A stretch of DNA of 62,353 nt, from assembly GCA_046081565.1 (NCBI GenBank), contig JBJTWF010000148.1, positions 1-62,353 on the forward strand. The letters run 5' to 3'. Below, in pieces: positions 1 through 62,353 of the stretch (its first letter is position 1; each line of letters begins with the position of its first letter). The notes beneath the pieces were generated by a model. It worked only from the letters and a program-made list of their open reading frames with translations, was not told the origin of the DNA and did not search any database. A program made the position numbers and the translations under genes. This stretch comes from Flavobacteriales bacterium (lineage in GTDB: Bacteria > Bacteroidota > Bacteroidia > Flavobacteriales_D > Crocinitomicaceae).

Positions 1-1
1 T

Positions 2-1159
2 GAAAAAATTGACATTGGAGGGGTCTCCCTTATTCGTGCAGCAGCTAAAAATCACCGTGATGTAGTCGTTTTATCATCAAAAAACCAATACCATGAGCTC
101 TTAACCATATTAAAAGAAAACGATGGAAAAACCCTATTAACGCATCGAAAAAAATGGGCCAAAGAGGCTTTTGTGACAACGGCGAGCTATGATATGGCTA
201 TCGGAGATTATTTCTCTGAAAACCCAAACCCGTTCCGATCGCTTTATTCCAACCCAAAAACACCCCTTCGCTACGGAGAAAACCCTCACCAATCCGGATG
301 GTATTCTGGCGATTTAGCGGAGTCCTTTGATGTGTTTGGTGATCGTGCGCTTTCTTACAATAACCTTATGGATGTAGATGCGGCCATGCGCTTCATGGAG
401 GAGTTCCGTTCTTTGCCAAACACGTTTGCAATATTTAAACACAATACCGCTTGTGGTGTTGCAACGACAGATCGCGTACTTGAAAGTTTTGAACTCGCAC
501 TTGCGTGCGATCCGATTAGTGCATTCGGGGGTGTTTTGATATGCAATGGAACCATTACCTATGAAACAGCTAAAAAAATTGATGCCCTTTTTTACGAAAT
601 ACTCATTGCCCCGGGGTATGAACCTGAATCCTTAGACTTGCTTACAAAGAAAAAGAACCGCATTATTCTTAAACAAAAGCCTTTTTCCTTTACATTATAT
701 AACGTAAAGACCTTATTAAACGGTTACCTAATTCAAGAAAACGATGGTTATTCCGTAACGGAATCGGATTTGAGTTATCCAACGAATAAAAAACCATCTT
801 CCGAAGAATGCGTGGACCTGCTTTATGCGAATCATATTGTTAAACACACCAAATCGAATGCGATTGTTTTGGTTAAAAACCGCCGGTTATTAGCCAGTGG
901 TACAGGACAAACTTCACGCGTTGACGCCCTAGAACAAGCCATTTCAAAGGCAAAAAAATTCGGGTTTTCTTTGGAGGGAGCCGTAATGGCAAGCGATGCC
1001 TTTTTTCCCTTTCCAGATTGCGTGGAAATAGCTCATAAAGAGGGCGTTACTGCAGTCATTCAACCAGGGGGGTCCGTTAAAGACAACCTGTCTATTGCTT
1101 ATTGCAATGAAAACGGAATAAAAATGGTTTTTACCGGCATTCGGCACTTTAAACATTAA
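2..1159 (+). CDS. purH: Bifunctional AICAR formyltransferase/IMP cyclohydrolase PurH, 5'-truncated by the window edge
   Basis: The frame is open from nt 2 (EKIDIGGVSLIRAAAKNHRDV...), so the GTG at 173 in the ORF track is internal. Contains RYGENPHQ and the C-terminal IQPGGSVKD...FTGIRHFKH signature typical of PurH. Confidence 0.95.
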   Translation, partial: EKIDIGGVSLIRAAAKNHRDVVVLSSKNQYHELLTILKENDGKTLLTHRKKWAKEAFVTTASYDMAIGDYFSENPNPFRSLYSNPKTPLRYGENPHQSGWYSGDLAESFDVFGDRALSYNNLMDVDAAMRFMEEFRSLPNTFAIFKHNTACGVATTDRVLESFELALACDPISAFGGVLICNGTITYETAKKIDALFYEILIAPGYEPESLDLLTKKKNRIILKQKPFSFTLYNVKTLLNGYLIQENDGYSVTESDLSYPTNKKPSSEECVDLLYANHIVKHTKSNAIVLVKNRRLLASGTGQTSRVDALEQAISKAKKFGFSLEGAVMASDAFFPFPDCVEIAHKEGVTAVIQPGGSVKDNLSIAYCNENGIKMVFTGIRHFKH

Positions 1160-1219
1160 TTTTTTTTTACGTGGTTTTTAGCTACCTTCGAAGCGGTATT
1201 AAATACGTTAAATTTTAAG

Positions 1220-2245
1220 ATGGGTTTATTTAGTTTTTTAACGCAAGAGATTGCCATTGATCTCGGCACAGCAAACACATTAATAATTTGGAATGACAAG
1301 GTGGTAGTAGATGAGCCCTCCATTGTTGCCAAAGATATTCAATCAGGTCAGGTCGTCGCCATTGGTAGAAAAGCACAACAGATGCATGGAAAAACGCATC
1401 GGCTCATTGAAACCGTTCGCCCGCTCAAAGATGGAGTAATCGCAGACTTTCAAAGTGCAGAACAGATGATTAGGGGAATGATTAAAATGATCAATCCTGG
1501 ACGAAATTTATTTCGACCTACGTTGAGAATGGTTATTTGTATTCCGTCTGGCATTACCGAAGTAGAAAAACGTGCCGTAAGGGATTCTGCTGAGCATGCC
1601 GGTGCAAAGGAGGTTTATTTAATTCACGAACCGATGGCTGCCGCTATTGGTATTGGTATTGACGTTGAAGAGCCCACCGGAAACATGATCATTGATATTG
1701 GTGGGGGAACTTCAGAAATTGCGGTAATTGCGCTGGGTGGTATTGTCTCCGACAAATCGATACGTGTGGCGGGGGATGATTTTACGAACGATATCGAAGA
1801 ATACATGCGTAGACAACACAATATTCTCGTTGGGGAACGTACCGCAGAACAAATAAAAATCGAGGTTGGGGCCGCTATTCCCGACTTAGATGATCCGCCG
1901 CCCGCCTACGCTGTAAGGGGGCGTGACTTGATGTCTGGAATACCAAAAGAAATGATAATTACACACGACGAAGTCGCTTTTGCGCTGGATAAAACCATCT
2001 CTAAAATTGAAGAAGCGATTCTTAGTGCGTTAGCGGCAACCCCTCCTGAATTAAGTGCCGACATTTACAAAACGGGAATATATCTTGCGGGTGGAGGATC
2101 CATGCTCAGAGGGCTTGATAAACGTATCTCTGATAAAACCAAGCTTCCTGTTCACATCGCTGAGAGCCCCTTGAGAGCGGTGGCCCTAGGAACAAGTATC
2201 GCGTTGAAAAATATTCATCAATACCAATTTCTTATCCGAGATTAA
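1220..2245 (+). CDS. mreB: Rod shape-determining actin homologue MreB
   Basis: Actin/Hsp70-fold phosphate motifs IAIDLGTANTLI, IIDIGGGTSEIAVI and LAGGGSMLRGLD. 341 aa. Followed by mreC and mreD. Confidence 0.97.
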   Translation: MGLFSFLTQEIAIDLGTANTLIIWNDKVVVDEPSIVAKDIQSGQVVAIGRKAQQMHGKTHRLIETVRPLKDGVIADFQSAEQMIRGMIKMINPGRNLFRPTLRMVICIPSGITEVEKRAVRDSAEHAGAKEVYLIHEPMAAAIGIGIDVEEPTGNMIIDIGGGTSEIAVIALGGIVSDKSIRVAGDDFTNDIEEYMRRQHNILVGERTAEQIKIEVGAAIPDLDDPPPAYAVRGRDLMSGIPKEMIITHDEVAFALDKTISKIEEAILSALAATPPELSADIYKTGIYLAGGGSMLRGLDKRISDKTKLPVHIAESPLRAVALGTSIALKNIHQYQFLIRD

Positions 2246-2290
2246 GGGTAATGCCGTCCTGTAGGTTAAAGGACTTTTGTATTTTTGTTT

Positions 2291-3133
2291 ATGCAAAACT
2301 TATTCTCGTTTCTCAAACGGTTTCAGGTGTTCTTGGTTTTTTTTCTGTTTCAGATTCTATGTTTTGCCCTTTACATTCAGTTTGTCAGTTATCCTAATAG
2401 TGTTTTTCTATCCACGGCGTCTTCCATTAATGGTAAGGTTACCTCATGGACAAACGCTGTAAAGGAACCCTTTAGCATTAAAGATAATAACGCTGTATTA
2501 AGGGCTGAAAACGCCACATTGCGCAAGCAGCTTTCTGGAAATATCTACCCTCTCGCTCGTACGACCACATACGTCAATGACACCATTAACCATTTGAAAT
2601 TCAATTACATTCCCACAGAGGTCGTAAACAACAATGTAACAAGAAGAAACAACTATTTCACCATTGATGTTGGGTCGATTCAACAAATTACTCCAGGGAT
2701 GGCCGTAATTACTCCCCGGGGCGTACTTGGGGTTGTTTTTAAAGTCGGCAAACGCTTTTCACTGGTTAAAACAGTCCTCACCCAAGACATAAATTTAGAT
2801 GTAATGATTGAAAAAACCGGAGCAAAAGGCATTCTTAAATGGCATGGGAGTGACCCCTTGCGGGCAACAGTGACCGGGGTTCCAGATGATTTAAAAATTC
2901 CTATTGGCAGTAAAGTGTCTACCCTAGATGTTTCAGGGATGTTTCCCAAAGGGATCCCAGTAGGTACAGTGGAGAAAATTGCAAAAATGGAAAACCAGCC
3001 CTTGTGGAATATAACCATTCGGTTTTCAGAGGATTATCGAACGCTACACGGAGCTTATTTGGTTAAATCATTTATAAAAAATGAACTAAAAGAAATCCAA
3101 TCTGAAATCCCTAAAGAACCTACCACCCCATGA
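2291..3133 (+). CDS. mreC: Rod shape-determining protein MreC
   Basis: Single N-terminal TM segment, a short coiled-coil (LRAENATLRKQL) and a beta-rich periplasmic domain. Sits between mreB and mreD. The ATG at 2291 is preferred over the TTG at 2285. Confidence 0.85.
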   Translation: MQNLFSFLKRFQVFLVFFLFQILCFALYIQFVSYPNSVFLSTASSINGKVTSWTNAVKEPFSIKDNNAVLRAENATLRKQLSGNIYPLARTTTYVNDTINHLKFNYIPTEVVNNNVTRRNNYFTIDVGSIQQITPGMAVITPRGVLGVVFKVGKRFSLVKTVLTQDINLDVMIEKTGAKGILKWHGSDPLRATVTGVPDDLKIPIGSKVSTLDVSGMFPKGIPVGTVEKIAKMENQPLWNITIRFSEDYRTLHGAYLVKSFIKNELKEIQSEIPKEPTTP

Positions 3134-3645
3134 GATCATTAATGGCACATCTCGGTTTAGGATTGATAATTTTTCTATTACAGGCCTTTCTTTTTAATCA
3201 AGTCTCTATGGGTTGGGGGGCGCAGGTATTTGCCCTTCCCTTATTAATCATGATGCTTCCGTTTACCCTGTCTGTTTTTTGGCTCATGCTCATCGGTTTT
3301 GTTTTGGGTATCCTCATCGATTCTTTTTCAAACACCTACGGACTTCATGCATCCACATTGGTTTTGGTTGCCTATCTCAGGCCCTTGTTTTTTGCGATTT
3401 TTTGTCCAAGAGAAGGGTACGATCCGTTAAAATCACCAAACATTCAAGACATGGGCTTTACTTGGTATTTTATTATCTATACCTTCCTTTTATTGATCTC
3501 CTTAGTTTGGTTTTATGGGCTAGAAATTTTCCGGTTCTCAGAAACATTGTTGATGCTCAGGAATATTGCCACATCCTTTGTAATCAGCCTATGCATGGCG
3601 GTCCTTTTTCAGCTTTCTTTATACAAATTAAGGGCTAGAAAATGA
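3130..3645 (+). CDS. mreD: Rod shape-determining protein MreD (small polytopic membrane protein)
   Basis: 171 aa and almost entirely hydrophobic helices. ATGA start/stop overlap with mreC and an ATGA overlap with the downstream PBP2 gene. Confidence 0.8.
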   Translation: MRSLMAHLGLGLIIFLLQAFLFNQVSMGWGAQVFALPLLIMMLPFTLSVFWLMLIGFVLGILIDSFSNTYGLHASTLVLVAYLRPLFFAIFCPREGYDPLKSPNIQDMGFTWYFIIYTFLLLISLVWFYGLEIFRFSETLLMLRNIATSFVISLCMAVLFQLSLYKLRARK

Positions 3646-5507
3646 ATTTGGAAGGCCGAAGATATTTGATTTATTTGCTCGTGGCGTTTACAGGGGTTTT
3701 TTATCTCTTTAGGCTTTTTTATATGCAAATTTTAGATGGTAGTTGGGCCGCTCGTGCATCCGAAATTTCCGAACGTAAACGAGAGGTAATTCCACCAAGA
3801 GGAGTGGTGTTGGACCGAAACGGAAAACAAATTATTTCCAATAAAACTTCCTACAACATTATGATGATTGAAAGTAAAATCACCAAACTTGACACCCTGG
3901 CTTTTGCTGCCCTTATTGGGTGGGATAAACAAAAAGTAGTTGATCGGTTTAAAGAAATAAGGATAAAAGAGGGTTTTTATAAAAACAGCGCAACTGGAAA
4001 AACCACCTCCAACTACCGAAAGGATAGGCCCTACCCTTTTGTAAAAGAAATAAGCCATGATGAAATGCTTAGAATAGCCCCAAAACTATCTGCGTTCCCG
4101 GGGTTCTACGAAGAGCCAACCCACACGCGATTTTATCCCTATCCAAACGCCGCAAATATATTTGGATACTTAAATGAAGTAATCAAAGAAGAGGTAGAAA
4201 AAGATGGTTTTTATCGGCCGGGAATGAACATAGGGCGGGCAGGTATCGAGCGTTCCTATGAAAACATTTTTAGGGGAAAAAAGGGGGTGCGTTATGTCGT
4301 TACAAATGCAAGTAACAACGATGTGGCAACCTCATCGAAGAACAGCTTTGACACCTTAGCGATTCCTTCCCCAACCATCCAATTGGGGCTAGATATAGAT
4401 CTTCAGGCATACGGCGAACGCTTAATGAGCAATAAAAGAGGCTGTATTGTTGCAATAGAACCTTCTACCGGAGAGATCCTGGCGATGGTTTCCGCACCAT
4501 CTTATGACCCCAACTTGCTTTCTGGAAGAAAAAACATCAAAGAAAATTACCCAAAACTCCTTGCCGATTCTGCACTTCCGTTGTTCGCTCGCCCCTTACA
4601 AGCAGAATATCCACCAGGTTCAATATTTAAATTGGTACAAGCGCTCATTTGCTTGCAAGAAAACAAAATTGCTCCTAATACGTCATTTCCATGCAATAAA
4701 AGCCTCGTGGGTTGCCATGGACATCCAACCGCAGGAAGTGTGATGGACGCCATTAAATACTCATGTAATCCTTACTTTTATGCTGCGGTTAAGCGCGTCA
4801 TTGAGCCGGGAAAAAACGCCAACATAAACCAAGACGCTGTAATTGGTATAGAGAATTGGCATGCTTATATGACTAGTTTTGGGCTCGGGGTTAAACCTAA
4901 AGTCGACATTGATGCTCTAGCCCAACGTAGCGGATTAATACCCAACGCCGCCTATTACAATAAATTCTTGGGAAAAGGAAATTGGTCCTTTTCTACCATT
5001 CGATCTATTTCAATCGGTCAAGGTGAGATCAAAATGACGCCAATGCAAATGGCTAATATTGCCGCTATAATTGCAAATAGGGGCTGGTACTATATCCCTC
5101 ATTTTGTTAAAAAAATTGGGGCCGGAGGACCTCTGGAAGCATACAAAACCAAGCATTATACAAAAGTTGATGCGCGACATTTTGAACCTATTATTGATGG
5201 CATGTGGCGAGTAGTTCACCAAGCGGGTGGAACAGGAAAGGAAGCTCAATTGAAGGACATTGTTGTTTGCGGAAAAACCGGCACAGTACAAAATGGTCCT
5301 AACCGAGAAAACCATTCCGTTTTTGTAGCCTTTGCTCCCCGGGAAAACCCAAAAATTGCATTAGCTGTGTTTGTAGAAAATGCCGGGGCTGGCGGTTCAT
5401 ATGCCGCCCCCATTGCGGGTTTGATGATTGAAAAATACCTAAAGAAAACGGTAGCGAATGAGGCTAAAGAGAATAAAATTATTAATACAAAAATCCTAAA
5501 ACAGTAA
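3642..5507 (+). CDS. mrdA: Penicillin-binding protein 2 (elongasome class B transpeptidase)
   Basis: N-terminal TM anchor. Transpeptidase motifs SxxK (PGSIFK), SxN (YSCN) and KTG (CGKTGT). Located between mreD and rodA. Confidence 0.93.
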   Translation: MNLEGRRYLIYLLVAFTGVFYLFRLFYMQILDGSWAARASEISERKREVIPPRGVVLDRNGKQIISNKTSYNIMMIESKITKLDTLAFAALIGWDKQKVVDRFKEIRIKEGFYKNSATGKTTSNYRKDRPYPFVKEISHDEMLRIAPKLSAFPGFYEEPTHTRFYPYPNAANIFGYLNEVIKEEVEKDGFYRPGMNIGRAGIERSYENIFRGKKGVRYVVTNASNNDVATSSKNSFDTLAIPSPTIQLGLDIDLQAYGERLMSNKRGCIVAIEPSTGEILAMVSAPSYDPNLLSGRKNIKENYPKLLADSALPLFARPLQAEYPPGSIFKLVQALICLQENKIAPNTSFPCNKSLVGCHGHPTAGSVMDAIKYSCNPYFYAAVKRVIEPGKNANINQDAVIGIENWHAYMTSFGLGVKPKVDIDALAQRSGLIPNAAYYNKFLGKGNWSFSTIRSISIGQGEIKMTPMQMANIAAIIANRGWYYIPHFVKKIGAGGPLEAYKTKHYTKVDARHFEPIIDGMWRVVHQAGGTGKEAQLKDIVVCGKTGTVQNGPNRENHSVFVAFAPRENPKIALAVFVENAGAGGSYAAPIAGLMIEKYLKKTVANEAKENKIINTKILKQ

Positions 5508-5519
5508 TCGCCTTTAGGC

Positions 5520-6911
5520 ATGAGAAAAAACGAACAAATTTTCTTTCGTATTGATTGGCCGTTACTTTTCGGGGTATTGCTCCTAATGTTACTCGGAATC
5601 TTAACCGTCTATTCGGTTGCCTATACCCCAAAAGCGCCTTCGCTTTTTGATTTTAGTCAAAAATATGGGAAACAATTATTCTGGGTTTCCATTTCGCTTT
5701 TTTTTGGTTTTATGATCCTCCTCATTGATTCTTCCATTTATCGTAAATATGCGGAAATAATCTATTTATCAACGTTAAGCCTACTCGTTTTAGTTCTTTT
5801 TATGCCGCCCGTAAATGGCGCTCGAGCTTGGTTGGGAATCGGAAGCTTGGGAGTTCAGCCGGCAGAATTTGCCAAGGTGTCAACGGCCCTTTTACTTGCC
5901 AAATGGGTTGACATGACCAACTTAAAACTACAGGGAACTAGAACGGTTTTTGAATACCTAGGAATCATATTTATCCCTTCTTTCTTCATTGCCATGCAGC
6001 CGGATGCGGGTACCTTGTTGGTTTTTACCTCTTTTTTCTTTGTAATGTATCGAGAGGGGATCACCTTCGACCCTGTAATTCTTTCGGTACTAAAGCTTTT
6101 TCCTAATTTAAAGTTTAAAAGCACGTGGTTAGGAACACATTTTATTCCCTTTCTGTTCTTTCTCTTAGTTATCAGTGTAATTAGTCTTTATTTAAGCAAT
6201 GCCTATGTAAACGTTTTTGGCGTTTTACTTTCGGGAACCACCACCCTTTCACTGATCGTCAGCCTACTAGCGTTGCTGATCTTAGGGTTTGTTTTCTTGC
6301 TAGGCTATAAACGACAGCGCAATAAACATTTGATAATCCTTATCGGAAGCTACCTTTTCACCTTACTAGTAATCCTTTCGATTACATTTGTTTTTAATCA
6401 TGTCGCCAAACCACACCAAAAAAACCGCATTGAACTTGTGCTTGGGTTAAAAGAAGACCCCAATGGTACCGATTATAACAGAAACCGTGCGATGGCGGCC
6501 GTTGGCTCAGGGGGCGGCGTAGGTAAAGGGTATAAAAACGCTTCTATTTCGAGCGTACGCACCAACCATGTTCCTGAAAGCGAAACGGACTTTATTTTTT
6601 GCCCCTTCGCTGAAGAATGGGGCTTTCTTGGGGCCTTGGTTTTGGTTGCAACCTATATGTTTGTTTTGTTCCGCATTTTTATAATTGCCGAGAGGCAAAG
6701 GGGGCCCTTTTTTAGAGCCTATGCTTATGCCGTAGGCGTAATCCTATTCTATCATTTTGCCATTAATATCGGCATGAACATTGGCTTGTCTCCCGTTATT
6801 GGGATTCCTTTGCCCTTTATGAGTTATGGCGGCTCCTCCATGATGGCCTTTTCCATTATGGTATTCATTTTACTGAAACTTGATAGCCAACGCTATGATT
6901 TCTTACGATAA
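5520..6911 (+). CDS. rodA: SEDS-family peptidoglycan glycosyltransferase RodA
   Basis: FtsW/RodA/SpoVE signatures ESETDFIFCPFAEEWGFLG and PLPFMSYGGSSM. Polytopic. Immediately downstream of mrdA. Confidence 0.9.
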   Translation: MRKNEQIFFRIDWPLLFGVLLLMLLGILTVYSVAYTPKAPSLFDFSQKYGKQLFWVSISLFFGFMILLIDSSIYRKYAEIIYLSTLSLLVLVLFMPPVNGARAWLGIGSLGVQPAEFAKVSTALLLAKWVDMTNLKLQGTRTVFEYLGIIFIPSFFIAMQPDAGTLLVFTSFFFVMYREGITFDPVILSVLKLFPNLKFKSTWLGTHFIPFLFFLLVISVISLYLSNAYVNVFGVLLSGTTTLSLIVSLLALLILGFVFLLGYKRQRNKHLIILIGSYLFTLLVILSITFVFNHVAKPHQKNRIELVLGLKEDPNGTDYNRNRAMAAVGSGGGVGKGYKNASISSVRTNHVPESETDFIFCPFAEEWGFLGALVLVATYMFVLFRIFIIAERQRGPFFRAYAYAVGVILFYHFAINIGMNIGLSPVIGIPLPFMSYGGSSMMAFSIMVFILLKLDSQRYDFLR

Positions 6912-6939
6912 TTTTTATTTTTGATAACTTTATATTCAA

Positions 6940-9501
6940 ATGCGCATTACTGAAAAAGACAAAAGAAAATACACCTTAATCCTTTGGTTTACGACGCTCA
7001 TTCCTTTTCTTGCCTTACTGGGCTTGTTTTTATCTCAAACAGAAGACGAATTACCTCCCGTGTCCATGTTGGATAATCCCCCCGAAATGCAGGCCTCCTT
7101 GGTTTTCAGCAGTACGGGTGATACCCTAGGACGCTTTTGGAGTGTTAACCGTACTAGTGTAACTTACAAAGACGTATCTCCCTATGTTTTTGATGCTTTA
7201 ATCGCAACGGAAGACGAGCGGTTTTTAGAACATGCCGGCATCGACTTCAGAGCAACACTAAGGGCTTTTACGTCGTTCGGAAAATCGGGTGGGGGCTCTA
7301 CCATTACGCAACAATTGGCTAAAAATTTATTTACCATCCAACAGCGAAAATTACAAAAAGAAAAACAGCTTCCCGGAATTCAGGAAATTACGAAAGAAAA
7401 CGGTTGGCTTTGGAAAAACATTAACCGAAGCGATGAAAAGTCTAGAGAAATCATCATTGCCGCACGATTAGAAAAGCGCTTTACCAAACAAGAAATTTTA
7501 ATCATGTACTTAAATACCATCGAATTCAACAACAATGCGGTGGGAATTGAGAGTGCGTCGAAAGTGTACTTTGGAAAAAACCCCATCGCACTATCCAAGG
7601 AAGAGGCCGCCGTTCTCGTGGGAATGTGTAAAAGCCCAAGCCTTTACAATCCTTACGATTATAAAAAGAAAAATTATAGTAAAATTATTGCCAAGGCTAA
7701 AAAGATAAACGAGAATGATGTAACACGGTCCGATGTGGCAAACGCAAGATCCAAGGACTCCATTCGTGCCATAACCCGAAGAAATCAAGTGCTTTTCCAA
7801 TGGCTAAAGAACAGTGAGGCAAACAACCCTGCCCTTCGTTACAAACTTTCCCGTAGTGAATATGATCGCCTAATTCAACAACCTATCATTACAAAGTTCA
7901 AAGTCTTCGACCATAAAGAAAACATTGCGCCCTATTTTGTAGAAGCCCTTCGTGCCGAAGCACATGATATCTTGCATGAAAAAAATAAAGACGGTTCTTA
8001 TAAAATAGTTCGAGAAGATGGAGAACCTTATGATATTTATAGCGATGGATTAAAAATATACACAACGCTAGATATCCGATTGCAAAAATATGCGGAACAA
8101 GCCGTAGAAAAGCATTTAAGCCAAACCCTACAGCCCGCATTTAATCGGAACAACCAACAGCTTAAAAACTATCCATTTACCAACAGTACCTCAACAGAAA
8201 CGGTTAATTATATTATGAATATGGCCAGAAAAAACTCGAAAAGATATCAAATCTTGGCCGAGGTTGGATTGTCCCAGAATGAAATCATAAAAACCTTTGA
8301 CGTACCCACCAATATGCGTGTTTTTTCTTGGAGCGGGGAAAAAGATACCGTCATGACTCCAAACGATTCCATTCGTTACTACAAAGCGTTCTTACATGCT
8401 GGACTAGTGAGCATTGAGCCTCAAACCGGCTTTGTTCGCGCGTGGGTGGGAGGAGCTAATTTTAAACATTTTTCCTATGATCATGTCAGACAGGGGGCTC
8501 GGCAGGTTGGATCAACAATTAAACCGTTTGTTTATGCTGCCGCATTGGCAATGCATGTCGTTACGCCTTGCACTGTGTTTAGTGGTGGAGAATACGGGGT
8601 AAAAATAGAAAACAAAGAACATAAGGTTGTCGGCCGATGGCGGCCAAAAGGTGGCGCTTCGGGTAGCTTTAAAATGGGGCTTGCCAATTCTTCCAACCCG
8701 ACAACCGCTGCCGTAATGGGGAGAATGGGTGCGTACAACCCCCACGACAAAACAGGAGGTCCTTTCCAAATAAACAATTTACTTAAATCCACCGAGATTT
8801 TCTTGCCTATGGATCGCGTTGTCCCATCCATATGCCTTGGCTCTATCGAACTTCCAATTATAAAAATGACGGCGGCACAATGCATCTTTGCCAACAATGG
8901 TGTTTACACGCGTCCGACTACCATCGAACGGATTGAAGACCGAAACGGAAAGGTTATTTATGCCGCGTTTCCTGTACAAAACCAAGCCCTAAACTCTACG
9001 GTTGCATATGAAATTTTGAAGATCATGAAGCTTGTGGTTACAAGAGGTACCGGTAAAGGGTTAGTCGGCGGGAAATATGGTAAAATCCCTCCTACTGCAG
9101 GAAAAACAGGTACGACACAAAAGAATGCCGACGGATGGTTTATCGGCGTTCGTCCAGACCTTGTAACCGGTGTTTGGGTTGGTGCTGAGGACCCCTCTGT
9201 ACGCTTTCTTTCCACAGGAGAAGGACAAGGTAGTAGGGTGGCCCTTCCAATATACGGATACTACATGCAAAAAGCCTATAAAGATCCTGTATTAGCGCTT
9301 TCTATTGAAGACTTTGAAGAACCCTCCGACTACGACGAAGAAAGTTATAGTTGTGACGATGGTCCTCCTCCTCCCGATGGCACAAGTGGAGACAGTGGAG
9401 GGGGTAGAGGAGGGGGTAGAGGAGGGGGTGGACGATCAAACGATGAAGAAAACGATGTCGGCATTCAGGCAGAAGAATTTTGGGAAGAAGGGGGGCTATA
9501 A
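6940..9501 (+). CDS. mrcA: Class A penicillin-binding protein (PBP1A-type bifunctional glycosyltransferase/transpeptidase) with a Gly/Arg-rich C-terminal tail
   Basis: GT51 motifs ATEDERFLEHAGID and GGSTITQQLAKN. Transpeptidase motifs STIKP and KTGTT. Low-complexity tail ...GGGRGGGRGGGGRSNDEEND... Confidence 0.92.
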   Translation: MRITEKDKRKYTLILWFTTLIPFLALLGLFLSQTEDELPPVSMLDNPPEMQASLVFSSTGDTLGRFWSVNRTSVTYKDVSPYVFDALIATEDERFLEHAGIDFRATLRAFTSFGKSGGGSTITQQLAKNLFTIQQRKLQKEKQLPGIQEITKENGWLWKNINRSDEKSREIIIAARLEKRFTKQEILIMYLNTIEFNNNAVGIESASKVYFGKNPIALSKEEAAVLVGMCKSPSLYNPYDYKKKNYSKIIAKAKKINENDVTRSDVANARSKDSIRAITRRNQVLFQWLKNSEANNPALRYKLSRSEYDRLIQQPIITKFKVFDHKENIAPYFVEALRAEAHDILHEKNKDGSYKIVREDGEPYDIYSDGLKIYTTLDIRLQKYAEQAVEKHLSQTLQPAFNRNNQQLKNYPFTNSTSTETVNYIMNMARKNSKRYQILAEVGLSQNEIIKTFDVPTNMRVFSWSGEKDTVMTPNDSIRYYKAFLHAGLVSIEPQTGFVRAWVGGANFKHFSYDHVRQGARQVGSTIKPFVYAAALAMHVVTPCTVFSGGEYGVKIENKEHKVVGRWRPKGGASGSFKMGLANSSNPTTAAVMGRMGAYNPHDKTGGPFQINNLLKSTEIFLPMDRVVPSICLGSIELPIIKMTAAQCIFANNGVYTRPTTIERIEDRNGKVIYAAFPVQNQALNSTVAYEILKIMKLVVTRGTGKGLVGGKYGKIPPTAGKTGTTQKNADGWFIGVRPDLVTGVWVGAEDPSVRFLSTGEGQGSRVALPIYGYYMQKAYKDPVLALSIEDFEEPSDYDEESYSCDDGPPPPDGTSGDSGGGRGGGRGGGGRSNDEENDVGIQAEEFWEEGGL
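9397..9432 (+). repeat. Three tandem copies of a 12-nt unit (GGAGGGGGTAGA, GGAGGGGGTAGA, GGAGGGGGTGGA) inside the PBP1A tail
   Basis: Read directly from the sequence. In frame it encodes GGGR-GGGR-GGGG. Confidence 0.9.
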
Positions 9502-9503
9502 CA

Positions 9504-10202
9504 ATGAATAAAGTTAAAAACAATGTGGCTGAGGCCTTAGCGGGTATTGAAGACAACATGACTTTAATGCTTGGCGGATTTGGTTTGTGCGGAATTCCCG
9601 AAAATGCCATTAAACATTTGGTGTTGCTTGGAGTACGAAACCTAACCTGTATTTCTAATAACGCAGGCGTGGATGACTATGGCTTAGGACTATTATTGCA
9701 AAACCGGCAAATAAAGAAAATGATCAGCTCATATGTAGGGGAAAACGATGAGTTTGAACGCCAAATGTTATCCGGTGAATTAGAGGTGGACCTTATCCCT
9801 CAAGGTTCTTTAGCAGAAAGGTGTCGTGCCGGAGGGGCAGGAATTCCGGCATTCTTTACTCCCGCAGGCTATGGAACGGAAATCGCACAGGGAAAAGAAA
9901 CCAAAACGTTTGATGGAAAACCTCATATTTTAGAAACAGCCCTCACCGCAGACTATTCCATCGTTAAGGCCTGGAAGGCAGATACAGAAGGAAACCTTAT
10001 TTACAAAGCAACCGCTATGAATTTTAATCCAGTGATGGCCATGGCGGGAAAAATCACCATCGCGGAGGTTGAAGAAATTGTTCCTGCAGGGGCCTTGGAC
10101 CCCTCCTTTATCCACACGCCAGGCATCTTTGTTCAGCGCGTTTTTCAGGGGGCGGTCTTCGAAAAGAGAATTGAACAACGCACCACCAGGAAAAAGGCAT
10201 AA
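9504..10202 (+). CDS. scoA: 3-oxoacid (succinyl-CoA:acetoacetate-type) CoA-transferase subunit A
   Basis: Family I CoA-transferase A-subunit pattern MLGGFGLCGIPENAI. The ATG at 9504 (MNKVKNNV...) is preferred over the TTG at 9480, which overlaps the PBP1A stop. Confidence 0.9.
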   Translation: MNKVKNNVAEALAGIEDNMTLMLGGFGLCGIPENAIKHLVLLGVRNLTCISNNAGVDDYGLGLLLQNRQIKKMISSYVGENDEFERQMLSGELEVDLIPQGSLAERCRAGGAGIPAFFTPAGYGTEIAQGKETKTFDGKPHILETALTADYSIVKAWKADTEGNLIYKATAMNFNPVMAMAGKITIAEVEEIVPAGALDPSFIHTPGIFVQRVFQGAVFEKRIEQRTTRKKA

Positions 10203-10203
10203 C

Positions 10204-10860
10204 ATGGCACTAGATAAAATTGGTATCGCAAAACGGATTGCACAAGAACTGCAAACGGGTTGGTATGTTAATCTTGGTATTGGAATTCCAACGTTGGTTG
10301 CTAATTACGTGCCTCCTGGACTTGATGTTGAATTTCAGTCAGAAAATGGTCTTTTAGGTATGGGGCCTTTTCCTTTTGAAGGAGAAGAAGATGCCGATTT
10401 CATTAATGCGGGCAAACAAACGATAACCGCAAAACCTGGGGCTGCTTTCTTTGACTCTGCAACCTCCTTTGCCATGATTCGTGGAAAACACGTACAACTT
10501 ACCGTTCTCGGCGCTATGGAAGTTTCGCAAACTGGAGACATTGCCAATTGGAAAATACCAGGTAAAATGGTAAAAGGTATGGGTGGGGCTATGGACCTCG
10601 TTGCATCGGCAGAAAACATCATCGTGGCGATGATGCATAGCAATAAAGCCGGGGAGTCTAAGTTATTAAAAACCTGTACCCTTCCGTTAACCGGAGTCGC
10701 CTGTGTTAAAAAAATTGTAACAGAACTCGCCGTTCTTTCCATTGAAAATGGGAAATTTCATTTGTTAGAGCGAGCTCCTGGAGTAAGCGTTGATGAAATC
10801 ATGAGTAAAACGGAGGGGGACTTATTAGTCCCAGATTCCGTTCCAGAAATGGTCCTGTAA
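10204..10860 (+). CDS. scoB: 3-oxoacid CoA-transferase subunit B
   Basis: Active-site Glu motif FQSENGLLGMGP. The ATG at 10204 (MALDKIGIAKRIA...) lies 1 nt after the scoA stop. The 10069 start in the track is an out-of-frame overlap with scoA and is rejected. Confidence 0.9.
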   Translation: MALDKIGIAKRIAQELQTGWYVNLGIGIPTLVANYVPPGLDVEFQSENGLLGMGPFPFEGEEDADFINAGKQTITAKPGAAFFDSATSFAMIRGKHVQLTVLGAMEVSQTGDIANWKIPGKMVKGMGGAMDLVASAENIIVAMMHSNKAGESKLLKTCTLPLTGVACVKKIVTELAVLSIENGKFHLLERAPGVSVDEIMSKTEGDLLVPDSVPEMVL

Positions 10861-11679
10861 ATGGTCCTGACAGAAATCCAAACCCTTGCCATAGAAGCCA
10901 TTATGGAGGCCTGCCACGCAGTAATGGAAATATATAGAAACCCCATCCCCTGGGAAGAAAAAAGCGACGGGTCTCCAGTAACGCAAGCTGATCTTGCCTC
11001 ATCATCCATCATTCAAGGTAAATTAAAACAAACCTCTATTCCAATTATCGAGGAAGAATCCCCACATGAAACATATCAAAAGAGGGCGCTTTGGACCCAG
11101 TGTTGGTGCGTAGACCCGTTGGATGGCACCAAAGAATTTATTAAAAAAAACGACGAGTTCTCTATCAACATTGCCCTTTTATCCACCGGTGTTCCTCTTT
11201 TCGGTGTAATTGCAATTCCCGTACAATCGAAATTAGTTTTTGGTGGGCCGGATATAGGGGCTTACGTTGCAACGTTCGACAACCAATCAACCCTGAGTGA
11301 TCCCATACGAATAATCCCTAAGCCAAACCAACAAAAGACCTTCACGATAATCACTTCCCGCAGTCACCGATCTGAAAAAACAGACGTCTACCTCTCCGCA
11401 ATTACTCCCCCCAACGTACCAACGAAAACGCTTTATAGGGGGTCCGCCATCAAGTTTGTCGATTTAGCGCTTGGCCTAGCTCAAATTTATATTAGAGATA
11501 CCCCCACCATGGAATGGGATGTGGCCGCCGGACAGGCTATATTGAGAGGTGTCGGAGGAAACGTGGTGGATATCGATAGTAAAAAAGCGCTTGTTTTCAA
11601 TAAAAAAAGCTTACTAAATCCCGGATTTATTGCAACAACTAATTTATCTTTACTTGGATGGCAAATCGGGGAATTTTAA
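10861..11679 (+). CDS. cysQ: 3'(2'),5'-bisphosphate nucleotidase CysQ / inositol-monophosphatase family
   Basis: IMPase-fold metal-binding motifs EEES, WCVDPLDGTKEF and WDVAAGQAI. 272 aa. Confidence 0.8.
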   Translation: MVLTEIQTLAIEAIMEACHAVMEIYRNPIPWEEKSDGSPVTQADLASSSIIQGKLKQTSIPIIEEESPHETYQKRALWTQCWCVDPLDGTKEFIKKNDEFSINIALLSTGVPLFGVIAIPVQSKLVFGGPDIGAYVATFDNQSTLSDPIRIIPKPNQQKTFTIITSRSHRSEKTDVYLSAITPPNVPTKTLYRGSAIKFVDLALGLAQIYIRDTPTMEWDVAAGQAILRGVGGNVVDIDSKKALVFNKKSLLNPGFIATTNLSLLGWQIGEF

Positions 11680-13118
11680 CGCTAGGCTTCATTTTTTGCT
11701 TTCTTACGTTCATCAATAGCCAAGTTTCCCTTTGGAATACGCGTTTTGGTTCGAGCCCTGAAAAATCTTGGCTTTCCTTTGGTTTTAATCCAGACTCGTC
11801 TGTGGCGTTAATTAACAAGTCCGTCCGTTGGTATGACCGATATCCCCTCCATTATGTAGATTCAGCCGGAGCCTTTATTGCGGTAACGCCTTTGGTAAAC
11901 CTATCCTTAGGCGTAGAAAGCGGAAAGGATACGCTAAGATATCAAAACAGCCGTGGTGTTTTGTTTTTGGCCGGGGGAAAGAATTTACAAATCCATGCTC
12001 TTTTGGTGGAAAATCAAGCCTTATTTGCTTCCTATCAACAAACCTTTGTGCGAGGACACGGCGAATTTTATCCGAACGCTACCGGTTACCTGCAATCTAA
12101 CGGAATGGTGCCCGGGGAGGGTAGAACAAAACCCTATAAAGGAGGGGGGGTCGACTATTTATACTCCCGAGGAGGTTTTCAATGGAGGCCAACGAAGAAG
12201 GTTATGTTTTTTGGTGGAAACCAACAACTTCAAATTGGTTATGGGACTCGTTCCTTGTTTTGGGGGGACCACAACCAAGCCTTTCTGCTTGGCGCGGAAT
12301 ACCACATTACCAATAAACTTAGCTATCTATGTAGCCGTGGACGCCTCTTTGATTTAATTCGAAAGCCCCTTTTTGAAGGTGTTGAACGTTCCTATTATAA
12401 CAAAGGATATTCTTTTCAGGGGTTAGTTTTTAAACAAAAAATTCATGAAGCGTGCTTAGTTTTTCATACCCTGTGGAATGGCGGCACGCTTTCTAAAGAT
12501 AAATCCCTTTCCCCTTGGTTCTGGGCTCCCCTTCCAGGATTTAATTACCTCGAAAAAATGCGGGTGCACCAACCCCAAATCGGTGCCTGTTATAAAATAC
12601 AAATCAATAAAAAATTACAGCTTTACAGCGAAGTATTTACGAGGAATTTTAAAAAAAATACAGCAAGCTTTCAAGTGGGCGGAAACATGTATTACCCCAT
12701 TCACTCCGCTGTTGAGTTTCGCTCCCATTTTTCGTTTATTCACACCGGAACCGCTTTTTATGGAACGGGGGTTGAAGGAGCGTTTTCGCACAACAACCTT
12801 CCCTTGGGATCTATTCTCGGTAATGGCGTTGATGAATTCCAATTGGTAAACCAATACCGTTTCAAACGCCTTTATTTCAATCACATGGTTCAGTACTATA
12901 CCGCAAAACCCTCCCACAACCTCATGTTACTCCCCTCGTTTGCGCTAAACGCAATGGTATTTCACCAAACCTTTGATGTTGGAATCGTAATTAACATCCC
13001 CATACAATTGGTTGTGTTTGGGGGATTAGACCATCGAATTCCGTATAAAAACGAAAGCTCCTTAATTTGGTGGGGGGGAATTAAAACGCACTTATTTCAA
13101 AACCACCATGCATATTAA
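11658..13118 (+). CDS. Secreted outer-membrane beta-barrel-like protein, possibly Wzi/RemB-like (function uncertain)
   Basis: Signal peptide (GFIFCFLTFINSQ). Aromatic- and Gly-rich alternating pattern along its length. Shares the motif block IGYGTRSLFWGD with the next gene. Confidence 0.6.
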   Translation: MANRGILTLGFIFCFLTFINSQVSLWNTRFGSSPEKSWLSFGFNPDSSVALINKSVRWYDRYPLHYVDSAGAFIAVTPLVNLSLGVESGKDTLRYQNSRGVLFLAGGKNLQIHALLVENQALFASYQQTFVRGHGEFYPNATGYLQSNGMVPGEGRTKPYKGGGVDYLYSRGGFQWRPTKKVMFFGGNQQLQIGYGTRSLFWGDHNQAFLLGAEYHITNKLSYLCSRGRLFDLIRKPLFEGVERSYYNKGYSFQGLVFKQKIHEACLVFHTLWNGGTLSKDKSLSPWFWAPLPGFNYLEKMRVHQPQIGACYKIQINKKLQLYSEVFTRNFKKNTASFQVGGNMYYPIHSAVEFRSHFSFIHTGTAFYGTGVEGAFSHNNLPLGSILGNGVDEFQLVNQYRFKRLYFNHMVQYYTAKPSHNLMLLPSFALNAMVFHQTFDVGIVINIPIQLVVFGGLDHRIPYKNESSLIWWGGIKTHLFQNHHAY

Positions 13119-14502
13119 GTCGTTTTTAATTGGGTGTCTCATGCTCCGTGTAATTGGCTTTTCACAGACCACCAGCGGCATGCGAGACTCCCTGTTTCAT
13201 CTCTCCTTAAGCGGTAAATGCATTCCTATTTTTTCATCCGACGCATCAGACGAATTCTTATTAAAAAAGAACTCAAGGAAGTTCATTCCTCTTGTTGATT
13301 TGGCGGGAGTTTACTCAGAAAAGACATCATTTAAATCACATTTGGGAGGTCGCTTTCAGTGGCAGGGGGAATCGCTTAGTTTGTCAATGGGCGCCTTAGG
13401 TGGGATAACCAATAACCAAGGTGCACTAGTTCCCCATTGGTTCGAAAAACCTATTATCAATGAGGTGAAGGCATCTATTATGCCCGCACTTAGGTTGGCA
13501 TATAAACCAAACCCATACGTCTCTGCCCAACTCGGATTTGATCGAACGTTTTATGGAGATGGGTATCGATCTCTTTTTCTATCCGACATTGGAAAACCAT
13601 ACCCCTATGCTTCCATTCGATTTAAGGTAGGTCCCATTTCCTACCAAAACATGGCGGCATACCTTTTTGCCCCAACCTATCTTCATAAATACCAGATAAA
13701 CCACTTCCTCCATTGGAAGATTACCCAAAACCTACAGCTCAACTTCTTTGAAAGCGTGCTGTTCAATAGCGGTGATTCCACAACCAACAGAACCTTCGAT
13801 CCCTATTATTTAAACCCCTTCGTTTTTATACGCCCTCAAGAATATGCCAACGGTTCAAGTGACAACGTGTTGATGGGCATTGGCGCCTCGCTATCGCTTC
13901 GTAAGGCCAAGCTATATAGCCAACTTGTGGTCGATGACTTTCTGATTGCCTCGTTGTCTTCTGGGGGTAATTATTGGGGTAATAAATGGGGTGTTCAATT
14001 GGGATGGAAACACGCAACGTCTAAAAATCATTGGAAAATCATGAGCCGAATTGAGGGCAACCTCGTGCGGCCTTATACCTATGCCCACATAGGAAGTTCA
14101 TTAAATTATACCAACGATAACATGGTATTATCCCACCCTTTGGGTGGAAATTTTTGGGAATTATATGAATCACATATGTTTATAAAGGGTTCTTTATCCT
14201 TTTTAGTTGAGTTATCTGCTGGACAAAAAGGCTATGATTTGGATACCGTTAGTTTTGGAGGAGATGTTTTTGTTCCTTACACTAACCGGCCAAGCGATTA
14301 CGGAGTAACCCTATTACAAGGAAATAAAACCACGTTTATTTCATCAAGAGTGAAGCTTGGATTAGTGGGAAATAAAAACAACAGTATAGAAGGCTTTTTA
14401 GAATTAAACCTTCGTTATTCAAGAACAATAGATAATTCGTTTTTTCAGCTGTTTCCGCTCCTTGGAATAAGAAGTCGGGTTTTCAATGATTATCGTTTTT
14501 AA
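13108..14502 (+). CDS. Paralogue of the preceding outer-membrane beta-barrel-like protein (Wzi/RemB-like, uncertain)
   Basis: Signal peptide (CLMLRVIGFSQ). Motif FYGDGYRSLFLSD parallels IGYGTRSLFWGD of the upstream gene. Ends ...NDYRF, a C-terminal aromatic residue typical of OMPs. 11-nt overlap with the upstream gene. Confidence 0.6.
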   Translation: MHIKSFLIGCLMLRVIGFSQTTSGMRDSLFHLSLSGKCIPIFSSDASDEFLLKKNSRKFIPLVDLAGVYSEKTSFKSHLGGRFQWQGESLSLSMGALGGITNNQGALVPHWFEKPIINEVKASIMPALRLAYKPNPYVSAQLGFDRTFYGDGYRSLFLSDIGKPYPYASIRFKVGPISYQNMAAYLFAPTYLHKYQINHFLHWKITQNLQLNFFESVLFNSGDSTTNRTFDPYYLNPFVFIRPQEYANGSSDNVLMGIGASLSLRKAKLYSQLVVDDFLIASLSSGGNYWGNKWGVQLGWKHATSKNHWKIMSRIEGNLVRPYTYAHIGSSLNYTNDNMVLSHPLGGNFWELYESHMFIKGSLSFLVELSAGQKGYDLDTVSFGGDVFVPYTNRPSDYGVTLLQGNKTTFISSRVKLGLVGNKNNSIEGFLELNLRYSRTIDNSFFQLFPLLGIRSRVFNDYRF

Positions 14503-14507
14503 AAAAA

Positions 14508-14532
14508 CTGGGCAGGTAAATTACCCGCCCAG
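14508..14532. terminator. Bidirectional rho-independent terminator between convergent genes
   Basis: CTGGGCAGG-TAAATTA-CCCGCCCAG hairpin with one internal mismatch. Preceded by A7 on the plus strand, which is a T7 tail for the minus-strand ssb-like operon, and followed by a T-rich stretch. Confidence 0.8.
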
Positions 14533-14540
14533 TTCTCGGT

Positions 14541-14858
14541 TTATAATCCGATAATTTGTCTTAACTCTACTTCGGTAGCACTTCTTTTTTTTCCTTTTTT
14601 ATCCATGAAAGCTCGATGAACGAGACGGCCATGAATGGCTACTTTTTTACCAACCTCCGCATGATTTAAAACAAAAGAAGCCATGTTTCCCCAGGCAAAA
14701 ATCCTGTGCCAATCTAGTCTTGAAGCATATTGGCCATTATTCTTCCGATACATTTTAGGTGTCGTAAGGGTAAACTTGGCGATTTTACTGCCATTGTTTA
14801 AACTTATGGCGATGGGTGATTGGGCAATGCTACCCACCAAGGTTACGTAATTATTCAT
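14541..14858 (-). CDS. Single-OB-fold SSB-like protein, no acidic C-terminal tail (third gene of the triplet)
   Basis: MNNYVTLVGSIAQSP...AKFTL...LDWHRIFAWGNMASFV...VAIHGRLVHR...ATEVEL follows the SSB OB-fold pattern. Ends ...RQIIGL. The ATG at 14858 was chosen over the upstream start at 14933. Confidence 0.8.
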   Translation of the reverse strand: MNNYVTLVGSIAQSPIAISLNNGSKIAKFTLTTPKMYRKNNGQYASRLDWHRIFAWGNMASFVLNHAEVGKKVAIHGRLVHRAFMDKKGKKRSATEVELRQIIGL

Positions 14859-14925
14859 GTTTGATTTATGTTTAGGGGTTTTACTGCTCTTATCCAGGTG
14901 CACTGAACACAAAACCCTCGTCAGT

Positions 14926-15243
14926 TTATACAATTATTAGGTCATTGGCTTCTATTTCCGCTCTTTTTATTAGCCGTCCATTCATATAACGATAACGGTA
15001 TAAAAGCGTCCCTTCCACCGCAAGTTGCATTTCAGGTTGTGCTAATCGCTCCATCAATTGTTTGAACTTTCCCCAAACTAGGATGTCATGTTTTTCCCGT
15101 CTTTCCTTTGGGATTCCTTGCTTGTTTATGTAGATGGATTTTGTAATAAGCTTAAATTGAGCCATGGAGCGTCCATTGGTTGAGGGTTCAGGATAGTCTA
15201 TTAACCCTCCTTCCAATTTTCCGATCAAAGAAACGTGATTCAT
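14926..15243 (-). CDS. Divergent single-OB-fold SSB-like protein, no acidic tail (second gene of the triplet)
   Basis: MNHVSLIGKLEGG...AQFKL...HDILVWGKFKQLMERL...LAVEGTLLYR. This is the most divergent of the three and lacks the Trp preceding the conserved His. Confidence 0.7.
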   Translation of the reverse strand: MNHVSLIGKLEGGLIDYPEPSTNGRSMAQFKLITKSIYINKQGIPKERREKHDILVWGKFKQLMERLAQPEMQLAVEGTLLYRYRYMNGRLIKRAEIEANDLIIV

Positions 15244-15249
15244 CGTTTT

Positions 15250-15600
15250 TTATTTCAACTCCGTATTAACTCGTCCTAATAGCATAAAATCATTGAGTTC
15301 AATCACGGTAGAAAAACGCTTTGTTCCATCAGGGGCTTCGTAATTTTGATAAGCAATTTTACCTTCTAGTAAAATTTCTTGACCCTTATTTAATAGCCGC
15401 TCTACTTTTTCCGCCATTTTTCCCCAGGTATTGATAATGTGCCATTGAACTTCTTCCTGCCAATCGCCATTTTTATCTTTGTAGCGATCGTTGGTGGCTA
15501 CTGAAAAACGTGCTAATTTTTTGCCAGAATCAAAGGCAATAATTTCAGGTTGACCTCCAAGTCTTCCCATTAGATTTACTTTATTTTTAAAATGATTCAT
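15250..15600 (-). CDS. Single-OB-fold SSB-like protein, no acidic tail (first gene of the triplet)
   Basis: KVNLMGRLGGQPE...ARFSVATNDRYKDKNGDWQEEVQWHIINTWGKMAEKV...ILLEGKIAYQNYE closely follows the canonical SSB core. Ends ...GRVNTELK with no D/E-rich IPF-type tail. Confidence 0.85.
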   Translation of the reverse strand: MNHFKNKVNLMGRLGGQPEIIAFDSGKKLARFSVATNDRYKDKNGDWQEEVQWHIINTWGKMAEKVERLLNKGQEILLEGKIAYQNYEAPDGTKRFSTVIELNDFMLLGRVNTELK

Positions 15601-15625
15601 TATTTATTTGGATTAATTATACCAT

Positions 15626-15643
15626 CACGGAAACGATTCCGTG
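15626..15643. promoter_or_regulatory. Perfect 7-bp inverted repeat (CACGGAA-ACGA-TTCCGTG) in the leader/promoter region of the ssb-like operon
   Basis: Read directly. Lies 26-43 nt upstream of the first ssb-like start codon, in the divergent intergenic region. Confidence 0.3.
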
Positions 15644-15791
15644 CACTTAACTTTTAAGTCAGTCATGGAACGATCTTCGTTTTTTTTTATTCGGTAGTAA
15701 TCGAATATTATCCATTTGCTTTCGGATAATTCCAAGATAAAAATCCGTTAATGTGTCTAAATCCCCTATTTTTACAAACAAACGCAAGGTT

Positions 15792-16568
15792 ATGTACGAA
15801 AATGTATTGCTTGAAAAAATAGAACAGATTGCTTGGATTACCATCAATAGACCTAAGCATCTAAATGCCTTAAACAAACAAACCATTCATGAATTACACG
15901 CCATATTGGACGCCCTACGAGAAGACGATTCGGTAGGGGTGATTTGCATAACTGGTATGGGTGAAAAGGCCTTTGTAGCGGGTGCAGATATAAAAGAATT
16001 TTCCGATTTCAATGTCGCCGAAGGGGGAGCATTAGCCCAATCTGGTCAATCCCTTTTATTCGATTTTATTGAACATTTTCCCAAACCCATTATCGCAGCA
16101 GTAAACGGCTTCGCGCTAGGTGGAGGACTCGAATTAGCCATGGCTTGCCATATTCGTGTCGCTACCCATAATGCAAAAATGGGTTTGCCCGAAGTTTCCT
16201 TAGGTTTAATCCCTGGATATGGCGGAACCCAACGATTGCCAATACTCATCGGAAGGGGTCGCGCCAATCAAATGATTTGTTCTGCCGAAATGATTGATGC
16301 GCAGCAAGCCGAGCAATGGGGCCTCGTAAATTCGGTTGTCGATATTACCGCATTAAAAGACACTTGTGAATCCTTGGCAAAGAAAATTTTGAAAAACTCC
16401 CCCTCAGCCATCGCGTCCGCACTTCGCTCCATTAATGCCGGATTTAGCGACAAACATGAAGGATATGCTGCTGAAATTGAAAACTTTGCGGCTTGTTTTG
16501 GTACCCGAGACTTTACCCTTGGAGTAACGGCTTTTTTAAATAAAGAAAAGGCAAACTTTAGAAAGTAA
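15792..16568 (+). CDS. Enoyl-CoA hydratase/isomerase (crotonase) family protein
   Basis: Crotonase motifs FVAGADIKEF and AAVNGFALGGGLELAMACH. The ATG at 15792 (MYENVLLEK...) is preferred over the GTG at 15753. Confidence 0.9.
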   Translation: MYENVLLEKIEQIAWITINRPKHLNALNKQTIHELHAILDALREDDSVGVICITGMGEKAFVAGADIKEFSDFNVAEGGALAQSGQSLLFDFIEHFPKPIIAAVNGFALGGGLELAMACHIRVATHNAKMGLPEVSLGLIPGYGGTQRLPILIGRGRANQMICSAEMIDAQQAEQWGLVNSVVDITALKDTCESLAKKILKNSPSAIASALRSINAGFSDKHEGYAAEIENFAACFGTRDFTLGVTAFLNKEKANFRK

Positions 16569-18053
16569 ATGAGTTCATCCGTTAAGCGACTTTTTGGCCA
16601 AACCGCCATTTATGGCCTTCCTAGCATCATTGGTCGTTTATTAAATTATTTTCTTGTTCCGCTATACACTGCCGTGTTTACCTCTCCCTCGGATTATGGC
16701 GTGCTATCGGATTTATATGCCTATGTTGCCTTTCTAGTGGTTCTGCTTCCACTGGGAATGGAAACCGCTTATTTTCGGTTTATTCAATCCCACGAGGATA
16801 AAAACAAGGTTTTTAATGCCTGCTTTTTAACCGTTTCGTTAACAAATCTTTTGTTTTTTGTGCTCATCTATTTCACCAATCCTTGGATTGCGAAATGGAT
16901 GCTTTACCCAAACCATCCTGAATACATTTTTTTAATCGGTCTAATCGTTTGTATCGACGCCCTGTCGGCGCTTCCTTTAGCTCGTTTACGGGCAGAAAAC
17001 CAAGCCAAACGGTTTGTATTAATACAGTTGTTTTCTATTGTCGTTAATGTGGTATTAAATGTTTTTTTGTTGCTTACGTATTTTGATCCTTTGCGTCCAG
17101 AAGAAGGGATTTTACTCATTCTGATTGTCAATTTAATTTCCTCCGTTATAAAATTTGCCCTAGTTTCTGATTTAATTTATTCTGTTAAATTCATTTTCGA
17201 TTGGGGATTTTCCAAAAAACTAATAGCGTATTCTTTCCCCTTGGTGATCGCCGGTTTCGCCGGTATTATAAACGAGACGCTCGATCGCGTTTTACTAAAA
17301 CAATTACTATACAACCCCGACGTTCCTGGTTCATTACACTATGCAACGGCGCAAGTTGGAATTTATAGTGCCTGTTACAAACTTGCGATGTTGGTAACCA
17401 TTTTTTTACAAGCATACCGGTATGCTGCGGAACCGTTCTTTTTCTCCCAAATGCATCAAGAGGATAAACATATGGTTTTCAAAAAAACCATGAATATATT
17501 CATCGCCGTCGTTTGTTTTGCCTTCTTATTCGTTTCCATCAACCTTGGTTTTTTTAAGTATTTCATACGAAATGAAGCCTATTATGAAGGCTTAGCCGTC
17601 GTTCCGATATTATTGATCGCAAATGTGTTTTTGGGCATTTATTACAATCAAAGCGTTTGGTATAAACTATCGAATAAAACCCTATTCGGAGCGTATATCT
17701 CCATTGGTGGCGCCTTAGTGACCATTCTGTTAAACCTGTGGTTAATTCCTTTATACGGTTATATGGCGAGCGCTTGGGCAACGCTGTTGGCCTATTTTAT
17801 TCAAATGGTTCTATCTTATTATCTTGGCAGAAGATATTATCCTATTCCATACAACACCCATAAATTTTTCCTTTATCTCGGGTCTTCTTGTTTGATTTTT
17901 TTGGTCTTCTCAGCAGTTAGGATTGGTTTAGGATTGACCATTGAGGCCTTTAATCAACCCCTACTTCTTTTTGGAAATGGGCTAATTGTACTTTTTGTGC
18001 TGATGGTTTACCGAAACGAAAAAGACCTGATCCGTCCAAACAAAATCAACTAA
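16569..18053 (+). CDS. MOP-superfamily oligosaccharide/polysaccharide flippase (Wzx-like)
   Basis: 494 aa, about 12-14 hydrophobic helices. The N-terminus LFGQTAIYGLPSIIGRLLNYFLVPLYT is typical of the polysaccharide biosynthesis protein (Wzx) family. Starts 1 nt after the crotonase stop. Confidence 0.75.
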   Translation: MSSSVKRLFGQTAIYGLPSIIGRLLNYFLVPLYTAVFTSPSDYGVLSDLYAYVAFLVVLLPLGMETAYFRFIQSHEDKNKVFNACFLTVSLTNLLFFVLIYFTNPWIAKWMLYPNHPEYIFLIGLIVCIDALSALPLARLRAENQAKRFVLIQLFSIVVNVVLNVFLLLTYFDPLRPEEGILLILIVNLISSVIKFALVSDLIYSVKFIFDWGFSKKLIAYSFPLVIAGFAGIINETLDRVLLKQLLYNPDVPGSLHYATAQVGIYSACYKLAMLVTIFLQAYRYAAEPFFFSQMHQEDKHMVFKKTMNIFIAVVCFAFLFVSINLGFFKYFIRNEAYYEGLAVVPILLIANVFLGIYYNQSVWYKLSNKTLFGAYISIGGALVTILLNLWLIPLYGYMASAWATLLAYFIQMVLSYYLGRRYYPIPYNTHKFFLYLGSSCLIFLVFSAVRIGLGLTIEAFNQPLLLFGNGLIVLFVLMVYRNEKDLIRPNKIN

Positions 18054-18390
18054 ACTTCTTTTTTAAAAGGTCAATACTGTTCGCTTCATTACCAATCGAT
18101 AAAAAATCTTCGTATACCACAACAGGACGTTTAAGAAAGGTATAATCGGAACTTAGAAGCGTTTCCATAAGGGATTCGGTAAGCTCAAGATGCTTATACG
18201 ATTGGTAGTTTCTCGCTTTTTTTGAAAATAGCGCCAAATAACTCCCGGCTTTTGTTTTTAATTCGGTCCATTCTTCCTGCGTAATTGGGTGATTTTTTAT
18301 GTCTCTCTTTTCGATATCGTTCGGTAAAGAAACTTCAGACAAAATTCGTTTACAGGTAGAACACGTGCTTAAATAAAACACCTTTTTCAC
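18046..18390 (-). CDS. ArsC/Spx/YffB-family thiol reductase-like protein
   Basis: 114 aa. N-terminal FYLSTCSTCKR motif on a thioredoxin-like fold that is typical of the ArsC family. Confidence 0.75.
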   Translation of the reverse strand: MKKVFYLSTCSTCKRILSEVSLPNDIEKRDIKNHPITQEEWTELKTKAGSYLALFSKKARNYQSYKHLELTESLMETLLSSDYTFLKRPVVVYEDFLSIGNEANSIDLLKKKFS

Positions 18391-18803
18391 CTACAATACG
18401 CTTCATAAGCCGCGGAAAGGTTAGCGGCAATCATGTCTGCAGTAGCCCCTTCTATGTGATGTCGTTCTAAAAAGTGAACCAGGGTTCCGTTGTTAAAAAG
18501 CGCAACCGATGGAGAAGATGGCGGATAAGGTAAAAAATGTTTCCTAACTTGTTGGGTCGCTTCGGTGTCAAATCCAGCAAAAACGGTAAAAAGCCCTTCT
18601 GGTTTTATTCCTAAATCAAGCGATTTTTTTACTCCTGGTCGCATGTTTCCAGCTGCGCAACCACAAACTGAGTTGACTACAACTAAAAAACTTCCTGTCG
18701 TATTTTTTATAACCTCATCAACGTGTTGTGCTGTGGTCAATTCTTGAAATCCAACCTGTAATAGGTCGTTTTTCATGGGTTGTACTATTTCTTGTGGATA
18801 CAT
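18387..18803 (-). CDS. Bacilliredoxin (BrxA/BrxB, YphP/YqiW, DUF1094 family)
   Basis: 138 aa with the hallmark VVNSVCGCAAGNMRP redox motif. 4-nt overlap with the downstream ArsC-family gene. Confidence 0.85.
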   Translation of the reverse strand: MYPQEIVQPMKNDLLQVGFQELTTAQHVDEVIKNTTGSFLVVVNSVCGCAAGNMRPGVKKSLDLGIKPEGLFTVFAGFDTEATQQVRKHFLPYPPSSPSVALFNNGTLVHFLERHHIEGATADMIAANLSAAYEAYCR

Positions 18804-18844
18804 TTTTTATTACAAAGATAGAAAGTAATTTTCGTTTCGCGATC

Positions 18845-21169
18845 CTAATTTATAACCACAACCTTTCCTACTTTTCTTGATGTTCCTTCGTTATTCGCTG
18901 TCCAGAAAAGGTACACTCCCGTGGCTACTTTTGTCCCATCAAGCCTTCTTCCATCCCACACGGCGGTTCCACCGTTGGAAGTCGTTTTAAACACAAGGTT
19001 TCCTGCAATATCCGTGACTTTTACGTCCGAATCGTACCGAATTCCCTGTATCGTAATCAGGCCCTCATAATTGGGTCTCACAGGGTTGGGAAAAACTTTG
19101 ATAGAAGAATAATCTGCATCATCCCAAGAGGCATCGGATCGGTAGGATACCAGGCCTAAGTCTGTAATTATAAATAGTTCCCCGGTTTCATGATTCAAGG
19201 TTAAATCATAAATATTATTTGAAATCAATGGTGAGTTTTCCTTTGTAAATTGTTGAAGTATTTCGGATCCATCGGAGGACAGTAGGATTAAGCCAGAACT
19301 TGCTGTGGCAATCCATTTTCGATTACCCCCGTCCACTTCAATATCCGTTATATGTGTTGTCCCTAATACAAATTCCACGTTTCCTTCGAACCTTACTTTT
19401 ATTCTTTGGGCATTAAATTCGCCCGGAGAAGCATTAAAGGAACCTAAAGGGTTATATAAAACAGCAAAGCCCGCATCGGTGCCAATCCACAATTCACCAT
19501 CTAAATCAACGGCCAGGGCGGTAACGTTCATAGAGGGAAGGGCTCCGGCGAAATCCCCATTCGTTAAATTAATGGTTTTATCATCGGCGGCATTGTCGAT
19601 TGTTCCACCATGGTGATACCCAAAGAGCCCTCCAGTTTCTGAAGCAAACCAAAGGTTTTCGTCAGCATCAATTACCATTCTTGTGGTAAACTTATTCCGT
19701 GCCTCTGAACCGCAATCGAAGGCATACCAATTATCCTCTTTTGTTTTGACAACCAATGGCTTTTCGGTATATCCATTTAAAACCCAAAGGTTACCCTTTT
19801 TGTCGTAGCAAACATCGGATGCTAGGGACCACCCGTTCCCGGCTAGCGAAAGTTGAAGTTGGCTATTGGTTTCGTTGTAAACCATGCATGCGTTGTCTTT
19901 CAATACCGAAATCGGATAGGCAGAATAGGTTGCAACCGCTATTTCGTCGGTATTTCTTGGGTTGATGGACACGTCTATAAAGTCGTGAATGTCTATCCCT
20001 TGCCACGCAGCTTGATTTTCCTTGTCTTGATAACTCCAGTCCTCGTTTTCAAAAACATAGTATCCGTTGCGTAAGAAGCCCGGGCTTTTAAATTCAAGTC
20101 TTCCGCTGGCAATTGCAAGCTTGCCTTTCTGCCAATCCATAGCATAAAAATCATTTCTCGGTGGACCAGGATAAGAAATAGCCTCATAAGAATAGGCTCC
20201 AATAATGCGCATGGGGCCACTAAACTCATCCGCGATCCACTTATCCCCATTCGGCAACGAAACCATCTGGTTGGGTCGAAAAAAAACACCCAAATAAAAG
20301 GTTAAAGCGCTCTCTATTACCTGAGCATTTTGATCTAATGATAAAAGGGCACCATCAGCAAGAACATCAAGTAGGCCTTGGTGCTGTGTTAAGTTAATAA
20401 TTTCTAGTCCTGTTGAATAATACGAAACGGGTATCGCCTCTGTTGGGAGAAGTCGAAGAATCGTGTCTGAACCATAGGCCTCTGTTTTAGCAAGTACATA
20501 GGTTTCTTGTTGTACCTGTTCAATCGCGGCATATTTTCCAGAACCAAACAGAGGGACTCTCGGGTCTTGAATCCATGCCTCCGGAGCGGGCAACATGACG
20601 TCATCAACGTTACCCAAAAGCAACCGTGTTGGGGAAAGCGCATACAAAACGTTGTTGATAACCACTAGGTCAAGAATGGGCTCAGCTCCATTGGTGGGGT
20701 AATAGGTGTCTTTAATTTCATTTTTGTTGGTATTAATCAACACTATTCCGAAATCTGTGGCAACATACACGCCTTGGTTGCTTTGATAAAACCGATTAAT
20801 TCTTTTGCTTCCCGAAAGGTTGGCAAGGCGAATAGCGGGAATATTCGTAATGTTATCCCCACGAATTACATCAATGTTTCCGTTGACGTAGCCCACATAA
20901 AAAGCCTGCTGAATGGAATCATAAAATAAGGCGGAAATCAGCATGTCTGACAGGCCATTCATTTTGTTTAACAGGGCCTTTTCTTTGCTCTCGAGATGAT
21001 ATTTCAAAATTCCATTTTCATACGCCACCAGAACAAATTCTTTGTCGGACGCAATGTCTATGGCTTGTTTTGTGGCTGTATGTAGGCGCCAAGATCCCGT
21101 TTCAATTTGCGCTGAAAGGTTGTAGGCAAGAAAAAACATTGATAAAAACGAAACGAGCCTATACATCAT
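18845..21169 (-). CDS. T9SS-sorted double beta-propeller protein, PorZ-like
   Basis: Signal peptide (FLAYNLSAQ). About 650 aa of repeated propeller-blade-like segments (two-component regulator propeller type). C-terminal T9SS type-A CTD (IKVFPNPV...GVYLFWTAN...GKVVVIN). The 774-aa size and architecture match P. gingivalis PorZ as I remember it. Confidence 0.6.
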   Translation of the reverse strand: MMYRLVSFLSMFFLAYNLSAQIETGSWRLHTATKQAIDIASDKEFVLVAYENGILKYHLESKEKALLNKMNGLSDMLISALFYDSIQQAFYVGYVNGNIDVIRGDNITNIPAIRLANLSGSKRINRFYQSNQGVYVATDFGIVLINTNKNEIKDTYYPTNGAEPILDLVVINNVLYALSPTRLLLGNVDDVMLPAPEAWIQDPRVPLFGSGKYAAIEQVQQETYVLAKTEAYGSDTILRLLPTEAIPVSYYSTGLEIINLTQHQGLLDVLADGALLSLDQNAQVIESALTFYLGVFFRPNQMVSLPNGDKWIADEFSGPMRIIGAYSYEAISYPGPPRNDFYAMDWQKGKLAIASGRLEFKSPGFLRNGYYVFENEDWSYQDKENQAAWQGIDIHDFIDVSINPRNTDEIAVATYSAYPISVLKDNACMVYNETNSQLQLSLAGNGWSLASDVCYDKKGNLWVLNGYTEKPLVVKTKEDNWYAFDCGSEARNKFTTRMVIDADENLWFASETGGLFGYHHGGTIDNAADDKTINLTNGDFAGALPSMNVTALAVDLDGELWIGTDAGFAVLYNPLGSFNASPGEFNAQRIKVRFEGNVEFVLGTTHITDIEVDGGNRKWIATASSGLILLSSDGSEILQQFTKENSPLISNNIYDLTLNHETGELFIITDLGLVSYRSDASWDDADYSSIKVFPNPVRPNYEGLITIQGIRYDSDVKVTDIAGNLVFKTTSNGGTAVWDGRRLDGTKVATGVYLFWTANNEGTSRKVGKVVVIN

Positions 21170-21272
21170 GACACAAACGCTATTTAAACAAAAATATTCC
21201 TAAAAAGACGGAATTCAAAATCAAGGCACTTAATAAATCACAAAAAGCCCTTATCTTTCGAATTCAATAACC

Positions 21273-22931
21273 ATGTCTTTTTATCAACGTCATCTCTACG
21301 CCACGGGGCTATTTTTGTTTCTTGTTCCCACGGTTATTTTTACCCTTAGCTCCCTAATCCTTATGGTAAACCTGCCTCTGGGCGGTGTAATCTATCCTGT
21401 TTCCTTTATCCTTGCATTGTTTTTGGTGTTTTGGTGGGTTTTCAAAGGTGAAAAAAAAATCTCACTCAATGTCTTTCTTTTTGGGGGAATTGGAACGTTA
21501 TTCACCGTTTTTGCTCTCGGGTTATCCGGTATTTTTTATGATGTATCGTTTGATGGGCAATGGTATCACCAAGATGCCATTTTGTTTTTATCGGACGGAT
21601 GGAATCCCTTTTATGATGCCGGTATCCCTGATGGATTGGTTTCAGGAAACAACGCTAACTATATAAACCATTACCCAAAAGCCACTTGGATTTACCAAAG
21701 CGTGGTTTATCTTTTTTGGGGGAACATTGAATGGGGGAAGTCCTTACACTTCCATCTGTTGTTTTCTTTTGGTTTTTTGCTGTTCTCCTTTTTATCCCAA
21801 AAAACGGTGCTATCCGTAACACAACGCATCATACTGGTGTTAATGGCTGTTATTTCACCCATTACCCTCGGACAACTTTTTAGTTTCTATGTAGATGGAA
21901 TACTCTATTGCTTTCTGGGACTCTTTTTGCTATTCCTTCTTGACTGCGTTGTACACCATGAAAAACGATGGCCCCTCCTTATCTTATCGTTCGTTTTTTT
22001 GATCAATATAAAATTCACAGGTTTGGTTTATGCCCTTTTATTTGCGTTTGGATGTTTCGTTTACCAGACGTGGGTAGCTAAAAAATTGTCCTTAGGCCCT
22101 GTTTTTCGTTTTATCCTTATATCCATCATGGGCGTTTTTGTGTTTGGATACCCAACCTACGGTAGAAACCTAATGGAAAAAAACCATATATTTTTTCCTA
22201 TCATGGGAAAAAACAACGAAGGTCGTCAAATCGCACAAGCACAATATCCCAGTGATTTTTATGGATTAAATCGAGTTGAAAAATTCCTCAGCGCTCACCG
22301 TGCTATCCCCAATTATACTGCAGAAACTCATCCTTCCGTTCCCAAAAAAAACCTGTTTAACCCGAAATTCATTCAATCTTCCATTCCTTACTACAACAAC
22401 CATCAGCCGGTAACTATGAGTCCTTTTGGTCCTTTTGAACTTGAACTCTGGGTGTTCTTCGGGCTTTCCATGATCTTCTTTTTTCTGTTTGTGCGGGAAC
22501 GATTGATTTACTTTTCTTGTGTTTTATTTTTACTTTCCATGCTAATCCAACCTGAGTTTTGGAATTTGCGATATGCGCCACAGCTTTTGTGGTTCATTCT
22601 CTTGGTTCAAGGCGCCCTCTTAATTTCTTCCTATCGCATTGTTCGCCTATTTTCTTTGGTGTTTTGTGTTTTATTTATAACCAACGGTATAATTGCGAGT
22701 AAGGAAAATTGGCGCTGGGTCGCGAATAGAAATCAGCAATTAAATGAAACGTTATTGGAACTTTCTAAAAAAAACGTAGTAATATACCCCGGTTGGATGG
22801 GTTCATTTACATTAAAATTAAAAGACTACAATATAACCTCTTTTCCAAGCACTTCCCGTGGCGAGGGTGGCGCTGTTGAATTTTACGAAGGTGATTTTAC
22901 GGGGTGGAAGTATAAAATAGTACAAGAATGA
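21273..22931 (+). CDS. Polytopic membrane protein, GT-C-like glycosyltransferase candidate
   Basis: 552 aa and at least 10 hydrophobic helices. Long first extracytoplasmic loop rich in Asp and aromatics (YDVSFDGQWYHQDAILFLSDGWNPFYD). Small soluble C-terminal domain. ATGA overlap with the downstream UbiA-family gene. Confidence 0.5.
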   Translation: MSFYQRHLYATGLFLFLVPTVIFTLSSLILMVNLPLGGVIYPVSFILALFLVFWWVFKGEKKISLNVFLFGGIGTLFTVFALGLSGIFYDVSFDGQWYHQDAILFLSDGWNPFYDAGIPDGLVSGNNANYINHYPKATWIYQSVVYLFWGNIEWGKSLHFHLLFSFGFLLFSFLSQKTVLSVTQRIILVLMAVISPITLGQLFSFYVDGILYCFLGLFLLFLLDCVVHHEKRWPLLILSFVFLINIKFTGLVYALLFAFGCFVYQTWVAKKLSLGPVFRFILISIMGVFVFGYPTYGRNLMEKNHIFFPIMGKNNEGRQIAQAQYPSDFYGLNRVEKFLSAHRAIPNYTAETHPSVPKKNLFNPKFIQSSIPYYNNHQPVTMSPFGPFELELWVFFGLSMIFFFLFVRERLIYFSCVLFLLSMLIQPEFWNLRYAPQLLWFILLVQGALLISSYRIVRLFSLVFCVLFITNGIIASKENWRWVANRNQQLNETLLELSKKNVVIYPGWMGSFTLKLKDYNITSFPSTSRGEGGAVEFYEGDFTGWKYKIVQE

Positions 22932-23806
22932 TAACCATTTTTTCTTTATTAAGAATTAAAAGTTGGGTTAAAAATGGGTTTCTCTTGCTGCCCGCCGTTT
23001 TTTCGTTACACCTGTTTACTCCTGGGGTATTATCCTCTTTATGCATTGGCTTTCTTGCCTTTTCGCTTTCTTGTTCTTTTGTTTATATCATAAATGACAT
23101 TCAAGACCGTGAGCGAGATCAATTGCATCCTAGGAAAAAACTTCGTCCTATCGCTTCGGGTAAAGTTTCTGTACGCAGCTCCCTTTTTGCTGCCCTGGTT
23201 TGTCTGAGTATTGCTTTATTCCTTGCCTATAGCGTTCTTTCAAGCGTAGCCTTCACGCTTTTAATGCTCGGATATGTTGCCGTAAATGTTGGTTATTCGT
23301 TTGGATTGAAGAATATTCCCTTACTCGAATTGATTATTGTCTCCGTAAATTTTGTGTTACGCGTTTTAGCGGGATGTGTTATTTTAAAGGAAACCCCCTC
23401 GCATTGGATTTTGGTCGTTACCTTTTTTATGTCTCTGTTTTTAGTGGTGGTTAAAAGAAAATCCGAACTGTTGCAACTCAACATGCATGCTACTGCACAC
23501 CGAAAATCTTTGGCTTCATATACCCTTTCCTTTTTGAATGTTCTTATTTATATTTCCGCAACCGTTACCCTTACCGCTTATTTACTGTACTCCATGGACC
23601 CAGCAGTCATTCATTCCTTGGGTTCTTCGAATGTATTATATAGTTCCTTATTTGTATTACTAGGACTCATACGATACATTCAAATCAGTGAACTTTCTTT
23701 ATATGAAGGAGAGGGAGACCCTACCACCCTATTGTTTAAAGATGGGTTTCTTTTGGCAACCATTTGTGCTTGGGTCTTCTATCTTGTTTTGATTATTTAT
23801 GTCTGA
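22928..23806 (+). CDS. UbiA-family polyprenyl-phosphate phosphoribosyltransferase (decaprenyl-phosphate 5-phosphoribosyltransferase, Rv3806c-like)
   Basis: 292 aa, about 8-9 TM helices. The motif IINDIQDRERDQLHPRKKLRPIASGKVS matches the NDxxDxxxD...HPxKxxRPIAxG block that I associate with Rv3806c-type enzymes. Confidence 0.75.
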   Translation: MITIFSLLRIKSWVKNGFLLLPAVFSLHLFTPGVLSSLCIGFLAFSLSCSFVYIINDIQDRERDQLHPRKKLRPIASGKVSVRSSLFAALVCLSIALFLAYSVLSSVAFTLLMLGYVAVNVGYSFGLKNIPLLELIIVSVNFVLRVLAGCVILKETPSHWILVVTFFMSLFLVVVKRKSELLQLNMHATAHRKSLASYTLSFLNVLIYISATVTLTAYLLYSMDPAVIHSLGSSNVLYSSLFVLLGLIRYIQISELSLYEGEGDPTTLLFKDGFLLATICAWVFYLVLIIYV

Positions 23807-24419
23807 TCCGCGCGTAAACCTAGCTTTTTTTGATTTTGATGGCACCCTGTATCGTGGAGACTGTTTTGTCGATTTTTGTCTTTTTTTTTATCGTAAAAAC
23901 CCGTTAAGGTTGAGGTTTAGTTTTCATCAACTCATTTCGTTTTTCTTGTGGAAAACAGGAATAATTGATACGACTACGTTTAAATCTCGGTTCCTAATTT
24001 TCTTGCAAAAAGACTCGATGGAAAAAGTGGAGGCCGTAATAAACGACTTTTGGGCTCTCCGAAGAAGATTCCATGAGGCGGTTTTGGATGCGTTGTCTAT
24101 GGCGAGACAACAAGGATATACCTGTATCGTTGTGTCGGCTTCACCAGAAATATTGTTAAACCCTGTAAAAAACAACCTGATGCTGGATGCTGTAATCGGC
24201 ACGGAGCTCGTTTCTACCCCAAAAGGGTGGCGTATTGAAATAAACTGTAGAGGAGAGATAAAGTGGAAAAAAATCCAGGAACGTTATTCTTCCTTTTGTC
24301 TTCAAGTGGCTTATTCAGACAACCAGGACGATGAAATCATACTACAGAAAGCGATTAAAGGGTATGTGGTTCATAAGGGAACGATAATCCCATTCATGGG
24401 GACGGATGATCAACGATAA
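23799..24419 (+). CDS. HAD-IB superfamily phosphatase
   Basis: HAD motif I FFDFDGTLY, motif II VVSAS, motif IV YSDNQDDE. 8-nt overlap with the UbiA-family gene. Confidence 0.8.
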   Translation: MSDPRVNLAFFDFDGTLYRGDCFVDFCLFFYRKNPLRLRFSFHQLISFFLWKTGIIDTTTFKSRFLIFLQKDSMEKVEAVINDFWALRRRFHEAVLDALSMARQQGYTCIVVSASPEILLNPVKNNLMLDAVIGTELVSTPKGWRIEINCRGEIKWKKIQERYSSFCLQVAYSDNQDDEIILQKAIKGYVVHKGTIIPFMGTDDQR

Positions 24420-26454
24420 ATGCCGCATCCAATCGTTGTTGTTCGGTTTCAGAAACATGATTGATCTTCGCTTTTGTTTGAATATCTTTTTTCCATACTG
24501 GATCGCGATTTATTTTTAAAATAATCTTAGCTATTTCTGCTTCTCTTAGTGAATGTCGAATTGATTTTGTCGCATTTACCTTTTTCAACGATTGCTCATC
24601 TAAATAATACCAACACTCGCTCCCGGAGCGAACTAGCCTCCAAGAATCCTTGCGGCAAGAAGGGAGAATACCAAACGGTTTTAACGCGTCTAATCGGTGG
24701 TTATGAACCGCCATTTTAGTAATTGTACTGGTGTTGTTACAGTAAATAACGGGGGGCGTCCTTTCCGAAAAATCAAATTGCTGGGTTGTCCGAGCAATAA
24801 AAATTTGAGGATCAGGATTATACCAAGAGGGGACCTGGTTCAAAAACCATGTGGCGATAGGCATATGGGATAAATTTGACCAATCAAAGCGATTATGAGG
24901 GTTGTGCAACTTTATTAACCCGCCCTGTGTTAAAAGACAAAAAAGGAATATTACCCGTTGCCAACGAGTCGAATAGGTTGCTAATAGATAAAACGCATGA
25001 AATAAAAGCGGTACCGCAATCCATGTTGCGTATCGATTTACAATGGCCATCCCGTGGTTCCAATTGCTCATGGCACAAACGGTAAGGGTCATCATCAATA
25101 CGACCATTGGAATGAAATCCCAATGGGTAATCGTTTTATTTTTTAAAACCCTAAATCCTCGCTGAATTAAAAGAAAAATATAGACAAAAATCCAAAGACC
25201 GATGCCTAGGATCATTCCCTGGTTCCAATCCATAAAAAAACCATAGATGCGCTCAAGTGTAATGTTATTTACTGATAGAAAACCCGCCTCTTTTATTAGG
25301 CTTGTTTTACCGAACAAAACCCAAAAATAAATCGACGGCATGAAAGGGATTATGGATAATATCCCCAGTAAAACCATTTTTTTTGCCTCCGTTCTGCTTT
25401 CCCACCCAAGAGGAACCAACATCCATAGGAAAACAAGAAACAAGGGTTGATTTTGAAGGGTGGCAAGCCCCACAAAAACCAATGCCAACCATCGTAAGGA
25501 ATGAGTCCAAGCAATAAACCCTGACGCCAGTAAAACAAAGGTGAAAACTTCGGGATGGGTCCAACTCGAATAATAAAAAATTCCACTAAAAAACAATACC
25601 AAAAGGGATAAAAACGCAAGCTTTTTCCTTTTAAAAAGAAGAAAAAAAGCCCATACCAGAAAGGCGAACCAAAACATCGCGTTGGTATAAATAAACGCTT
25701 TTATCGGGTGGAATCCAACCCATTCAGAGACCCACCTCATGGGCGTATTTACCAAGGAATAAAAAACAAAATGATATCCATACACATCACCCGCTTGGTT
25801 TCTATAAAAACCCCCATATTCTGATCGCGTTTTTGATGCTAAAAACTGTTCTACCTCATCAAACGCTTGTTTCTTATAATTATCCTTCCACGCCTGGTGG
25901 GCTAAAAAATCTGTTTTAAACGAACGATAATCTGTTAACCGAATATCTGGAGACCCATGGTTTTTCCATGCTTCCGTCGTTAGAATATATTCTATTCCAT
26001 CTCCGGTTGGATAGGGCTCTGCTTTGTTGATATAAAACCCAAAGAGGAGAAGCAAAGCATACCGGGATGCCTTACCGATAAAGATAAACAAAAAGGTTTT
26101 TTTCCAAGGGGATCTAAAAAAACCTAATGCAACCGATAAGACGTCGCCAATAAACGGAAGCCAAGAAAGTAGGGCCATCCACGGGCCATAACGGTGGACC
26201 TTTCCTTTCCATCGTTCGATTTGTTCCTGGGATACTCCCACCCTTTTTAACCATATCGGTTTGGCTAAATATCCGATGCCATAATTCAAGAATCCTCCTA
26301 AGGTATTTCCTGCGGTTGCTACCAGCAAACAGAGCCAAGGGTTAAAAGAAAAAAGCATCAAGACAAAAAGTGCTTCTGATGCAATAGGCAAGATAGTCGC
26401 GGCTAAAAACGCGGCTAAAAACAATCCTAAATATCCCCAGGCAATCCAGTCCAT
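24394..26454 (-). CDS. Fusion protein with an N-terminal DedA/YqaA (SNARE-associated, VTT) domain and a large GT-C-like polytopic membrane domain
   Basis: The first ~140 aa (LGLFLAAFLAATILPIASEALFVLML...GNTLGGFLNYGIGY...LSWLPFIGD) look like YqaA/DedA. The remainder is ~540 aa with many TM helices. It has an acidic/aromatic loop after the DedA-like domain (YPTGDGIEYILTTEAWKNHG) that resembles the loop of the 21273 gene. Confidence 0.55.
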   Translation of the reverse strand: MDWIAWGYLGLFLAAFLAATILPIASEALFVLMLFSFNPWLCLLVATAGNTLGGFLNYGIGYLAKPIWLKRVGVSQEQIERWKGKVHRYGPWMALLSWLPFIGDVLSVALGFFRSPWKKTFLFIFIGKASRYALLLLFGFYINKAEPYPTGDGIEYILTTEAWKNHGSPDIRLTDYRSFKTDFLAHQAWKDNYKKQAFDEVEQFLASKTRSEYGGFYRNQAGDVYGYHFVFYSLVNTPMRWVSEWVGFHPIKAFIYTNAMFWFAFLVWAFFLLFKRKKLAFLSLLVLFFSGIFYYSSWTHPEVFTFVLLASGFIAWTHSLRWLALVFVGLATLQNQPLFLVFLWMLVPLGWESRTEAKKMVLLGILSIIPFMPSIYFWVLFGKTSLIKEAGFLSVNNITLERIYGFFMDWNQGMILGIGLWIFVYIFLLIQRGFRVLKNKTITHWDFIPMVVLMMTLTVCAMSNWNHGMAIVNRYATWIAVPLLFHAFYLLATYSTRWQRVIFLFCLLTQGGLIKLHNPHNRFDWSNLSHMPIATWFLNQVPSWYNPDPQIFIARTTQQFDFSERTPPVIYCNNTSTITKMAVHNHRLDALKPFGILPSCRKDSWRLVRSGSECWYYLDEQSLKKVNATKSIRHSLREAEIAKIILKINRDPVWKKDIQTKAKINHVSETEQQRLDAAFIVDHPSP

Positions 26455-26460
26455 AAAAAA

Positions 26461-26478
26461 AGGCCGGAAATCCGGCCT
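26461..26478 (-). terminator. Rho-independent terminator of the 26499..28319 gene
   Basis: AGGCCGGA-AA-TCCGGCCT perfect hairpin, followed on the minus strand by a T7 run (A-run 26455-26461 on the plus strand). Confidence 0.85.
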
Positions 26479-26498
26479 ATTTCAAGAATACTTTATAC

Positions 26499-28319
26499 TT
26501 ACTTTTTTACAAAATGCTTGGTTACTACTCCTTCTTCTGATTGAAGTTTCACAACATACATTCCGGGTGCTAAATCACTAATTGCAACTTGTTGCGCTTG
26601 AACACCGTTGTTTGGCGTGAAATTCAAGTCAGTAACTACCGCTCCTAAATGATTATAAATTGCTCCTTCAACGCTGTTCGCGCCTTTGAAGTCAGCCTTA
26701 ATGTTCAAAACATCATTCGCTGGGTTAGGATAAACAACTGCACCAATAGCCGATGTGTTTTCGTTTATCCCAATGGTAGGATTAAAATTCAAACGAACCC
26801 AAGGGGTAGAAGTCTGGTAGTACCACGTATTGTCCAGCAAGTCCAAAAAGAAAGACGTTTGAGGTACGGAAGATCCAGCATTTACAAGCTTTAATCCAGT
26901 ACCATAGGCACCAACAACCGCGAGGTATGTCTTGTTTGCCATAAGGTTTACAGGAACATTCAATGCAATCATCTTGTTTACATTTAAATCCGGTGCAGCA
27001 ACAATTACTGGATCTGATTCTGATTCGAAAACGAAATCACCGGTAGTCGGATCTATAGAATATAACTTAACGAATACCTCGGTGCCCACCGTTGTACCAT
27101 TGGCTCCTCCCAACAAACGAACATCAATGCCTTTCAATTCTTGATCGGCCCAAACATCATATAAGTTACCTGCTTCAAATCCATCTGCTCCGTTCGACGT
27201 GGACCCGGCAGGAGTTCCGTTGTCACGTGCATAAATATAGTCGTTTACACTGAACGTGGTGTTTGTAAAGGCATTGTTTGCTGGAACATCGTCCGTAGAG
27301 TCTGCGGTTAGGGTGTGAACTACGGTGTAGTTTCCTATCGCAGCGGGAGTAAACGCTGTAGAAACCGTTAACGTTGCTGTGTCAAGTGACGGAATGGTAA
27401 CGGCAGTTGATGATCCGGTAAAGGCTCCTGCGTTAACGTTAACATTATATTGGACCCCGGGTTGTGCATTTATTCCCCCATTGAACGCCTTAATTTCAAA
27501 ATCTATTGGAGCGGTTTGTGTTATTGGAATTTGATAGTAATACAACCCTGCTGTTCCCCAATATTTATCGGTTACGCTTAAATCATTGGTAGGATTGGTT
27601 ACAATCTTAACGTTATCAATGTACCACCCATAGGTAATCCAAACGTTAGGATTGGTTGCAGAATTAGGGTAGTTTGTTGTCCAGCTAAATCGAACCCAAA
27701 CGTTTCCTGGATTTGCGGGAAGGATGGTGGCTAAGTTAATCGTTTTCAGGTCTGGATTGCTGTAAGCAGAGCCACCAGAAGCCGAAAGAACTGATTTGTC
27801 TAAGTTGTCGCCTACCGTTGTCCAAGTGTTTCCATTGGTACTAATTTGAATCTCTTGTAAGTCGTTAAACCTTGCGCCGTATTGTTCGAAGGATAAGCTT
27901 ACTTGATTAGTGCCTCCTAAAGCCGTTATATTAATTGGATTCGCTGTGGTTAAGGTGTAGGTAACCGCTAAGGCTTGTGTTCCTGGGGTTACCGTTGGGT
28001 CTCCGTTCACCAATTCCGCATAGTTTCCTCCTCCGGTAGAATTTATTCCATTGGCCGAAAACCAACCATCCGAGACGTTATTGATGTTCCATCCATATTC
28101 GATCCCAGATTGACCACTATTATCTATGGTCCAATTGGCGACATTATCAAAATTATCAGACCAAAGGGTAACCCCTAAGCTTTTGCTGGATTCTAACGGT
28201 TTTTGATTGAGTTGGTGTTGTCTTGGCACCAAGTGATTTGCGTTTTGAATAAGTGGGCTTTTTTGCGCCATAGTTAGGGTGCTAAATCCCAATAGACCAA
28301 AGAGTAGTGTTCTTTTCAT
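26499..28319 (-). CDS. T9SS-sorted secreted or surface protein of unknown function (beta-rich; N-terminal region reminiscent of MAM or choice-of-anchor-J-type domains)
   Basis: Signal peptide (FSTLTMAQ). WSDNFDNVANWTIDNSG...GWNINN pattern. C-terminal CTD VYPNPANDVLNIK...GMYVVKLQSEEG..KHFVKK. Confidence 0.7.
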   Translation of the reverse strand: MKRTLLFGLLGFSTLTMAQKSPLIQNANHLVPRQHQLNQKPLESSKSLGVTLWSDNFDNVANWTIDNSGQSGIEYGWNINNVSDGWFSANGINSTGGGNYAELVNGDPTVTPGTQALAVTYTLTTANPINITALGGTNQVSLSFEQYGARFNDLQEIQISTNGNTWTTVGDNLDKSVLSASGGSAYSNPDLKTINLATILPANPGNVWVRFSWTTNYPNSATNPNVWITYGWYIDNVKIVTNPTNDLSVTDKYWGTAGLYYYQIPITQTAPIDFEIKAFNGGINAQPGVQYNVNVNAGAFTGSSTAVTIPSLDTATLTVSTAFTPAAIGNYTVVHTLTADSTDDVPANNAFTNTTFSVNDYIYARDNGTPAGSTSNGADGFEAGNLYDVWADQELKGIDVRLLGGANGTTVGTEVFVKLYSIDPTTGDFVFESESDPVIVAAPDLNVNKMIALNVPVNLMANKTYLAVVGAYGTGLKLVNAGSSVPQTSFFLDLLDNTWYYQTSTPWVRLNFNPTIGINENTSAIGAVVYPNPANDVLNIKADFKGANSVEGAIYNHLGAVVTDLNFTPNNGVQAQQVAISDLAPGMYVVKLQSEEGVVTKHFVKK

Positions 28320-28364
28320 AGATTAAATTTAATTCAATGGATAAAAATATAAAAAGCAAAGCAA

Positions 28365-29153
28365 TTAAACGAATCTTTCTTTTAAAAAAGGCAGGTTTTT
28401 TCGAGATTCAGAGAGCAAAGCAGCCGACAGGGTAAAGCAAAGAACCGCTTCGTCTTTATCCAAAAGTGAGGCCAACAAGGCTCCTTCAGGAGAATAGATG
28501 GAGGAATGCCCATTGTAATGAATTTGATTTCCATCCATTCCTGTACGGTTTACTGCACAAACATAGGACTGGTTTTCGAGGGCACGAGCGGCTAACAGAA
28601 GATCCCAATGAGCTATACGTTTCGCTGGCCAATTAGCTACGTATAACAACGCATCATAACGAAACCCTCCCCCTGGCTTTACATGGTTTCTTGATCCCTC
28701 AGGAAAGCGTAAGTCAAAACAAATTTGTAGCATCACATTCCATCCATTAACCCCTACGACCACTTCATTGCTTCCGGAAAGAAACGCGGCTTTTTCCCCG
28801 CCGAACGCAAAAAGGTGACGCTTATCATAGGTTGTTATCGTTCCTTTTGCGTCCACAAACACCCCTCGATTTACAAAGCCATTTTCCGTTTTTGCCATCA
28901 ACGAAGTAAAAACAGCGGTGTTAAAATCCGCGGAAATCCGCTTTAAAAATTGGATCCCCTCCGATTCGTTCCACAGTGTTTTACACAAGGAAGTATTCAT
29001 TGAGAATCCCGTATCGAACATTTCTGGTAAAAGCACTAAATCCACCTTTTTATTGCGAATTATTTCCATTAATGCCTTTATTTTACCCTGATTTTTACTG
29101 GGAGATTCCCAGTGTTGATCAAACTGTACGAGGGCTACTGTTAAATCTTGCAT
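28365..29153 (-). CDS. Carbon-nitrogen hydrolase family omega-amidase (YafV/Nit2-like)
   Basis: Nitrilase-superfamily E-K-C triad contexts LVLLPEMFDTGF, YDKRHLF and LQICFDLRFPE. The ATG at 29153 (MQDLTVALVQ...) is preferred over the start at 29201. Confidence 0.85.
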   Translation of the reverse strand: MQDLTVALVQFDQHWESPSKNQGKIKALMEIIRNKKVDLVLLPEMFDTGFSMNTSLCKTLWNESEGIQFLKRISADFNTAVFTSLMAKTENGFVNRGVFVDAKGTITTYDKRHLFAFGGEKAAFLSGSNEVVVGVNGWNVMLQICFDLRFPEGSRNHVKPGGGFRYDALLYVANWPAKRIAHWDLLLAARALENQSYVCAVNRTGMDGNQIHYNGHSSIYSPEGALLASLLDKDEAVLCFTLSAALLSESRKNLPFLKERFV

Positions 29154-30262
29154 AATTTCTCCGTTGCTAATCGTAGGGTTTGGTCGTCTTTTGCAAAACA
29201 CAACCGAATTTTTTGGTTATCGACCTTGTTTTCATAAAAAACGGAGAAGGGAATGGCGGCAACGCCTACTTCCATAGTCAACCACCGACAAAATTCAACA
29301 TCTCCTTGGTCGCTTATCGAACTAAAACCCAGGGCTTGAAAATAGGTTCCTTCGCATGGAAGTATCGAAAACTTACTTTTTTGCAAGGCTTCGTTTAAGC
29401 GGTTCCTTTTATGGCGGTAAAGGCTACGGACTTCCGCTGGATCGAACGTGGGTAAAAAACGTGCAATGCCTTCTTGCATCACTGAATTTACAGAAAACAC
29501 CAAATATTGATGGACCGACAAAATGGCCTTCATTAACGCTGGGGGAGCCGTTAAATAACCCATTTTCCATCCCGTCGCTTGAAGAGACTTTCCAAAGGAG
29601 GAAATGACAACGATTCGATCCATAACATTTGTCCACCGCCGCAAGCTTTTGTGGGGTTGGTCGAAGTAAAGAAATTCATAAACCTCATCCGATAATACCC
29701 TAAGTTGAGGGTTTTTTTCGAGTAAGATCGATAACTGCTTATAATCCTCCTCCCGCCACATGACCCCACTAGGATTGTGCGGTGAATTAATAACAATAAG
29801 CGTTGTTTTTTCAGTAACCGAATCAAAAATAAGGTTCCAATCCGGTAAAAATTCTGCGTTTAGTGGAAGGTGAACTGGTTTGGCGCCAACCAAAAAAAGC
29901 GGATACTCATAACAATCATAACAAGGGTCAAGTAACACGGCTTCTTCTCCAGATGAAACCAAGGCTTGAATGGTGGCGAAAAGCGCTTGAGTAGCCCCTG
30001 CTGTAATTAAAATTTCCTCGACTGAAAGGTTAAAACCTTGCGTTCTTGCTACAAACTCAACGATTGCTTCTCGAAGGTTCGGCGAACCTTGATAGGGTGC
30101 GTATTGATGGTAGTTTTCATCAATAACGTTTTTCAATGAATCCAGAAGCCTTGCATCAATGGGTAAATTTGGGAACCCTTGGGCTAGGTTTATGGCTCCG
30201 TAGGTTGACGCCAAATGGCTCATTTCTGAAAAAATGCTGGGGCCCATTACTCGGTTTTTCAT
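29141..30262 (-). CDS. Class I/II PLP aminotransferase (YbdL / glutamine transaminase K-like methionine aminotransferase)
   Basis: INSPHNPSG and the PLP-lysine context ISSFGKS. 373 aa. 13-nt overlap with the omega-amidase gene. Confidence 0.85.
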   Translation of the reverse strand: MKNRVMGPSIFSEMSHLASTYGAINLAQGFPNLPIDARLLDSLKNVIDENYHQYAPYQGSPNLREAIVEFVARTQGFNLSVEEILITAGATQALFATIQALVSSGEEAVLLDPCYDCYEYPLFLVGAKPVHLPLNAEFLPDWNLIFDSVTEKTTLIVINSPHNPSGVMWREEDYKQLSILLEKNPQLRVLSDEVYEFLYFDQPHKSLRRWTNVMDRIVVISSFGKSLQATGWKMGYLTAPPALMKAILSVHQYLVFSVNSVMQEGIARFLPTFDPAEVRSLYRHKRNRLNEALQKSKFSILPCEGTYFQALGFSSISDQGDVEFCRWLTMEVGVAAIPFSVFYENKVDNQKIRLCFAKDDQTLRLATEKLCKI

Positions 30263-31713
30263 TCAGCTTTGTAATTCATTATAAATTGAATAGGAAAATC
30301 ATCCCATTGTTTTTGGTTTGTTTTGCTGGGAAAAATCCATACGTCGGGTAAAATGGCCTCTACTGTTTGTTCATCCCTAGGAACAAGGTCTACCTTCATG
30401 GTAGAAATAGAAATGCTAACCCCAGAATTCTCCAAAAAAAATTCTGTAGGATTGGCAAACGTTCCTCCGTTTGTACCGCTTACTTGGGAACCAAATACAA
30501 GTCCGCGCTTAGTACTTTTAAACCACGCGGTAAAATTCGCGGCGGCGGACATGGTCATTCCGTTTACCAATAGGGCACACCTTCCAGAGAAATAAAGGTT
30601 TTTATTGTTTTTAAGAGTAGGTGCATTGAGTAACGTATCCACAGAGCCAAACGGGCTTTTATAAAACAGGTATTCGTTCGCTAAGGTGCTATTTATGGGT
30701 GCTTTTTTCGCGCTGTGTACGAATTTCCACCGTTGAAAAGAAGATAATTCAGAAAAACGATCATACTCCGAACGCTTGTAGATATAATTTGCTTTGTATT
30801 TCGTCCCCGGGGGAACAAAAAAACTCATCAAGTATTCTTGTAAAAGAATATAGCCTCCCGTGTTGTCTCTGAAGTCAATTATGAGTTGCTTTGGGGGATT
30901 GGCAATGAGAGCGGAAAAAATATCGTCCAACTGCTTTCGGAATTTGCCTGTGTGATATACAGAAAAAGAGCGTATGGTTAGTGTAGCTTGACCATTGGTG
31001 CGAACGAGGGTAATAGTCCTTTGACTTTCTCCACTTAGTTCTTTCCATACAGACCAAAGGAATGGTGAGGATAAAGAAGCCGAAAGGGTGTCCTTGGATT
31101 CAACCCACGAAAACGTATGTTGGGCCCTATTCATGAGTAAATTGGTAACCATTGGTAATAAGTCCACGGCTATTTCTGTTTGGGCCTTTTTAGCCCCCCC
31201 CTCCATAGGACTAAATTGTTTCGCCTCCTTATAAAGACTATTAATAGGTTTTCCATTAATAGAAAGCAACTCCGCCCCTACAGGAATTTTGTTTTCCCAG
31301 GATTTAGTTATAATAAATTGATTGTCCACCAAGGCCAACGTAAACGGTAAATAGTGTCTTTTAAAGAAATTATTCGACATAAAATCATACGGATTAACAC
31401 TGGTGTGAGAGTCTTTTAGTTCAGACAAAAACTCCATTAAAACCTTGGAAAAAGCATAGGTGCTTAAAGAAACCTTGCAGCGCTTAAAGGCCCTTTGATA
31501 GGCGGCATCAACCTGGTGCTTGCTTGTATATCGGTATAAATCAGGGTGTATCTGTTGCAGTTTTTCATAAAGTTCGCTCAAATCTGCACGCATGATTCCC
31601 GGACAGAGTCGGTCCCTTAATAAATCCGTTTTTAAATCCGTCGATTTATAGCATGGTTGGCTGAAGAGCTCAGCAAAATACAATAAAAAAGTAAGAAAGA
31701 GAACCCGCTTCAT
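30259..31713 (-). CDS. S41-family (tail-specific/C-terminal processing-like) peptidase
   Basis: Signal peptide. FRDNTGGYILL and GMTMSAAANF contexts typical of S41. ATGA-type 4-nt overlap with the aminotransferase gene. Confidence 0.7.
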   Translation of the reverse strand: MKRVLFLTFLLYFAELFSQPCYKSTDLKTDLLRDRLCPGIMRADLSELYEKLQQIHPDLYRYTSKHQVDAAYQRAFKRCKVSLSTYAFSKVLMEFLSELKDSHTSVNPYDFMSNNFFKRHYLPFTLALVDNQFIITKSWENKIPVGAELLSINGKPINSLYKEAKQFSPMEGGAKKAQTEIAVDLLPMVTNLLMNRAQHTFSWVESKDTLSASLSSPFLWSVWKELSGESQRTITLVRTNGQATLTIRSFSVYHTGKFRKQLDDIFSALIANPPKQLIIDFRDNTGGYILLQEYLMSFFVPPGTKYKANYIYKRSEYDRFSELSSFQRWKFVHSAKKAPINSTLANEYLFYKSPFGSVDTLLNAPTLKNNKNLYFSGRCALLVNGMTMSAAANFTAWFKSTKRGLVFGSQVSGTNGGTFANPTEFFLENSGVSISISTMKVDLVPRDEQTVEAILPDVWIFPSKTNQKQWDDFPIQFIMNYKAE

Positions 31714-31815
31714 TTGTGTACAAAAATATAAATCCCCTTCGTCTTTTAACCGTATATTAATTTTTATTTGTGTGAAGTGTGTTTTTCTAAAATGTATACC
31801 TTTCGGGTTTGAAAT

Positions 31816-32703
31816 ATGGAGATTTTACTGATTGGAGGAACGGGTTTTATTGGGCAGGCGGTATGCCATTTTTTTCAAGAAAAAGGCGTTCCTGTAATCG
31901 TATTAACAAGAAATCCTAGCGAAACACATCATCGGTTTTGGGACCCAATCCATAAAGAAGGAGCCTATGATTCTTTGGAAAACATCACCCATATCATCAA
32001 TGTAAACGGCGCTGGAATTGCTGAAAAACGATGGACTAAAAAACGCAAGCATGTGTTACGCACTTCGCGGGTCGAGGCAACAGAATATTTATATAAAGTA
32101 ACAAAAGAACATTGCCCTAATCTTCGTCATTATCTTGGAATTTCTGGCATCAATGCGTTTGGGTTTTCAGACCACAAGGTGTTTCATGAGGAAGACCCTA
32201 TGGGTACAGACTATTTGTCTTGCTTGGTTTCTTCGTGGGAAAAAGCACATCAATTGTTTAAAAAACGTGTGCCAACTACGATCATTAGGCTTGGGATGGT
32301 GATAGACCCGCGTGGTGGGGCCTATGAAAAGATGGCAAACCCTATTCGGCTTGGTTTTGGCGCTGTGGTAGGAAATGGCCATCAGAAGGTTCCATGGATT
32401 TCGTTATCGGATGTGGTTGGACTCCTCCATCATCTTTGCGTTGATCCTAATCCATCACCCACGTTGATTCATGGCGTGAGCAATCATTCAACCATGCACG
32501 ATATTACGCATTTCATCGCGAGACAAGAGGAAAAAAAAATTCGATTACCCAACATTCCTTCCTTCGTTATTTACCTGTTGTTCGGAAGGATGGGTCAACT
32601 TCTTACAAGATCTCTTCAGGTGCACACGGAATCCCTAATTGCGACTGGATACCCCATTAAAAACCCAACCCTAAGCTCAATACCCCATGCGAAAAAAGAC
32701 TAA
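31816..32703 (+). CDS. TIGR01777 (YfcH-like) NAD-dependent epimerase/dehydratase-family protein
   Basis: N-terminal Rossmann motif LLIGGTGFIGQAV. ~295 aa with the extra C-terminal domain typical of YfcH. Confidence 0.75.
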   Translation: MEILLIGGTGFIGQAVCHFFQEKGVPVIVLTRNPSETHHRFWDPIHKEGAYDSLENITHIINVNGAGIAEKRWTKKRKHVLRTSRVEATEYLYKVTKEHCPNLRHYLGISGINAFGFSDHKVFHEEDPMGTDYLSCLVSSWEKAHQLFKKRVPTTIIRLGMVIDPRGGAYEKMANPIRLGFGAVVGNGHQKVPWISLSDVVGLLHHLCVDPNPSPTLIHGVSNHSTMHDITHFIARQEEKKIRLPNIPSFVIYLLFGRMGQLLTRSLQVHTESLIATGYPIKNPTLSSIPHAKKD

Positions 32704-34012
32704 AATTTTTGTTCTAGACACCTCCGTCCTCATTCATGACCATCATGCGATAATTAATTTTAAAAAACACGACGTTGCTGTTCCGATAACGGTATTGGAG
32801 GAGTTGGATAAATTCAAGCTTGGTAATGACACGAAAAACTTTTCGGCTCGCGAGGTCATTCGGTTTATAGATCGACTCGTAGGAAACGTTCGGTTGCAAT
32901 CCTGGATAAGGATACAAGAGGGCTTGGGGCAATTGAAAATCGTAATGGATTTAGATCCCAAAAAACTAAATGCTGAAACGATTTATTCTTCTGCAAAAAA
33001 CGACCATAAAATTATTAATGCCGCGCTGATCTTAAAAGAAGAGTTTCCGGATCGGGCAGTTATCTTGGTTACAAAAGACATTAATTTACGCATTAAAGCC
33101 AAAGCGCTGGGAGTACCTTCAGAAGATTATGAAACAGGAAAGGTTTATGAAATCAAAGATGACCTCTCACCGTCCTTTGCGATAGATGGGGTGGAAAGCG
33201 AACTAATAAGAGAGGTTTTTACCCGCGGAATGGCCGAAGAGCGGGGGGTGTTAGGTTCTTTAAAAAAAACCAATGGGTATTACATTTTAAAGAATGGTAA
33301 AACATCCAGTTTGGTGTATTTTAACGAGGCAGAAAACATGCTGGAGCGAATAGAAAAAGAGTTTGTTTATGGGATAAAACCCAAAAACGCAGAACAAGCT
33401 TTTGCTTTACATGCCTTGTTGAATCCCGGAATAAAATTGGTAGCATTACAAGGGGTTGCAGGAACAGGAAAAACCTTGCTTGCCTTGGCGGCCGCATTAG
33501 AACAAGAAAAAAAATTCAACCAAATCATTTTGGCGCGCCCGATCGTTCCGTTATCCAACAAAGAAATTGGATTTTTACCCGGAGACGCAAACGACAAGAT
33601 AGGACCGTATATGGAACCCTTGTGGGATAATTTAAAGTTTATCAAGTCCCAATACGGTGAAAACGAAAAGAAACACAAGGCCATCCTTGAAATGGAGGAA
33701 AACAAGAAAATCATTATTACGCCGCTGGCGTTCATTCGTGGAAGAAGCCTGTCCAACATTATGTTTATCATTGATGAGGCGCAAAACCTAACCCCTCATG
33801 AAGTTAAAACCATCATTACCCGGGCTGGTGAGCATACGAAAATCGTTTTTACCGGAGATGTTCATCAAATTGACACACCCTATTTAGATGAATACAGCAA
33901 TGGGCTAGCTTATTTAATTCAGAAAATTAAAAACCAACCCTTGTTTGCTCATGTAAAATTAGAAAAGGGGGAGCGTTCTGAATTGGCGAACCTCGCCAAC
34001 GACTGGTTATAA
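32687..34012 (+). CDS. PIN-domain PhoH-like ATPase (YlaK type)
   Basis: N-terminal PIN (IFVLDTSVLIHD). Walker A GVAGTGKTLLALAAAL. Walker B FIIDEAQNL. 441 aa. Confidence 0.9.
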   Translation: MRKKTKIFVLDTSVLIHDHHAIINFKKHDVAVPITVLEELDKFKLGNDTKNFSAREVIRFIDRLVGNVRLQSWIRIQEGLGQLKIVMDLDPKKLNAETIYSSAKNDHKIINAALILKEEFPDRAVILVTKDINLRIKAKALGVPSEDYETGKVYEIKDDLSPSFAIDGVESELIREVFTRGMAEERGVLGSLKKTNGYYILKNGKTSSLVYFNEAENMLERIEKEFVYGIKPKNAEQAFALHALLNPGIKLVALQGVAGTGKTLLALAAALEQEKKFNQIILARPIVPLSNKEIGFLPGDANDKIGPYMEPLWDNLKFIKSQYGENEKKHKAILEMEENKKIIITPLAFIRGRSLSNIMFIIDEAQNLTPHEVKTIITRAGEHTKIVFTGDVHQIDTPYLDEYSNGLAYLIQKIKNQPLFAHVKLEKGERSELANLANDWL

Positions 34013-34687
34013 TTAGCCGGCCATCTTCACCTTTCCTTCTTCTACACGAAGGATGCGTCCTTTGTGTTTTTCAACAAGGGATAAATTGTGTGTTGCTATT
34101 ATGACGGCCGTCTTTTCTTCTCGAGATAAGGCAACAAGTAATTGCATGATTTCATCCGCCGTTTCTGCATCTAAGTTGCCGGTTGGTTCATCCGCCAGAA
34201 TTAGCTTGGGTTCGTTTAATAAGGCTCTTGCTATGGAAACCCGTTGTTGCTCTCCTCCCGACAAGGTTCCAGGTAAATGAGCCGCTTTTTGCTCCATTCC
34301 TACCAATTGTAAAACGCTCATAGCGCGTTTATGAATTTCGGATTTGTTCTTCCATCCTGTTGCTTTTAAAACAAAATACATGTTCTGTATTACGGTTCTG
34401 TCCATCAAAAGCTGAAAATCCTGAAAAACAATTCCTAAAGACCGCCTAAGGTATGGTATGCTTCTTTTTTTTATGGAAGTAAGTGAAAACCCTGCAACAC
34501 TCCCTTCGCCAGTAAACAAAGGAATTTCCGCATACAATGCTTTTAACAAGGTGCTTTTACCGCTTCCAGTTTTTCCTACCAAGTACACGAACTCCGATTC
34601 GGTAAGAGAAAGGTCGATGTCGGTAAGGATGGTTTCTTTCCCTTGCTTTAAAGAAACATGATGCAGGCTCACAATGGTTTCGGACAT
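34013..34687 (-). CDS. ftsE: Cell-division ABC ATPase FtsE
   Basis: Walker A GKTGSGKST, signature LSGGEQQRVSIARAL, Walker B ILADEPTGNLD. 224 aa. No adjacent permease gene. Confidence 0.85.
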   Translation of the reverse strand: MSETIVSLHHVSLKQGKETILTDIDLSLTESEFVYLVGKTGSGKSTLLKALYAEIPLFTGEGSVAGFSLTSIKKRSIPYLRRSLGIVFQDFQLLMDRTVIQNMYFVLKATGWKNKSEIHKRAMSVLQLVGMEQKAAHLPGTLSGGEQQRVSIARALLNEPKLILADEPTGNLDAETADEIMQLLVALSREEKTAVIIATHNLSLVEKHKGRILRVEEGKVKMAG

Positions 34688-34827
34688 AGGTAAATTTGTA
34701 ACGCAAAGGTGTTTAAGAATTATAAGCGCTGGCCTTGGGTATGGGATTTTCTCTTAACAAGATTGCGTTTATAACTTTTGGTCGAAACGCTTTGGTTTGC
34801 CGGGGCGGAATTTACTTTTGTTGCATC

Positions 34828-37800
34828 ATGCGTATACTAATTTTTTGGTTTTGTTTGGCGGGTCTATTCTCTAATTTCTTCAGTCAAGGAACGGCTCATG
34901 TTGAGGGGAAAAACGCCTCATTTTATCGCGGAGAAGAGTTGTTTGATAAAAAACAGTATGCGGCAGCACGCATAACCTTCGATCAATACCTTAAAGAACA
35001 ACACGGAGAAACCCATGCCTTTCGCGTCAAGGCTTCCTACCTTCACGCGTTGAGCGCCCTTAATTTGTTTCATGGCGATGCCGAAGAACTGATGACCAAC
35101 CATTTGGTTGAATTTCCTGAAACGCCATATAAAACGGCGGTATATATCGCATTAGGAAACTTACAGTTTGATCAGGAAAATTATTTAAATGCGGTTTCGT
35201 GGTATTCGAAAGCTTCTTTGTCGGACGTGGATAGCGTCGAGTCGATGCCGGTATATTTTAAAATGGGATATGCCCATTTTAAGGAACAACAAATGACTGA
35301 AGCTTTGGCGTGTTTTAGTCGATGCATAGGAAATAAAAACGATTATCGGTATCCTAGTTTATATTATCTCGGGCATATTTATTTTGCTATAGGAAACTAT
35401 AGTTCGGCAAAAACACCCTTTTTAACGCTGAACGAGGCGGGAGAATATCCCAGCATTGTTCCCTATTACTTGGTACAAATTTATCACGCTGAACAGGAAT
35501 GGCAAACCTTGATTTCCTACATTTTGCCCAAGATCGAATCTGGCGAACTGGAATATAAATCGGAAATCTTACATTTTCTTGGCGATGCGTTTTACCAACA
35601 GGGGTTGGTCGAACGAAACCCCCAAAAGCGAACGTCCTTGTTTAATGAGGCGGCAAAATACCTCACTACGTTTGGTACTAATGCAAAAACAACACGAGAA
35701 GACCAATACACGATTGGTTATTCGTTGTTGTCCTCTAATCGGCCAGAGGAAGCTATTACCTATTTTGAAAAGGCGGCTCGGATCGATGATTCATTAGGGC
35801 AAAATGCGATGTATCAAATTGGGGTGTGTTACCTAAATCAGAAAAAAATGCCGGCGGCTAGAAATGCCTTTGAGCGCGCTTCCAAAATGAAATCATTACC
35901 AATCGTCGCAGAAGATGCGCTATACCAGTGTGCCTTGATCTCGTTTTCAATCGATATTAACCCGTATGACGAGTCCGTGCGTGCCTTTGAAAAATACATG
36001 GAACAATATCCAGAATCCAAAAGAAAAAATGAGGTTTATCAATTTCTTATTACCGTTTATGCTTCTACAAGCAATTTCAAAAAAGCATTAGAATTTTTGA
36101 ATAAAATCCCAAATAAAAACTTAGAACAGAAATCATTATATCAAACGACCGCATTTAATTTAGGCGTTGAGTATTTGGAAAAAGATCAGCTGGATTCTGC
36201 AAAACGCAGTTTTGGGCTTGTTGAGGCTTTTCCAATGGAGTCAGAATTAATTGCTCAATCTAAATTCTGGTTGGCAGAAATCCTTTATCGTCAAGGAGAA
36301 TTCAAATCGAGTATTGCGGCATTCAAAACCTTTTTAAGCTATGCATCTGCCGCATTAGTTCCTGAAAAAAACGACGCCTATTATAGTATGGGACATGCCT
36401 ATTTAAACTTAAATCAAATCCCTGAGGCCTTGCCTTGTTTTACTACCTACATCCAAAACGCCCCCAAAGAACATCCAAAAACCTTAGATGCTTACTTTCA
36501 ACTCGCCGATGGTAATTATCAACTCGGCAAAGACGAGCAAGCCATTGCTTATTACAAAAAAATAATTGAAATCCCCTCTGAATCACAAGATCGGGCCTGT
36601 TTTTATTTAGCAAAAGCCTATGGGTTTAACAAACAAGCTCAACAAAAAATTAGTACGCTTGAAACCTTGCTTTCTAATTATAAACAATCGAAGTATACGC
36701 AGTCGGCGATTTACGAACTTGGAATGACGTACAAATCAGAGAAAGACTTGGATCAAGCGGCGATACACTTTAAAGACTATATTTTTCGATATCCCAATAA
36801 TAGCAGAACCATTAACTGTAGAATTGAACTCGCCGATATTTATTATAAAAAGTGGGACTATATAAAAGCAGAGGAAGCATACAAGCGTATTTTGTCCGAT
36901 TATGGTAATGACAATGAAATATGTGCCTTGGCTGCCAAGGGGTTAATGGCGGTCTATGTTGCGCAGAAAAATCCAGAAAAGGCTGAATCTGTGGCGGATC
37001 AATATGCTTGTGCACAAGTAAGTGCGGACGACAAAGAAAACCTATACTACAACCCCGCTTTTCAAGCCTATGTTGATTCCAATTATTCGGAGGCTGCGGA
37101 AAAATTTAGCCTTTACCTTTCCAAATTTCCAGCAGGAACGTTTTCACAAGATGCAAACCTTTATTTGGGAAACAGTTATTATCGCTTAAAAGACACTGCT
37201 AAAGCGGTTCCTTATTTTGACGCCTACCTTTCTGGGGCTTCAAACACCTACTTTGAGCCCGTATCCCTGAGGCTCTCTTCCTATTTTTATGGTAAAAAAT
37301 CATACGAAAAAGCGCTAACCTATTATGGGATATTAGATAAATATGCCGTAAAACCCAACAATATCACAACGGCCAAAACGGGATTAATGCGCTCCACCTA
37401 TGCCTTAAAAAAATATGCAGAATCGAAGGAGTATGCCAATGCCGTAAAACAAATAACAGGAATTAATTCGCTACTGCTTTTAGAGGCAGAATATGTGCTT
37501 GGAACAAGCCATTATTTTGACAACGAATGGAATGAAGCAAAAGCTCCCTTGCGTTGGGTTGTAAAAAACACCACCACCATACGAAGTGCGGAAGCCCGAT
37601 ATTTATTAGCAGAAATTGAATATAAAAACCAAGCCTTGGATTCTGCAAACCTGTTGGCAGAACAGCTCATTAAAATGAAACCTAGCTATAACTATTGGGT
37701 GGCAAAAGGGTTATTACTTCAATCCCAAATTGCTGTCGATAAAAAAGATTTTGTAGAGGCCACTCAAACGCTATTATCTATCATTGAGTACTATCCTATA

Positions 37801-37920
37801 AAAACAGATCAAATCATTGAACAGGCTCAAAACATGTTGGATGAGGTAGAACAGTTAAAGAATCCTGCCCAAGCTCCGGAAGAAAAAAAGGAATTAAAAA
37901 TTGAAATCAAAAACAATTAA
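34828..37920 (+). CDS. Large secreted tetratricopeptide-repeat (TPR) protein
   Basis: Signal-like N-terminus MRILIFWFCLAGLFSNFFSQ, with the ATG at 34828 preferred over the start at 34735. About 1000 aa of recurring A/Y/L-patterned 34-residue repeats (...AxxxYxxGxxyyxxxxyxxA...). Confidence 0.8.
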   Translation: MRILIFWFCLAGLFSNFFSQGTAHVEGKNASFYRGEELFDKKQYAAARITFDQYLKEQHGETHAFRVKASYLHALSALNLFHGDAEELMTNHLVEFPETPYKTAVYIALGNLQFDQENYLNAVSWYSKASLSDVDSVESMPVYFKMGYAHFKEQQMTEALACFSRCIGNKNDYRYPSLYYLGHIYFAIGNYSSAKTPFLTLNEAGEYPSIVPYYLVQIYHAEQEWQTLISYILPKIESGELEYKSEILHFLGDAFYQQGLVERNPQKRTSLFNEAAKYLTTFGTNAKTTREDQYTIGYSLLSSNRPEEAITYFEKAARIDDSLGQNAMYQIGVCYLNQKKMPAARNAFERASKMKSLPIVAEDALYQCALISFSIDINPYDESVRAFEKYMEQYPESKRKNEVYQFLITVYASTSNFKKALEFLNKIPNKNLEQKSLYQTTAFNLGVEYLEKDQLDSAKRSFGLVEAFPMESELIAQSKFWLAEILYRQGEFKSSIAAFKTFLSYASAALVPEKNDAYYSMGHAYLNLNQIPEALPCFTTYIQNAPKEHPKTLDAYFQLADGNYQLGKDEQAIAYYKKIIEIPSESQDRACFYLAKAYGFNKQAQQKISTLETLLSNYKQSKYTQSAIYELGMTYKSEKDLDQAAIHFKDYIFRYPNNSRTINCRIELADIYYKKWDYIKAEEAYKRILSDYGNDNEICALAAKGLMAVYVAQKNPEKAESVADQYACAQVSADDKENLYYNPAFQAYVDSNYSEAAEKFSLYLSKFPAGTFSQDANLYLGNSYYRLKDTAKAVPYFDAYLSGASNTYFEPVSLRLSSYFYGKKSYEKALTYYGILDKYAVKPNNITTAKTGLMRSTYALKKYAESKEYANAVKQITGINSLLLLEAEYVLGTSHYFDNEWNEAKAPLRWVVKNTTTIRSAEARYLLAEIEYKNQALDSANLLAEQLIKMKPSYNYWVAKGLLLQSQIAVDKKDFVEATQTLLSIIEYYPIKTDQIIEQAQNMLDEVEQLKNPAQAPEEKKELKIEIKNN

Positions 37921-37921
37921 C

Positions 37922-39640
37922 ATGCGATTACTGCTTTTAGGTATCACCGTTTTTCTCGGGGTTTTCACCTTCGCACAAAAAGATGTTTTTGAAGCTGAAG
38001 GAATTGGCTTGCGAGAAATCGACCGCAAACAGCGGGTGATTAGCGCTCCTAAAATTATCGAACCTAAACGAATCGAGAACCTCCCCGCTCAAAAACCTTT
38101 GGTTTTGGTTACTAAAACTAAGATTACCTATGACTCGATTGAAGCGGCAAGCGTATCGTTAGATAAACTCATTGATAAACTGTATCCTTTTTACTTAAAA
38201 TTAGGTATGGGTAGCACCCTCATGCCAATGGGTGAATTATACGTAAATTCCACCCGACAACGGTCGGGTTTTTATGGTTTACATGTTAAACATCTAAGTT
38301 TTTTTGGAGACATTAAAACCAGAGATAAGCAGCTACTTGCGCCTGCGGGTTTTGATAAAACAGATCTAGGCATTTCCTTTAAAAACATCGCGTCAAACTA
38401 TGCTTTAGATGGGAGTATTGATTACCTAAACGATGGATTTCATTACTACGGATTAGCTAACCCTTCGGCAAACAAAGACTCCTTAGCACAACGTTATCAT
38501 ACCGTTCAGAGTGATTTTTCAGTTGGGACGAGAAAAAGCGATAGTACTGCCTTTAACGTGGATGCTCGTATTTATTTTCGGTCCACAAACACCAAAGACC
38601 CCTATGTAGATAGTTTGTTGCTATGGAAACCGAAAGAACAAGCCTTTTCCTTGTTGACTATGGGAAAAAAGCGGGTTGGAAATGACGTTTTCCATGGCTC
38701 TTTAGGATTGCGGTTCAATGGATATCAATACGGTATCCTTGATTCCACCCTGCAAGCGGGTGATAGTGGGTTAGTGAGAAGAAACACCATCATCGATTTA
38801 CATCCTGGTGTCAAATCTTCTTTTTTAAACCAAAAATTAACCCTAGACGCTGGCTTTAACGTAAGCATAGATGCCCACGAAAAAACGCGATTATACTTTT
38901 TTCCAAAAGTGTCTCTTCAATACAACCTTGTAGAAGATCTAGTGATTCCGTTTATAACCTTGGAGGGAGAAGTAAAACAAAACTCCCTTTACGCTTTGTA
39001 TCGTCAGAACCCTTACATACAAACCAATGTTACTTTGTATAACGAAATTAGGCCGTACCAAATCCAATTGGGCGTTAAAGGTTTGTTATCAAAAAACCTT
39101 ACGTATCAAGTTAAGGGTGTTTTTGCAAAACGCAATAACGTATCCCTATTTATCACTGACACATTAAGGTCCTCAGGAAATCGCTTCCAGGTTATCTACG
39201 ATAGTATGAATTATGCGAGCATTGAGGGAAACATCAGTTATGAACTTTCAACAAAAATCAAACTAGACTTTATCGGTCGTTTTCATTCCTACGAAATGTT
39301 TCATGAGGCCAAGGCTTGGAATCTTCCGCAATGGGATTTTACCCTGCGCGGGGTTTATAATTTATATGATAAACTCATTGCAAAACTAAGCCTCGACATG
39401 GCTTTCAATCGATATGGTAAGGTTTATGGACCGGGAGAAAACATCGATCAAATCAGCAACCAATATGCTTATGCGTTAGGGGGTATTGTGGATGGAAACC
39501 TTGGTTTTGAATACCGTTATAACAGTCGATATTCTGGTTTTTTAAACATCAATAATATTATTTCTCAACGGTATTTGCGGTTTTACAATTACCCTGTAAT
39601 GCCAATACAAATCATGGCGGGAATAACTGTTAAATTCTAA
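37922..39640 (+). CDS. Putative outer-membrane beta-barrel (porin-like) protein
   Basis: Signal peptide (FLGVFTFAQ). Alternating beta-strand pattern throughout. C-terminal ...GITVKF. The ATG lies 1 nt after the TPR gene stop. Confidence 0.7.
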   Translation: MRLLLLGITVFLGVFTFAQKDVFEAEGIGLREIDRKQRVISAPKIIEPKRIENLPAQKPLVLVTKTKITYDSIEAASVSLDKLIDKLYPFYLKLGMGSTLMPMGELYVNSTRQRSGFYGLHVKHLSFFGDIKTRDKQLLAPAGFDKTDLGISFKNIASNYALDGSIDYLNDGFHYYGLANPSANKDSLAQRYHTVQSDFSVGTRKSDSTAFNVDARIYFRSTNTKDPYVDSLLLWKPKEQAFSLLTMGKKRVGNDVFHGSLGLRFNGYQYGILDSTLQAGDSGLVRRNTIIDLHPGVKSSFLNQKLTLDAGFNVSIDAHEKTRLYFFPKVSLQYNLVEDLVIPFITLEGEVKQNSLYALYRQNPYIQTNVTLYNEIRPYQIQLGVKGLLSKNLTYQVKGVFAKRNNVSLFITDTLRSSGNRFQVIYDSMNYASIEGNISYELSTKIKLDFIGRFHSYEMFHEAKAWNLPQWDFTLRGVYNLYDKLIAKLSLDMAFNRYGKVYGPGENIDQISNQYAYALGGIVDGNLGFEYRYNSRYSGFLNINNIISQRYLRFYNYPVMPIQIMAGITVKF

Positions 39641-39702
39641 GGAATTTTTTTTCAATATAAAATTTTGCTGGCAACGATTCGTTTCATGGCGAAATTTTAC
39701 CT

Positions 39703-42651
39703 ATGAATAAAACCCTTTTAATTATATTTCTCTTGTTCTTTCGCTTTGTAGGTTTTTCTCAAAGCGATTTTTTTTTATCCGCCTATAAAAAACACCCCAA
39801 CATACCCCCGGGATTATTAGAGGCCGTTTCTTATACGCACACAAAAATCCAAAACCTTTCGCCCGATGAAATACCGTCTTGTCTAGGAATGCCCCTCCCT
39901 TTCGGTGTAATGGGCGTTTTTGAAGATGGTGCCGGTTACTTTACCGAAAATGCTCGATACATAGCGACCCTTAGTGGGATCTCGATTGCTGAACAAAAAT
40001 CATCCGTCGACTTACAAATTGAAGCTTATGCCCGTGCTTGTGATCATATTTTGTCCTCCTTGAACCGAAAAAAAATGGAGCCCAGCGAGGTGATTTACGC
40101 CCTCCTGCTTGCGCTTACAGAAATCCCTCAAAATTGCACGCTAAATGCTTTTGCCTTTGAAACCTCTGTTTATGATGTTTTCTTGTTTTTAACCGACGAA
40201 GACAAGGCCGCCCGATTCAGTTTCTCTCCATACAACGTAGACCTTTCTTCTCTTTTTGGAAAAAATAATTATCAGCTATTACGCGCTCCCAAAATAACCA
40301 TAAGCGAAACGGCAATTCGTGGAGAAAACAACCAAGAATACACCAAGCCCCGACACGTAAAAAGCGCCAATTATGGTCCCGCTTTATGGACCGAGGCACC
40401 CTCTTGTAATTATAGTTCTAGAAACGGAACGCCCATTTCCGCAGTCACCGTACATACAGTACAAGGGTCCTATGCCGGTGCCATATCGTGGGGATTAAAT
40501 TGCAACGCTGGCGTTTCTTACCATTATGTGGTTCGAAGTTCCGACGGTCAAGTAACCCAAATGGTATTAGAAAGTAATAAAGCGTGGCATGTTGGCTCCA
40601 GTAATGCCTTTACAATTGGCATTGAGCATGAAGGTTATGTATCGAATGCTTCATGGTACACAGAAGCACTATACCAATCCTCTGCAACCCTGGTCCGGGA
40701 TATTACCCAAAGTGGTTATGGTATTAATCCCTTAAGAACCTATGACGGACCGAGTAATATCAGCACGCAACTCTTAGGTTCTTGTGTTAAGATCAAAGGA
40801 CACCAGCATTATGCAAACCAAACCCATACGGATCCAGGAATTCATTGGGATTGGAATAAATACTATAAACTCATTAATAATAGCGTCAGCCCTACGGTCA
40901 TTACAAGCAGCAGCGGAACCTTGTATGATACAGGGGGTGCAAATGGAAACTATGGTTCTGACGAACGTTCCGTTTGGGTTATTGAGCCTTCCATTCTGTC
41001 TACCGTTTCGCTGAACTTTTCTTCCTTTGCCTTAGAAAACGATTATGATAAATTGTTTATTTACGATGGAAACTCCGTTAATTCACCCCTTATTGGATCT
41101 TACACGGGAAGTACAATACCTCCCACCATTCAATCTACTTCAACGGCATTAACCTTAGAATTTCGATCGGACTGTGCGACTACGCTTAGTGGTTGGTCTG
41201 CCCAATTTCAATCTCAAGCCATTTCGGTAGATACTACACCACCGACGTGTACCATAACATATAATGGTACGTGGCAAACAAACGACTTCATTGCGCAGTT
41301 GAATGCCCAGGATAATGAATCCGGAGTGTTTTCTTCTTATTACTTGGTAACCTCTCGGGCAGCCGCAAATACCCCATTATACGCGAACAAAAACTATGGT
41401 TTTTTTCAGGATGAATTCCATTTGTCGAGCAACATATGGACCAACCAAACAGGAACCTATGTCCAAGGGGCTGGGGTCTATACAAACCAAGATGCAACCC
41501 AAAGTAATTCGAACAGTTATGCGTTGCTTTCCCAAGACCAAAGCCATTCCTATTTATATTCATGGAAACAAAAAATAACCTCCTCCAACCCTAATCAACG
41601 GGCGGGAATTCATTTTTTCTGTAGTGACGCTACCTTACCAAACCGAGGTAATTCCTATTTTGTATATTTTCGAGAAGAGACCGATAAGGTTCAGATTTAT
41701 AAAGTTACCAACGATCAATATGCTTTGGTATATGAAGCAGACGTTGTTATCGCAGCTTATCAATGGTATACCATGGCTGTAGAATATAATCCAACGACAG
41801 GATTTATTTATGTGTTTTCAGACTTTTCGCTCGTTGCACAGTGGCAAGATAGCAATCCTCTTCTCCAAGGAAATGCCATTTCCCTACGAAGCGGTGGTTG
41901 CTCGGTCGCGTTTGATGACGTTCGGGTTTATCACAGCCATTCCCCTCAAGAAATCATTGAAATTGGAAACGGGAAAGCCATTGAACATCAAAGCGACAAT
42001 GAACAACCGTCAGGAAACATTGTGCTCATCGGACGAGATCCTGCAGGCAACTGGTCGAATCCTGTTAATCAATGGGTTCAGGTAGATTGGAGCCCCGCAG
42101 TGGTTGGGTTTGTCGCCGATGGAACCGCAACCGATATTGATACGTTTTATATGAATCCCGTTTCGAGCCACTGGTCTTTTCAAGACCCTCATTCAGGAAT
42201 ACAACACTTTGAATTCGCTATGGGAAGCAGCTTAGGGGGTACGGATTTAATTCCTTGGAATAATGTGGGGTTAAACCAAACAAACAGTGTTACGCTTAAT
42301 AACCTACAATCCGGATTAACGGCATACACTTCGATTAATGCCATCAATAAAGCCGGAATCGGGTCGGTGCAAAGCAGCGATGGTCAGGTTTTTTTAGCCT
42401 CTTCTGGGATTGAAGCCAACCCGTTGGTTTCGGTACAGTTTTTTCCAAACCCCAATACTGGTGATTTCCTACAGGTCAGTGGATTACCTTTTCCTGTTCA
42501 GTTGTATGTCTACGATGTAAACGGGCGGATTATAAAGAACCATTCGCTTCTATCAGATGGTGTGGTTCCTTTAAACGTTTCCCAGGGCGTCTATTATCTA
42601 CAGATGGTGGGAAAAGGGTATACAAAAACAGATAAAATTCAAGTCCATTAA
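39703..42651 (+). CDS. T9SS-sorted multidomain N-acetylmuramoyl-L-alanine amidase (amidase_2/PGRP type) with a CUB-like domain
   Basis: Signal peptide. Amidase_2 core ...VTVHTVQGSY...AWHVGSSNAFTIGIEHEGY...HTDPG. CUB-like segment GTLYDTGGANGNYGSDERSVWVIEP...LFIYDGNSVNSPLIGSYTG. C-terminal CTD FFPNPNTGDFL...GVYYLQMVG...KIQVH. Confidence 0.8.
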   Translation: MNKTLLIIFLLFFRFVGFSQSDFFLSAYKKHPNIPPGLLEAVSYTHTKIQNLSPDEIPSCLGMPLPFGVMGVFEDGAGYFTENARYIATLSGISIAEQKSSVDLQIEAYARACDHILSSLNRKKMEPSEVIYALLLALTEIPQNCTLNAFAFETSVYDVFLFLTDEDKAARFSFSPYNVDLSSLFGKNNYQLLRAPKITISETAIRGENNQEYTKPRHVKSANYGPALWTEAPSCNYSSRNGTPISAVTVHTVQGSYAGAISWGLNCNAGVSYHYVVRSSDGQVTQMVLESNKAWHVGSSNAFTIGIEHEGYVSNASWYTEALYQSSATLVRDITQSGYGINPLRTYDGPSNISTQLLGSCVKIKGHQHYANQTHTDPGIHWDWNKYYKLINNSVSPTVITSSSGTLYDTGGANGNYGSDERSVWVIEPSILSTVSLNFSSFALENDYDKLFIYDGNSVNSPLIGSYTGSTIPPTIQSTSTALTLEFRSDCATTLSGWSAQFQSQAISVDTTPPTCTITYNGTWQTNDFIAQLNAQDNESGVFSSYYLVTSRAAANTPLYANKNYGFFQDEFHLSSNIWTNQTGTYVQGAGVYTNQDATQSNSNSYALLSQDQSHSYLYSWKQKITSSNPNQRAGIHFFCSDATLPNRGNSYFVYFREETDKVQIYKVTNDQYALVYEADVVIAAYQWYTMAVEYNPTTGFIYVFSDFSLVAQWQDSNPLLQGNAISLRSGGCSVAFDDVRVYHSHSPQEIIEIGNGKAIEHQSDNEQPSGNIVLIGRDPAGNWSNPVNQWVQVDWSPAVVGFVADGTATDIDTFYMNPVSSHWSFQDPHSGIQHFEFAMGSSLGGTDLIPWNNVGLNQTNSVTLNNLQSGLTAYTSINAINKAGIGSVQSSDGQVFLASSGIEANPLVSVQFFPNPNTGDFLQVSGLPFPVQLYVYDVNGRIIKNHSLLSDGVVPLNVSQGVYYLQMVGKGYTKTDKIQVH

Positions 42652-43589
42652 TGAACCATGTGCTCAATAATTTTGTCGGCCAAAACGTCACTTAATTTGA
42701 AATAACTCTCTTTCGTCCATCCTCCGACATGGGGAGTTAAAAGCACTTTATTGGATTGGATTAGTTGTCTTAAGGCTGTTGGGGTTTCGGTAGAAAATAG
42801 GGATTCATAATCTTTGGATTCGTATTCTAGTACATCCAACCCTGCAGCCTTAATTTTTTGTTGTTCAATGCCTCTCAACAAGGCTTCGGTTTGTACGATT
42901 TTTCCCCGTGATAAGTTTAAAAGATAAAACGGTTTTGCAAAGGATTGAATGAATACATCGTCAACCATCCCTAAGGTTTCTCTATTTTGAGGAAGGTGTA
43001 ATGAAAGAACATCGGCCTCCATACATAAAGCCTCTAGGGTACATTCTTGAACTTGGGAATTACCAAACCCCCTTTTATATTTATCGTAAGCTAATATTTT
43101 TACCTCAAAACCCTTCAATTTTTTGGCGAAAGCGGCCCCGTTGTTACCAAAACCAATAATTCCTACGGTTTTTCCATCTAATTCTTCTCCCCTATTTTCT
43201 TCTCTTTTCCACTCGCCCGATCTAATTTGATCATTAGCCCGGGTCATATTATTCATCAGGGACAGGAGCATACCAAGGGCATGTTCTGCAACGGCGTTAC
43301 GATTCCCTTCTGGAGAGTTAAAACAAGGAATCCCCTGTTCCTTACAATACGAAACATCGATGTTTTCCAATCCCGAACCGGCGCGAGCAATAAAGGTAAG
43401 GTTCTTAAAATGGCTCAAAAAAGATCCATGAAGTGGAATCCTTGCTCGAACCACAAGGCCTTGAACTTCCTCCTTATGTTCTACCAAATCCTCAATAGAA
43501 AACGTTGTCGCATCAATGCAGTCAAAACCAACTTTAGTTAACCGTTCCTTTAAAATAGCATGGACTGTGTCCAGAAAAAAAACCTTCAT
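42648..43589 (-). CDS. D-isomer-specific 2-hydroxyacid dehydrogenase (phosphoglycerate dehydrogenase-like)
   Basis: NAD motif VGIIGFGNNGAAFAKKL and LTPHVGGWT. The ATG at 43589 (MKVFFLDT...) is preferred over the start at 43607. Confidence 0.85.
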   Translation of the reverse strand: MKVFFLDTVHAILKERLTKVGFDCIDATTFSIEDLVEHKEEVQGLVVRARIPLHGSFLSHFKNLTFIARAGSGLENIDVSYCKEQGIPCFNSPEGNRNAVAEHALGMLLSLMNNMTRANDQIRSGEWKREENRGEELDGKTVGIIGFGNNGAAFAKKLKGFEVKILAYDKYKRGFGNSQVQECTLEALCMEADVLSLHLPQNRETLGMVDDVFIQSFAKPFYLLNLSRGKIVQTEALLRGIEQQKIKAAGLDVLEYESKDYESLFSTETPTALRQLIQSNKVLLTPHVGGWTKESYFKLSDVLADKIIEHMVH

Positions 43590-43731
43590 TAGGACGAAAA
43601 TACACAATGAAAGGGTAGGGTTTCCTCTTAGTTGAAAAAAAAATGACCTTCATAACTCGATTTTACAAACACTTCGTTGGCCCTCGTTGGTCTTTCAACC
43701 TTTTACACCATAAAACCCCGTTAAAAAGCAC

Positions 43732-45600
43732 TTATCGGCCTAAATAAATCAGAAGGACTGAAATATCACTAGGGGAAACCCCAGAAATTCGCGATGCTTG
43801 ACCGATCGAGGTCGGTTGTATTTGGGTTAACTTTTCTATCGCTTCTGAGCTTAAGCTTTTAAGTTGTTTAAAATCTATGTCTGTGGGAATAATGACTTTT
43901 TCAAGTCGTTGCATTTTTTCGGCCATTTCTTCCTCTCTCGATATATACCCTTCGTATTTCAGTTGAATCTCCGCCTGAACCTCAACATCCTCACTTATGT
44001 TATTGTTTATCAGATAGTTATTTAATGTTTTTGAGCTTTCTTTTAGGTTCTTCAAGGTGATTCCAGGTCGGGTTAGGATGGAAGCCAATTTCACTTGTTG
44101 TGAAATCGGGGTAGAATCGATTTCGGAAAGCACGGGGTTAATTTCATTTGGTGTTATGCCTTGGGAGCGAAGTTCTTTTTTTAGAACATCGGTCTGTTCC
44201 TGTTTTTGTTGCACTTTATTCAATTGCTTTTCAGAAAGTAACCCTAAATGAAAGGCTTTTTCACTCAACCGTAAATCGGCATTATCCTGCCGCAATAAAA
44301 TGCGATATTCTGCACGACTGGTGAACATCCGATACGGTTCTTTGGTTCCTTTTGTCACAAGATCATCGATTAAAACACCTATATACGCCTCGCTTCGTTG
44401 CAGTACGAATGGTTCCTTATGGTTGAGTTTTTGATGTGCATTGATTCCTGCCATTAACCCTTGACAGGCCGCCTCCTCGTATCCTGTGGTTCCATTAATT
44501 TGACCCGCAAAATATAAATGTTCAATGGTTTTAGTTTCCATGGTGTGTCGAAGCTGGGTAGGTGGAAAATAATCGTATTCGATGGCATACCCCGGTCGAA
44601 ACAGTTTCGCTTGTTCAAAACCAGGAATGGTTTTTATTGCTTTTATTTGAACGTCTTCGGGTAAGGATGTACTAAAACCGTTTACATAAATTTCCACGGT
44701 ATTCCATCCCTCGGGTTCAACAAATATTTGATGTCTATCGCGCTCTGCAAATCGGTTTATTTTATCTTCTATGCTCGGACAATACCTAGGGCCTGTACTT
44801 TGTATTGCCCCATTAAACATGGGTGACCGATCAAATCCAAGCCGAAGTTCTTCGTGGGTAATGGTATTGGTATAGGTAATATAACAAGGCAATTGACGCG
44901 CTAAGGGTTTGGTTTCCCAATAGCTAAACGTTTTTGGATTTTCATCTCCTTCTTGACGTTCCATTTTTGAATAATCCAAGGACCTCCCATCTACCCTTGG
45001 TGGTGTTCCTGTTTTCATTCTACCGGCTTCAAAGCCTAAAGAAACCAACGCTTCTGTAATTCCTATCGAAGCTCTCTCTGCAGCTCGACCACCTCCAAAT
45101 TGTTTTTCTCCAAGGTGTATAAGACCGTTTAAAAACGTACCATTTGTTAATACGACCGCAGAGGCATAGATGTTTATTCCTAAACTGGTTTTAACCCCAA
45201 CCACACGGTTATTTTCGACGATAATCCCTGTTCCCATGTCTTGCCAAAAATCTACATTCGGATTTTTTTCCAATAGGTATCGCCACGTTTCAGCAAACAA
45301 CATGCGGTCGTTTTGGGTTCGGGGTGACCACATCGCGGGTCCTTTGGACAGGTTTAACATGCGAAACTGAAGGGCACTTTTATCGCTCACTACACCCGAT
45401 CCTCCTCCAAGCGCATCAATTTCGCAAACAATTTGACCTTTTGCCACACCACCCATAGCGGGATTACAACTCATTTGGGCGATGGTATTCATGTTCATGG
45501 TTAACAACAACACTTTGCTTCCCATTTTCGCAGCAGCATTCGCCGCTTCACAACCTGCATGGCCTGCGCCAACAACAATAATATCGTAACGATTTAACAT
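43732..45600 (-). CDS. mnmG: tRNA uridine-5-carboxymethylaminomethyl(34) synthesis enzyme MnmG (GidA)
   Basis: FAD motif YDIIVVGAGHAGCEAA. 622 aa. Family-typical sequence throughout, for example GQINGTTGYEEAA. Confidence 0.97.
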   Translation of the reverse strand: MLNRYDIIVVGAGHAGCEAANAAAKMGSKVLLLTMNMNTIAQMSCNPAMGGVAKGQIVCEIDALGGGSGVVSDKSALQFRMLNLSKGPAMWSPRTQNDRMLFAETWRYLLEKNPNVDFWQDMGTGIIVENNRVVGVKTSLGINIYASAVVLTNGTFLNGLIHLGEKQFGGGRAAERASIGITEALVSLGFEAGRMKTGTPPRVDGRSLDYSKMERQEGDENPKTFSYWETKPLARQLPCYITYTNTITHEELRLGFDRSPMFNGAIQSTGPRYCPSIEDKINRFAERDRHQIFVEPEGWNTVEIYVNGFSTSLPEDVQIKAIKTIPGFEQAKLFRPGYAIEYDYFPPTQLRHTMETKTIEHLYFAGQINGTTGYEEAACQGLMAGINAHQKLNHKEPFVLQRSEAYIGVLIDDLVTKGTKEPYRMFTSRAEYRILLRQDNADLRLSEKAFHLGLLSEKQLNKVQQKQEQTDVLKKELRSQGITPNEINPVLSEIDSTPISQQVKLASILTRPGITLKNLKESSKTLNNYLINNNISEDVEVQAEIQLKYEGYISREEEMAEKMQRLEKVIIPTDIDFKQLKSLSSEAIEKLTQIQPTSIGQASRISGVSPSDISVLLIYLGR

Positions 45601-45609
45601 GGTCAGCGC

Positions 45610-46038
45610 TTACGCATGTTTCACGTGAAACAATTTTGATAAATAATAATCTTCCTTCGCTCTCATTGTCATTTTATCGCTCTCCTTTTTATCCTTATAC
45701 CCTAAAAGATGTAGTACGCCATGAAAACAAACACGGGTGTATTCTTCTAAGACAGTAACCTGATATGTCTCCGCATTTTCTTTAATTCTATCGTATGAAA
45801 TATATAATTCTCCGTTAGTTTTAGAGGGCGTATTAAAGTCAAACGTTATGATATCGGTGTAGTAATCGTGTTGTAAATGCTTGTGGTTTAATTCTTTTAG
45901 TTCTTCGTCCGAACAAATTACAATAGAAATTTCACCGCATACGGCATTTTCCTCTTGAATCAGCTTTGGAATCAATGGTTTAATGGTATGAAAAGGAAGG
46001 GATGTTAATTTATCGCTAAGAAACCCTATGGATATCAT
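45610..46038 (-). CDS. ybeY: rRNA maturation endoribonuclease YbeY
   Basis: Zinc-binding motif HGVLHLLGYKD. 142 aa. Confidence 0.93.
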   Translation of the reverse strand: MISIGFLSDKLTSLPFHTIKPLIPKLIQEENAVCGEISIVICSDEELKELNHKHLQHDYYTDIITFDFNTPSKTNGELYISYDRIKENAETYQVTVLEEYTRVCFHGVLHLLGYKDKKESDKMTMRAKEDYYLSKLFHVKHA

Positions 46039-46448
46039 TTTCTAAAAAAGATGTTTACCCGTGTACCGTTTTCTTCAAAGGTTAAGTCGTCTGAAAGGTT
46101 TTTCATAAGGAAAATCCCTCTACCGTTCTCTTTCAAAATATTCTCGGGCTCTGTTGGATCTGGGACGACCTCTGGATCGAAACCGATTCCTTGATCTTTT
46201 ATGGAAAAACAAACCCACTCTTCGTTCTTTCTTACGGACACTGTAATTTGTAATTCCGCTTTCATTTGGTTTCCGTGGATTATAGCATTGTTTACGCCTT
46301 CGGTAACCGCGATCAGGACATTACCAAACAAATCTTCATTTAGCGCTAGGTTGGAACATGCTGCATCAATGAGGCGTTCTACGTCTGCTATTGAGGCTGG
46401 TGTTGAGGGTAATTGAACTTCTGTAATAACGGTTAACTGCCTATCCAT
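46035..46448 (-). CDS. RsbW/SpoIIAB-like anti-sigma-factor serine kinase (stand-alone HATPase_c domain)
   Basis: N box EGVNNAIIHG, G1 box DQGIGFDP, G2 box NGRGIFLMKNL. 137 aa. ATGA overlap with ybeY. Confidence 0.8.
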   Translation of the reverse strand: MDRQLTVITEVQLPSTPASIADVERLIDAACSNLALNEDLFGNVLIAVTEGVNNAIIHGNQMKAELQITVSVRKNEEWVCFSIKDQGIGFDPEVVPDPTEPENILKENGRGIFLMKNLSDDLTFEENGTRVNIFFRK

Positions 46449-46457
46449 TGGTTAAAA

Positions 46458-49400
46458 TTAATCAACAATATTGAAATACGTGGCGGCCTTTTGTTTGTAA
46501 TACGTACTAAACGAAGGGTCTACCACCCGTAACATTTCAATCTGTTTCTGTTTGATTTTCGTATACTCTTTTAATTCAATAAGGTTACTTTTTGGTTTAT
46601 CTACCCCAGATTTTGACTGCCTTTGGTCCTCAAAACCTCGTTCCATTAAGGCTTTTTCGCTTTCAAGAAGTCGGGTTAAAATCTCTTGTTGTCGCTCGAC
46701 CATTTCGTTGGTAAAATTCTTATTGATGATTTCTTTTTCTTGTTTTTTTAGTTCATCCAACAAGGGGTTTAGCTGATTTCCTTTTCCTTGTCCATCTTTA
46801 TTTAATTCATTTTTCAATTGCTCTAGGCGTTGCCTAATGGCTGATTGTTGCGCGGCCATTTTGGCTATTTCCTGATTGCTTAACCCTAAGCCTTCTTTTC
46901 CTTGTCCACCCGGTTTAGTCCCTTTCCCCGGTTTTTCTCCTGGTTTACTTCCGCCGGGGTTTGAACCTTTTTTCATTTGCTCGAGCTGTTTTTTAAGCAT
47001 TTCTTTCATGTCTCCAGAAGACATGTTTTTTCCAGACTTGGGTTTTCCTTTGCCTGGTTTGCTACAGCTTCCTGATCCCTCCATTTGCATTTGCATTTGA
47101 GACTGCATTTGTTGAAGGGCTTCGTTTAGGAGAAGAGCAAGGTTATTAAATGAAGTCATCGTGGATTGTTGGTTTTTAACAACCCCTGCTTTGTCGTTTG
47201 AGGCAATGGATTCCAAGGCTTGTTGTTCTGAAAATCGAATGTCATTTAACTCCTTGTCAATGAATGTAGCAATATTAGGTTGCCGTTTAGCTAACGCTAA
47301 AAGGCTGTCGCGAACCATAACGGTTTTACTGTTTATTTTTACTTGTTCTCTCCCAACCCCTTTAAATTTTGGATCGTTGGTATTCAAACGGTTCACTTGT
47401 GTCAATAGCTTCTCCTCTTCAAAACTCAGGTACATCAATTTTTCTAAAATTTCTCGAACCATATCCATGTCTTCTTCCTGCTGCTGTTTATTGGAGGATT
47501 CCTGTTTACTATTTAGCATATCCGAGAGTTGATCCATTTGGTCAGAGGCCTTTTGCTGGTTTTCTTTGGATTTATTCTTTTTACCTTCTTTAATGTTTTC
47601 CTCTGCTTCGGATAACTCTTTTTGGATTGACTCTTCTAACGCTTCCGTTCCTTCCAAATCCATTGGGTTCTCTAACTTCTCATTATCCTTTTTAATTTCC
47701 TCTAATTTCTCTTGAATGTTTTTAAAACGATCCTCAATGGCCTGTTGTTCTTTTAACGCTTCTTCTTTGGAAAGAAGGTCTTTATCTATTTTTTCTTTTA
47801 ATAACTCCTGGTTCGCTGCATTCTCTTTTAATTCTTTTTCAAGGTCATCTATCCGTTCATTTAATTGCAATTTTTTCAGCATTTCTAAGGTACGATCTAA
47901 CTGTTTTTGCATCTGTTCCGCTGCATTATCCAGTTGGTTCATTTCTTTTTGTAGGGCTTTATTCTCCTGTTGATTGAATAATTTCTCTATTTCTTCTAAT
48001 AGTTTTTTCAACTCTTCGTCCATTACGTTTTCAAGTAATTTTTCGATCAACTCTTGTTTTTCCAATAACGCCTTATCCATGGGAGATAATTGGTCTTTTT
48101 CTTTGGTCTGATTATCCAGTTTTTCTTTGATTTGATTAAGTTCTTTTTCCAAAGAATTACGCTCTTCTTGCAATTGATTTATCTGTTCTTTTTTTAACCA
48201 ATCGCTTGATTTACTGTTATTTATGTCTTTTTTTAACTTTTCGATGTTCTTTTCAAATTGTTGCGTTCGATTCAATATGTTTTCTAATTCATCGCGCGTT
48301 TCTTTTTGTTGTTCCGTTCGGTTTTCATTTAATTGTTCGAGGTTGGGAAGAATAAATTCCCCGGTGTAGCTTTTTGTTGATTTACTTCCGTTTACCCCAT
48401 CGTTATCGCTTACCATAAAATGGTACTCTATTTTATCCTCTAATTCAACGTTTTCCTTTAAGAAATCAACCGCATACTCAAATTTACTTTTGGTTCCCTT
48501 TTGGAAACTAACCGGTAAGTTTTTGGTTTTAATGACCGCTCCTTTTCGGATAAGTTTATAACTAAAAACCAGGTTTTGAATTCCATAATCATCGCTTATT
48601 TCTCCTGAAAAATAACGGATGCTTTCTTTAAGGGAATCGCTGGTTTCGTTCACTACGATGGTTGGAAAAGCATCTTTTACCACCGTAACATGATGAAATG
48701 TCGAATCTTTTTTCTTAGAATATTTATTAGTAATCAAGACCTTGACTTTGGTATCGAGTAAGGCTTTTTGTGAAAACTTATACGCCTCTCCGTTGAACTG
48801 AAAGCGATTATTTCCACTGTAAACGTTGATTTTATCCGTATTCTTGGTTTGACCAAACCATTCAATGACGGTTCCTTCAGGTACGGTTAAATCGCCAATA
48901 TTAACTAAATGCTCCGTGGGTTTACCCAAATAAGCAGGGTATTTTACGGTAACATTCACTTTACCAAAAACATTTTTACCCGTAATGGTATAAGCGTACG
49001 ATGAGCTTTTTTCATCATTTGCCGTAAAGTAAAACGTTCCTGGAGTTTTTATTTTTTTAAGGGTAGTTTGGTATTCGTTTTTAGTGATTCTCTTCATTAA
49101 AAATTTACCTCGGTCTGAAACGATGTAAACCTTTTCTGGCAGCCTTTTTCCTTTTAATTTAACCCGTATTAAAATATCGCTATCCTCTTCATATGCTTCA
49201 TTACCTTTTAGTAGTTCAAAGGTGAAAGGGACCATCTTTTTATCGTAATCCAAAATGAGTTGGGCTCCTTGAGTAAGAATTCCAGGAATAAAAATTAAAA
49301 CAAAAAAGAGGGTTAGTAAGGCTGGAAGAACATATTTGATGTACTTTGTATTAACCCTGAAATCAACCGCATTAGAAAACCGGAACAAACGCAGTTGTTT

Positions 49401-49826
49401 CGTCTTTTGGGCAACAGAAGCGGTTAATAATTCTATGTTTTCTGGAACGCTTTGAGAGGCTTCCATTAATTGCAGGGTATTGGTAAGACGGTCTGCAATC
49501 TCTGGGAAGAATCTTCCAATTAACTCGCTGGCTTGAATCCTTGATAACGTTGGTAAGATTCCAACGCTTTTCAGTATAGGAATAAAAACCCATCCTATAA
49601 TTGACAATCCATTGATCAAGGTAAAAAGCACTAGAAACGAGAATTTTATCCACGCATTTAATGCAAAGAAAAAGGCTAACGTGGTAAAGAGAAGGTATGA
49701 GGAGAGTAAAACTGAGGTAAACAAGAGCATACCACGAATGGCTTTATTCCAATAAAATTTATGGGTAAAAGCGTCAATCTCTTTATGTAATCTTTTTATT
49801 TCTTCTTGTTCAACCACAGGCAACAA
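46458..49826 (-). CDS. Giant membrane-anchored coiled-coil protein (I recall similar Bacteroidota proteins annotated as DUF4175). Function unknown.
   Basis: N-terminal cluster of 3-4 TM helices, a ~300-aa beta-rich region, a ~400-aa E/K/Q/L-rich coiled coil, and a G/K/P-rich patch (GSGSCSKPGKGKPKSGK...PGGSKPGEKPGKGTKPGGQGKEG). The start is uncertain: TTG at 49826 or GTG two codons later, with no in-frame ATG before residue 33. Confidence 0.7.
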   Translation of the reverse strand: MLPVVEQEEIKRLHKEIDAFTHKFYWNKAIRGMLLFTSVLLSSYLLFTTLAFFFALNAWIKFSFLVLFTLINGLSIIGWVFIPILKSVGILPTLSRIQASELIGRFFPEIADRLTNTLQLMEASQSVPENIELLTASVAQKTKQLRLFRFSNAVDFRVNTKYIKYVLPALLTLFFVLIFIPGILTQGAQLILDYDKKMVPFTFELLKGNEAYEEDSDILIRVKLKGKRLPEKVYIVSDRGKFLMKRITKNEYQTTLKKIKTPGTFYFTANDEKSSSYAYTITGKNVFGKVNVTVKYPAYLGKPTEHLVNIGDLTVPEGTVIEWFGQTKNTDKINVYSGNNRFQFNGEAYKFSQKALLDTKVKVLITNKYSKKKDSTFHHVTVVKDAFPTIVVNETSDSLKESIRYFSGEISDDYGIQNLVFSYKLIRKGAVIKTKNLPVSFQKGTKSKFEYAVDFLKENVELEDKIEYHFMVSDNDGVNGSKSTKSYTGEFILPNLEQLNENRTEQQKETRDELENILNRTQQFEKNIEKLKKDINNSKSSDWLKKEQINQLQEERNSLEKELNQIKEKLDNQTKEKDQLSPMDKALLEKQELIEKLLENVMDEELKKLLEEIEKLFNQQENKALQKEMNQLDNAAEQMQKQLDRTLEMLKKLQLNERIDDLEKELKENAANQELLKEKIDKDLLSKEEALKEQQAIEDRFKNIQEKLEEIKKDNEKLENPMDLEGTEALEESIQKELSEAEENIKEGKKNKSKENQQKASDQMDQLSDMLNSKQESSNKQQQEEDMDMVREILEKLMYLSFEEEKLLTQVNRLNTNDPKFKGVGREQVKINSKTVMVRDSLLALAKRQPNIATFIDKELNDIRFSEQQALESIASNDKAGVVKNQQSTMTSFNNLALLLNEALQQMQSQMQMQMEGSGSCSKPGKGKPKSGKNMSSGDMKEMLKKQLEQMKKGSNPGGSKPGEKPGKGTKPGGQGKEGLGLSNQEIAKMAAQQSAIRQRLEQLKNELNKDGQGKGNQLNPLLDELKKQEKEIINKNFTNEMVERQQEILTRLLESEKALMERGFEDQRQSKSGVDKPKSNLIELKEYTKIKQKQIEMLRVVDPSFSTYYKQKAATYFNIVD

Positions 49827-49860
49827 GTTTAACTAAATTAAGCGTCCGTTTTTGGCGAAG

Positions 49861-49883
49861 TTGTTAACAACCTATAATAGGTT
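49861..49883. promoter_or_regulatory. Two abutting palindromes (TTGTTAACAA and AACCTAT-A-ATAGGTT) 35-57 nt upstream of the giant-protein start
   Basis: Read directly. The 12-mer TTGTTAACAACC recurs with one mismatch (TTGTTAATAACC) at 49938..49949, inside an imperfect hairpin at 49926..49951. Confidence 0.3.
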
Positions 49884-50266
49884 TTTATAAATTAATTTTT
49901 TTTAAAATATTTTATAATTTTTATTAAGGTTGTTGATTTGTTAATAACCTTAAAATCACATTATTTATCTTTATTTACGAACCTTTTTTCCTTGGTTTGT
50001 AAACAAAATATTTTCTTAAAAAACCTTTCCCGTTCTATGAATAGAAGTCTTTTCAACAAAAATAAAATTACTTACCCTTTCTTGCAAATTAAAACCTCAC
50101 CTTGTGTATAACACGCTGATAAAAAAGAGAGAAGAAAAAATAAAAAACAAGGCTTATTCTTTTTTATTCTGCTATATGTACTTTTTTATGTTTTTCAGTC
50201 CCTTAAGTTTTTCTTATTTATCAAGGATAATTCACCAACATATGAACAGGTAATTCACCACTTTTC

Positions 50267-51898
50267 TTATTCCTCTTCATTCATGAGGGTATTAGAACCG
50301 TATTCTCCTAACAAGGCATAGTAACCAAAGAGGATAAAACTTCCCGAAACTAAAGGGCTTAATACAAAGGCATATATAATCGCGGGTATCCTATCTGCGG
50401 CGATACCGCTATTAAATTTAGGTATGGCTTGAGAGCCGATTAAATATATCCCTGCTAAAAGGCCGAAGAGGATCCAAACAACACCCAGGTAACGTTGTAG
50501 TTTTGTTAGCCATTTAGAAGGTTTTGTTTGTAAATAGAGTAAGCCAATGATAAAACTAATGCTCGCTATTCCAATGGGGTACCAAAGGCCTTCTAAATAC
50601 GGTTTTTCATAGGCTAACGCTTGTCCTAACACGCGTGCTTTTTCATTAGCAACCGAAGCGCTGGTGGTTAGGTATAAGGCAATGGCTGGAAGTAATCCGC
50701 CAAAAATCCCGTTGCCAACATGGTAGGGAAGAGACATGGAGGTGTAGCGAATGGACGTTGGAAAGAGTTCTACTAAAAACGCGGCAATGGGTCCATAAAC
50801 CATTGTAACAAAAAACACTTGAATGAAGATAAAAAACACCATTTTCCAGAATCCGTGTTTTGATAGTACTAGAAAATCATTTTGATACAGAACATCAGTC
50901 GAGGCTATTTCAACCATAGCATCGTACAAAGGCCTGTATCCAATTACCGCCAATAACATACCGGTTATCATGATTCCTTTTCGGCCGATTTTATCGGAAA
51001 GCCATCCAAAAAATATGAAAAAAGGGGTAGCTAAAAGTAAGGCCCACATCATGATTTCACTGGATTGCCCGACCTCAATTTTTAAGGTATTCTGAATAAA
51101 ATTTAAGGCATAAAATTGGCCAGTATACCAAACTACTCCTTGTCCCATGGTTGCCCCAAGTAACGCCAACAACACTAATTTAAAATGACTTCGTTTGGTA
51201 AAACTATCACGCAAAGGATTTTTAGACAACTTGCCTTCTTTCTTAGCCTCTAAAAACAAGGGAGATTCACTCATTCGCAGGCGGATAATTAACGAAATAG
51301 CGACCATAACGATTGATATCCAAAACGGAATACGCCACCCCCAACGCAAAAAAGCTTCTGGAGTGAGGTAGGATTTAACTCCAAGGATTACCACCAGGGA
51401 CAGCATTAACCCAATCGTTGCTGTGGTTTGAATCCACGACGTCCAAAAACCCCTAGATCCCACGGGAGCGTGTTCTGCAACATACGTTGCGGCACCACCA
51501 TATTCACCCCCTAAAGCAAGGCCTTGCAATAACCTGAGAAGTAAAACCAAAATAGGAGCTGCATAACCAATGGTTTGATAATTGGGAATACAGCCAATCA
51601 AAAAGGTCGACAGTCCCATTAAAACAAGGGTAACTAAAAACGTGTATTTTCGTCCAACCACATCTCCGATTCGACCGAAAAAAAGTGCACCAAAAGGTCG
51701 AACAACAAAACCCGCAGCAAACGTCGCTAGGGTTGAGAGTAACGCCAACGTCGGATTTTCACTGGGAAAAAACTGCATAGAAATTACGGTTGCTAAGCTT
51801 CCGAAAATATAGAAATCATACCATTCAATTAAGGTTCCAACCGACGATGCGGTTAATATGGAAAAAAGGCCTGTCTTTTTATCTTCTACTTGGTTCAT
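50267..51898 (-). CDS. MFS transporter, metabolite:H+ symporter (MHS) family, with a C-terminal hydrophobic extension
   Basis: MHS hallmark GTLIEWYDFYIFGSLA and GRIGDVVGRK. 543 aa, with extra predicted helices after about residue 440. Confidence 0.85.
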   Translation of the reverse strand: MNQVEDKKTGLFSILTASSVGTLIEWYDFYIFGSLATVISMQFFPSENPTLALLSTLATFAAGFVVRPFGALFFGRIGDVVGRKYTFLVTLVLMGLSTFLIGCIPNYQTIGYAAPILVLLLRLLQGLALGGEYGGAATYVAEHAPVGSRGFWTSWIQTTATIGLMLSLVVILGVKSYLTPEAFLRWGWRIPFWISIVMVAISLIIRLRMSESPLFLEAKKEGKLSKNPLRDSFTKRSHFKLVLLALLGATMGQGVVWYTGQFYALNFIQNTLKIEVGQSSEIMMWALLLATPFFIFFGWLSDKIGRKGIMITGMLLAVIGYRPLYDAMVEIASTDVLYQNDFLVLSKHGFWKMVFFIFIQVFFVTMVYGPIAAFLVELFPTSIRYTSMSLPYHVGNGIFGGLLPAIALYLTTSASVANEKARVLGQALAYEKPYLEGLWYPIGIASISFIIGLLYLQTKPSKWLTKLQRYLGVVWILFGLLAGIYLIGSQAIPKFNSGIAADRIPAIIYAFVLSPLVSGSFILFGYYALLGEYGSNTLMNEEE

Positions 51899-52018
51899 GG
51901 TGTAATTTGGGTAATCGTGTCCACTTAAAGGTAAGCACTTTTGAACGATCTTCGCTTTATATGCTGTTTCTTAAAAAAGAAATAGAAAAGAAAATGCGTG
52001 GTATTTCTTTTTGCTATA

Positions 52019-52026
52019 TACCTTTG
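52019..52026 (+). promoter_or_regulatory. Candidate Bacteroidota -7 promoter element (TACCTTTG, matching TAnnTTTG) upstream of rpiB
   Basis: Exact match to the TAnnTTTG consensus, ending 41 nt before the rpiB ATG. No convincing -33 element was seen. Confidence 0.3.
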
Positions 52027-52066
52027 TTATGTATATGGTTTTATTATCCTTAATCTTCTTCATTCC

Positions 52067-52495
52067 ATGAACATCGCTATTGGTTCTGATCATGCCGGTT
52101 ATATACTTAAACAAAAATTAATTCATCACCTTGAATCCTTAGGTCACCACATCCTTGATTTAGGTTGTCACAGCGAGGATAGCATTGATTATCCGGATTA
52201 CGCACATCCAGTAGCGTTAGCGGTAGAACAGAAACAAGTTGACCAAGGGATTTTACTTTGTGGTTCTGGCAATGGAATAAGCATGACGGCCAATAAACAT
52301 CAAGGAATACGTTGCGCCTTGTGTTGGAACCCAGAAATTGCGACCTTAGCCCGTCTTCACAACGATGCCAATGTGGTGTCCTTACCGGCGCGATTTATTT
52401 CAGATGAAACGGCAATTGCGATTATTGAAGCATTCCTTACCACAGCATTCGAAGGAGGTAGACACGCGAATAGAGTAGCAAAAATTAGCTGTTAG
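52067..52495 (+). CDS. rpiB: Ribose-5-phosphate isomerase B
   Basis: IAIGSDHAGY and LLCGSGNGISMTANKH motifs. The ATG at 52067 is preferred over the hydrophobic upstream extension from 51998. Confidence 0.93.
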   Translation: MNIAIGSDHAGYILKQKLIHHLESLGHHILDLGCHSEDSIDYPDYAHPVALAVEQKQVDQGILLCGSGNGISMTANKHQGIRCALCWNPEIATLARLHNDANVVSLPARFISDETAIAIIEAFLTTAFEGGRHANRVAKISC

Positions 52496-53610
52496 TCGTG
52501 TAATCGAAACAGCATTGCGCTTATTCTGTCGGCTTCAATAAATGCGTCTTTGGGTAAGCTATATCCCTTTTCGTTGAGCATCATCTTATTTGATTGTATC
52601 AAGGAATTAATGGTTTTTGTTTCTCCGGTGGTTAATCCCCCTAAAGCGTTCAGTTCCTGAAACGAAACCCCATATTGGGTTCGTAATCCTGTTAGCCAAC
52701 GCTCGTTCCATTGGTCAATAGCATCTAAGGTTTCCAATTCATACCACGATGTTTGTTTTAAATATCGGGCATTGTTGCTGACATTCCACCTTCGTTCATT
52801 TAAACCGTCAAACGAGTGAGCTCCGGGACCGACCCCTAAATAGGGTTTTCGTTTCCAATAATTACTGTTATGTTTTGCGTAGGCTTTGTTTCGTGCATAG
52901 TTAGATACTTCGTATTGTTCAAAACCCAAGGTGAGCAATTGCTCACGAAGGTACTCGTATTGTACAATCTGTTCTTCGTCGTCCACGGGTTTGTGTTTCC
53001 CTGTTTTAATCCAATGGTCTAATAGGGTTTTTGGTTCTTTGGTTAAGGCATAAGCCGATACATGATCAATTCTATTCGCCTTAACCAAAGCGATAAGAGG
53101 TTCAAGATCGCTTACGTTCTGGTTGGGAATACCAAAAATCACATCCATCGAAAGGGAAAATGGGTAATGCGACAATCGTTCTAACCCCGTAAATATATCG
53201 TTTGCGTTATGGTTTCGGTTCATCCATTGGAGCAAACGGTCTTGTACGCTTTGTACCCCTAGACTCAAGCGGTTTATTCCTAAACGGTTCCATGCATTCA
53301 GGTTTTGTTTGGTTAAATCTTCTGGGTTTGCCTCAAGCGTAATTTCTACTGTTTTTACGAGGCTTGTATGGGCATGAATTTTAGTCAAAAATGCTTCTAT
53401 TTCAAAAGGAGTCAACAAACCGGGGGAACCACCACCAAAGTAAATGGTTTCAATGGGTTTTTTCCATGTTTGCAGGCGACATACTAGCTCTTCTAGCATT
53501 TGTTCCACCATCGCGGTACGATATCCTTCAAAGGTAGTAGAGAAGTGGAAATCACAATAGGCACATTTTTTCCTGCAAAACGGGATATGGATATAAATCC
53601 CGGACATCAA
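52492..53610 (-). CDS. hemW: Radical SAM heme chaperone HemW (HemN-like, oxygen-independent coproporphyrinogen oxidase family)
   Basis: IHIPFCRKKCAYCDF (CxxxCxxC) near the N-terminus. 372 aa, which is HemW-sized rather than HemN-sized. Confidence 0.88.
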   Translation of the reverse strand: MMSGIYIHIPFCRKKCAYCDFHFSTTFEGYRTAMVEQMLEELVCRLQTWKKPIETIYFGGGSPGLLTPFEIEAFLTKIHAHTSLVKTVEITLEANPEDLTKQNLNAWNRLGINRLSLGVQSVQDRLLQWMNRNHNANDIFTGLERLSHYPFSLSMDVIFGIPNQNVSDLEPLIALVKANRIDHVSAYALTKEPKTLLDHWIKTGKHKPVDDEEQIVQYEYLREQLLTLGFEQYEVSNYARNKAYAKHNSNYWKRKPYLGVGPGAHSFDGLNERRWNVSNNARYLKQTSWYELETLDAIDQWNERWLTGLRTQYGVSFQELNALGGLTTGETKTINSLIQSNKMMLNEKGYSLPKDAFIEADRISAMLFRLHD

Positions 53611-53612
53611 TA

Positions 53613-55874
53613 TTATTCTTTAATGACCTTTTTGGTAAGCATTTGTCCCGAGGAAAGTTCGCAGTTAATGTAGTATACTCCTTTAGCCATTCCTTCCATG
53701 CTGATGCTTGATTGCAACTGGTTTTCAACGGTTTCTTCCCGTATGGTTTTCCCATGAATATCTACCAACCAAAATCGAGATACTGGCAGGGGAGATTTCC
53801 AATAAATTACCTGTTGTGCAGGGTTTGGATGAACTTCCAAAGCGGGAATTTCTAATCCAGCAATACCGTTCCCATCTACACAAAAGTTCAAGGTGGTTTG
53901 AAAACCAAAATCCGCATTTTCGGCTGAAATTCCGGTGAGGGAATCTCCTAATGAGGAAATTTCAACGCTTCCATTAGCTGGGCACCACGGAAGCCCATAA
54001 ATTCCGTCTCCGTAGGAATCATTGATAATATAAGCATAGCACCCAAAATCTAAACACCAAGAGATATTGATGAGTCCAGCCGTATTGTCGCCATAACCGT
54101 TTCCAGAGAATAACACGGTTCCTGCATTGTTTTGAAGTTCCCAAGTGGTTTCGGAACCATAACAATCTAAGGTTAACCCCAGAATTACTTCTTGTCCATT
54201 CAATACGACATTAAAACTACTGTTTTGGGAATTGTTTAGGTTGTTTTCATCTACGCCAGTATTTGGGTTAGATACCGTAGCATTAAAGGTATGCGTTCCC
54301 GAACCTAATTGCGCGGTTGGGAGCGTAACTGTTGTCGATTGCCATTGCGGTAAATTTCCACTCCACGGGTAGCTTAAGTTGTTTGCGCCATCAAAGCCAT
54401 ACGTAATAAGTGCCCCGGTAAGCGGGACTGCTCCTCCGTTAGACAAGGTTAGGGTCGGCGAAATTTCCGCGCTACAAAACGTTCCAGAAACTCCTGTTAC
54501 GGTAGACAGGAAGGGATCTACTTGAACGGGAACCCCTCCCGAGGGATCGTACCCATTGACAAATGAAGCGCCGCTTTGGTTGGGGTCCAACCAATATTTT
54601 AACTGGTTGGTACTATCGCTACCACTGGGTAACCACGAGTAGCTTATTTTCCCATACTCGTCCGACAGCACAGGAGCACCACACGCCGAAGCGCCACCGT
54701 GAAGTTGACCAATAATACGGTGGTTTTGATCAAACAAAGGCGAACCAGAGGATCCACCTTCGGTGACTCCAAGATCCCAACCCGTAACGCCCCAGTGGGA
54801 GTTTGCTGGACTACCACCAAAGGAGGTTGAAATAAGCGGGTCGTTTTCAAATGATATTTTTTTAATGTCTCCTGAAGGGTGGTGAATTCCTACCGCGGAG
54901 GACGGTGTATTTCCACTGTTATCCCAACCATTAAAGTAAGGCGTATAGGTGGCAGGCACGGTTCCACCTTGTAGGCCTCCTGTAATTTCTACCAAACAGA
55001 AATCGGATGCTGATGCGCGAGAACGAAGGATGGCGCCACTCAACGATTGAAAGGTTGGTTCTGCACCAGGATTGTTGCATCCAGTACTTTGCCAATTAAA
55101 CCGAAACACCCACGTTGCGGGGTTACTAAAACAATGGTTGGCGGTTAACACATAGGGTTTTCCATTGTTTAAGGTGTTGTTGATTAGCGACCCTGAACAA
55201 AAACCACTGTTTCCTGAAACCAACATTACCACGCCATTTCGTTCTACTTGCCATGGAGCCCCTTCAGGGCAGTTTACGTTTAGGTTGCAGTTACCAGAAC
55301 TTCCGAAGGCTTTTACATAAAATTCATGGGCTGTCCGGTACCCATGTGTTACGTTGTTAATTTGAACAAATCCTTTTGGATTATTTTTCCTCACAAAGTA
55401 TTCAATGATGACCTCATCACCAGGAACCAGTTCTGTTCCTAATTGTCCCTTGTATAAATGGTTGGAGGTGAATTTTCCTAAAATAAAAGATTTGTCGGAA
55501 TTGTAAACATATAGTTCGTTTCCTTCAGGAATATCGGTTTGATCGAAGGCTAAATTTAGGGTCAGCGCTCCCGGACTTGAAACACGCATTAACCAAAGGG
55601 AATGCCCTTCTTTTGTGTTTATCCAAACCCCATGGTTTGCCGTATTGATTTGGGTAGCATAGTTAAAGCCGAATCGCCAAGGTTGCCCGCCCACAGAGTC
55701 TAAAAAACGGTCCTCTTGCTGTAAGGCATTGATGTCCGGGGTAGGGTAGGATACCGTGGGAATCGATTTCCATCCGAGATTAGGAAACATGTGTCCCAAA
55801 CCGCCATCGCCTTGTTGGGCAAAGGCAAGAGTCGACCATAAAAAAAGAAATAAAAAGAGGTGTTGTCGTTTCAT
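53613..55874 (-). CDS. T9SS-sorted trypsin-fold (S1) serine endopeptidase, lysyl-endopeptidase-like
   Basis: Signal peptide (LWSTLAFAQQ). Catalytic His context YVLTANHCF and Ser context TEGGSSGSPLFD. Beta-rich C-terminal domains and the CTD (VHPNPAQQVIYW...GVYYINCEL...KKVIKE). The ATG at 55874 is preferred. Confidence 0.8.
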   Translation of the reverse strand: MKRQHLFLFLFLWSTLAFAQQGDGGLGHMFPNLGWKSIPTVSYPTPDINALQQEDRFLDSVGGQPWRFGFNYATQINTANHGVWINTKEGHSLWLMRVSSPGALTLNLAFDQTDIPEGNELYVYNSDKSFILGKFTSNHLYKGQLGTELVPGDEVIIEYFVRKNNPKGFVQINNVTHGYRTAHEFYVKAFGSSGNCNLNVNCPEGAPWQVERNGVVMLVSGNSGFCSGSLINNTLNNGKPYVLTANHCFSNPATWVFRFNWQSTGCNNPGAEPTFQSLSGAILRSRASASDFCLVEITGGLQGGTVPATYTPYFNGWDNSGNTPSSAVGIHHPSGDIKKISFENDPLISTSFGGSPANSHWGVTGWDLGVTEGGSSGSPLFDQNHRIIGQLHGGASACGAPVLSDEYGKISYSWLPSGSDSTNQLKYWLDPNQSGASFVNGYDPSGGVPVQVDPFLSTVTGVSGTFCSAEISPTLTLSNGGAVPLTGALITYGFDGANNLSYPWSGNLPQWQSTTVTLPTAQLGSGTHTFNATVSNPNTGVDENNLNNSQNSSFNVVLNGQEVILGLTLDCYGSETTWELQNNAGTVLFSGNGYGDNTAGLINISWCLDFGCYAYIINDSYGDGIYGLPWCPANGSVEISSLGDSLTGISAENADFGFQTTLNFCVDGNGIAGLEIPALEVHPNPAQQVIYWKSPLPVSRFWLVDIHGKTIREETVENQLQSSISMEGMAKGVYYINCELSSGQMLTKKVIKE

Positions 55875-55878
55875 GGTT

Positions 55879-56502
55879 CTAGTTTTTAGAGGGGGGTGGC
55901 GTTCGTTTGATACCACATCCTTTTGGATCTGTGGTGTTAATTTTTATTTTCTTTCCAGCGCCTTTTGCTGCAAGGGCATCCATTAAATAATGTTCGTCTT
56001 TGGTGCGAAGTTTATCCCAGGTATTATCAATTGATCCGGTATAAATCAACGTTAACGTTTCGTCGAATAAATAAACGTGGGGGGTGGTTTTAGCCCCAAA
56101 AGCATCCGCTATAACTGAATTTACATCCACAAGGTAAGGCATACGATAGTTCATAGAGGCTGCATGGCGCATCATTTCTTCAAAGCTATCGGCGCCTTCA
56201 CGTTTTCCTTCGTTGGAATTTAGAAGAACCATTCCGATTTGGTTTTGCTGAGCCAACGCGTAGAGGGTGTCATATTGTTTTTCCCAACCCGGAAAATCAT
56301 CAGAACCCACTACGAAGGGGCAAGAATTACAGGAGAAAATGACCAGTAAGCCATTTTTTTGAATCAATTGTTCCAAACGGTAATCAGCTTGTTGCGTTGA
56401 GCGCATGGAAAGGGTGCTAAGAGGCGCTTTGTTTTTAACCTTTAATTGCGAAAAAAAAGGAGAAAAAACGAAAAAAAAGAGGAGAGAGAAGAAGAACTTC
56501 AT
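55879..56502 (-). CDS. Secreted thioredoxin-fold thiol:disulfide oxidoreductase (redoxin/TlpA-like)
   Basis: Signal peptide (MKFFFSLLFFFVFSPFFSQ) and CxxC motif FSCNSCPFV. The stop lies 4 nt before the protease start. Confidence 0.75.
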   Translation of the reverse strand: MKFFFSLLFFFVFSPFFSQLKVKNKAPLSTLSMRSTQQADYRLEQLIQKNGLLVIFSCNSCPFVVGSDDFPGWEKQYDTLYALAQQNQIGMVLLNSNEGKREGADSFEEMMRHAASMNYRMPYLVDVNSVIADAFGAKTTPHVYLFDETLTLIYTGSIDNTWDKLRTKDEHYLMDALAAKGAGKKIKINTTDPKGCGIKRTPPPSKN

Positions 56503-56588
56503 ACGATTGTTAATATAATACAAGATTAGTTAAAAATTAATGATGAAACAATTAAAACGGAGAATTATTGAATGGCTATCTTTGTTTG

Positions 56589-57236
56589 ATGATCAAGTCT
56601 AAAAAACCCCTTGTTATTGGTATTTGCGGAGGAAGTGGTTCGGGAAAAACAACATTGCTTAGGCGGTTGGCAGAGGAGTTCCAAGGGGAAGAGCCGGCTG
56701 TTTTCAGCATGGATAATTATTACCACCCCATAGACCAACAGGCAGTAGACGCCAATGGTGTAATTAATTTTGATTTACCCACGGCACTTGATGAGACACA
56801 ACTTAGCTTGGACCTGACGGCTTTAGTACAAGGCAATCCGATAGAGGTAAGGGAGTATTTTTTTAATGCGAACCCCGGAAAAAATGTTTTATTAACGATT
56901 CAACCTAGCCGCGTAATTTTGGTTGAAGGCTTGTTCTTATATCATTATCCCGCCGTGTTTGAGGCATTGGATTTCTCGGTCTTTGTGGATGTGGATCATG
57001 CCATTCAATTGGATCGCCGGATCTATCGAGACCAAGATACACGGGGATACAAACGAAGTGACATTATATATCAATGGGAAAACCATGTATTACCCTGCTT
57101 CAGGGCCTATATAGAACCACATAAACCCAAGGCAAATTTTATATTTAGAAACGATCAGTCGGCGGAGGAAGATTTTTCCAACCTTATGAAAACACTCGGC
57201 CAATTGATGGAGCAAGGCCATCGCCATCATCCCTAA
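56589..57236 (+). CDS. udk: Uridine kinase
   Basis: P-loop IGICGGSGSGKTTL and overall Udk-like length. The ATG at 56589 is preferred over the start at 56568. Confidence 0.88.
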   Translation: MIKSKKPLVIGICGGSGSGKTTLLRRLAEEFQGEEPAVFSMDNYYHPIDQQAVDANGVINFDLPTALDETQLSLDLTALVQGNPIEVREYFFNANPGKNVLLTIQPSRVILVEGLFLYHYPAVFEALDFSVFVDVDHAIQLDRRIYRDQDTRGYKRSDIIYQWENHVLPCFRAYIEPHKPKANFIFRNDQSAEEDFSNLMKTLGQLMEQGHRHHP

Positions 57237-57272
57237 TCCAAACAAACGCAAACCATCGCGTGTTTTATCGTT

Positions 57273-59192
57273 ATGAAGTACTGCATCAATCCATACCAAA
57301 AAAATCGTCTTCCCGCCATGGAGGTTGCGATTGGAAACGTAACGTTAGGAGTGAACCATTCGATCCTTGTTCAGTCTATGACCACCGCGGACACGATGGA
57401 TACGGAGGCTACCGTAGACGAGTGCATTCGAATTTTAGATGCAGGCTCCGCGCTGGTGCGCCTGACTGCACCGAGTAAAAAAGAGGCAGAACACTTGGCG
57501 ATTATTAAGCAAGCGTTGGTGTCGCGCGGATATAATCAGCCTCTAGTAGCAGACATTCATTTTACACCCAATGCGGCAGAAATTGCTGCGCTTCATATTG
57601 AGAAAGTTCGGGTTAATCCAGGAAATTATGCCGACAAAAAGAAATTCGAAGAAATCACCTATTCCGATGAAAGTTACCAACAGGAATTACGACGCATTGA
57701 AGAAAAGTTTACGCCCCTGGTCTTGTTGTGTAAAAAAATGAATCGGGCAATGCGCATCGGCACAAACCATGGTTCCTTGTCTGATCGAATTTTAAGTCGG
57801 TATGGGGACACCCCCGAAGGTATGGTAGCCTCTGCGTATGAATTTATCGCCATTTGCGAAAAAAACGGTTACGATCAGTTGGTGATTTCAATGAAAGCAA
57901 GCAATGCCATTGTTATGGTTAATGCCTATCGGCTTTTAACGGCAGAAATGTTGAAAAGGGGTAAAATATATCCACTTCATTTAGGTGTAACGGAAGCCGG
58001 AGAAGGAGAAGACGGTCGAATTAAATCGGCCGTAGGTATTGGTTCATTGTTGGTGGATGGAATTGGGGACACGATTCGAGTTTCCCTCACCGAAGCTCCT
58101 GAATTGGAAATCCCGGTGGCCCAAAAACTTCTTCAATTAACCCAGCACACCCGTTGCCACCCTATCGACACCCATGGAGACGCACTTCCTTATGACCCTT
58201 TTGTTTTTTCACGTAGACCATCTACATCGATTTCTATTGTTGGGGGAGGTCAAGTTCCAGTCGTGGTTGCCACGTATTCGGAAAGGAAACCCCTGACCGA
58301 GGCCATGCTTTTTTCTTCGGGTTATGTATATTCGAAGGCACTGGACAAATGGACCATCCTTGATGCCGCTGCCGATTTCATTTATATCGGCGACCAAGAA
58401 CTTTCTTTTGAACTTCCAGGTACGTTACGGGTGTTGGTAGACCTTGATCGATGGACAAAAACGTATAGCGAAAAAGCGGGATTTTTTCCCTTGATACCCA
58501 TTGAACAACGCCCTCTTGTTGCTCCACAGGTAACGGTGTTTTGTACGGTTCCTGCGGAGGGATTAGCCAACCATATCGATAAACTAAGCGATTCAGATGT
58601 TTTGGTGCTGCATACCTCCTATGATAACCACACCCAACTTTTTCGCGCAGCATTTCAGTGTTTAAAGGAACTAGGAAAAACAAACCCTGTGATTATTAGG
58701 TTGGATTCCGTGGAACCCACCGAGGAGGGGTTTCAGTTGGATGTGGGGGTGCAAGCAGGGTCCCTGTTTATTGACGGTTTAGGGGATGGCATATGGATAT
58801 CGTGCGAAAAACAAGCACCAAAAACAGTACATGACACGGCTTTTGGGGTGTTACAAGCCACTCGGCTACGAATTTCGAAAACCGAATATATTTCCTGTCC
58901 ATCGTGTGGAAGAACCCTGTTTGATCTTCAGGAGACTACGGCGAAAATACGATCAAAGACAGCCCACTTAAAAGGATTGAAAATTGGAATAATGGGTTGT
59001 ATTGTGAATGGGCCCGGTGAAATGGCCGACGCCGATTACGGATACGTTGGTTCTGGTCCTGGAAAAATTACCCTATACAAAGAGAAAACGGTGGTGCAAA
59101 AAAACGTTCCTACAGAGGGCGCTGTGGATGCCCTTATTTCCTTGATAAAGGAACATGGGGATTGGACGGACCCTTCGACGGACCCACTATAA
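57273..59192 (+). CDS. ispG: 4-hydroxy-3-methylbut-2-en-1-yl diphosphate synthase IspG (GcpE), long form with an inserted domain
   Basis: N-terminal TIM-barrel region (VQSMTTADT..., VRVNPGNY). C-terminal 4Fe-4S domain YISCPSCGRT...GIMGCIVNGPGE. 639 aa because of a central insertion. Confidence 0.95.
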   Translation: MKYCINPYQKNRLPAMEVAIGNVTLGVNHSILVQSMTTADTMDTEATVDECIRILDAGSALVRLTAPSKKEAEHLAIIKQALVSRGYNQPLVADIHFTPNAAEIAALHIEKVRVNPGNYADKKKFEEITYSDESYQQELRRIEEKFTPLVLLCKKMNRAMRIGTNHGSLSDRILSRYGDTPEGMVASAYEFIAICEKNGYDQLVISMKASNAIVMVNAYRLLTAEMLKRGKIYPLHLGVTEAGEGEDGRIKSAVGIGSLLVDGIGDTIRVSLTEAPELEIPVAQKLLQLTQHTRCHPIDTHGDALPYDPFVFSRRPSTSISIVGGGQVPVVVATYSERKPLTEAMLFSSGYVYSKALDKWTILDAAADFIYIGDQELSFELPGTLRVLVDLDRWTKTYSEKAGFFPLIPIEQRPLVAPQVTVFCTVPAEGLANHIDKLSDSDVLVLHTSYDNHTQLFRAAFQCLKELGKTNPVIIRLDSVEPTEEGFQLDVGVQAGSLFIDGLGDGIWISCEKQAPKTVHDTAFGVLQATRLRISKTEYISCPSCGRTLFDLQETTAKIRSKTAHLKGLKIGIMGCIVNGPGEMADADYGYVGSGPGKITLYKEKTVVQKNVPTEGAVDALISLIKEHGDWTDPSTDPL

Positions 59193-59261
59193 ACATAACA
59201 ACGTTGATTACTGGATTCATGCGCAGGGATTGGATATATAATATCCTTGTATTTTCGCCCC

Positions 59262-60146
59262 ATGGCGGATTCGTTAGAAAAATACACACGAAGAGGAATT
59301 AGGACTGGATATTTTTCCACCCTTATCGGCGTAACCTTGGTTCTTTTTTTGGTGGGAATCCTGTTGAGTGGACTTTTTCTTTTACAAAACATAGAAAAAG
59401 AGACCAAGGAAAGTTTGCAAGGGGATGTGTTTTTTAAATCCGATCAAACGGTTGATAACATTCAAGCCATACGTAAGAAAATAGCGACTTGGAATTCGAT
59501 GAAACGGGTAGTTTTTGTTTCTTCAGAGCAAGCTTTAAAACAATTTTCTGGCGCTGAATCAGAACAAATTTTAAGCGTATTGGAAGGAGAAAACCCCATC
59601 CCCCCAACCCTAACGTTTAATCCTTCGTTGAAATTCGCTACCCGACAAGGCATGGAAAGCATCCGCGCCCGGATGTTACGGGAATTTCCATCGGCCGTGG
59701 CCGAGGTGAGTTATGATCCCACTTCGTTTGAAAAAATAAATGGGGGCTTTCGCCAATTTCTTTTTGTTTTTTTAGGCATAGCGGGCCTCTTAGTGGTAAT
59801 TGCTTTTGCCTTAATTAATAACACCATACGTCTTTCCCTTTATTCCAAACGGTTTACCATTAAGACTATGCAATTGGTGGGAGCAACACGGGGGTTTATT
59901 CGCCGGCCCTTTTTATGGCAAGCCATGGTGAGCGGTTTTTTATCTGCACTGCTTTCCATGGGGCTGTTATTAGGGTTATATTATGCGATAGCGTTTTATT
60001 TTGATGCGTTTACCTTTACGTTTTCTACAGAAAACGTAATCTTCCTTTCCTTGTCGTTGCTTATCATTGGTGTTTTTATTACTTTCGTTTCCACCTTAAT
60101 AGCCCTCAATCGGTTTTTAAGAATTACACTGGACAAATTATACTAA
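59262..60146 (+). CDS. ftsX: Cell-division permease-like protein FtsX
   Basis: FtsX topology: TM1, a periplasmic domain of about 100 aa, then three C-terminal TM helices. Contains MQLVGATRGFIRRPF. The ATG at 59262 is preferred over the TTG at 59247. Confidence 0.85.
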   Translation: MADSLEKYTRRGIRTGYFSTLIGVTLVLFLVGILLSGLFLLQNIEKETKESLQGDVFFKSDQTVDNIQAIRKKIATWNSMKRVVFVSSEQALKQFSGAESEQILSVLEGENPIPPTLTFNPSLKFATRQGMESIRARMLREFPSAVAEVSYDPTSFEKINGGFRQFLFVFLGIAGLLVVIAFALINNTIRLSLYSKRFTIKTMQLVGATRGFIRRPFLWQAMVSGFLSALLSMGLLLGLYYAIAFYFDAFTFTFSTENVIFLSLSLLIIGVFITFVSTLIALNRFLRITLDKLY

Positions 60147-60147
60147 C

Positions 60148-60414
60148 ATGAAAGACGTAAAACATTTTGGGTTTAATCCTAAAAACTACAAGCTATTGCT
60201 TGGAGGATTATTGGTGAATATTGTAGGGTTTTTACTCATGATTGGAGGAGGGTCTGACGACCCCAATACGTTTAATGAATCAGAATTATTCAGTCCAATT
60301 CGCATTACGCTGGCTCCTTTTCTAATTGTTTTGGGGTATGTAGTTATTTTTTATTCGATCATGAAAAAGGATGCTACATCTGCTGACGACGACACCAAAA
60401 AAATCGACCAATAG
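60148..60414 (+). CDS. Small two-TM membrane protein (DUF3098-like)
   Basis: 88 aa with two hydrophobic helices. Sits between ftsX and uppP, an arrangement I recall as conserved in Bacteroidota. Confidence 0.7.
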   Translation: MKDVKHFGFNPKNYKLLLGGLLVNIVGFLLMIGGGSDDPNTFNESELFSPIRITLAPFLIVLGYVVIFYSIMKKDATSADDDTKKIDQ

Positions 60415-60436
60415 TTTTACTTAACTTTTTTCGTTC

Positions 60437-61300
60437 ATGACGTGGTTAGACGCTGTTATTCTCGCCCTCGTAGAGGGCCTTACTGAGTTTTTACCCATAT
60501 CAAGCACGGCGCATTTGATGTTCACCGAAACCCTGTTAGGGGTAAGTCCGACGGATTTCACGAAAATGTTTACGGTTTCGATACAATTTGGGGCCATCCT
60601 TGCGGTCGTAGTTGCCTATTGGCAGCGGTTTTTCCAAGGTTTTTCCTTTTACAAGGTGTTGGCTTTCTCGGTGGTTCCTGCCTTGGTCCTGGGTAAATTA
60701 TTCGACGACAAAATCGAAGCCGTGTTGGAAAAGCCCATTCCTGTAGCGTTGGTGTTATTGGTAGGTGGGATAATCCTGGTTTATATTGATCTTATTTTCA
60801 CCCCAAAGGCTCAAGATACGAGCCCAGCGGTTGGCCTTAACCAAGGGATTCGCATAGGTTTTTGGCAATGTTTGGCGCTAATGCCTGGTGTGAGCCGTTC
60901 AGCGGCGTCGATTATTGGGGGAATGCAACAAGGCCTTTCCAGACAAAAAGCGGCTGAATTTAGTTTTTTTCTTGCCGTGCCAACCATGGGGGCGGTTACC
61001 CTATATTCGGTCTTCCTAAAAACATGGAACTATGCTAACGTTCCGATGAAAGGATATGAAATGATTTTATCCTCCAGTCAAAACACAGGGTTGTTTTTTA
61101 TCGGCAACGCGATATCCTTTCTCGTAGCCTTTTTGGCCATCCGCAGCTTTATAGGGTTTTTAACCCGGTATGGTTTTAAAATATGGGGCTTTTATCGGAT
61201 GGTAGTTGGGCTTGGCTTGTTGCTTTACTTCACGTTTAGCCCCGCCCCTTCCAAGGGAAAAATTACCACAGCAAATCCTAAACAGGAGGTTCGGGTTTAA
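60437..61300 (+). CDS. uppP: Undecaprenyl-diphosphate phosphatase UppP (BacA)
   Basis: EGLTEFLPISSTAHL and PGVSRSAASI motifs. 287 aa, polytopic. Confidence 0.93.
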   Translation: MTWLDAVILALVEGLTEFLPISSTAHLMFTETLLGVSPTDFTKMFTVSIQFGAILAVVVAYWQRFFQGFSFYKVLAFSVVPALVLGKLFDDKIEAVLEKPIPVALVLLVGGIILVYIDLIFTPKAQDTSPAVGLNQGIRIGFWQCLALMPGVSRSAASIIGGMQQGLSRQKAAEFSFFLAVPTMGAVTLYSVFLKTWNYANVPMKGYEMILSSSQNTGLFFIGNAISFLVAFLAIRSFIGFLTRYGFKIWGFYRMVVGLGLLLYFTFSPAPSKGKITTANPKQEVRV

Positions 61301-61301
61301 C

Positions 61302-62000
61302 ATGGATTTTATACAAGGTGAAGTTTTATTGGTTGACAAACCGTACGGTTGGACTTCTTTTGATGCGGTCAACAAACTTCGTTGGCATTTAAAACGCCAT
61401 TTAAAGGTCAAAAAAATAAAAGTTGGGCACGCAGGCACCTTGGACCCGCTTGCTACGGGATTATTGGTTATTTGCACGGGAAAAAAAACCAAAATGGTAG
61501 AAGCCTATATGGCGGAAGAAAAAACCTACACCGGAACGTTTTTACTTGGAAAGACAACGCCTTCTTTTGATTTAGAAACGGCATTTGACCACCATTATCC
61601 AATCGAACACATAGATACTGTCGCCTTGGCTTCAATTGCAGAATCTTTTATGGGGATACAGCAACAAATACCTCCGGTATATTCCGCTAAACAAATCGAC
61701 GGAAAGCGTGCATACGAATTGGCAAGGGAAGGAAAGGCCTTGGAAATGAAGGCCAACACGATTGAAATTAAACGCTTCCACGTTGACGGGCAACGCTTTC
61801 CTGAAATCGATTTCGAAATTACGTGTTCCAAAGGAACGTATATTCGTTCCCTTGCCCGTGATTTTGGCTTAGCCTGTGGGAGTGGCGCAACGTTAATGGC
61901 TTTACGCCGAACCCATTCGGGTAATTTTTCGGTAGCTGAAGCGAAAACCGTGGAGGCATGGATTGAAGCCATGGGGGCGGAATATTCCGCTATTCCTTGA
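61302..62000 (+). CDS. truB: tRNA pseudouridine(55) synthase TruB
   Basis: LLVDKPYGWTSFD and the catalytic Asp context VGHAGTLDPLATGLL. The ATG at 61302 is preferred over the start at 61206, which overlaps uppP. Confidence 0.93.
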   Translation: MDFIQGEVLLVDKPYGWTSFDAVNKLRWHLKRHLKVKKIKVGHAGTLDPLATGLLVICTGKKTKMVEAYMAEEKTYTGTFLLGKTTPSFDLETAFDHHYPIEHIDTVALASIAESFMGIQQQIPPVYSAKQIDGKRAYELAREGKALEMKANTIEIKRFHVDGQRFPEIDFEITCSKGTYIRSLARDFGLACGSGATLMALRRTHSGNFSVAEAKTVEAWIEAMGAEYSAIP

Positions 62001-62157
62001 TATGTTTTAACTTTTCTTGAACCTCTCGAATATACCGTTGGTAGGTTTTTATTTTCTCTTGATATCCGTTTTCTTCTGCCCGATGTAAGCGTTTCTGTAA
62101 ATAGTGTAATCGTCGCCCGAGTTTAAACTTATCCCATTTAGTTAACATCCGTTTCAT
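61990..62157 (-). CDS. Possible small basic helical protein (55 aa), not in the supplied ORF track
   Basis: My own translation of the minus strand gives MKRMLTKWDKFKLGRRLHYLQKRLHRAEENGYQEKIKTYQRYIREVQEKLKHIKE*. It overlaps the truB 3' end by 11 nt. There is no homology evidence. Confidence 0.25.
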   Translation of the reverse strand: MKRMLTKWDKFKLGRRLHYLQKRLHRAEENGYQEKIKTYQRYIREVQEKLKHIKE

Positions 62158-62353
62158 TACATACGAGTTTTGATGGTTTATCCTCTAAAGTAAATTCTTT
62201 GAGGGGAATATAAAATCCAATAAACGTTAAAATAACGGGCAAGCAATGGGATGAATTTGTTGGGGTACAACGAAAAAAACAAAAAAGAAAATGAGAAGAA
62301 ATCTATTCGAAATTACAGATTCTAATTAATTGGCACAAAATGAGGTCTAAAAA

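Follow-up and report, generated by a model that had tools for sequence, protein, structure and literature searches.

Bacterial SSBs are textbook homotetramers, and their acidic tails organise genome maintenance. What, then, is the role of three adjacent SSB genes without such tails that are maintained beside the normal SSB of a freshwater bacterium, and do their products act separately or as parts of one complex? The locus lies in a stretch of 62,353 nucleotides (the window) from the genome of an uncultured freshwater bacterium of the family Crocinitomicaceae (order Flavobacteriales; genome of 2.07 Mb in 201 contigs, approx. 94% complete). Positions 14541-15600 of the window hold three consecutive minus-strand ORFs, here called A, B and C, all of them SSB-family OB folds, and a terminator follows.

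15250..15600, minus strand: gene A, a 116-aa tail-less SSB core with a short basic tail, orthologue of the Bacteroidia-wide short SSB
14926..15243, minus strand: gene B, a 105-aa tail-less SSB core, fastest-evolving of the three and Crocinitomicaceae-specific
14541..14858, minus strand: gene C, a 105-aa tail-less SSB core, very basic
14508..14532, minus strand: intrinsic terminator, CTGGGCGGGTAAtttACCTGCCCAG followed by T7, also found by a terminator scan

Three SSB cores without the acidic tail

The initial annotation had recognised three adjacent minus-strand genes with an SSB OB pattern, and all three products indeed exceed the Pfam SSB gathering score (PF00436, cut-off 26 bits) with 94.8 bits for A, 30.7 for B and 80.1 for C. 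The lengths given there, 116, 105 and 106 aa, hold for A and B, while C measures 105 aa from the ATG used by its orthologues. A and C also pass the cut-off of TIGR00621 (53.95) with 108.9 and 80.8 bits, respectively, whereas B stays below it with 27.8 bits. Pairwise identity among the three proteins is 28-31%. The only single-protein structure model was made for B, A and C matching the sequence models far more strongly. The AlphaFold2 monomer of the window's B reached a pLDDT of 91.9 and a pTM of 0.80. A Foldseek search of the PDB with this model, one of the checks proposed for the locus, placed classical SSB cores on top, the best being those of Salinibacter, Coxiella, Klebsiella and E. coli (TM 0.76-0.86), and PriB was not among the top 50. 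Likewise, the solved structures matched by the B profile are SSBs.

The proteins end in ...LLGRVNTELK (A), ...EANDLIIV (B) and ...EVELRQIIGL (C), and the consensus end of the B family is ...EVEVNDLIIL. A disordered linker and an acidic tip (...DDxPF) are absent from A, B and C as well as from approx. 100 orthologue sets, so that the lack of the acidic tip noted in all three proteins is borne out far beyond the window. Judged from these sequences, the three proteins belong with SSB-core paralogues and do not count as canonical SSBs. Because linker and tip are absent, they cannot recruit the SSB partner network. The source genome contains two further SSB-family genes, both of them tailed. The canonical tailed SSB, whose presence elsewhere in the genome was to be checked, is encoded on contig C65 (145 aa, ending in ...DDDLPF), and a second, very divergent tailed SSB that ends in ...NEEDF is found on contig C102. 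Both the canonical and the second tailed SSB are present in every genome.

Residues are numbered according to E. coli SSB by alignment of the orthologues. In E. coli SSB, the ssDNA-stacking aromatics are W40, W54, F60 and W88, and His55 is the tetramerisation residue. At the four stacking positions, the window's proteins carry Y/W/W/Y (A), Y/K/W/Y (B) and Y/W/W/F (C), and none of the three has lost H55, which 62 of 66 orthologues share. The aromatics at positions 54, 60 and 88 are conserved within each paralogue family with the exception of the window's B, which has a Lys at position 54. Position 40 is a Tyr in most A and B copies and is not conserved in C. The reported loss of the Trp preceding the conserved His of B thus applies to the window (K54) but not to B in general, as 15 of 22 B orthologues keep this Trp and the Lys is confined to the window's sub-lineage. 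Because H55 and most of the stacking aromatics have been kept, A, B and C very probably bind ssDNA.

All three genes are under purifying selection. Pairwise dN/dS values range from 0.01 to 0.13, and comparison of the window with its nearest relative yielded 0.010 for A, 0.097 for B and 0.019 for C. B is accelerated in the window yet still constrained.

Conservation and origin of the triplet

Within the same GTDB genus, the triplet occurs in 18 of 24 genomes, and at the loci examined it is flanked by the same chromosomal genes. Outer-membrane-like proteins and an enoyl-CoA hydratase are encoded close by, and the flanking housekeeping genes (FtsW/RodA, PBP1, CoA transferase, enoyl-CoA hydratase and a flippase) are syntenic in relatives. 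Sequence identity in the genus amounts to 54-70% for A, 47-76% for C and 30-43% for B, and to 60-85% for the flanking housekeeping genes. Elsewhere in the Crocinitomicaceae, three adjacent short SSB genes are present in 16 of 19 well-assembled genomes, equivalent to 11 of 14 genera; the remaining three of the sampled genera have a short-SSB doublet. Relatives of the locus were found in Fluviicola, Lishizhenia and numerous lake MAGs, and cultured Fluviicola species carry the triplet. The order A-B-C was found at 77 of the 80 named loci, the other three being cut by contig ends. True B orthologues (E<1e-33) are restricted to the Crocinitomicaceae. The synteny survey thus answers the objection, raised from the beginning, that the genes might not be co-conserved: they are conserved as a unit across the Crocinitomicaceae. 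Since the flanking genes change between genera, the triplet behaves as an independent unit, and no fourth conserved neighbour was found in the family.

Several good-quality genomes are devoid of all three genes, yet they have kept both tailed SSBs. As several lineages do without it, the triplet is accessory. No partial A-B-C set was seen among the genomes surveyed. Adjacent genes are lost in one deletion, however, and all-or-none loss is therefore weak evidence of interdependence. Four triplet-less genomes of the same genus were examined, and each has the hydratase-flippase pair with no SSB beside it. The other flank is rearranged in these genomes so that no clean empty site can be shown.

In a maximum-likelihood tree, all short SSBs stand apart (support 100/99) from the tailed set made up of E. 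coli SSB, the canonical SSBs and the second tailed SSBs. With sequences from 22 loci, A (99/79), B (100/93) and C (98/92) are each monophyletic and fall inside the short-SSB clade. B and C are sister clades, and the window's B sits on a long branch. Other families of the Flavobacteriales have one short A-like gene of 110-117 aa that ends in ...LLLGKKxx and occasionally occurs as a tandem duplicate. In a phylum-level survey, A-like genes were encountered in many families of the class Bacteroidia, in one genome in as many as six copies, and were not found in the other classes of the phylum. From tree and survey it follows that A continues the class-wide short paralogue while B and C are family-specific derivatives. 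The description of the three as divergent paralogues has to be qualified accordingly, as A is an ordinary member of the short-SSB clade of Bacteroidia and family specificity is limited to B and C. A, B and C are the products of one ancient triplication of the Bacteroidia-wide short SSB, and the triplet is a vertically inherited, chromosomal set of genes. Real and spread through the family, it represents a variant of accessory tail-less SSBs that had not been described before. A family-wide and anciently fixed set of three tail-less SSB cores beside a normal SSB is a natural experiment on what a tail-less SSB does.

Control region and operon anatomy

The following elements lie upstream of A and between B and C:

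15601..15752, minus strand: control region common to the triplet and the divergent enoyl-CoA hydratase gene
15681-15736, minus strand: decayed phased AAnCGA array, the window's copy of a family element
15626-15643, minus strand: lineage-specific perfect palindrome CACGGAAtcgtTTCCGTG, private to the window's lineage
14859..14925, minus strand: structured B-C spacer, GAGGGTTTT...AAAACCCC hairpin without a T-run

At approx. 80 of 100 loci, gene A is preceded by an element of fixed spacing with six helically phased AAnCGA boxes approx. 10 bp apart. Downstream of the array follow a Bacteroidota-type -7 box (CAACTTTGC), the motif GTCGA and a small hairpin. The stems of this leader hairpin differ in sequence while their position is constant. 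An alignment-free test on 33 loci supported the hairpin with a mean z of -1.24 (p approx. 1e-7); RNAalifold predicted no structure from the leader alignment. In the window's lineage, both the array and the -7 box have decayed. With a score of 12.9, the window's array falls short of the family median (58), yet no other site in its whole genome matches better. Since no AAnCGA array was found beyond this operon in the genomes searched, the element is operon-specific and not a regulon box. SOS control through an upstream CGAA-N5-TTCG element was also considered, as SOS boxes of Bacteroidota have a 4-N5-4 layout (PMC8565304). It was rejected: the element occurs at this operon only, looser matches stay at control level, and a PWM scan of the source genome returned nothing besides this operon.

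The spacers of 6 nt between A and B and 67 nt between B and C stand as originally described, and so does the strong terminator after C, a stem with a T-run on the minus strand at approx. 14508-14532. A hairpin with a T-run downstream of C is present at all 17 of 17 same-genus loci and at 67% of the other loci. In the window's genus, A either overlaps B or is separated from it by 3-6 nt, and the B-C spacer measures 62-66 nt (67 nt in the window) with a median hairpin ΔG of −11.8 kcal/mol. The stems in this spacer vary in sequence between species (GGGATAAG/CTTATCCC, GGATCGATG/CATCGGTCC and others). As a rule, an operon has a single structured spacer. Most genera have it after A (median 64.5 nt, ΔG −16.9 kcal/mol, in many cases with a T-run), followed by a close junction of B and C; the B-C distance is 30 nt or less at 28 of 60 other loci. 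In the window's genus, the structured spacer sits after B instead of A. The internal hairpins suggest that A, B and C may be expressed unequally, and the anatomy of the operon as a whole points to co-transcription with graded expression.

Possible mixed assembly and its alternatives

Mixed assembly is the most economical reading of the locus. We put the probability that A, B and C form some mixed assembly, at least of B with C, at about one half. We interpret the locus as a dedicated operon, probably co-transcribed, in which three SSB-core paralogues have become subfunctionalised. Since the triplication, these have stayed together across the Crocinitomicaceae, in one order and under purifying selection, with a conserved promoter and leader of their own, whereas the neighbouring genes changed. 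According to the proposal of mixed assembly, the paralogues would form mixed oligomers that resemble the SSB tetramer. At the least, the sisters B and C would pair, and the whole might be an A2BC particle or A4 plus B2C2. A more specific version is offered tentatively and is less likely than not. In it, none of the three proteins could do without the others, A, B and C being obligate parts of a single mixed tetramer of SSB type, such as A2BC, that provides a silent ssDNA coat from a dedicated strong promoter. Here, a strong promoter with a phased upstream array would act together with a 5′ hairpin that is stabilising or autoregulatory. Enzymes of repair and replication, which dock on the tail of canonical SSB, would not be drawn to ssDNA coated by the mixed complex, whose role would be accessory and probably condition-specific, for instance in protection or storage of ssDNA, beside the housekeeping tailed SSB.

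Joint retention and constant order of three diverged paralogues speak for mixed assembly, as does the tight coupling of the genes. The residues at four positions also bear on this proposal. Positions 7, 76, 78 and 80 presumably belong to the oligomer interface, an assignment taken from E. coli SSB and not from a structure of A, B or C. The paralogue families carry the following residues:

Position 7: K in A, H in B, Y/Q/H in C
Position 76: E in A, variable in B, K in C
Position 78: L/A/I in A, A in B, A in C
Position 80: E in A, E in B, H in C in place of the near-universal E80

Gene A retains K7, H55 and E80 as well as Y40/W54/W60/Y88. Each family has private residues in addition: an invariant W48 in A, which also has an invariant E76, W63 and D108 in B, and N62 and R104 in C. 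Paralogue-specific signatures at positions that form the oligomer interface in E. coli SSB fit co-assembly. A role in SSB tetramerisation has been described for H55, Q76 and Q110 (PMC3991886). The median net charge of C is +9 (+12 in the window) as compared with +2 to +4 for other SSB cores. All three proteins are basic so that there is no charge complementarity between the subunits.

A search of 1.84 billion representative proteins, with the A-B-C read-through chain described below as query, revealed that two-OB SSB chains are common in nature, which means that tandem-duplicated SSB folds often end in one oligomer. The double-OB SSBs among these proteins are of the canonical type only, and fusions of A-, B- or C-type domains were not found among them. 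One locus (L077) reads through A, B and C in one frame and yields a chain of 368 aa with natural linkers. AlphaFold2 modelled this A-B-C chain from a 29-row multi-domain alignment with a mean pLDDT of 62 and a pTM of 0.39, values too low to support any particular arrangement of the domains.

The closest known parallel is the SSB of Deinococcus-Thermus (PDB 1se8, 2fxq, 2ihf), in which two tandem-duplicated, diverged SSB OB folds build one particle of four OB folds. A profile search with B returned Deinococcus-Thermus SSBs among its top sequence hits (E approx. 1e-17). Their folds are fused in one chain, however, they have kept the acidic tail, and they serve as housekeeping SSB. The triplet, in contrast, consists of separate genes of three kinds without a tail and is accompanied by a canonical SSB elsewhere in the genome. 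If the mixed assembly exists, it would be the separate-chain counterpart of the Deinococcus-Thermus protein with its two diverged OB folds. A likeness to RPA, which had been proposed for the triplet, extends to the gene organisation: the RPA heterotrimer of eukaryotes and archaea comprises several distinct OB subunits, encoded together in archaea, and the triplet likewise consists of three paralogues in one operon. The label is weak all the same, as RPA has C-terminal trimerisation helices and multi-OB and zinc-finger subunits, whereas A, B and C are bare single OB cores that end at the last beta-strand. Without trimerisation helices, any mixed assembly would resemble an SSB tetramer.

A search of the literature on tandem or heteromeric bacterial SSBs returned nothing relevant. 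If the A2BC version were true, the triplet would provide the first natural hetero-oligomeric bacterial SSB made from separate chains and a case in which ssDNA is sequestered out of reach of the repair and replication enzymes recruited by the tail of canonical SSB. It might then display a transition from homo-oligomer to hetero-oligomer, as in RPA of archaea and eukaryotes. The proposal predicts mixed particles, ssDNA binding without partner recruitment and a conditional phenotype.

The strongest competing explanation, although a less likely one, is that the three tail-less SSBs work independently. A, B and C would each build a separate homotetramer, differing in preferred substrate or mode of binding, and would be co-expressed only because one condition calls for all of them. 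The highly basic C, for example, may bind more tightly or bind RNA. Several findings agree with such independence. The solved bacterial SSB cores that match B are all homo-oligomers, and each paralogue has kept H55 and most of the DNA-binding aromatics. The single-copy A-like short SSBs of other families must act as homo-oligomers, so that A need not require B or C. Moreover, the internal attenuator-like hairpins argue against a fixed equimolar output, and several homotetrameric SSB paralogues have been described in Staphylococcus and in Streptomyces. Independent homotetramers leave unexplained, however, why order, adjacency and all three copies have been retained despite reshuffled flanks and why substitutions are concentrated at positions 7, 76, 78 and 80.

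SsbB of Bacillus subtilis, SsbB and SsbC of Staphylococcus aureus and SsbB of Streptomyces are accessory paralogues beside an essential tailed SSB. Some of these accessory proteins have no acidic tail, and they have roles in competence or chromosome segregation. The triplet resembles them as a set of accessory SSBs beside a canonical tailed SSB, and Foldseek identified the S. aureus SsbB core as a close fold match to B. In contrast to the triplet, the SsbB and SsbC types are homotetramers encoded by single genes, belong to other lineages and clades and are subject to competence or sporulation regulation. No competence-type regulation is apparent at the triplet, whose upstream element is an operon-specific phased array and not a known competence box.

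The functional hallmark of PriB is binding of PriA (and DnaT) and stimulation of the PriA helicase. An adaptor function of this kind, in which the tail-less OB proteins would bridge PriA and ssDNA during replication restart in a lineage without recognised PriB or DnaT, had been put forward for the triplet and appears improbable to us. PriB itself is a tail-less SSB derivative of approx. 100 aa (PMC8509808). PriA is present in six Crocinitomicaceae genomes, the source genome included, and none of them has a match to the PriB model TIGR04418, which corroborates the statement that the lineage has no recognised PriB. The restart factor proposal fails at the next step, for A, B and C do not match TIGR04418 either, and PriB is missing from the solved-structure neighbours of the B profile as well as from the top 50 Foldseek matches. 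Furthermore, the PriB of beta- and gammaproteobacteria forms homodimers, and its gene lies in an rpsF-priB-rpsR operon; the triplet has no rpsF-rpsR context, its neighbours vary between genera, and it is unlinked to priA. A belongs to a class-wide paralogue clade, and PriA is present in a triplet-less genome as well.

A domesticated SSB cassette from a phage or mobile element, be it a conjugative leading region, a prophage or an anti-defence module, is the least probable origin and for this locus largely refuted, since beyond the six A-like copies in one Bacteroidia genome that might speak for it, the flanks are chromosomal housekeeping genes conserved within the genus, the gene tree is consistent with vertical inheritance, integrase, relaxase and transfer genes are missing nearby, PADLOC gave no match, PHROGs returned the generic SSB family only, and phage SSBs are at most 43% identical. 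The absence of a mobile context noted at the outset therefore holds at genus level, and the concern that the genes could turn out to be remnants of a mobile element is answered by chromosomal synteny and a vertical-type tree.

The triplet is also an entry point to the short tail-less SSB clade of Bacteroidia, which has been noticed before and never characterised, and cultured Fluviicola carriers make the predictions of mixed assembly testable. The one trace of it found in the literature is a 102-aa tail-less SSB of Psychroflexus torquis that a biochemical study noted but set aside (PMC3991886). The short SSB paralogues of Bacteroidia, that of P. torquis being an example, resemble gene A in their length of 110-117 aa and in an OB core with a short basic tail. 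Outside the Crocinitomicaceae they are encoded by a single gene or an occasional doublet, whereas the fixed A-B-C operon with its derived B and C types is confined to this family. The short SSB gene of the other families is often divergently paired with a four-Cys zinc-ribbon gene. This neighbour was considered as a clue to function and discarded: in the Crocinitomicaceae, the zinc-ribbon gene is unlinked to the triplet and persists in triplet-less genomes.

Cis-elements and hairpins of the triplet operon

The triplet, the minus-strand operon of the three tail-less SSB-core genes A, B and C, is preceded by a cis-element that lies upstream of gene A at fixed spacing in approximately 80 of 100 loci (L018-L126). 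The element consists of six helically phased AAnCGA boxes, spaced by about 10 bp and including a CGAA-N5-TTCG dyad, and is located upstream of the Bacteroidota -7 box (CAACTTTGC). It is specific to this operon, as the array was not found outside A-B-C in the genomes searched. Further downstream, a small hairpin occupies a constant position about 12-40 nt past the -7 box (leaders of loci L021-L126), with a mean z-score of -1.24 (p ~1e-7). Its stem varies by genus (TCAGAA/TTCTGA, ATCAAT/ATTGAT, TCCGA/TCGGA and others). The position of this hairpin likely corresponds to the 5′ end of the mRNA, and the structure could serve as an mRNA-stabilising or autoregulatory element.

The operon itself contains a single GC-rich hairpin. 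In most genera it follows A (A-B spacers, e.g. L030, L035 and L036) and looks like an attenuator, given that a T-run is frequently present. In the genus of the window it follows B and is devoid of a T-run. This arrangement suggests that A, B and C are expressed at graded levels. The corresponding elements in the window are as follows.

15681-15736: decayed copy of the AAnCGA array, upstream of gene A
15626-15643: perfect palindrome, differing from the leader hairpin of the relatives
14859-14925: B-C spacer, containing the GC-rich intra-operon hairpin

Variant layouts and neighbouring genes

Two groups of loci deviate from the A-B-C order. In one genus (L028, L029), A is accompanied by a recent duplicate of itself and by a C-like gene whose sister group is B and C together, and three genera (L043-L045) possess only a doublet of A and one other gene. 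Such variant layouts may be retained steps on the way to the full triplication. At about ten further loci (L086, L088, L090, L091, L108-L110, L112, L123 and L125), a gene for a '23S rRNA intervening sequence protein' (PF05635, 120-135 aa), a four-helix bundle, is inserted between B and C and leaves both intact.

In part of the window's genus, the triplet is adjoined by a conserved pair of genes.

11658-13118: gene for a protein of about 470 aa
13108-14502: adjacent gene for a second protein of about 470 aa

Both proteins are distantly related to each other and combine signal-peptide-like N-termini with outer-membrane beta-barrel-like sequence; neither had a match in Pfam.

A zinc-ribbon gene and the tailed SSBs

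In four other Flavobacteriales families, a single short SSB gene is divergently paired with a gene for a four-Cys zinc-ribbon protein (L165-L168, L170, L176 and L180), which comprises 116-132 aa and has only weak Pfam matches, to DUF2116. In Crocinitomicaceae, the zinc-ribbon gene shows no linkage to the triplet; in the window's genus it is located 1-3 kb from priA.

Own-genome contig C4, 9096-9437: four-Cys zinc-ribbon gene
Own-genome contig C102 (locus L004), 1483-1926: second tailed SSB

The second tailed SSB (about 150 aa, MATVFETRLIGNIGKDA..., C-terminus ...DEDDF or NEEDF) forms a very long branch, and Val/Ile replaces His55, the tetramerisation residue of E. coli SSB. It is kept family-wide, in all Crocinitomicaceae sampled, among unrelated neighbouring genes. 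The canonical ssb (contig C65, locus L001) is flanked on one side by a topoisomerase I-like gene and on the other by a gene for a CBS/CorC (GldE-like) membrane protein, the latter gene overlapping the ssb stop codon.

Follow-up and report, generated by a model that had tools for sequence, protein, structure and literature searches.

The DNA analyzed here, a stretch of 62,353 nucleotides (the window) from an uncultured freshwater Flavobacteriales lineage, includes four genes, named A to D, that raise the question of whether they form a pathway in which a pentose is attached to a lipid and transferred outside the cytoplasm, and of which pentose this would be. The four ORFs and three overlaps described in the initial annotation are present as it had located them, and the UbiA motif that it reported, NDIQDRERDQLHPRKKLRPIASG, corresponds in the translation to residues 56-78 of B. 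As read from the sequence, A and B overlap at ATGA (22928-22931) and B and C share 8 nt, ATGTCTGA (23799-23806); C and D converge and their 3′ ends overlap by 26 nt (24394-24419). The sole non-coding gap upstream of A-B-C, between gene A and a divergent PorZ gene, is presumed from its position to hold the promoter.

21170..21272, no strand assigned: intergenic, presumed promoter region of A-B-C
21273..22931, plus strand: gene A, 552 aa, polytopic membrane protein
22928..23806, plus strand: gene B, 292 aa, UbiA superfamily
23799..24419, plus strand: gene C, 206 aa, HAD-IB
24394-26454, minus strand: gene D, 686 aa

The initial annotation regarded this type of pathway as uncharacterized. However, biochemical work on Citrobacter youngae published in 2024 (PMC11127046) showed that undecaprenyl-P-ribofuranose is synthesized by a UbiA-type synthase and a HAD phosphatase and is used by a GT-C enzyme without epimerization. 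In this study, Kelly et al. (PNAS 2024) described a ‘three-component’ mode of pentofuranose addition in Citrobacter, in which the GT-C enzyme that founded family GT136 works with a synthase-phosphatase and a flippase. ORF15 (PRP-PPPRS) yields polyprenyl-P-Ribf, which is then transferred by ORF12, the GT-C enzyme (PMC11127046); the main text of that article mentions neither Bacteroidota nor DedA. The four-gene module is real and appears to be a Bacteroidota variant of this previously described type of system. It has in common with the C. youngae O1 locus (ORF15 PRP-PPPRS, ORF14 flippase, ORF12 GT-C) a UbiA-type PPPRS with the pattern N-D-x-x-D-x-x-x-D, a HAD phosphoribose phosphatase and a GT-C-fold transferase; without an epimerase, its expected donor is polyprenyl-P-Ribf. 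On the other hand, the phosphatase of the module is a separate gene, an arrangement that PMC11127046 notes just once, for a phage; two unrelated GT-C-fold proteins are encoded where Citrobacter has one; a MATE, SMR or GtrA flippase is missing, and one of the transferases carries a fused YqaA-type DedA domain instead; and the module, in its freshwater Flavobacteriales host, is outside any recognizable polysaccharide, O-antigen or capsule cluster.

We consider it likely that the module is the Bacteroidota form of ‘three-component’ extracytoplasmic pentofuranosylation. At the cytoplasmic face, B would move 5-phosphoribose from PRPP onto polyprenyl phosphate, presumably undecaprenyl-P, and C would take off the 5-phosphate to give polyprenyl-P-ribofuranose, which would be used unchanged because no epimerase is linked to the module. 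After this donor crosses the inner membrane, A and the GT136-like module of D would each add ribofuranose to an envelope glycan in the periplasm; one of them may prime and the other extend, or each may have an acceptor of its own.

The identity of the sugar depends on the epimerase. A Pfam scan of the 42 ORFs of at least 150 aa in the window detected no FAD_binding_4/ALO protein or DprE2-like SDR, in agreement with the initial annotation, which had found no DprE1/E2 there. The DprE1/E2-like pair of a Bacteroidota member, Chondrinema, had no tblastn match in the window; these queries do recover the Rhizobium pair (1.9e-123 and 4.8e-57). The donor would stop at polyprenyl-P-ribofuranose, the absence of DprE1/E2-like genes covering the 62-kb window and 79 D-family loci, none of which has DprE1/E2-like genes within 10 kb. 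A less likely reading, to which we give a small but appreciable chance, is that the same module is served by an epimerase located elsewhere that turns polyprenyl-P-ribose into polyprenyl-P-arabinofuranose or -xylofuranose before transfer. The candidates would be DprE1/E2 homologs outside the window, the visible genome being 62 kb, or a YfcH-like NAD-dependent epimerase-family gene (31816-32703; Epimerase and DUF1731 domains) found 5.4 kb from D and syntenic in one relative (L001). Such conversions have precedents: in Citrobacter O2 a GalE-like SDR (ORF13) converts undP-Ribf to undP-Xylf, and ORF12 takes both donors (PMC11127046), and Bacteroidota are known to have Araf-type clusters, as in a Chondrinema plasmid with PPPRS, FAD oxidoreductase, SDR and GT39 genes. 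However, wherever an epimerase is used, both in the systems seen and in all the candidates of Kelly et al. (PMC11127046), its genes are inside the cluster, which, like the result for the 79 loci, argues against a distant enzyme. As for the YfcH-like gene, four unrelated genes separate it from D, and the annotations of the distant D loci L002, L003, L087 and L088 and of the A locus L086 include no Epimerase-family gene. The Araf-type clusters themselves (Chondrinema litorale plasmid NZ_CP111066.1 and Rhizobium sp. Kim5 pRetKim5c) include a homologous PPPRS, that of Chondrinema being 39.7% identical to B, with GT-C-type partners alongside, but they differ from the module in having adjacent genes for a DprE1-like FAD oxidoreductase and a DprE2-like SDR and in using partners of the GT39, GT87 or DUF2723 type; the A- and D-family profiles had no match in them.

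The ribofuranose donor would be used by A and D, for which the following features are relevant.

21537..21581, plus strand: motif YDVSFDGQWYHQDAI of A, acidic, with invariant D90, D94 and Y98; candidate catalytic site
24394..26037, minus strand: C-terminal module of D (residues 140-686), GT-C fold, proposed ribofuranosyltransferase (Foldseek, Duganella homolog, residue pattern)
25987..26019, minus strand: EPYPTGDGIEY of D (D152, E155, Y156), candidate catalytic loop and fusion junction (alignments A1, A3, A4)

The initial annotation had called both large membrane proteins GT-C-like, and the top Foldseek matches of their AlphaFold models are GT-C enzymes, almost to the exclusion of other proteins, with weak E values (about 1e-3 to 1e-2) and low TM-scores (0.24-0.46). 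The model of A (pLDDT 92.9, pTM 0.93) best matched Pmt4, AftA, STT3, AftB, ALG12, ALG9, EmbB/C, DPY19, PimE and AftD (probability up to 1.00, E 2.6e-3 and weaker, TM 0.35-0.46), nearly all of its top 16 matches being GT-C enzymes; that of D best matched ALG9, ArnT, PglB and AftB. At the sequence level, A had no match in Pfam or NCBIfam searches and its profile matched no PDB chain, the transferase part of D had no Pfam or NCBIfam family and the D profile no PDB chain, and no similarity of A or D to Emb or Aft proteins was found. D90, D94 and Y98 of A are invariant columns of a 49-sequence alignment (A2), and motif YDVSFDGQWYHQDAI is located in the first large loop predicted to lie in the periplasm, which comes after the predicted TM3 and is poor in Lys and Arg. 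We propose, from its modeled fold, that A is a second pentofuranosyltransferase. In D, residues D152, E155, Y156, H228, R474 and Y475 are invariant or nearly so in the alignments and, by order and spacing rather than by sequence alignment, parallel D31, E34, Y35, H106, R349 and Y350 of ORF12, which are functionally tested GT136 residues; the less conserved H300 and E302 parallel ORF12 H174 and E176, which are dispensable (PMC11127046). This pattern suggests that the C-terminal module of D probably belongs to GT136.

Gene linkage was analyzed in relatives whose loci had 5 kb or more of flanking sequence on each side. In agreement with the synteny expected from the initial annotation, B and C adjoin D in 20/20 close relatives, and A is kept in 19 of them. 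A B homolog is located within 5 kb of D in all 20 close loci, in 17 of 21 more distant Bacteroidota loci, where the gene order is different, and in 5 of 11 loci of the Oxalobacteraceae group. Both the D-UbiA-HAD and the A-UbiA-HAD linkages recur in unrelated neighborhoods and in other phyla: D-UbiA-(MTase)-HAD is a co-directional block in Bacteroidia, and a HAD-UbiA/SMR/D arrangement is found in Oxalobacteraceae. In Duganella a Wzm/Wzt O-antigen cluster includes, in this order, a HAD-UbiA fusion, a small SMR/EamA-like transporter and the D homolog, which takes the position of the GT-C enzyme in a canonical three-component locus. A-UbiA-HAD-GtrA and UbiA-A are found in unrelated polysaccharide clusters, the distant A homologs lying beside B-like UbiA and HAD genes (with GtrA once) or beside PRPP synthetase in ABC-transporter polysaccharide clusters. 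The arrangement of the module is not due to chance. There is little probability that B and C make a lipid-linked pentose of which A, D or both are not the transferases; these would then be conserved neighbors with a different lipid-linked substrate, serving for instance as polymerases, as ligases or as transferases of a different polyprenyl-P-sugar, and the true user of the donor would be elsewhere. The close relatives share the whole neighborhood (PorZ, S41 peptidase, aminotransferase and others), and therefore synteny within the near clade alone proves nothing; furthermore, no UbiA gene is found near the D homolog in 4/21 other Bacteroidota and 6/11 loci of the Oxalobacteraceae group or near one A homolog (L085), and the fold matches are statistically weak. 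Against this reading, both families are independently linked to UbiA/HAD in different gene orders and phyla, and the conserved residues of D match tested GT136 residues.

The donor itself would be made by B and C, whose key motifs are as follows.

23093..23119, plus strand: NDIQDRERD of B (N56, D57, D60, D64), Mg2+/PRPP-binding motif, aligned with Rv3806c N73, D74, D77 and D81
23832..23846, plus strand: DFDGT of C (D12, D14), HAD motif I nucleophile, from the translation

The initial annotation had assigned B to the UbiA family and C to HAD-IB, and had likened B to Rv3806c and not to quinone or heme prenyltransferases, all of which was borne out. B matched PF01040 (2.4e-27), and its match to PDB 8J8J (Rv3806c) is full length (residues 6-283; E 5.7e-34), other UbiA enzymes matching at 6e-8 or worse. 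NCBIfam decaprenyl-phosphate phosphoribosyltransferase (DPPRS) models gave 7.8e-63, 9.5e-58 and 1.1e-39, compared with 3e-12 or worse for models of the UbiA, MenA, CyoE and ChlG types. The four motif residues are needed in Rv3806c (PMC10994848), as are N247, D248, D251 and D255 in Citrobacter ORF15 (PMC11127046). PRPP is contacted in Rv3806c by K28, Y70, N73, D77, Q135 and Y138 (PMC10994848); in the 8J8J alignment B is identical at five of these (K15, Y53, N56, D60, Y123) and has Asn in place of Q135. By these sequence comparisons, B is a polyprenyl-phosphate 5-phosphoribosyltransferase (PPPRS) of the Rv3806c/ORF15-C type within the UbiA superfamily. It is very improbable that B is an ordinary UbiA-superfamily prenyltransferase with an aromatic or other small acceptor, in a cluster unrelated to PRPP or pentoses: although it falls just under the curated cut-off of every NCBIfam DPPRS equivalog model (212.6 bits against 234 for NF008977, 195.6 against 207 for NF008978) and Flavobacteria have UbiA-family members whose substrate is not known (PMC9235831), the E values of the DPPRS models and of all aromatic, heme and chlorophyll prenyltransferase models differ by more than 50 orders of magnitude, the alignment to Rv3806c covers the full length, the residues that contact the ribose and 5′-phosphate of PRPP (K28, Y70, N73, Y138) are conserved, and B is constantly partnered with a PRP-like HAD phosphatase. 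This partner, C, matched PF12710 (1.8e-21) and TIGR01488 (HAD-IB; 60.6 bits, cut-off 45). Its family profile matched (hhalign probability 96.8%, E 2.7e-10) the HAD domain of HAD-UbiA fusions, in which Proteobacteria join a phosphoribose-phosphatase domain to PPPRS-type enzymes; an N-terminal match to NF006088 points to the same homology, and the intact DFDGT of C aligns with DLDGT of those fused domains. C also shares 34% identity with the HAD domain of a protein of 1033 aa adjoining PRPP synthetase. From these similarities we propose that C is a polyprenyl-P-ribose-5-phosphate phosphatase of the PRP type.

The mycobacterial decaprenyl-P-arabinose pathway (Rv3806c, Rv3807c, DprE1/DprE2, Rv3789, Emb/Aft) has the same first enzyme and the same logic, in which a lipid-P-pentose is synthesized internally and then serves GT-C enzymes on the outside, and its AftA, AftB, EmbB/C and AftD are among the structural matches of A. 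On the other hand, the module lacks DprE1/E2 and a homolog of the GtrA-type Rv3789, its phosphatase is a HAD-IB protein and not Rv3807c, described as unrelated to the HAD-family PRPs (PMC11127046), and its lipid is presumably C55 and not C50.

The description of D as GT-C-like held for its C-terminal module but had missed an N-terminal domain.

26038..26454, minus strand: N-terminal domain of D (residues 1-139), VTT/DedA, YqaA (COG1238) type (PF09335, YqaA identity)

Residues 26-139 matched PF09335 (4.6e-13), and within the DedA superfamily, which includes the UndP flippases of the UptA/YghB type (COG0586) and YqaA (COG1238), the domain shares 40% identity with E. coli YqaA (E 2e-25, compared with 1e-3 for YghB). 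EPYPTGDGIEY directly follows the last DedA helix, which stands in for the transferase's own TM1; this fusion with loss of TM1 was found in the window, P0001, P0002 and L006. In relatives DedA is a separate 143-aa gene overlapping that of the transferase, and among the close relatives it shows translational coupling to D in 19 of 20. The association is limited to one family-level clade, no DedA gene being found near the more distant D loci. Other DedA proteins have been linked to the recycling of polyprenyl phosphate and, by this route, to supplying polyprenyl-P-sugars to GT-C enzymes, for instance in Ara4N/ArnT-dependent polymyxin resistance (PMC10127716; PMC9876793). COG1238 proteins have no assigned function, are reportedly 99% single-domain, unlike D, and are argued to be unlikely flippases of UndP (PMC10127716; PMC9876793), since their second re-entrant helix is without phosphate-binding basic residues (PMC10127716). 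The DedA domain of D is, by sequence, a candidate polyprenyl-phosphate(-sugar) translocase. It would occupy the place of the MATE, SMR or GtrA flippase of other systems and would most likely move the lipid carrier, taking the loaded donor out or the spent polyprenyl-P released by the transferase back. The unusual part of the module is this fusion of an orphan-type DedA lipid-transporter domain to a transferase.

Read directly from the sequence, the module consists of four ORFs, whose positions and three overlaps agree with those reported in the initial annotation:

21273-22931, plus strand: gene A, an ORF of 552 aa coding for a large polytopic protein
22928-23806, plus strand: gene B, an ORF of 292 aa coding for a UbiA-family protein that contains NDIQDRERDQLHPRKKLRPIASG
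23799-24419, plus strand: gene C, an ORF of 206 aa coding for a HAD-IB protein
24394-26454, minus strand: gene D, an ORF of 686 aa coding for a second large polytopic protein

A and B overlap by the sequence ATGA (22928-22931), B and C by 8 nt (23799-23806), and the 3′ ends of C and D overlap convergently by 26 nt (24394-24419). The content of the window is that of a Bacteroidota genome, including a PorZ gene (18845-21169, minus strand), which is divergent from A, and several T9SS C-terminal-domain (CTD) proteins. The module is flanked by the PorZ gene, a T9SS CTD cargo gene located 44 nt upstream of D (26499-28319, minus strand), thioredoxin-like genes and a nitrilase-family gene. An origin of the module in a mobile element or prophage was considered and rejected: its GC content (0.38-0.40) is unremarkable, and neither tRNA genes nor Rfam families at the gathering threshold were found across the whole 62-kb window. 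Elsewhere in the window, a plus-strand gene (39703-42651) codes for a 982-aa protein in which an N-acetylmuramoyl-L-alanine amidase domain (Amidase_2, 1.9e-25) is joined to a CUB domain (PF00431, 2e-16); CUB domains are mainly metazoan extracellular modules. A 1122-aa ORF without a Pfam match (46458-49826, minus strand) lies in the stretch with the lowest GC content (0.34-0.38) and the strongest T skew of the window (46-50 kb), which may be foreign or fast-evolving DNA. Two overlapping plus-strand ORFs of 486 and 464 aa (11658-13118 and 13108-14502) belong to no Pfam family, and an MFS sugar transporter with a C-terminal DUF6814 domain (4.2e-18) is encoded at 50267-51898 on the minus strand.

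A pathway of the same kind has been described in Citrobacter youngae O1 (Kelly, Duong, Nothof, Lowary and Whitfield, PNAS 2024; PMC11127046). In that pentofuranose system ORF15, a fusion of a HAD phosphoribose phosphatase (PRP) and an Rv3806c-like synthase, converts PRPP to polyprenyl-P-ribofuranose, the small transporter ORF14 is the proposed flippase of this compound, and alpha-Ribf is added to the O antigen in the periplasm by ORF12, a GT-C enzyme and the founder of family GT136. Such systems may or may not include an epimerase: a GalE-like ORF13 leads to Xylf and DprE1/E2 to Araf. Further candidates were reported in Proteobacteria, Bacillus, Rathayibacter and one phage; the main text mentions neither Bacteroidota nor DedA (PMC11127046). 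The pathway that the initial annotation proposed, a polyprenyl-P-ribofuranose donor used by two GT-C-like proteins, was thus right in kind, and its description as uncharacterised no longer holds, since this type of pathway was shown in Citrobacter in 2024. The module in the window has the same set of polyprenyl-phosphate phosphoribosyltransferase (PPPRS), PRP and GT-C enzymes as the three-component system of Citrobacter, with B, C, A and D adjacent and the linkage recurring in other lineages, but it lacks a MATE, SMR or GtrA protein and has a YqaA-type DedA domain instead. It also sits outside any recognisable polysaccharide cluster, and so differs from a three-component system in location. 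Overall, the module is real, and the analysis supports the interpretation in the initial annotation. At the cytoplasmic face, B and C would make polyprenyl-P-ribofuranose, which would itself be the donor, there being no linked epimerase, and A and the transferase module of D would draw on it in the periplasm. The functional slot of the missing flippase would be taken by the DedA domain, either to export the donor or to recycle the polyprenyl-P freed by the transferase to which it is fused.

The sugar could differ if an epimerase encoded outside the module turned it into Araf or Xylf, an alternative that we consider unlikely. Pfam revealed neither a DprE1-type FAD_binding_4/ALO protein nor a DprE2-like SDR among the 42 window ORFs of at least 150 aa, and the sole epimerase-family gene in the window codes for a YfcH-like protein with Epimerase and DUF1731 domains (31816-32703). 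The DprE1/E2-like pair of a Chondrinema litorale plasmid, which directly follows the phosphoribosyltransferase gene there, was used as query in tblastn and phmmer searches, which gave no match either in the window or at 79 related loci. These queries detect the DprE1/E2 pair of Rhizobium at 1.9e-123 and 4.8e-57, and the negative result is therefore meaningful; the absence of a DprE1/E2-type epimerase from the window, noted already from the sequence, is borne out by both the Pfam scan and tblastn. In this the module departs from the mycobacterial decaprenyl-P-arabinose pathway, which employs DprE1 (an FAD oxidase) and DprE2 (an SDR reductase), and polyprenyl-P-ribofuranose remains the proposed donor. 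In two clusters of the Araf type the synthase gene is directly followed by DprE1-like and DprE2-like genes (Chondrinema litorale plasmid, L004 10004-13047; Rhizobium sp. Kim5 plasmid, L096 8896-16157), together with genes for GT39, GT87 or hypothetical membrane proteins and, in Rhizobium, GtrA. The Chondrinema cluster is an epimerase-containing version that is also present in Bacteroidota. The GT-C genes of the PPPRS loci of B. multivorans, Rhizobium, Chondrinema and Prevotella are not of the D or A family.

It could also be that A and/or D are mere neighbours that act on another substrate, a reading that appears quite improbable. A scan of one genome per species yielded 79 D-family loci. Among those that extend 5 kb or more on each side, D has a B homologue no farther than 5 kb away in 20 of 20 close relatives, 17 of 21 other Bacteroidota and 5 of 11 members of the Oxalobacteraceae group. 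The presence of A beside B, C and D is restricted to the close clade (19/20), the more distant Bacteroidota often having two D paralogues instead; within this clade the expected synteny of the module genes is thus confirmed. In Duganella sp. LX20W a HAD-UbiA fusion, a 113-aa SMR/EamA-like transporter and a D homologue are encoded one after the other inside a Wzm/Wzt O-antigen cluster, which is a textbook three-component locus, and in Bacteroidia MAGs a co-directional D-UbiA-methyltransferase-HAD block is found in a quite different neighbourhood. Distant homologues of A (23-30% identical) occur in several settings: one, within a Wzm/Wzt polysaccharide cluster, precedes genes for a B-like UbiA protein (34% identical), an acyltransferase, a HAD protein and GtrA; another comes directly after a B-like UbiA gene in a different polysaccharide cluster; and a third is accompanied by PRPP synthetase, Wzm/Wzt and a 1033-aa protein that contains a HAD domain. 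A fourth has no UbiA gene nearby. These neighbourhoods provide independent support for A, and we retain the reading in which A and D are partners of the synthase.

Two further arrangements were observed among the related loci. The methyltransferase of the Bacteroidia relatives, a 214-aa SAM-dependent protein, is always encoded between UbiA and HAD (L003 8258-8902; L087 11612-12256; L088 4003-4647), has no counterpart in the window, and suggests that the pentose donor of those lineages may be methylated. Beside these clusters lie three or four Por_Secre_tail genes (L003 537-4844; L087 1813-6838). On the Azospirillum lipoferum plasmid AZO_p3 (L094 6516-9838) a 968-aa fusion of a polytopic membrane domain, HAD and UbiA is followed by a small EamA transporter, so that one or two genes encode almost an entire pentofuranose system; on comparison, this fusion was rejected as a D- or A-like protein.

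The B protein matches PF01040 at 2.4e-27 and three decaprenyl-phosphate phosphoribosyltransferase equivalogs of NCBIfam at 7.8e-63 (NF008977), 9.5e-58 (NF008978) and 1.1e-39, with bit scores for the first two (212.6 and 195.6) slightly short of their equivalog cut-offs (234 and 207); the HAD-UbiA fusion model matches it at 1.2e-47. Its best PDB match is Rv3806c (8J8J; 5.7e-34, full length), followed by 4TQ3 (6e-8) and 4OD4 (2e-3). That B is an ordinary prenyltransferase is therefore hardly credible, as the NCBIfam models of quinone, haem and chlorophyll prenyltransferases score 3e-12 or worse and both the NCBIfam and the PDB scores group it, as the initial annotation had proposed, with Rv3806c-type enzymes. 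In the structure of Rv3806c, PRPP and Mg2+ are contacted by K28, Y70, N73, D77, Q135 and Y138 (PMC10994848). The aligned residues of B in the 8J8J alignment are K15, Y53, N56, D60, N120 and Y123, the sole change being Gln-to-Asn (N120), and the Mg2+/pyrophosphate motif N-D-x-x-D-x-x-x-D, with roles known from ORF15 mutants, is kept. Since B keeps the residues that hold the 5′-phosphate, PRPP is argued to be the substrate. The sequence argues for B as an Rv3806c-type PPPRS with a predicted activity of PRPP-dependent polyprenyl-P-5-phosphoribose formation. A B homologue (34% identical, 99% coverage) was also found at 4874-5740 of a phage contig from human faeces, the unannotated 6.6-kb record MT837543.1, which may represent a seroconversion module comparable to the phage example of Kelly et al.

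The C protein has the features of a PRP-type HAD phosphatase, namely the HAD fold, an intact nucleophile motif (DFDGT, residues 12-16) conforming to DxDxT, and homology to a PRP domain fused to a PPPRS. It matches PF12710 at 1.8e-21, TIGR01488 (HAD-IB) above the cut-off, and NF006088 with its N-terminal part at 2.7e-5. A profile of 49 C-family sequences aligned with the HAD domain at the N-terminus of nine HAD-UbiA fusions from Oxalobacteraceae with an hhalign probability of 96.8% (E 2.7e-10), and C is 34% identical to the HAD domain of the 1033-aa protein encoded beside PRPP synthetase.

The C-terminal module of D has no match in Pfam (to E 10), NCBIfam or PDB sequence profiles. In the AlphaFold model of D (overall pLDDT 80.5, exceeding 85 in most of the transferase module, low in the DedA domain) the top four Foldseek matches, ALG9, ArnT, PglB and AftB, are all GT-C enzymes with probabilities of 1.00, 0.94, 0.69 and 0.72, the E-values being just 7e-3 to 0.27 and the TM-scores 0.24-0.36. 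The model thus points to a GT-C fold for D more weakly than for A, and we rank genomic context as stronger evidence than fold for this module. The earlier description of D as GT-C-like would hold for its C-terminal module, in view of these weak Foldseek matches, and had missed the N-terminal DedA domain. The D family is large: clustered at 50% identity, it has 2,159 representatives (E <= 1e-3), and its carriers include the cultivable genera Massilia, Duganella and Pseudoduganella. Its conserved residues, invariant or nearly so, are D152, E155, Y156, H228, R474 and Y475, with H300 and E302 less conserved; in ORF12 the essential or important residues are D31, E34, Y35, H106, R349 and Y350, while H174 and E176 are conserved but dispensable (PMC11127046). 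When the alignment columns are compared with the published residue numbers, the spacing in the D family versus ORF12 is +3, +1, +76 versus +75, +72 versus +68, +2, +172 versus +173, and +1. Unfused D homologues, in which the residues are D36, E39, Y40, H112, R358 and Y359, fall within 5-10 residues of the ORF12 numbering. This agreement in residue order and spacing is taken as strong but indirect evidence for the transferase module as a probable GT136 relative.

Other searches with D were less informative. A tblastn search of plasmids with the Duganella D homologue and a D-profile scan of viral contigs gave no match, and when 20 representatives with lengths near 650 aa were looked up by cluster, Pseudoduganella was the only informative name. 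The NCBIfam match of D to the AZOBR_p60025 family (E 0.0017) was treated as noise because five other D-family members do not reproduce it. No relation to the PMT_2 profile was found with hhalign, and D and A were rejected as paralogues (hhalign probability 6%).

The A protein likewise received no family annotation from Pfam (E to 10), NCBIfam or PDB sequence profiles. Its AlphaFold model (pLDDT 92.9, pTM 0.93) has GT-C proteins as nearly all of its top 16 Foldseek matches (Pmt4, AftA, STT3, AftB, ALG12, ALG9, Pmt1-Pmt2, EmbB, EmbC and DPY19), with GPI-transamidase subunit U interspersed among them and PimE and AftD lower; probabilities reach 1.00, with E-values of 2.6e-3 to 0.3 and TM-scores of 0.3-0.46. 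D90, D94 and Y98 are invariant and lie in the predicted periplasmic first large loop, so that the model shows two features of GT-C enzymes, the fold and a conserved acidic position in this extracytoplasmic loop. Sequence support is marginal: one distant member matches PMT_2 at 7.7e-4, and hhalign against a small PMT_2 profile gives a co-linear alignment with a probability of 12%, below significance. The predicted fold thus agrees with the GT-C-like assignment that A had received, at E 2.6e-3 at best.

Residues 26-139 of D form a VTT/DedA domain (PF09335, 4.6e-13). With 40% identity to YqaA of E. coli (E 2e-25) and a match to YghB at E 1e-3 only, this domain is placed in the COG1238 subfamily; a 98%-identical protein carries the JGI name membrane protein YqaA. 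COG1238 has been described as a group without assigned function, 99% single-domain, and argued not to flip UndP (PMC10127716). YqaA-type DedA proteins are reported to be essential in several Pseudomonas species, and a search for later literature assigning a function to COG1238 found none. The single-domain rule is broken in the window, in two D homologues (P0001 and P0002) and at locus L006, where DedA is fused to a transferase module of 546 aa. Among 84 D homologues the fusion occurs only in proteins 98% and 70% identical to D. In the other relatives a separate 143-aa DedA gene overlaps with its end the start of a transferase gene of roughly 575 aa, an arrangement seen in 19/20 close loci and exemplified by L001 (9580-10011 and 10001-11734). 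Comparison of the junctions shows that the separate transferase starts with its own transmembrane helix, followed by EPYxTGDGIEY, and that the fused proteins lack this helix, the last helix of DedA (...GKASRYALLLLFGFYI) leading directly into NKAEPYPTGDGIEY. All the invariant residues are kept in the two fused lineages, which are 70% identical, and the fusion is therefore taken to be functional. It implies that the C-terminus of DedA and the first loop of the transferase would be on the same, periplasmic side.

No MATE, SMR or GtrA flippase was found by Pfam in the module or, window-wide, among ORFs from 150 aa upwards, a cut-off above the size range of SMR and GtrA proteins, and homologues of the SMR-like protein of Duganella are absent from the window and from every Bacteroidota locus. 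The Wzx-like gene (16569-18053) was rejected as the flippase, being part of a generally conserved neighbourhood and unlinked to B or D in distant loci. A tentative and rather doubtful proposal is that YqaA-type DedA proteins are translocases of polyprenyl-phosphate or its sugar derivatives that dock onto GT-C enzymes, and that here one was first translationally coupled and later fused to such an enzyme, replacing the MATE, SMR or GtrA flippase. In one operon of E. coli K-12 (NC_000913.3; L090 6513-7504), yqaB, which codes for a sugar phosphatase of the HAD family, is followed and overlapped by yqaA, the gene of the COG1238 DedA protein, a combination reminiscent of the pairing of HAD and YqaA-type DedA in the window.

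With respect to known systems, the phylum, the split phosphatase and a second, unannotated GT-C-fold family are new, and so is a YqaA-type DedA, now part of the transferase, as a putative replacement of the usual flippase. The pentofuranose pathway of 2024 is in this way extended to Bacteroidota, in the form of abundant, uncultured freshwater Flavobacteriales. The A and D families, two large unannotated families of membrane proteins with no Pfam or NCBIfam model, are recurrent partners of PPPRS and could therefore be annotated as probable GT-C pentofuranosyltransferases, and the DedA fusion gives COG1238/YqaA a concrete, testable functional context. The T9SS genes beside the module and beside the clusters of Bacteroidia relatives are only suggestive as a clue to the acceptor because such genes are common in the phylum; one possibility is that the T9SS attachment machinery encoded next to the module (PorZ) uses the ribofuranosylated product as its envelope glycan. 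The module predicts that these bacteria would have a so far unsought, ribofuranose-containing envelope glycan.

What the first reader, a model, noticed from the sequence alone, without database searches (positions are those of the whole stretch)
24394..26454. DedA/YqaA domain fused to a GT-C-like glycosyltransferase body: possible physical coupling of lipid-carrier recycling to periplasmic glycosyl transfer
Seen in the sequence: the first ~140 residues look like a YqaA/DedA (SNARE-associated) four-helix membrane domain. They continue without a stop into ~540 residues of polytopic membrane protein. The loop after the DedA-like domain (YPTGDGIEYILTTEAWKNHG) resembles the first loop of the 21273 gene (FDGQWYHQDAILFLSDGWNP), which suggests the two are distant paralogues.

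Established knowledge: DedA-family proteins have been implicated in returning undecaprenyl phosphate to the cytoplasmic leaflet. GT-C enzymes release polyprenyl phosphate on the outer leaflet.

Inference: the fusion would place the carrier-recycling activity next to the enzyme that generates free carrier. I have not seen this arrangement described.
Basis: partly seen in the sequence, partly recalled or inferred. Interest (0 to 1): 0.7.

Follow-up and report, generated by a model that had tools for sequence, protein, structure and literature searches.

The report
YqaA membrane module fused to glycosyltransferase
A freshwater Flavobacteriales bacterium has fused a small YqaA-type (DedA-superfamily) membrane protein of unknown function onto a large periplasm-facing sugar transferase that uses lipid-linked ribose-type donors, which gives a testable hint that YqaA proteins move such lipid-linked sugars across the membrane.

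Summary
ORF 24394-26454 (-) encodes 686 aa: a YqaA-type DedA/VTT domain (Pfam PF09335, above cutoff) runs without a stop into a ~540-aa polytopic membrane protein. It is not an artefact. Independent assemblies 67-70% identical carry the same junction, both halves are under purifying selection, and the topology is coherent.

The body is very probably a GT-C glycosyltransferase of the GT136 type. Its family co-occurs with a polyprenyl-phosphoribose synthase (UbiA) and a HAD phosphatase in 44 of 54 loci across phyla. It reproduces the spacing of all eight tested residues of the GT136 prototype. A Pantoea member sits in an O-antigen locus.

The locus is therefore a variant of the published three-component pentofuranose glycosylation system, with a second GT-C (the 21273 gene).

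The proposed mechanism, carrier recycling, is weakly supported. The domain belongs to the YqaA/COG1238 subfamily, where the two UndP-binding arginines are replaced by invariant Trp and Asp.

I favour the YqaA module as the donor flippase, a slot filled elsewhere by MATE, SMR or GtrA proteins.

An opportunistic fusion of overlapping neighbours remains a strong rival, because yqaA keeps the same position in relatives that lack the cassette. Paralogy with the 21273 gene is not detectable by sequence; both have GT-C folds.

The parts
24394..26454 (-). Whole fused ORF, 686 aa: YqaA-type DedA/VTT module plus GT136-like GT-C glycosyltransferase body
   Evidence: ORF listing; custom HMMs place VTT at aa 1-142 and BODY at aa 133-683; AF2 pLDDT 88.9, pTM 0.83
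26026..26454 (-). YqaA/COG1238 module, aa 1-143. Predicted layout: re-entrant helix 1 (8-33), TM (39-63), basic cytoplasmic amphipathic segment (64-90), re-entrant helix 2 (91-112), TM (117-144)
   Evidence: PF09335 at 50.2 bits; 40% identity to E. coli YqaA; 52-71% identity to free-standing 141-165-aa YqaA proteins; AF2 secondary structure and K/R distribution
26143..26163 (-). Tip of re-entrant helix 2, W98-L-P-F-I-G-D104. This is where UptA-type DedA proteins carry two arginines
   Evidence: In alignment A4, YqjA GRFIAFVRT aligns with SWLPFIGDV. W98, P100 and G103 are invariant and D104 is present in 119 of 120 YqaA-type sequences; no basic column lies between 89 and 113
26005..26034 (-). 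Fusion junction, aa 141-150 (YINKAEPYPT). The last YqaA helix is joined directly to the first periplasmic loop of the GT, and the GT's own first TM helix (about 25 codons) is lost
   Evidence: Alignment A1; DNA comparison with the split relative L003; identical junction in L001 and L022
25702..26022 (-). First periplasmic loop (EL1), aa 145-251: an alpha-helical subdomain carrying the candidate catalytic motif D152-x-x-E155-Y156 (25987-26001) and H228 (25771-25773)
   Evidence: Invariant or nearly invariant columns of A3; spacing equals D31/E34/Y35/H106 of GT136 ORF12
24895..25701 (-). GT-C transmembrane core, aa 252-520 (10 TM helices). Conserved periplasm-facing motifs: W298-x-H300-P-E302, Q334-N-Q, D409-x-N-Q-G, N464-W-N-H-G, R474-Y475 (25030-25035)
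   Evidence: A3 conservation; topology by the positive-inside rule; Foldseek top hits ALG9, PglB, EmbB, PimE, ArnT and AftB, though none is significant
24394..24894 (-). C-terminal extracytoplasmic alpha/beta domain, aa 521-686, with conserved aromatic residues (Y545, F552, W615, Y617, W654). It may bind the acceptor, like the ORF12 CBM
   Evidence: AF2 secondary structure; A3 invariant columns; analogy with the ORF12 C-terminal CBM. The role is inferred
23799..24419 (+). HAD-IB phosphatase, the candidate phosphoribose phosphatase (PRP). Its 3' end overlaps the fused gene convergently by 26 nt
   Evidence: PF12710 at E=1.8e-21; weak match to the HAD part of the fused HAD-UbiA model NF006088; co-occurs with BODY in 43 of 54 loci
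22928..23806 (+). UbiA-family polyprenyl-phosphate phosphoribosyltransferase (PPPRS, Rv3806c-like), which makes the lipid-linked pentofuranose donor from PRPP
   Evidence: PF01040 at E=2.4e-27; best NCBIfam hits are the decaprenyl-phosphate phosphoribosyltransferase models (212.6 bits, just under the 234 equivalog cutoff); found within 8 kb of BODY in 44 of 54 loci
21273..22931 (+). Second GT-C-fold membrane protein (TM552), which overlaps the PPPRS gene by 4 nt
   Evidence: AF2 pLDDT 91.5, pTM 0.93; Foldseek hits AftA (E=1.7e-3, prob 1.0), ALG12, EmbA/B and Pmt1/2; no sequence homology to BODY
16569..18053 (+). Wzx-like MOP-superfamily protein, a rival candidate for the donor flippase. It lies 3.2 kb from the cassette, separated by PorZ and two small genes
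   Evidence: PF01943 and PF13440; detected in 17 of the 79 loci from the genome scan and also in the encoding-contig loci, in every case in the cassette-bearing Flavobacteriales clade
26461..26478 (-). G+C-rich hairpin followed by T7, directly abutting the ATG of the fused gene (terminator-like, conserved in split relatives)
   Evidence: Terminator scan; the same structure lies upstream of yqaA in L003

Best explanation
The ORF is a genuine, evolutionarily fixed fusion of two formerly separate genes that overlapped by 11 nt: a YqaA-type (COG1238) DedA-superfamily membrane protein and a GT-C glycosyltransferase of the GT136 type.

It belongs to a variant of the 'three-component' periplasmic pentofuranose glycosylation system. 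The steps are as follows.

1. [quoted passage not shown]
2. The HAD phosphatase (23799-24419) removes the 5-phosphate to give UndP-ribofuranose.
3. This donor is moved to the outer leaflet.
4. The GT-C body transfers the pentofuranose to a periplasmic glycan acceptor. It uses D152/E155/Y156 in its first periplasmic loop, with H228 and R474/Y475 holding the phosphate-sugar head group.
5. A second GT-C (21273-22931) adds another sugar or serves another acceptor.

I propose that the YqaA module is the translocation step. It would be a scramblase or flippase for the lipid-linked donor, and possibly also for the released UndP. It would occupy the slot that MATE, SMR/ArnEF-like or GtrA proteins fill in other such systems. 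Its last helix doubles as the first TM helix of the GT-C, which puts the exit of the translocator next to the donor-binding groove.

Shown here: the fusion, the domain identities, the conserved link between the body, PPPRS and HAD, and the topology.

Inferred: the sugar identity, the acceptor, and above all the flippase role of the YqaA module.
For: **The fusion is real and under selection.**
- Independent assemblies give the same 686-aa protein; the same junction was read in the window, P0002, L001 and L022.
- The fused forms are monophyletic and nested within split forms.
- The YqaA part is more conserved (83-85% identity) than the body (63-78%). dN/dS is about 0.14, and all nine conserved YqaA-family positions checked are retained.

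**The topology is coherent.**
- The fusion deleted the GT's own TM1, so the last YqaA helix (in to out) leads straight into the periplasmic loop. K/R residues cluster on the predicted cytoplasmic loops.

**The body is a PPPRS-dependent GT-C.**
- UbiA lies within 8 kb in 44 of 54 well-flanked loci and HAD in 43 of 54. These loci span Bacteroidota and Oxalobacteraceae, plus one UbiA-linked Patescibacteria MAG.
- The Pantoea dispersa member sits between his and gnd in the order HAD-UbiA, SMR, body, beside GT4 and Gmd/Rmd-type genes. This mirrors the C. youngae O1 cluster.
- The conserved family residues reproduce the spacing of all eight ORF12 residues tested by Kelly et al. (D31, E34, Y35, H106, H174, E176, R349, Y350). 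In P0084 they fall at D29, E32, Y33, H102, H171, E173, R354, Y355.
- The spacing pattern matches 84 of 222 family members, 0 of 614 other large proteins and 0 of 4,440 shuffles.
- The best structural matches are all GT-C enzymes.
- Other family members are fused to GT87 or Acyl_transf_3.

**The flippase slot.**
- Other PPPRS systems encode SMR/ArnEF-like, GtrA or MATE transporters in cis.
- The Flavobacteriales cassette encodes none of these. Instead yqaA overlaps the GT gene by 11 nt in 24 of the 25 scan loci that hold both genes unfused; the exception is L043.
- No GtrA, MATE, SMR or DUF368 gene occurs elsewhere in the 62-kb window, apart from one Wzx-like gene.
Against: - YqaA orthologues (56-59% identical) occupy the same position, downstream of the aminotransferase, CN-hydrolase and 604-aa Por_Secre_tail genes, in relatives with no body, UbiA or HAD gene within 6 kb. 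YqaA therefore has a role independent of this cassette, and the adjacency may be accidental.
- In L043 (same clade) yqaA lies 7.5 kb from the body gene. All other Bacteroidia and proteobacterial loci lack an adjacent VTT gene.
- No second, independent DedA-GT-C or DedA-PPPRS association was found.
- A Wzx-like MOP protein 3.2 kb away could be the flippase, as the MATE protein is in Citrobacter.
- No COG1238 protein has a demonstrated substrate.
- GT136 membership could not be tested against the ORF12 sequence itself. ORF12's CDD label 'EpsG family' is not reproduced by Pfam in this family.
- Foldseek E-values for the fused model are not significant (best 0.14).
Confidence: 0.4

Rival explanations
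1. Opportunistic fusion. YqaA has a housekeeping function unrelated to this pathway. The glycosylation cassette landed next to yqaA, the two genes came to overlap, and a small deletion merged them. The fusion is tolerated because the last YqaA helix has the right orientation to replace the GT's first TM helix. The two modules then work independently.
For: yqaA is syntenic with the upstream aminotransferase, CN-hydrolase and Por_Secre_tail block in genomes with no cassette within the 6 kb examined. The fusion occurs in a single clade of two species-level lineages. L043 shows the genes can be separated. COG1238 proteins are widespread in genomes such as E. coli K-12. Most BODY cassettes have no VTT neighbour.
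Against: The 11-nt overlap is conserved across split lineages that are only 40-50% identical, which suggests maintained translational coupling. The cassette lacks the cis-encoded MATE, SMR or GtrA flippase seen in the PPPRS systems outside Bacteroidota. The fusion has persisted through about 33% protein divergence with strong constraint on both parts.
Confidence: 0.33
2. The DedA-type module returns free undecaprenyl phosphate, released by the GT-C on the outer leaflet, to the cytoplasmic leaflet. Carrier recycling would thus be physically coupled to glycosyl transfer.
For: DedA-superfamily members of COG0586 (UptA) are UndP transporters, and polyprenyl-phosphate transporter genes do cluster with glycosylation genes: PopT with AglB in archaea, DedA with PAP2 by fusion. 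GT-C enzymes release polyprenyl phosphate at the outer face (established knowledge). A scramblase could carry both donor and product.
Against: The module is COG1238, not COG0586. The two arginines implicated in phosphate binding are replaced by W98 (invariant) and D104 (119 of 120 sequences). Todor et al. considered COG1238 unlikely to be UndP flippases. E. coli YqaA was not among the paralogues reported to give MX2401 resistance in B. subtilis.
Confidence: 0.15
3. Artefact. A sequencing or assembly frameshift merged two separate genes, or the ORF is a decaying pseudogene.
For: Most relatives have two genes overlapping by 11 nt, so a one-base error could in principle join the frames.
Against: The fused form also lacks about 25 codons (the GT's TM1), which is more than a frameshift. 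The same 686-aa architecture occurs in JGI, NCBI, ENA and Logan data at 67-98% identity. dN/dS is far below 1.
Confidence: 0.02

Closest known systems
Three-component extracytoplasmic pentofuranose glycosylation system of Citrobacter youngae O1/O2 (ORF15 PRP-PPPRS, ORF14 MATE flippase, ORF12 GT-C, the founding GT136 member; Kelly et al. PNAS 2024, PMC11127046)
   Same: It has a UbiA-type PPPRS, a HAD phosphoribose phosphatase and a large GT-C with about 11 TMs. An alpha-helical periplasmic domain follows TM1 and an extra extracytoplasmic domain sits at the C-terminus. The conserved residues D-x-x-E-Y, H, H-x-E and R-Y have the same spacing as the residues mutated in ORF12. A Pantoea member of the same family lies in an equivalent O-antigen locus.
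   Different: PRP and PPPRS are separate genes here. No MATE or SMR gene sits in the cassette; instead a YqaA/DedA module is fused to the GT-C N-terminus and replaces its TM1. A second, unrelated GT-C-fold protein is co-transcribed with PPPRS. The host is a Bacteroidota member with a T9SS, and the acceptor is unknown. Direct alignment to ORF12 could not be done.
Mycobacterial decaprenyl-phospho-arabinose pathway (Rv3806c DPPR synthase, Rv3807c phosphatase, DprE1/E2, Rv3789, AftA/AftB/EmbABC)
   Same: A PRPP-derived polyprenyl-phospho-pentofuranose donor is made by a UbiA homologue and used by GT-C enzymes. The second GT-C of the window (TM552) has AftA as its best structural match.
   Different: No DprE1/DprE2-like epimerase genes lie in the cassette, so the donor is probably ribofuranose. 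The phosphatase is HAD type, not PAP2. The carrier is presumably undecaprenyl rather than decaprenyl phosphate.
E. coli YqaA and the COG1238 subfamily of the DedA superfamily (Todor, Herrera & Gross, mBio 2023, PMC10127716)
   Same: 40% identity over 124 residues. Same size, and the same re-entrant-helix motifs (ILP..SE and SW.P..GD). [quoted passage not shown]
   Different: 99% of COG1238 proteins are single-domain; this one is covalently joined to a glycosyltransferase. No function is known for the subfamily.
UptA-type UndP transporters (COG0586 DedA: B. subtilis YngC/UptA, E. coli DedA) and their PAP2 fusions (Roney & Rudner)
   Same: Same superfamily fold (PF09335). There is precedent for fusing a DedA protein to an enzyme of an adjacent step in a lipid-carrier cycle.
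   Different: A different subfamily. The phosphate-binding arginine pair is replaced by Trp and Asp. The fusion partner is a GT-C rather than a PAP2 phosphatase.
Arn pathway (ArnC, ArnE/ArnF SMR-type flippase, ArnT GT-C) and Gtr systems (GtrB, GtrA, GtrC-type GT-C)
   Same: The logic is the same: a cytoplasmic lipid-linked monosaccharide synthase, a small polytopic flippase and a periplasmic GT-C. In sister systems of the BODY family the small protein is ArnE/F-like.
   Different: The donor comes from PRPP rather than a nucleotide sugar. The candidate flippase belongs to the DedA superfamily and is fused to the transferase.

Membership tests
DedA/VTT superfamily (Pfam PF09335) | Significant match to the family HMM over the whole domain | tested here: met
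   aa 26-139 match profile positions 3-121 of 123, E=4.6e-13, 50.2 bits against a cutoff of 33.9
DedA/VTT superfamily (Pfam PF09335) | Two re-entrant helix hairpins separated by a TM helix and a cytoplasmic amphipathic segment | tested here: met
   The AF2 model shows broken helices 8-20/25-33 and 91-98/102-112 around proline-containing tips, TM 39-63 and a basic segment 64-90. This is predicted, not experimental.
YqaA / COG1238 subfamily | [quoted passage not shown] | tested here: met
   E=2e-25 against E. coli YqaA and E=0.37 against YqjA. E27 is invariant. No basic column lies between 89 and 113 in 120 relatives. JGI names the 98% homologue 'membrane protein YqaA'.
UptA-type UndP flippases (COG0586) | Conserved arginine pair (YghB R130/R136) at the tip of re-entrant helix 2 | tested here: not met
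   These positions align to W98 (invariant) and D104 (119 of 120 sequences)
UptA-type UndP flippases (COG0586) | UndP transport activity (MX2401 resistance, reduced surface UndP) | not testable with these tools
   Literature only: E. coli YqaA was not among the paralogues reported to confer resistance
GT-C fold glycosyltransferases | Polytopic (7-13 TM) protein with an extracytoplasmic loop or domain after TM1 that carries a conserved catalytic acidic residue | tested here: met
   11 TMs, counting the shared helix. EL1 (145-251) is predicted periplasmic by the positive-inside rule and carries invariant D152 and nearly invariant E155.
GT-C fold glycosyltransferases | Structural similarity to solved GT-C enzymes | tested here: inconclusive
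   The top meaningful Foldseek hits are ALG9 (prob 0.99), PglB, EmbB, PimE, ArnT and AftB, but the best E is 0.14 and TM-scores are 0.2-0.36. HMM searches of PDB sequences and Pfam find nothing.
CAZy GT136 (C. youngae ORF12) | Sequence homology to the founding member | not testable with these tools
   The ORF12 sequence (MH325883.1) and the listed homologues (BK026208.1, CP099034.1, CP032687.1) are absent from the accessible collections
CAZy GT136 (C. youngae ORF12) | Functionally tested residues D31, E34, Y35, H106, H174, E176, R349, Y350 and the architecture (11 TM, alpha-domain after TM1, C-terminal extracytoplasmic domain) | tested here: met
   Family-conserved D-x-x-E-Y, H(+76), H-x-E(+148) and R-Y(+322) in the window protein; D29, E32, Y33, H102, H171, E173, R354, Y355 in P0084; D31, E34, Y35 exactly in Pantoea P0350. 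The pattern occurs in 0 of 614 other large proteins and 0 of 4,440 shuffles. Caveat: ORF12's CDD label 'EpsG' is not reproduced.
CAZy GT136 (C. youngae ORF12) | Genomic association with PPPRS and PRP | tested here: met
   UbiA in 44 of 54 and HAD in 43 of 54 well-flanked loci. The Pantoea O-antigen locus has the order HAD-UbiA, SMR, body.
Three-component pentofuranose glycosylation system | Polyprenyl-phosphate phosphoribosyltransferase plus phosphoribose phosphatase | tested here: met
   The UbiA protein scores best against decaprenyl-phosphate phosphoribosyltransferase models (212.6 bits, below the 234 equivalog cutoff). HAD-IB is adjacent and overlapping.
Three-component pentofuranose glycosylation system | Dedicated MATE-, SMR- or GtrA-type flippase encoded in the cassette | tested here: not met
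   None lies in the cassette or elsewhere in the window. Only the fused YqaA module and a Wzx-like gene 3.2 kb away are candidates.
   BLASTP best E=0.041, non-colinear. hhalign 5.9% and 5.4%. Both are GT-C folds by structure prediction.

The most novel reading that the evidence does not exclude
YqaA/COG1238 DedA proteins are the general translocators of polyprenyl-phosphate-linked monosaccharides in Bacteroidota, and perhaps in other Gram-negative bacteria. They would be the functional equivalent of GtrA, ArnE/F and MATE flippases. This would explain three things: why Bacteroidota pentofuranose cassettes carry no flippase of their own, why yqaA is conserved with or without the cassette, and why it could be fused productively to a GT-C. 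The fusion would then be a Rosetta stone assigning a substrate class to an orphan DedA subfamily, and an example of substrate channelling between a lipid scramblase and a glycosyltransferase that share a helix.
Probability: 0.22. Interest if true: 0.8.

Novelty: new variant of a known kind. Interest (0 to 1): 0.55.

Why it matters
The function of the YqaA (COG1238) branch of the DedA superfamily is unknown. The flippases that move polyprenyl-phosphate-linked sugars have never been shown biochemically for any system.

A natural fusion of a YqaA module to a lipid-linked-sugar-dependent glycosyltransferase is informative here, because it sits in a cassette that lacks the transporters found in proteobacterial and phage versions of the system. 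It gives a concrete substrate hypothesis, UndP-ribofuranose, that can be tested in an existing genetic system (C. youngae O1 orf14).

The analysis also shows that a large uncurated protein family, with more than 2,000 representative clusters and no Pfam model, is very probably the GT136 pentofuranosyltransferase family. That extends three-component pentofuranose glycosylation to Bacteroidota, where its target is unexplored; it could be LPS or the glycans that anchor T9SS cargo.

If the fusion is merely opportunistic, the finding is still useful. It would be a clean example of topology-constrained gene fusion and would give a correct annotation of the locus.

Tried and rejected
- **Sequence searches with the body.** Pfam, NCBIfam and PDB-sequence searches with the single protein and with the A3 profile gave no significant family. 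The only signals were weak NCBIfam hits to AZOBR_p60025 (13 of 37 members) and to LA_3751/2.
- **Obtaining GT136 or ORF12 homologue sequences.** BK026208.1, NZ_CP099034.1 and CP032687.1 are not in the local collections. blastn of the Pantoea cassette against the E. coli genomes found nothing. A literature search for 'GT136' returned only the founding paper.
- **DUF6044 as the GT136 type.** I tested the big membrane partner in phage contig MT837543.1. It is unrelated to BODY by hhalign (6%) and lacks D-x-x-E-Y, so I rejected it as the same family.
- **The Azospirillum extension.** The N-terminal 495 aa of the 968-aa Azospirillum 'UbiA' protein is not related to BODY (hhalign 1.4%).
- **Paralogy between BODY and TM552.** Rejected at the sequence level.
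- **EpsG signal.** I looked for it to match ORF12's CDD label and found none.
- **Independent DedA fusions or adjacencies.** The top 120 YqaA homologues are all 127-165 aa with no long fusion proteins. The long members of the BODY family carry GT87 or Acyl_transf_3 instead. Four sampled plasmid PPPRS loci carry GtrA or nothing annotated.
- **Neighbours in VTT-less loci.** Clustering of unannotated neighbours found no recurrent small flippase.
- **Inter-domain packing.** I could not examine it because the tool returns no coordinates or PAE.

Full report
**1. The observation**

The window contains an uninterrupted 686-codon ORF on the minus strand at 24394-26454. Residues 26-139 match the Pfam VTT/DedA domain PF09335 above the curated threshold (E=4.6e-13, 50.2 bits against 33.9). 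The rest of the protein matches no Pfam family. It gives only a weak NCBIfam hit to 'AZOBR_p60025 family cell surface glycopolymer formation protein'. An AlphaFold2 model built on a 62-sequence alignment is confident (mean pLDDT 88.9, pTM 0.83). It shows a helical membrane protein with a soluble alpha/beta C-terminal domain.

**2. The fusion is real and derived**

A search of 5.8 billion proteins found about 80 homologues of the C-terminal body. Only two clusters carry the fusion: P0001 (98% identity) and P0002 (70% identity). The others are 569-587 aa and lack the VTT domain.

In the split relatives (40-50% identity), a separate 143-144-aa VTT gene lies immediately upstream and overlaps the body gene by 11 nt. 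The wider neighbourhood is syntenic with the window.

Alignment shows that the fusion joined the last helix of YqaA directly to the motif AEPY(P/A)TGDGIEY. It also removed the body's own N-terminal TM helix, about 25 codons, so it is more than a frameshift.

Distant homologues that have no VTT neighbour still keep that N-terminal helix. The split state is therefore ancestral.

In a neighbour-joining tree the fused proteins form one clade nested among split ones. The clade comprises the window and L001/L022, which are 96% identical to each other and 67% identical to the window.

Between the two fused lineages the YqaA part is 83-85% identical and the body 63-78%. Synonymous sites are saturated. 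For the close pair L001/L022, dN/dS is about 0.14 for the YqaA part and about 0.22 for the body. All nine conserved YqaA-family positions checked are retained.

An assembly artefact or a pseudogene is effectively excluded.

**3. What the N-terminal module is**

Its nearest relatives are free-standing 141-165-aa proteins that JGI names YqaA. It is 40% identical to E. coli YqaA (E=2e-25) and shows no significant similarity to E. coli YqjA, a COG0586 DedA protein (E=0.37). It therefore belongs to the COG1238 subfamily.

[quoted passage not shown] They also report that 99% of COG1238 proteins are single-domain.

I verified the residue argument directly. The YqjA segment GRFIAFVRT aligns with SWLPFIGDV here. 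W98, P100 and G103 are invariant and D104 is present in 119 of 120 YqaA-type sequences. No basic column occurs between positions 89 and 113.

Roney & Rudner expressed all eight E. coli paralogues in a B. subtilis UndP-transport mutant. Only DedA gave high-level MX2401 resistance, with small effects for YqjA and YabI. YqaA is not reported as positive.

**4. What the C-terminal body is**

Three lines of evidence converge.

*(a) Genomic context.* The genes convergent with the ORF are a HAD-IB phosphatase (23799-24419) and a UbiA-family enzyme (22928-23806). The best NCBIfam matches of the UbiA enzyme are decaprenyl-phosphate phosphoribosyltransferase models.

I scanned one genome per GTDB species with the body profile and annotated 79 loci with custom HMMs. 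A UbiA gene lies within 8 kb in 44 of 54 well-flanked loci, and a HAD gene in 43. These include distant Bacteroidia and Oxalobacteraceae (as a HAD-UbiA fusion), plus one Patescibacteria MAG that has a UbiA gene but no detected HAD gene.

*(b) The published paradigm.* Kelly et al. (PNAS 2024, PMC11127046) described 'three-component systems' for periplasmic addition of pentofuranoses. The components are a PPPRS (UbiA type, with a HAD phosphoribose phosphatase), a flippase (MATE or SMR), and a GT-C enzyme, ORF12, which founded CAZy family GT136.

ORF12 has 11 TM helices, an alpha-helical periplasmic domain after TM1 and a C-terminal extracytoplasmic domain. D31, E34, H106 and R349 are essential, Y35 and Y350 are important, and H174 and E176 are dispensable.

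The body family has conserved D-x-x-E-Y immediately after the first TM helix, a His about 76 residues later, an H-x-E about 148 later and an R-Y about 322 later. In member P0084 these residues are D29, E32, Y33, H102, H171, E173, R354 and Y355. In several 632-651-aa members the first motif is exactly D31-x-x-E34-Y35.

With a tolerance of 8 residues, the ORF12 spacing pattern is found in 84 of 222 family members. It is found in none of 614 unrelated proteins of 400 aa or more, and in none of 4,440 shuffled sequences.

One of the D31 members is a 651-aa Pantoea dispersa protein. It lies between the his operon and gnd in the order HAD-UbiA, SMR-like, body. Next to it are GT4, Gmd/Rmd-type and multi-GT4 genes. 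That organisation matches the C. youngae O1 O-antigen cluster.

*(c) Structure and topology.* The only biologically sensible Foldseek matches of the model are GT-C enzymes: ALG9 (probability 0.99), PglB, EmbB, PimE, ArnT and AftB. E-values are not significant (best 0.14) and TM-scores are low.

Hydropathy and the positive-inside rule place all conserved polar motifs on the periplasmic side and the K/R-rich loops in the cytoplasm.

Other family members are fused to a GT87 module or to an Acyl_transf_3 glycan acyltransferase.

*Caveats.* I could not obtain the ORF12 sequence. ORF12's CDD label 'EpsG family' is not reproduced by Pfam for any member tested.

I rate 'PPPRS-dependent GT-C glycosyltransferase' at about 0.85 and 'member of GT136' at about 0.7.

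The family is large, with 2,073 representative clusters at E<=1e-3, and has no curated model.

**5. The rest of the system**

The 552-aa protein at 21273-22931 overlaps the PPPRS gene by 4 nt and has no Pfam or NCBIfam match. Its AF2 model is very confident (pLDDT 91.5, pTM 0.93). The model matches AftA (E=1.7e-3, probability 1.0), ALG12, EmbA/B and Pmt1/2. It is a second GT-C-fold enzyme.

It shows no detectable sequence relationship to the fused body. 'Distant paralogue' therefore holds only at the level of fold class.

No DprE1/E2-like or ORF13-like epimerase lies in the cassette. The epimerase-family gene at 31816-32703 is also present in cassette-less relatives. The donor is therefore most simply UndP-ribofuranose.

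The acceptor is unknown. The cassette is flanked by PorZ and by a T9SS cargo gene, which invites speculation about LPS or cargo-anchor glycans, but nothing here tests that.

**6. What the YqaA module does: the uncertain step**

*In favour of a role in the pathway:*
- Sister PPPRS systems outside Bacteroidota encode a small transporter in cis. It is SMR/ArnEF-like in Duganella, Azospirillum, Pantoea and a phage contig. It is GtrA in Burkholderia, Rhizobium and Cereibacter plasmids. It is MATE in Citrobacter.
- This slot is evidently prone to non-orthologous replacement.
- The Flavobacteriales cassette has none of these. The only polytopic small protein in cis is YqaA, whose gene overlaps the GT gene by 11 nt in 24 of the 25 scan loci that hold both genes unfused.
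- The window contains no other GtrA, MATE, SMR or DUF368 gene.
- The fusion is topologically exact, and the YqaA part is the most conserved part of the fused protein.

*Against:*
- YqaA orthologues occupy the same position after the Por_Secre_tail gene in relatives with no cassette gene within the 6 kb examined. This is the resident yqaA, not a dedicated paralogue.
- One clade member (L043) has the genes 7.5 kb apart. All other Bacteroidia cassettes have neither VTT nor any other recognisable flippase in cis.
- A Wzx-like MOP protein 3.2 kb away is an alternative candidate.
- I found no second, independent DedA-GT-C association.

*Weighing these,* I commit to the donor-translocator reading as the single most likely role (about 0.35-0.4). 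It may be bidirectional, so that it also returns UndP. The opportunistic-fusion rival follows closely (about 0.33), and pure UndP recycling comes third (about 0.15).

A unifying possibility is that YqaA is the housekeeping polyprenyl-P-sugar translocator of these bacteria. That would account for its conservation without the cassette and for the lack of cis-encoded flippases in Bacteroidota cassettes. It is speculative (about 0.22).

**7. Verdict**

The locus is best filed as a new variant of the known three-component pentofuranose glycosylation system. Its GT136-like GT-C has captured a YqaA-type DedA module as its first transmembrane segment.

The mechanistic claim of carrier recycling is not supported by the subfamily's features. 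A donor-flippase role is more plausible but unproven.

The value of the finding is that it turns the orphan YqaA subfamily into a testable hypothesis. It also annotates a large uncurated glycosyltransferase family in Bacteroidota.

Noticed in passing
window 21273-22931 (+): The 552-aa membrane protein with no Pfam or NCBIfam match is confidently predicted to be a GT-C fold (pLDDT 91.5). Mycobacterial AftA is its best structural match. It has invariant D90, D94 and Y98 and nearly invariant H99 after a TM helix, and it overlaps the PPPRS gene by 4 nt. It is restricted to the same Flavobacteriales clade that has yqaA next to the body gene.
   Followed up: yes
window 26461-26478 (-), just upstream of ATG 26454: A 7-bp, G+C-rich hairpin followed by seven T's runs directly into the start codon of the fused gene. 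The same arrangement precedes yqaA in split relatives (L003 around 7556-7580). It looks like the terminator of the upstream T9SS-cargo gene, which leaves unclear how the fused gene is transcribed and translated.
   Followed up: partly
window 24394-24419: The 3' ends of the HAD phosphatase gene (+) and the fused gene (-) overlap convergently by 26 nt. The same convergent overlap occurs in syntenic relatives.
   Followed up: no
L019 11513-12504 (E. coli K-12 yqaA-yqaB): In E. coli, yqaA overlaps yqaB, a HAD-family sugar-phosphate phosphatase, by 4 nt. This is a second case of a YqaA gene next to a HAD phosphatase. It may be coincidence.
   Followed up: no
P0302, P0322 (members of the body family): The body family (2,073 representative clusters, no Pfam model) includes proteins with an N-terminal GT87 (GT-C) module and others with an N-terminal Acyl_transf_3 module. 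Several Bacteroidia and Oxalobacteraceae loci carry two or three tandem paralogues.
   Followed up: partly
L101 (MT837543.1, phage contig from human faeces) 898-5419: A complete three-component-like operon on a phage contig: UbiA, separate HAD, SMR/EamA-like 118-aa protein, NAD-dependent epimerase and a 565-aa DUF6044 protein. DUF6044 appears to be yet another large membrane partner of PPPRS systems. It is unrelated in sequence to the body family.
   Followed up: partly
L009, L044-L075 (Bacteroidia loci): In other Bacteroidia the cassette order is body, UbiA, SAM-methyltransferase, HAD. It is accompanied by a soluble GT2, Acyl_transf_3, MBOAT, a PMT_2-type GT-C and an amine-oxidase-type flavoprotein, which might modify or epimerise the lipid-linked pentose. 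No small flippase gene is present.
   Followed up: partly
L021 7516-10838 (Azospirillum lipoferum 4B plasmid AZO_p3): A 968-aa protein annotated 'UbiA family prenyltransferase' consists of a 495-aa membrane module of unknown type fused to HAD and UbiA. An ArnF-like SMR protein follows it. This is another fusion within this pathway.
   Followed up: partly
L013-L018 and window 26499-30262: The block aminotransferase, CN-hydrolase, 604-606-aa Por_Secre_tail (T9SS cargo), yqaA is conserved across freshwater and marine Flavobacteriales whether or not the glycosylation cassette is present. This suggests a link between yqaA and the T9SS cargo gene that I did not explore.
   Followed up: no
window 5520-6911, 60437-61300, 18845-21169: The window also encodes RodA (FtsW/RodA/SpoVE family), the UndPP phosphatase BacA/UppP and the T9SS component PorZ. 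These are ordinary envelope genes and are not part of the cassette.
   Followed up: no
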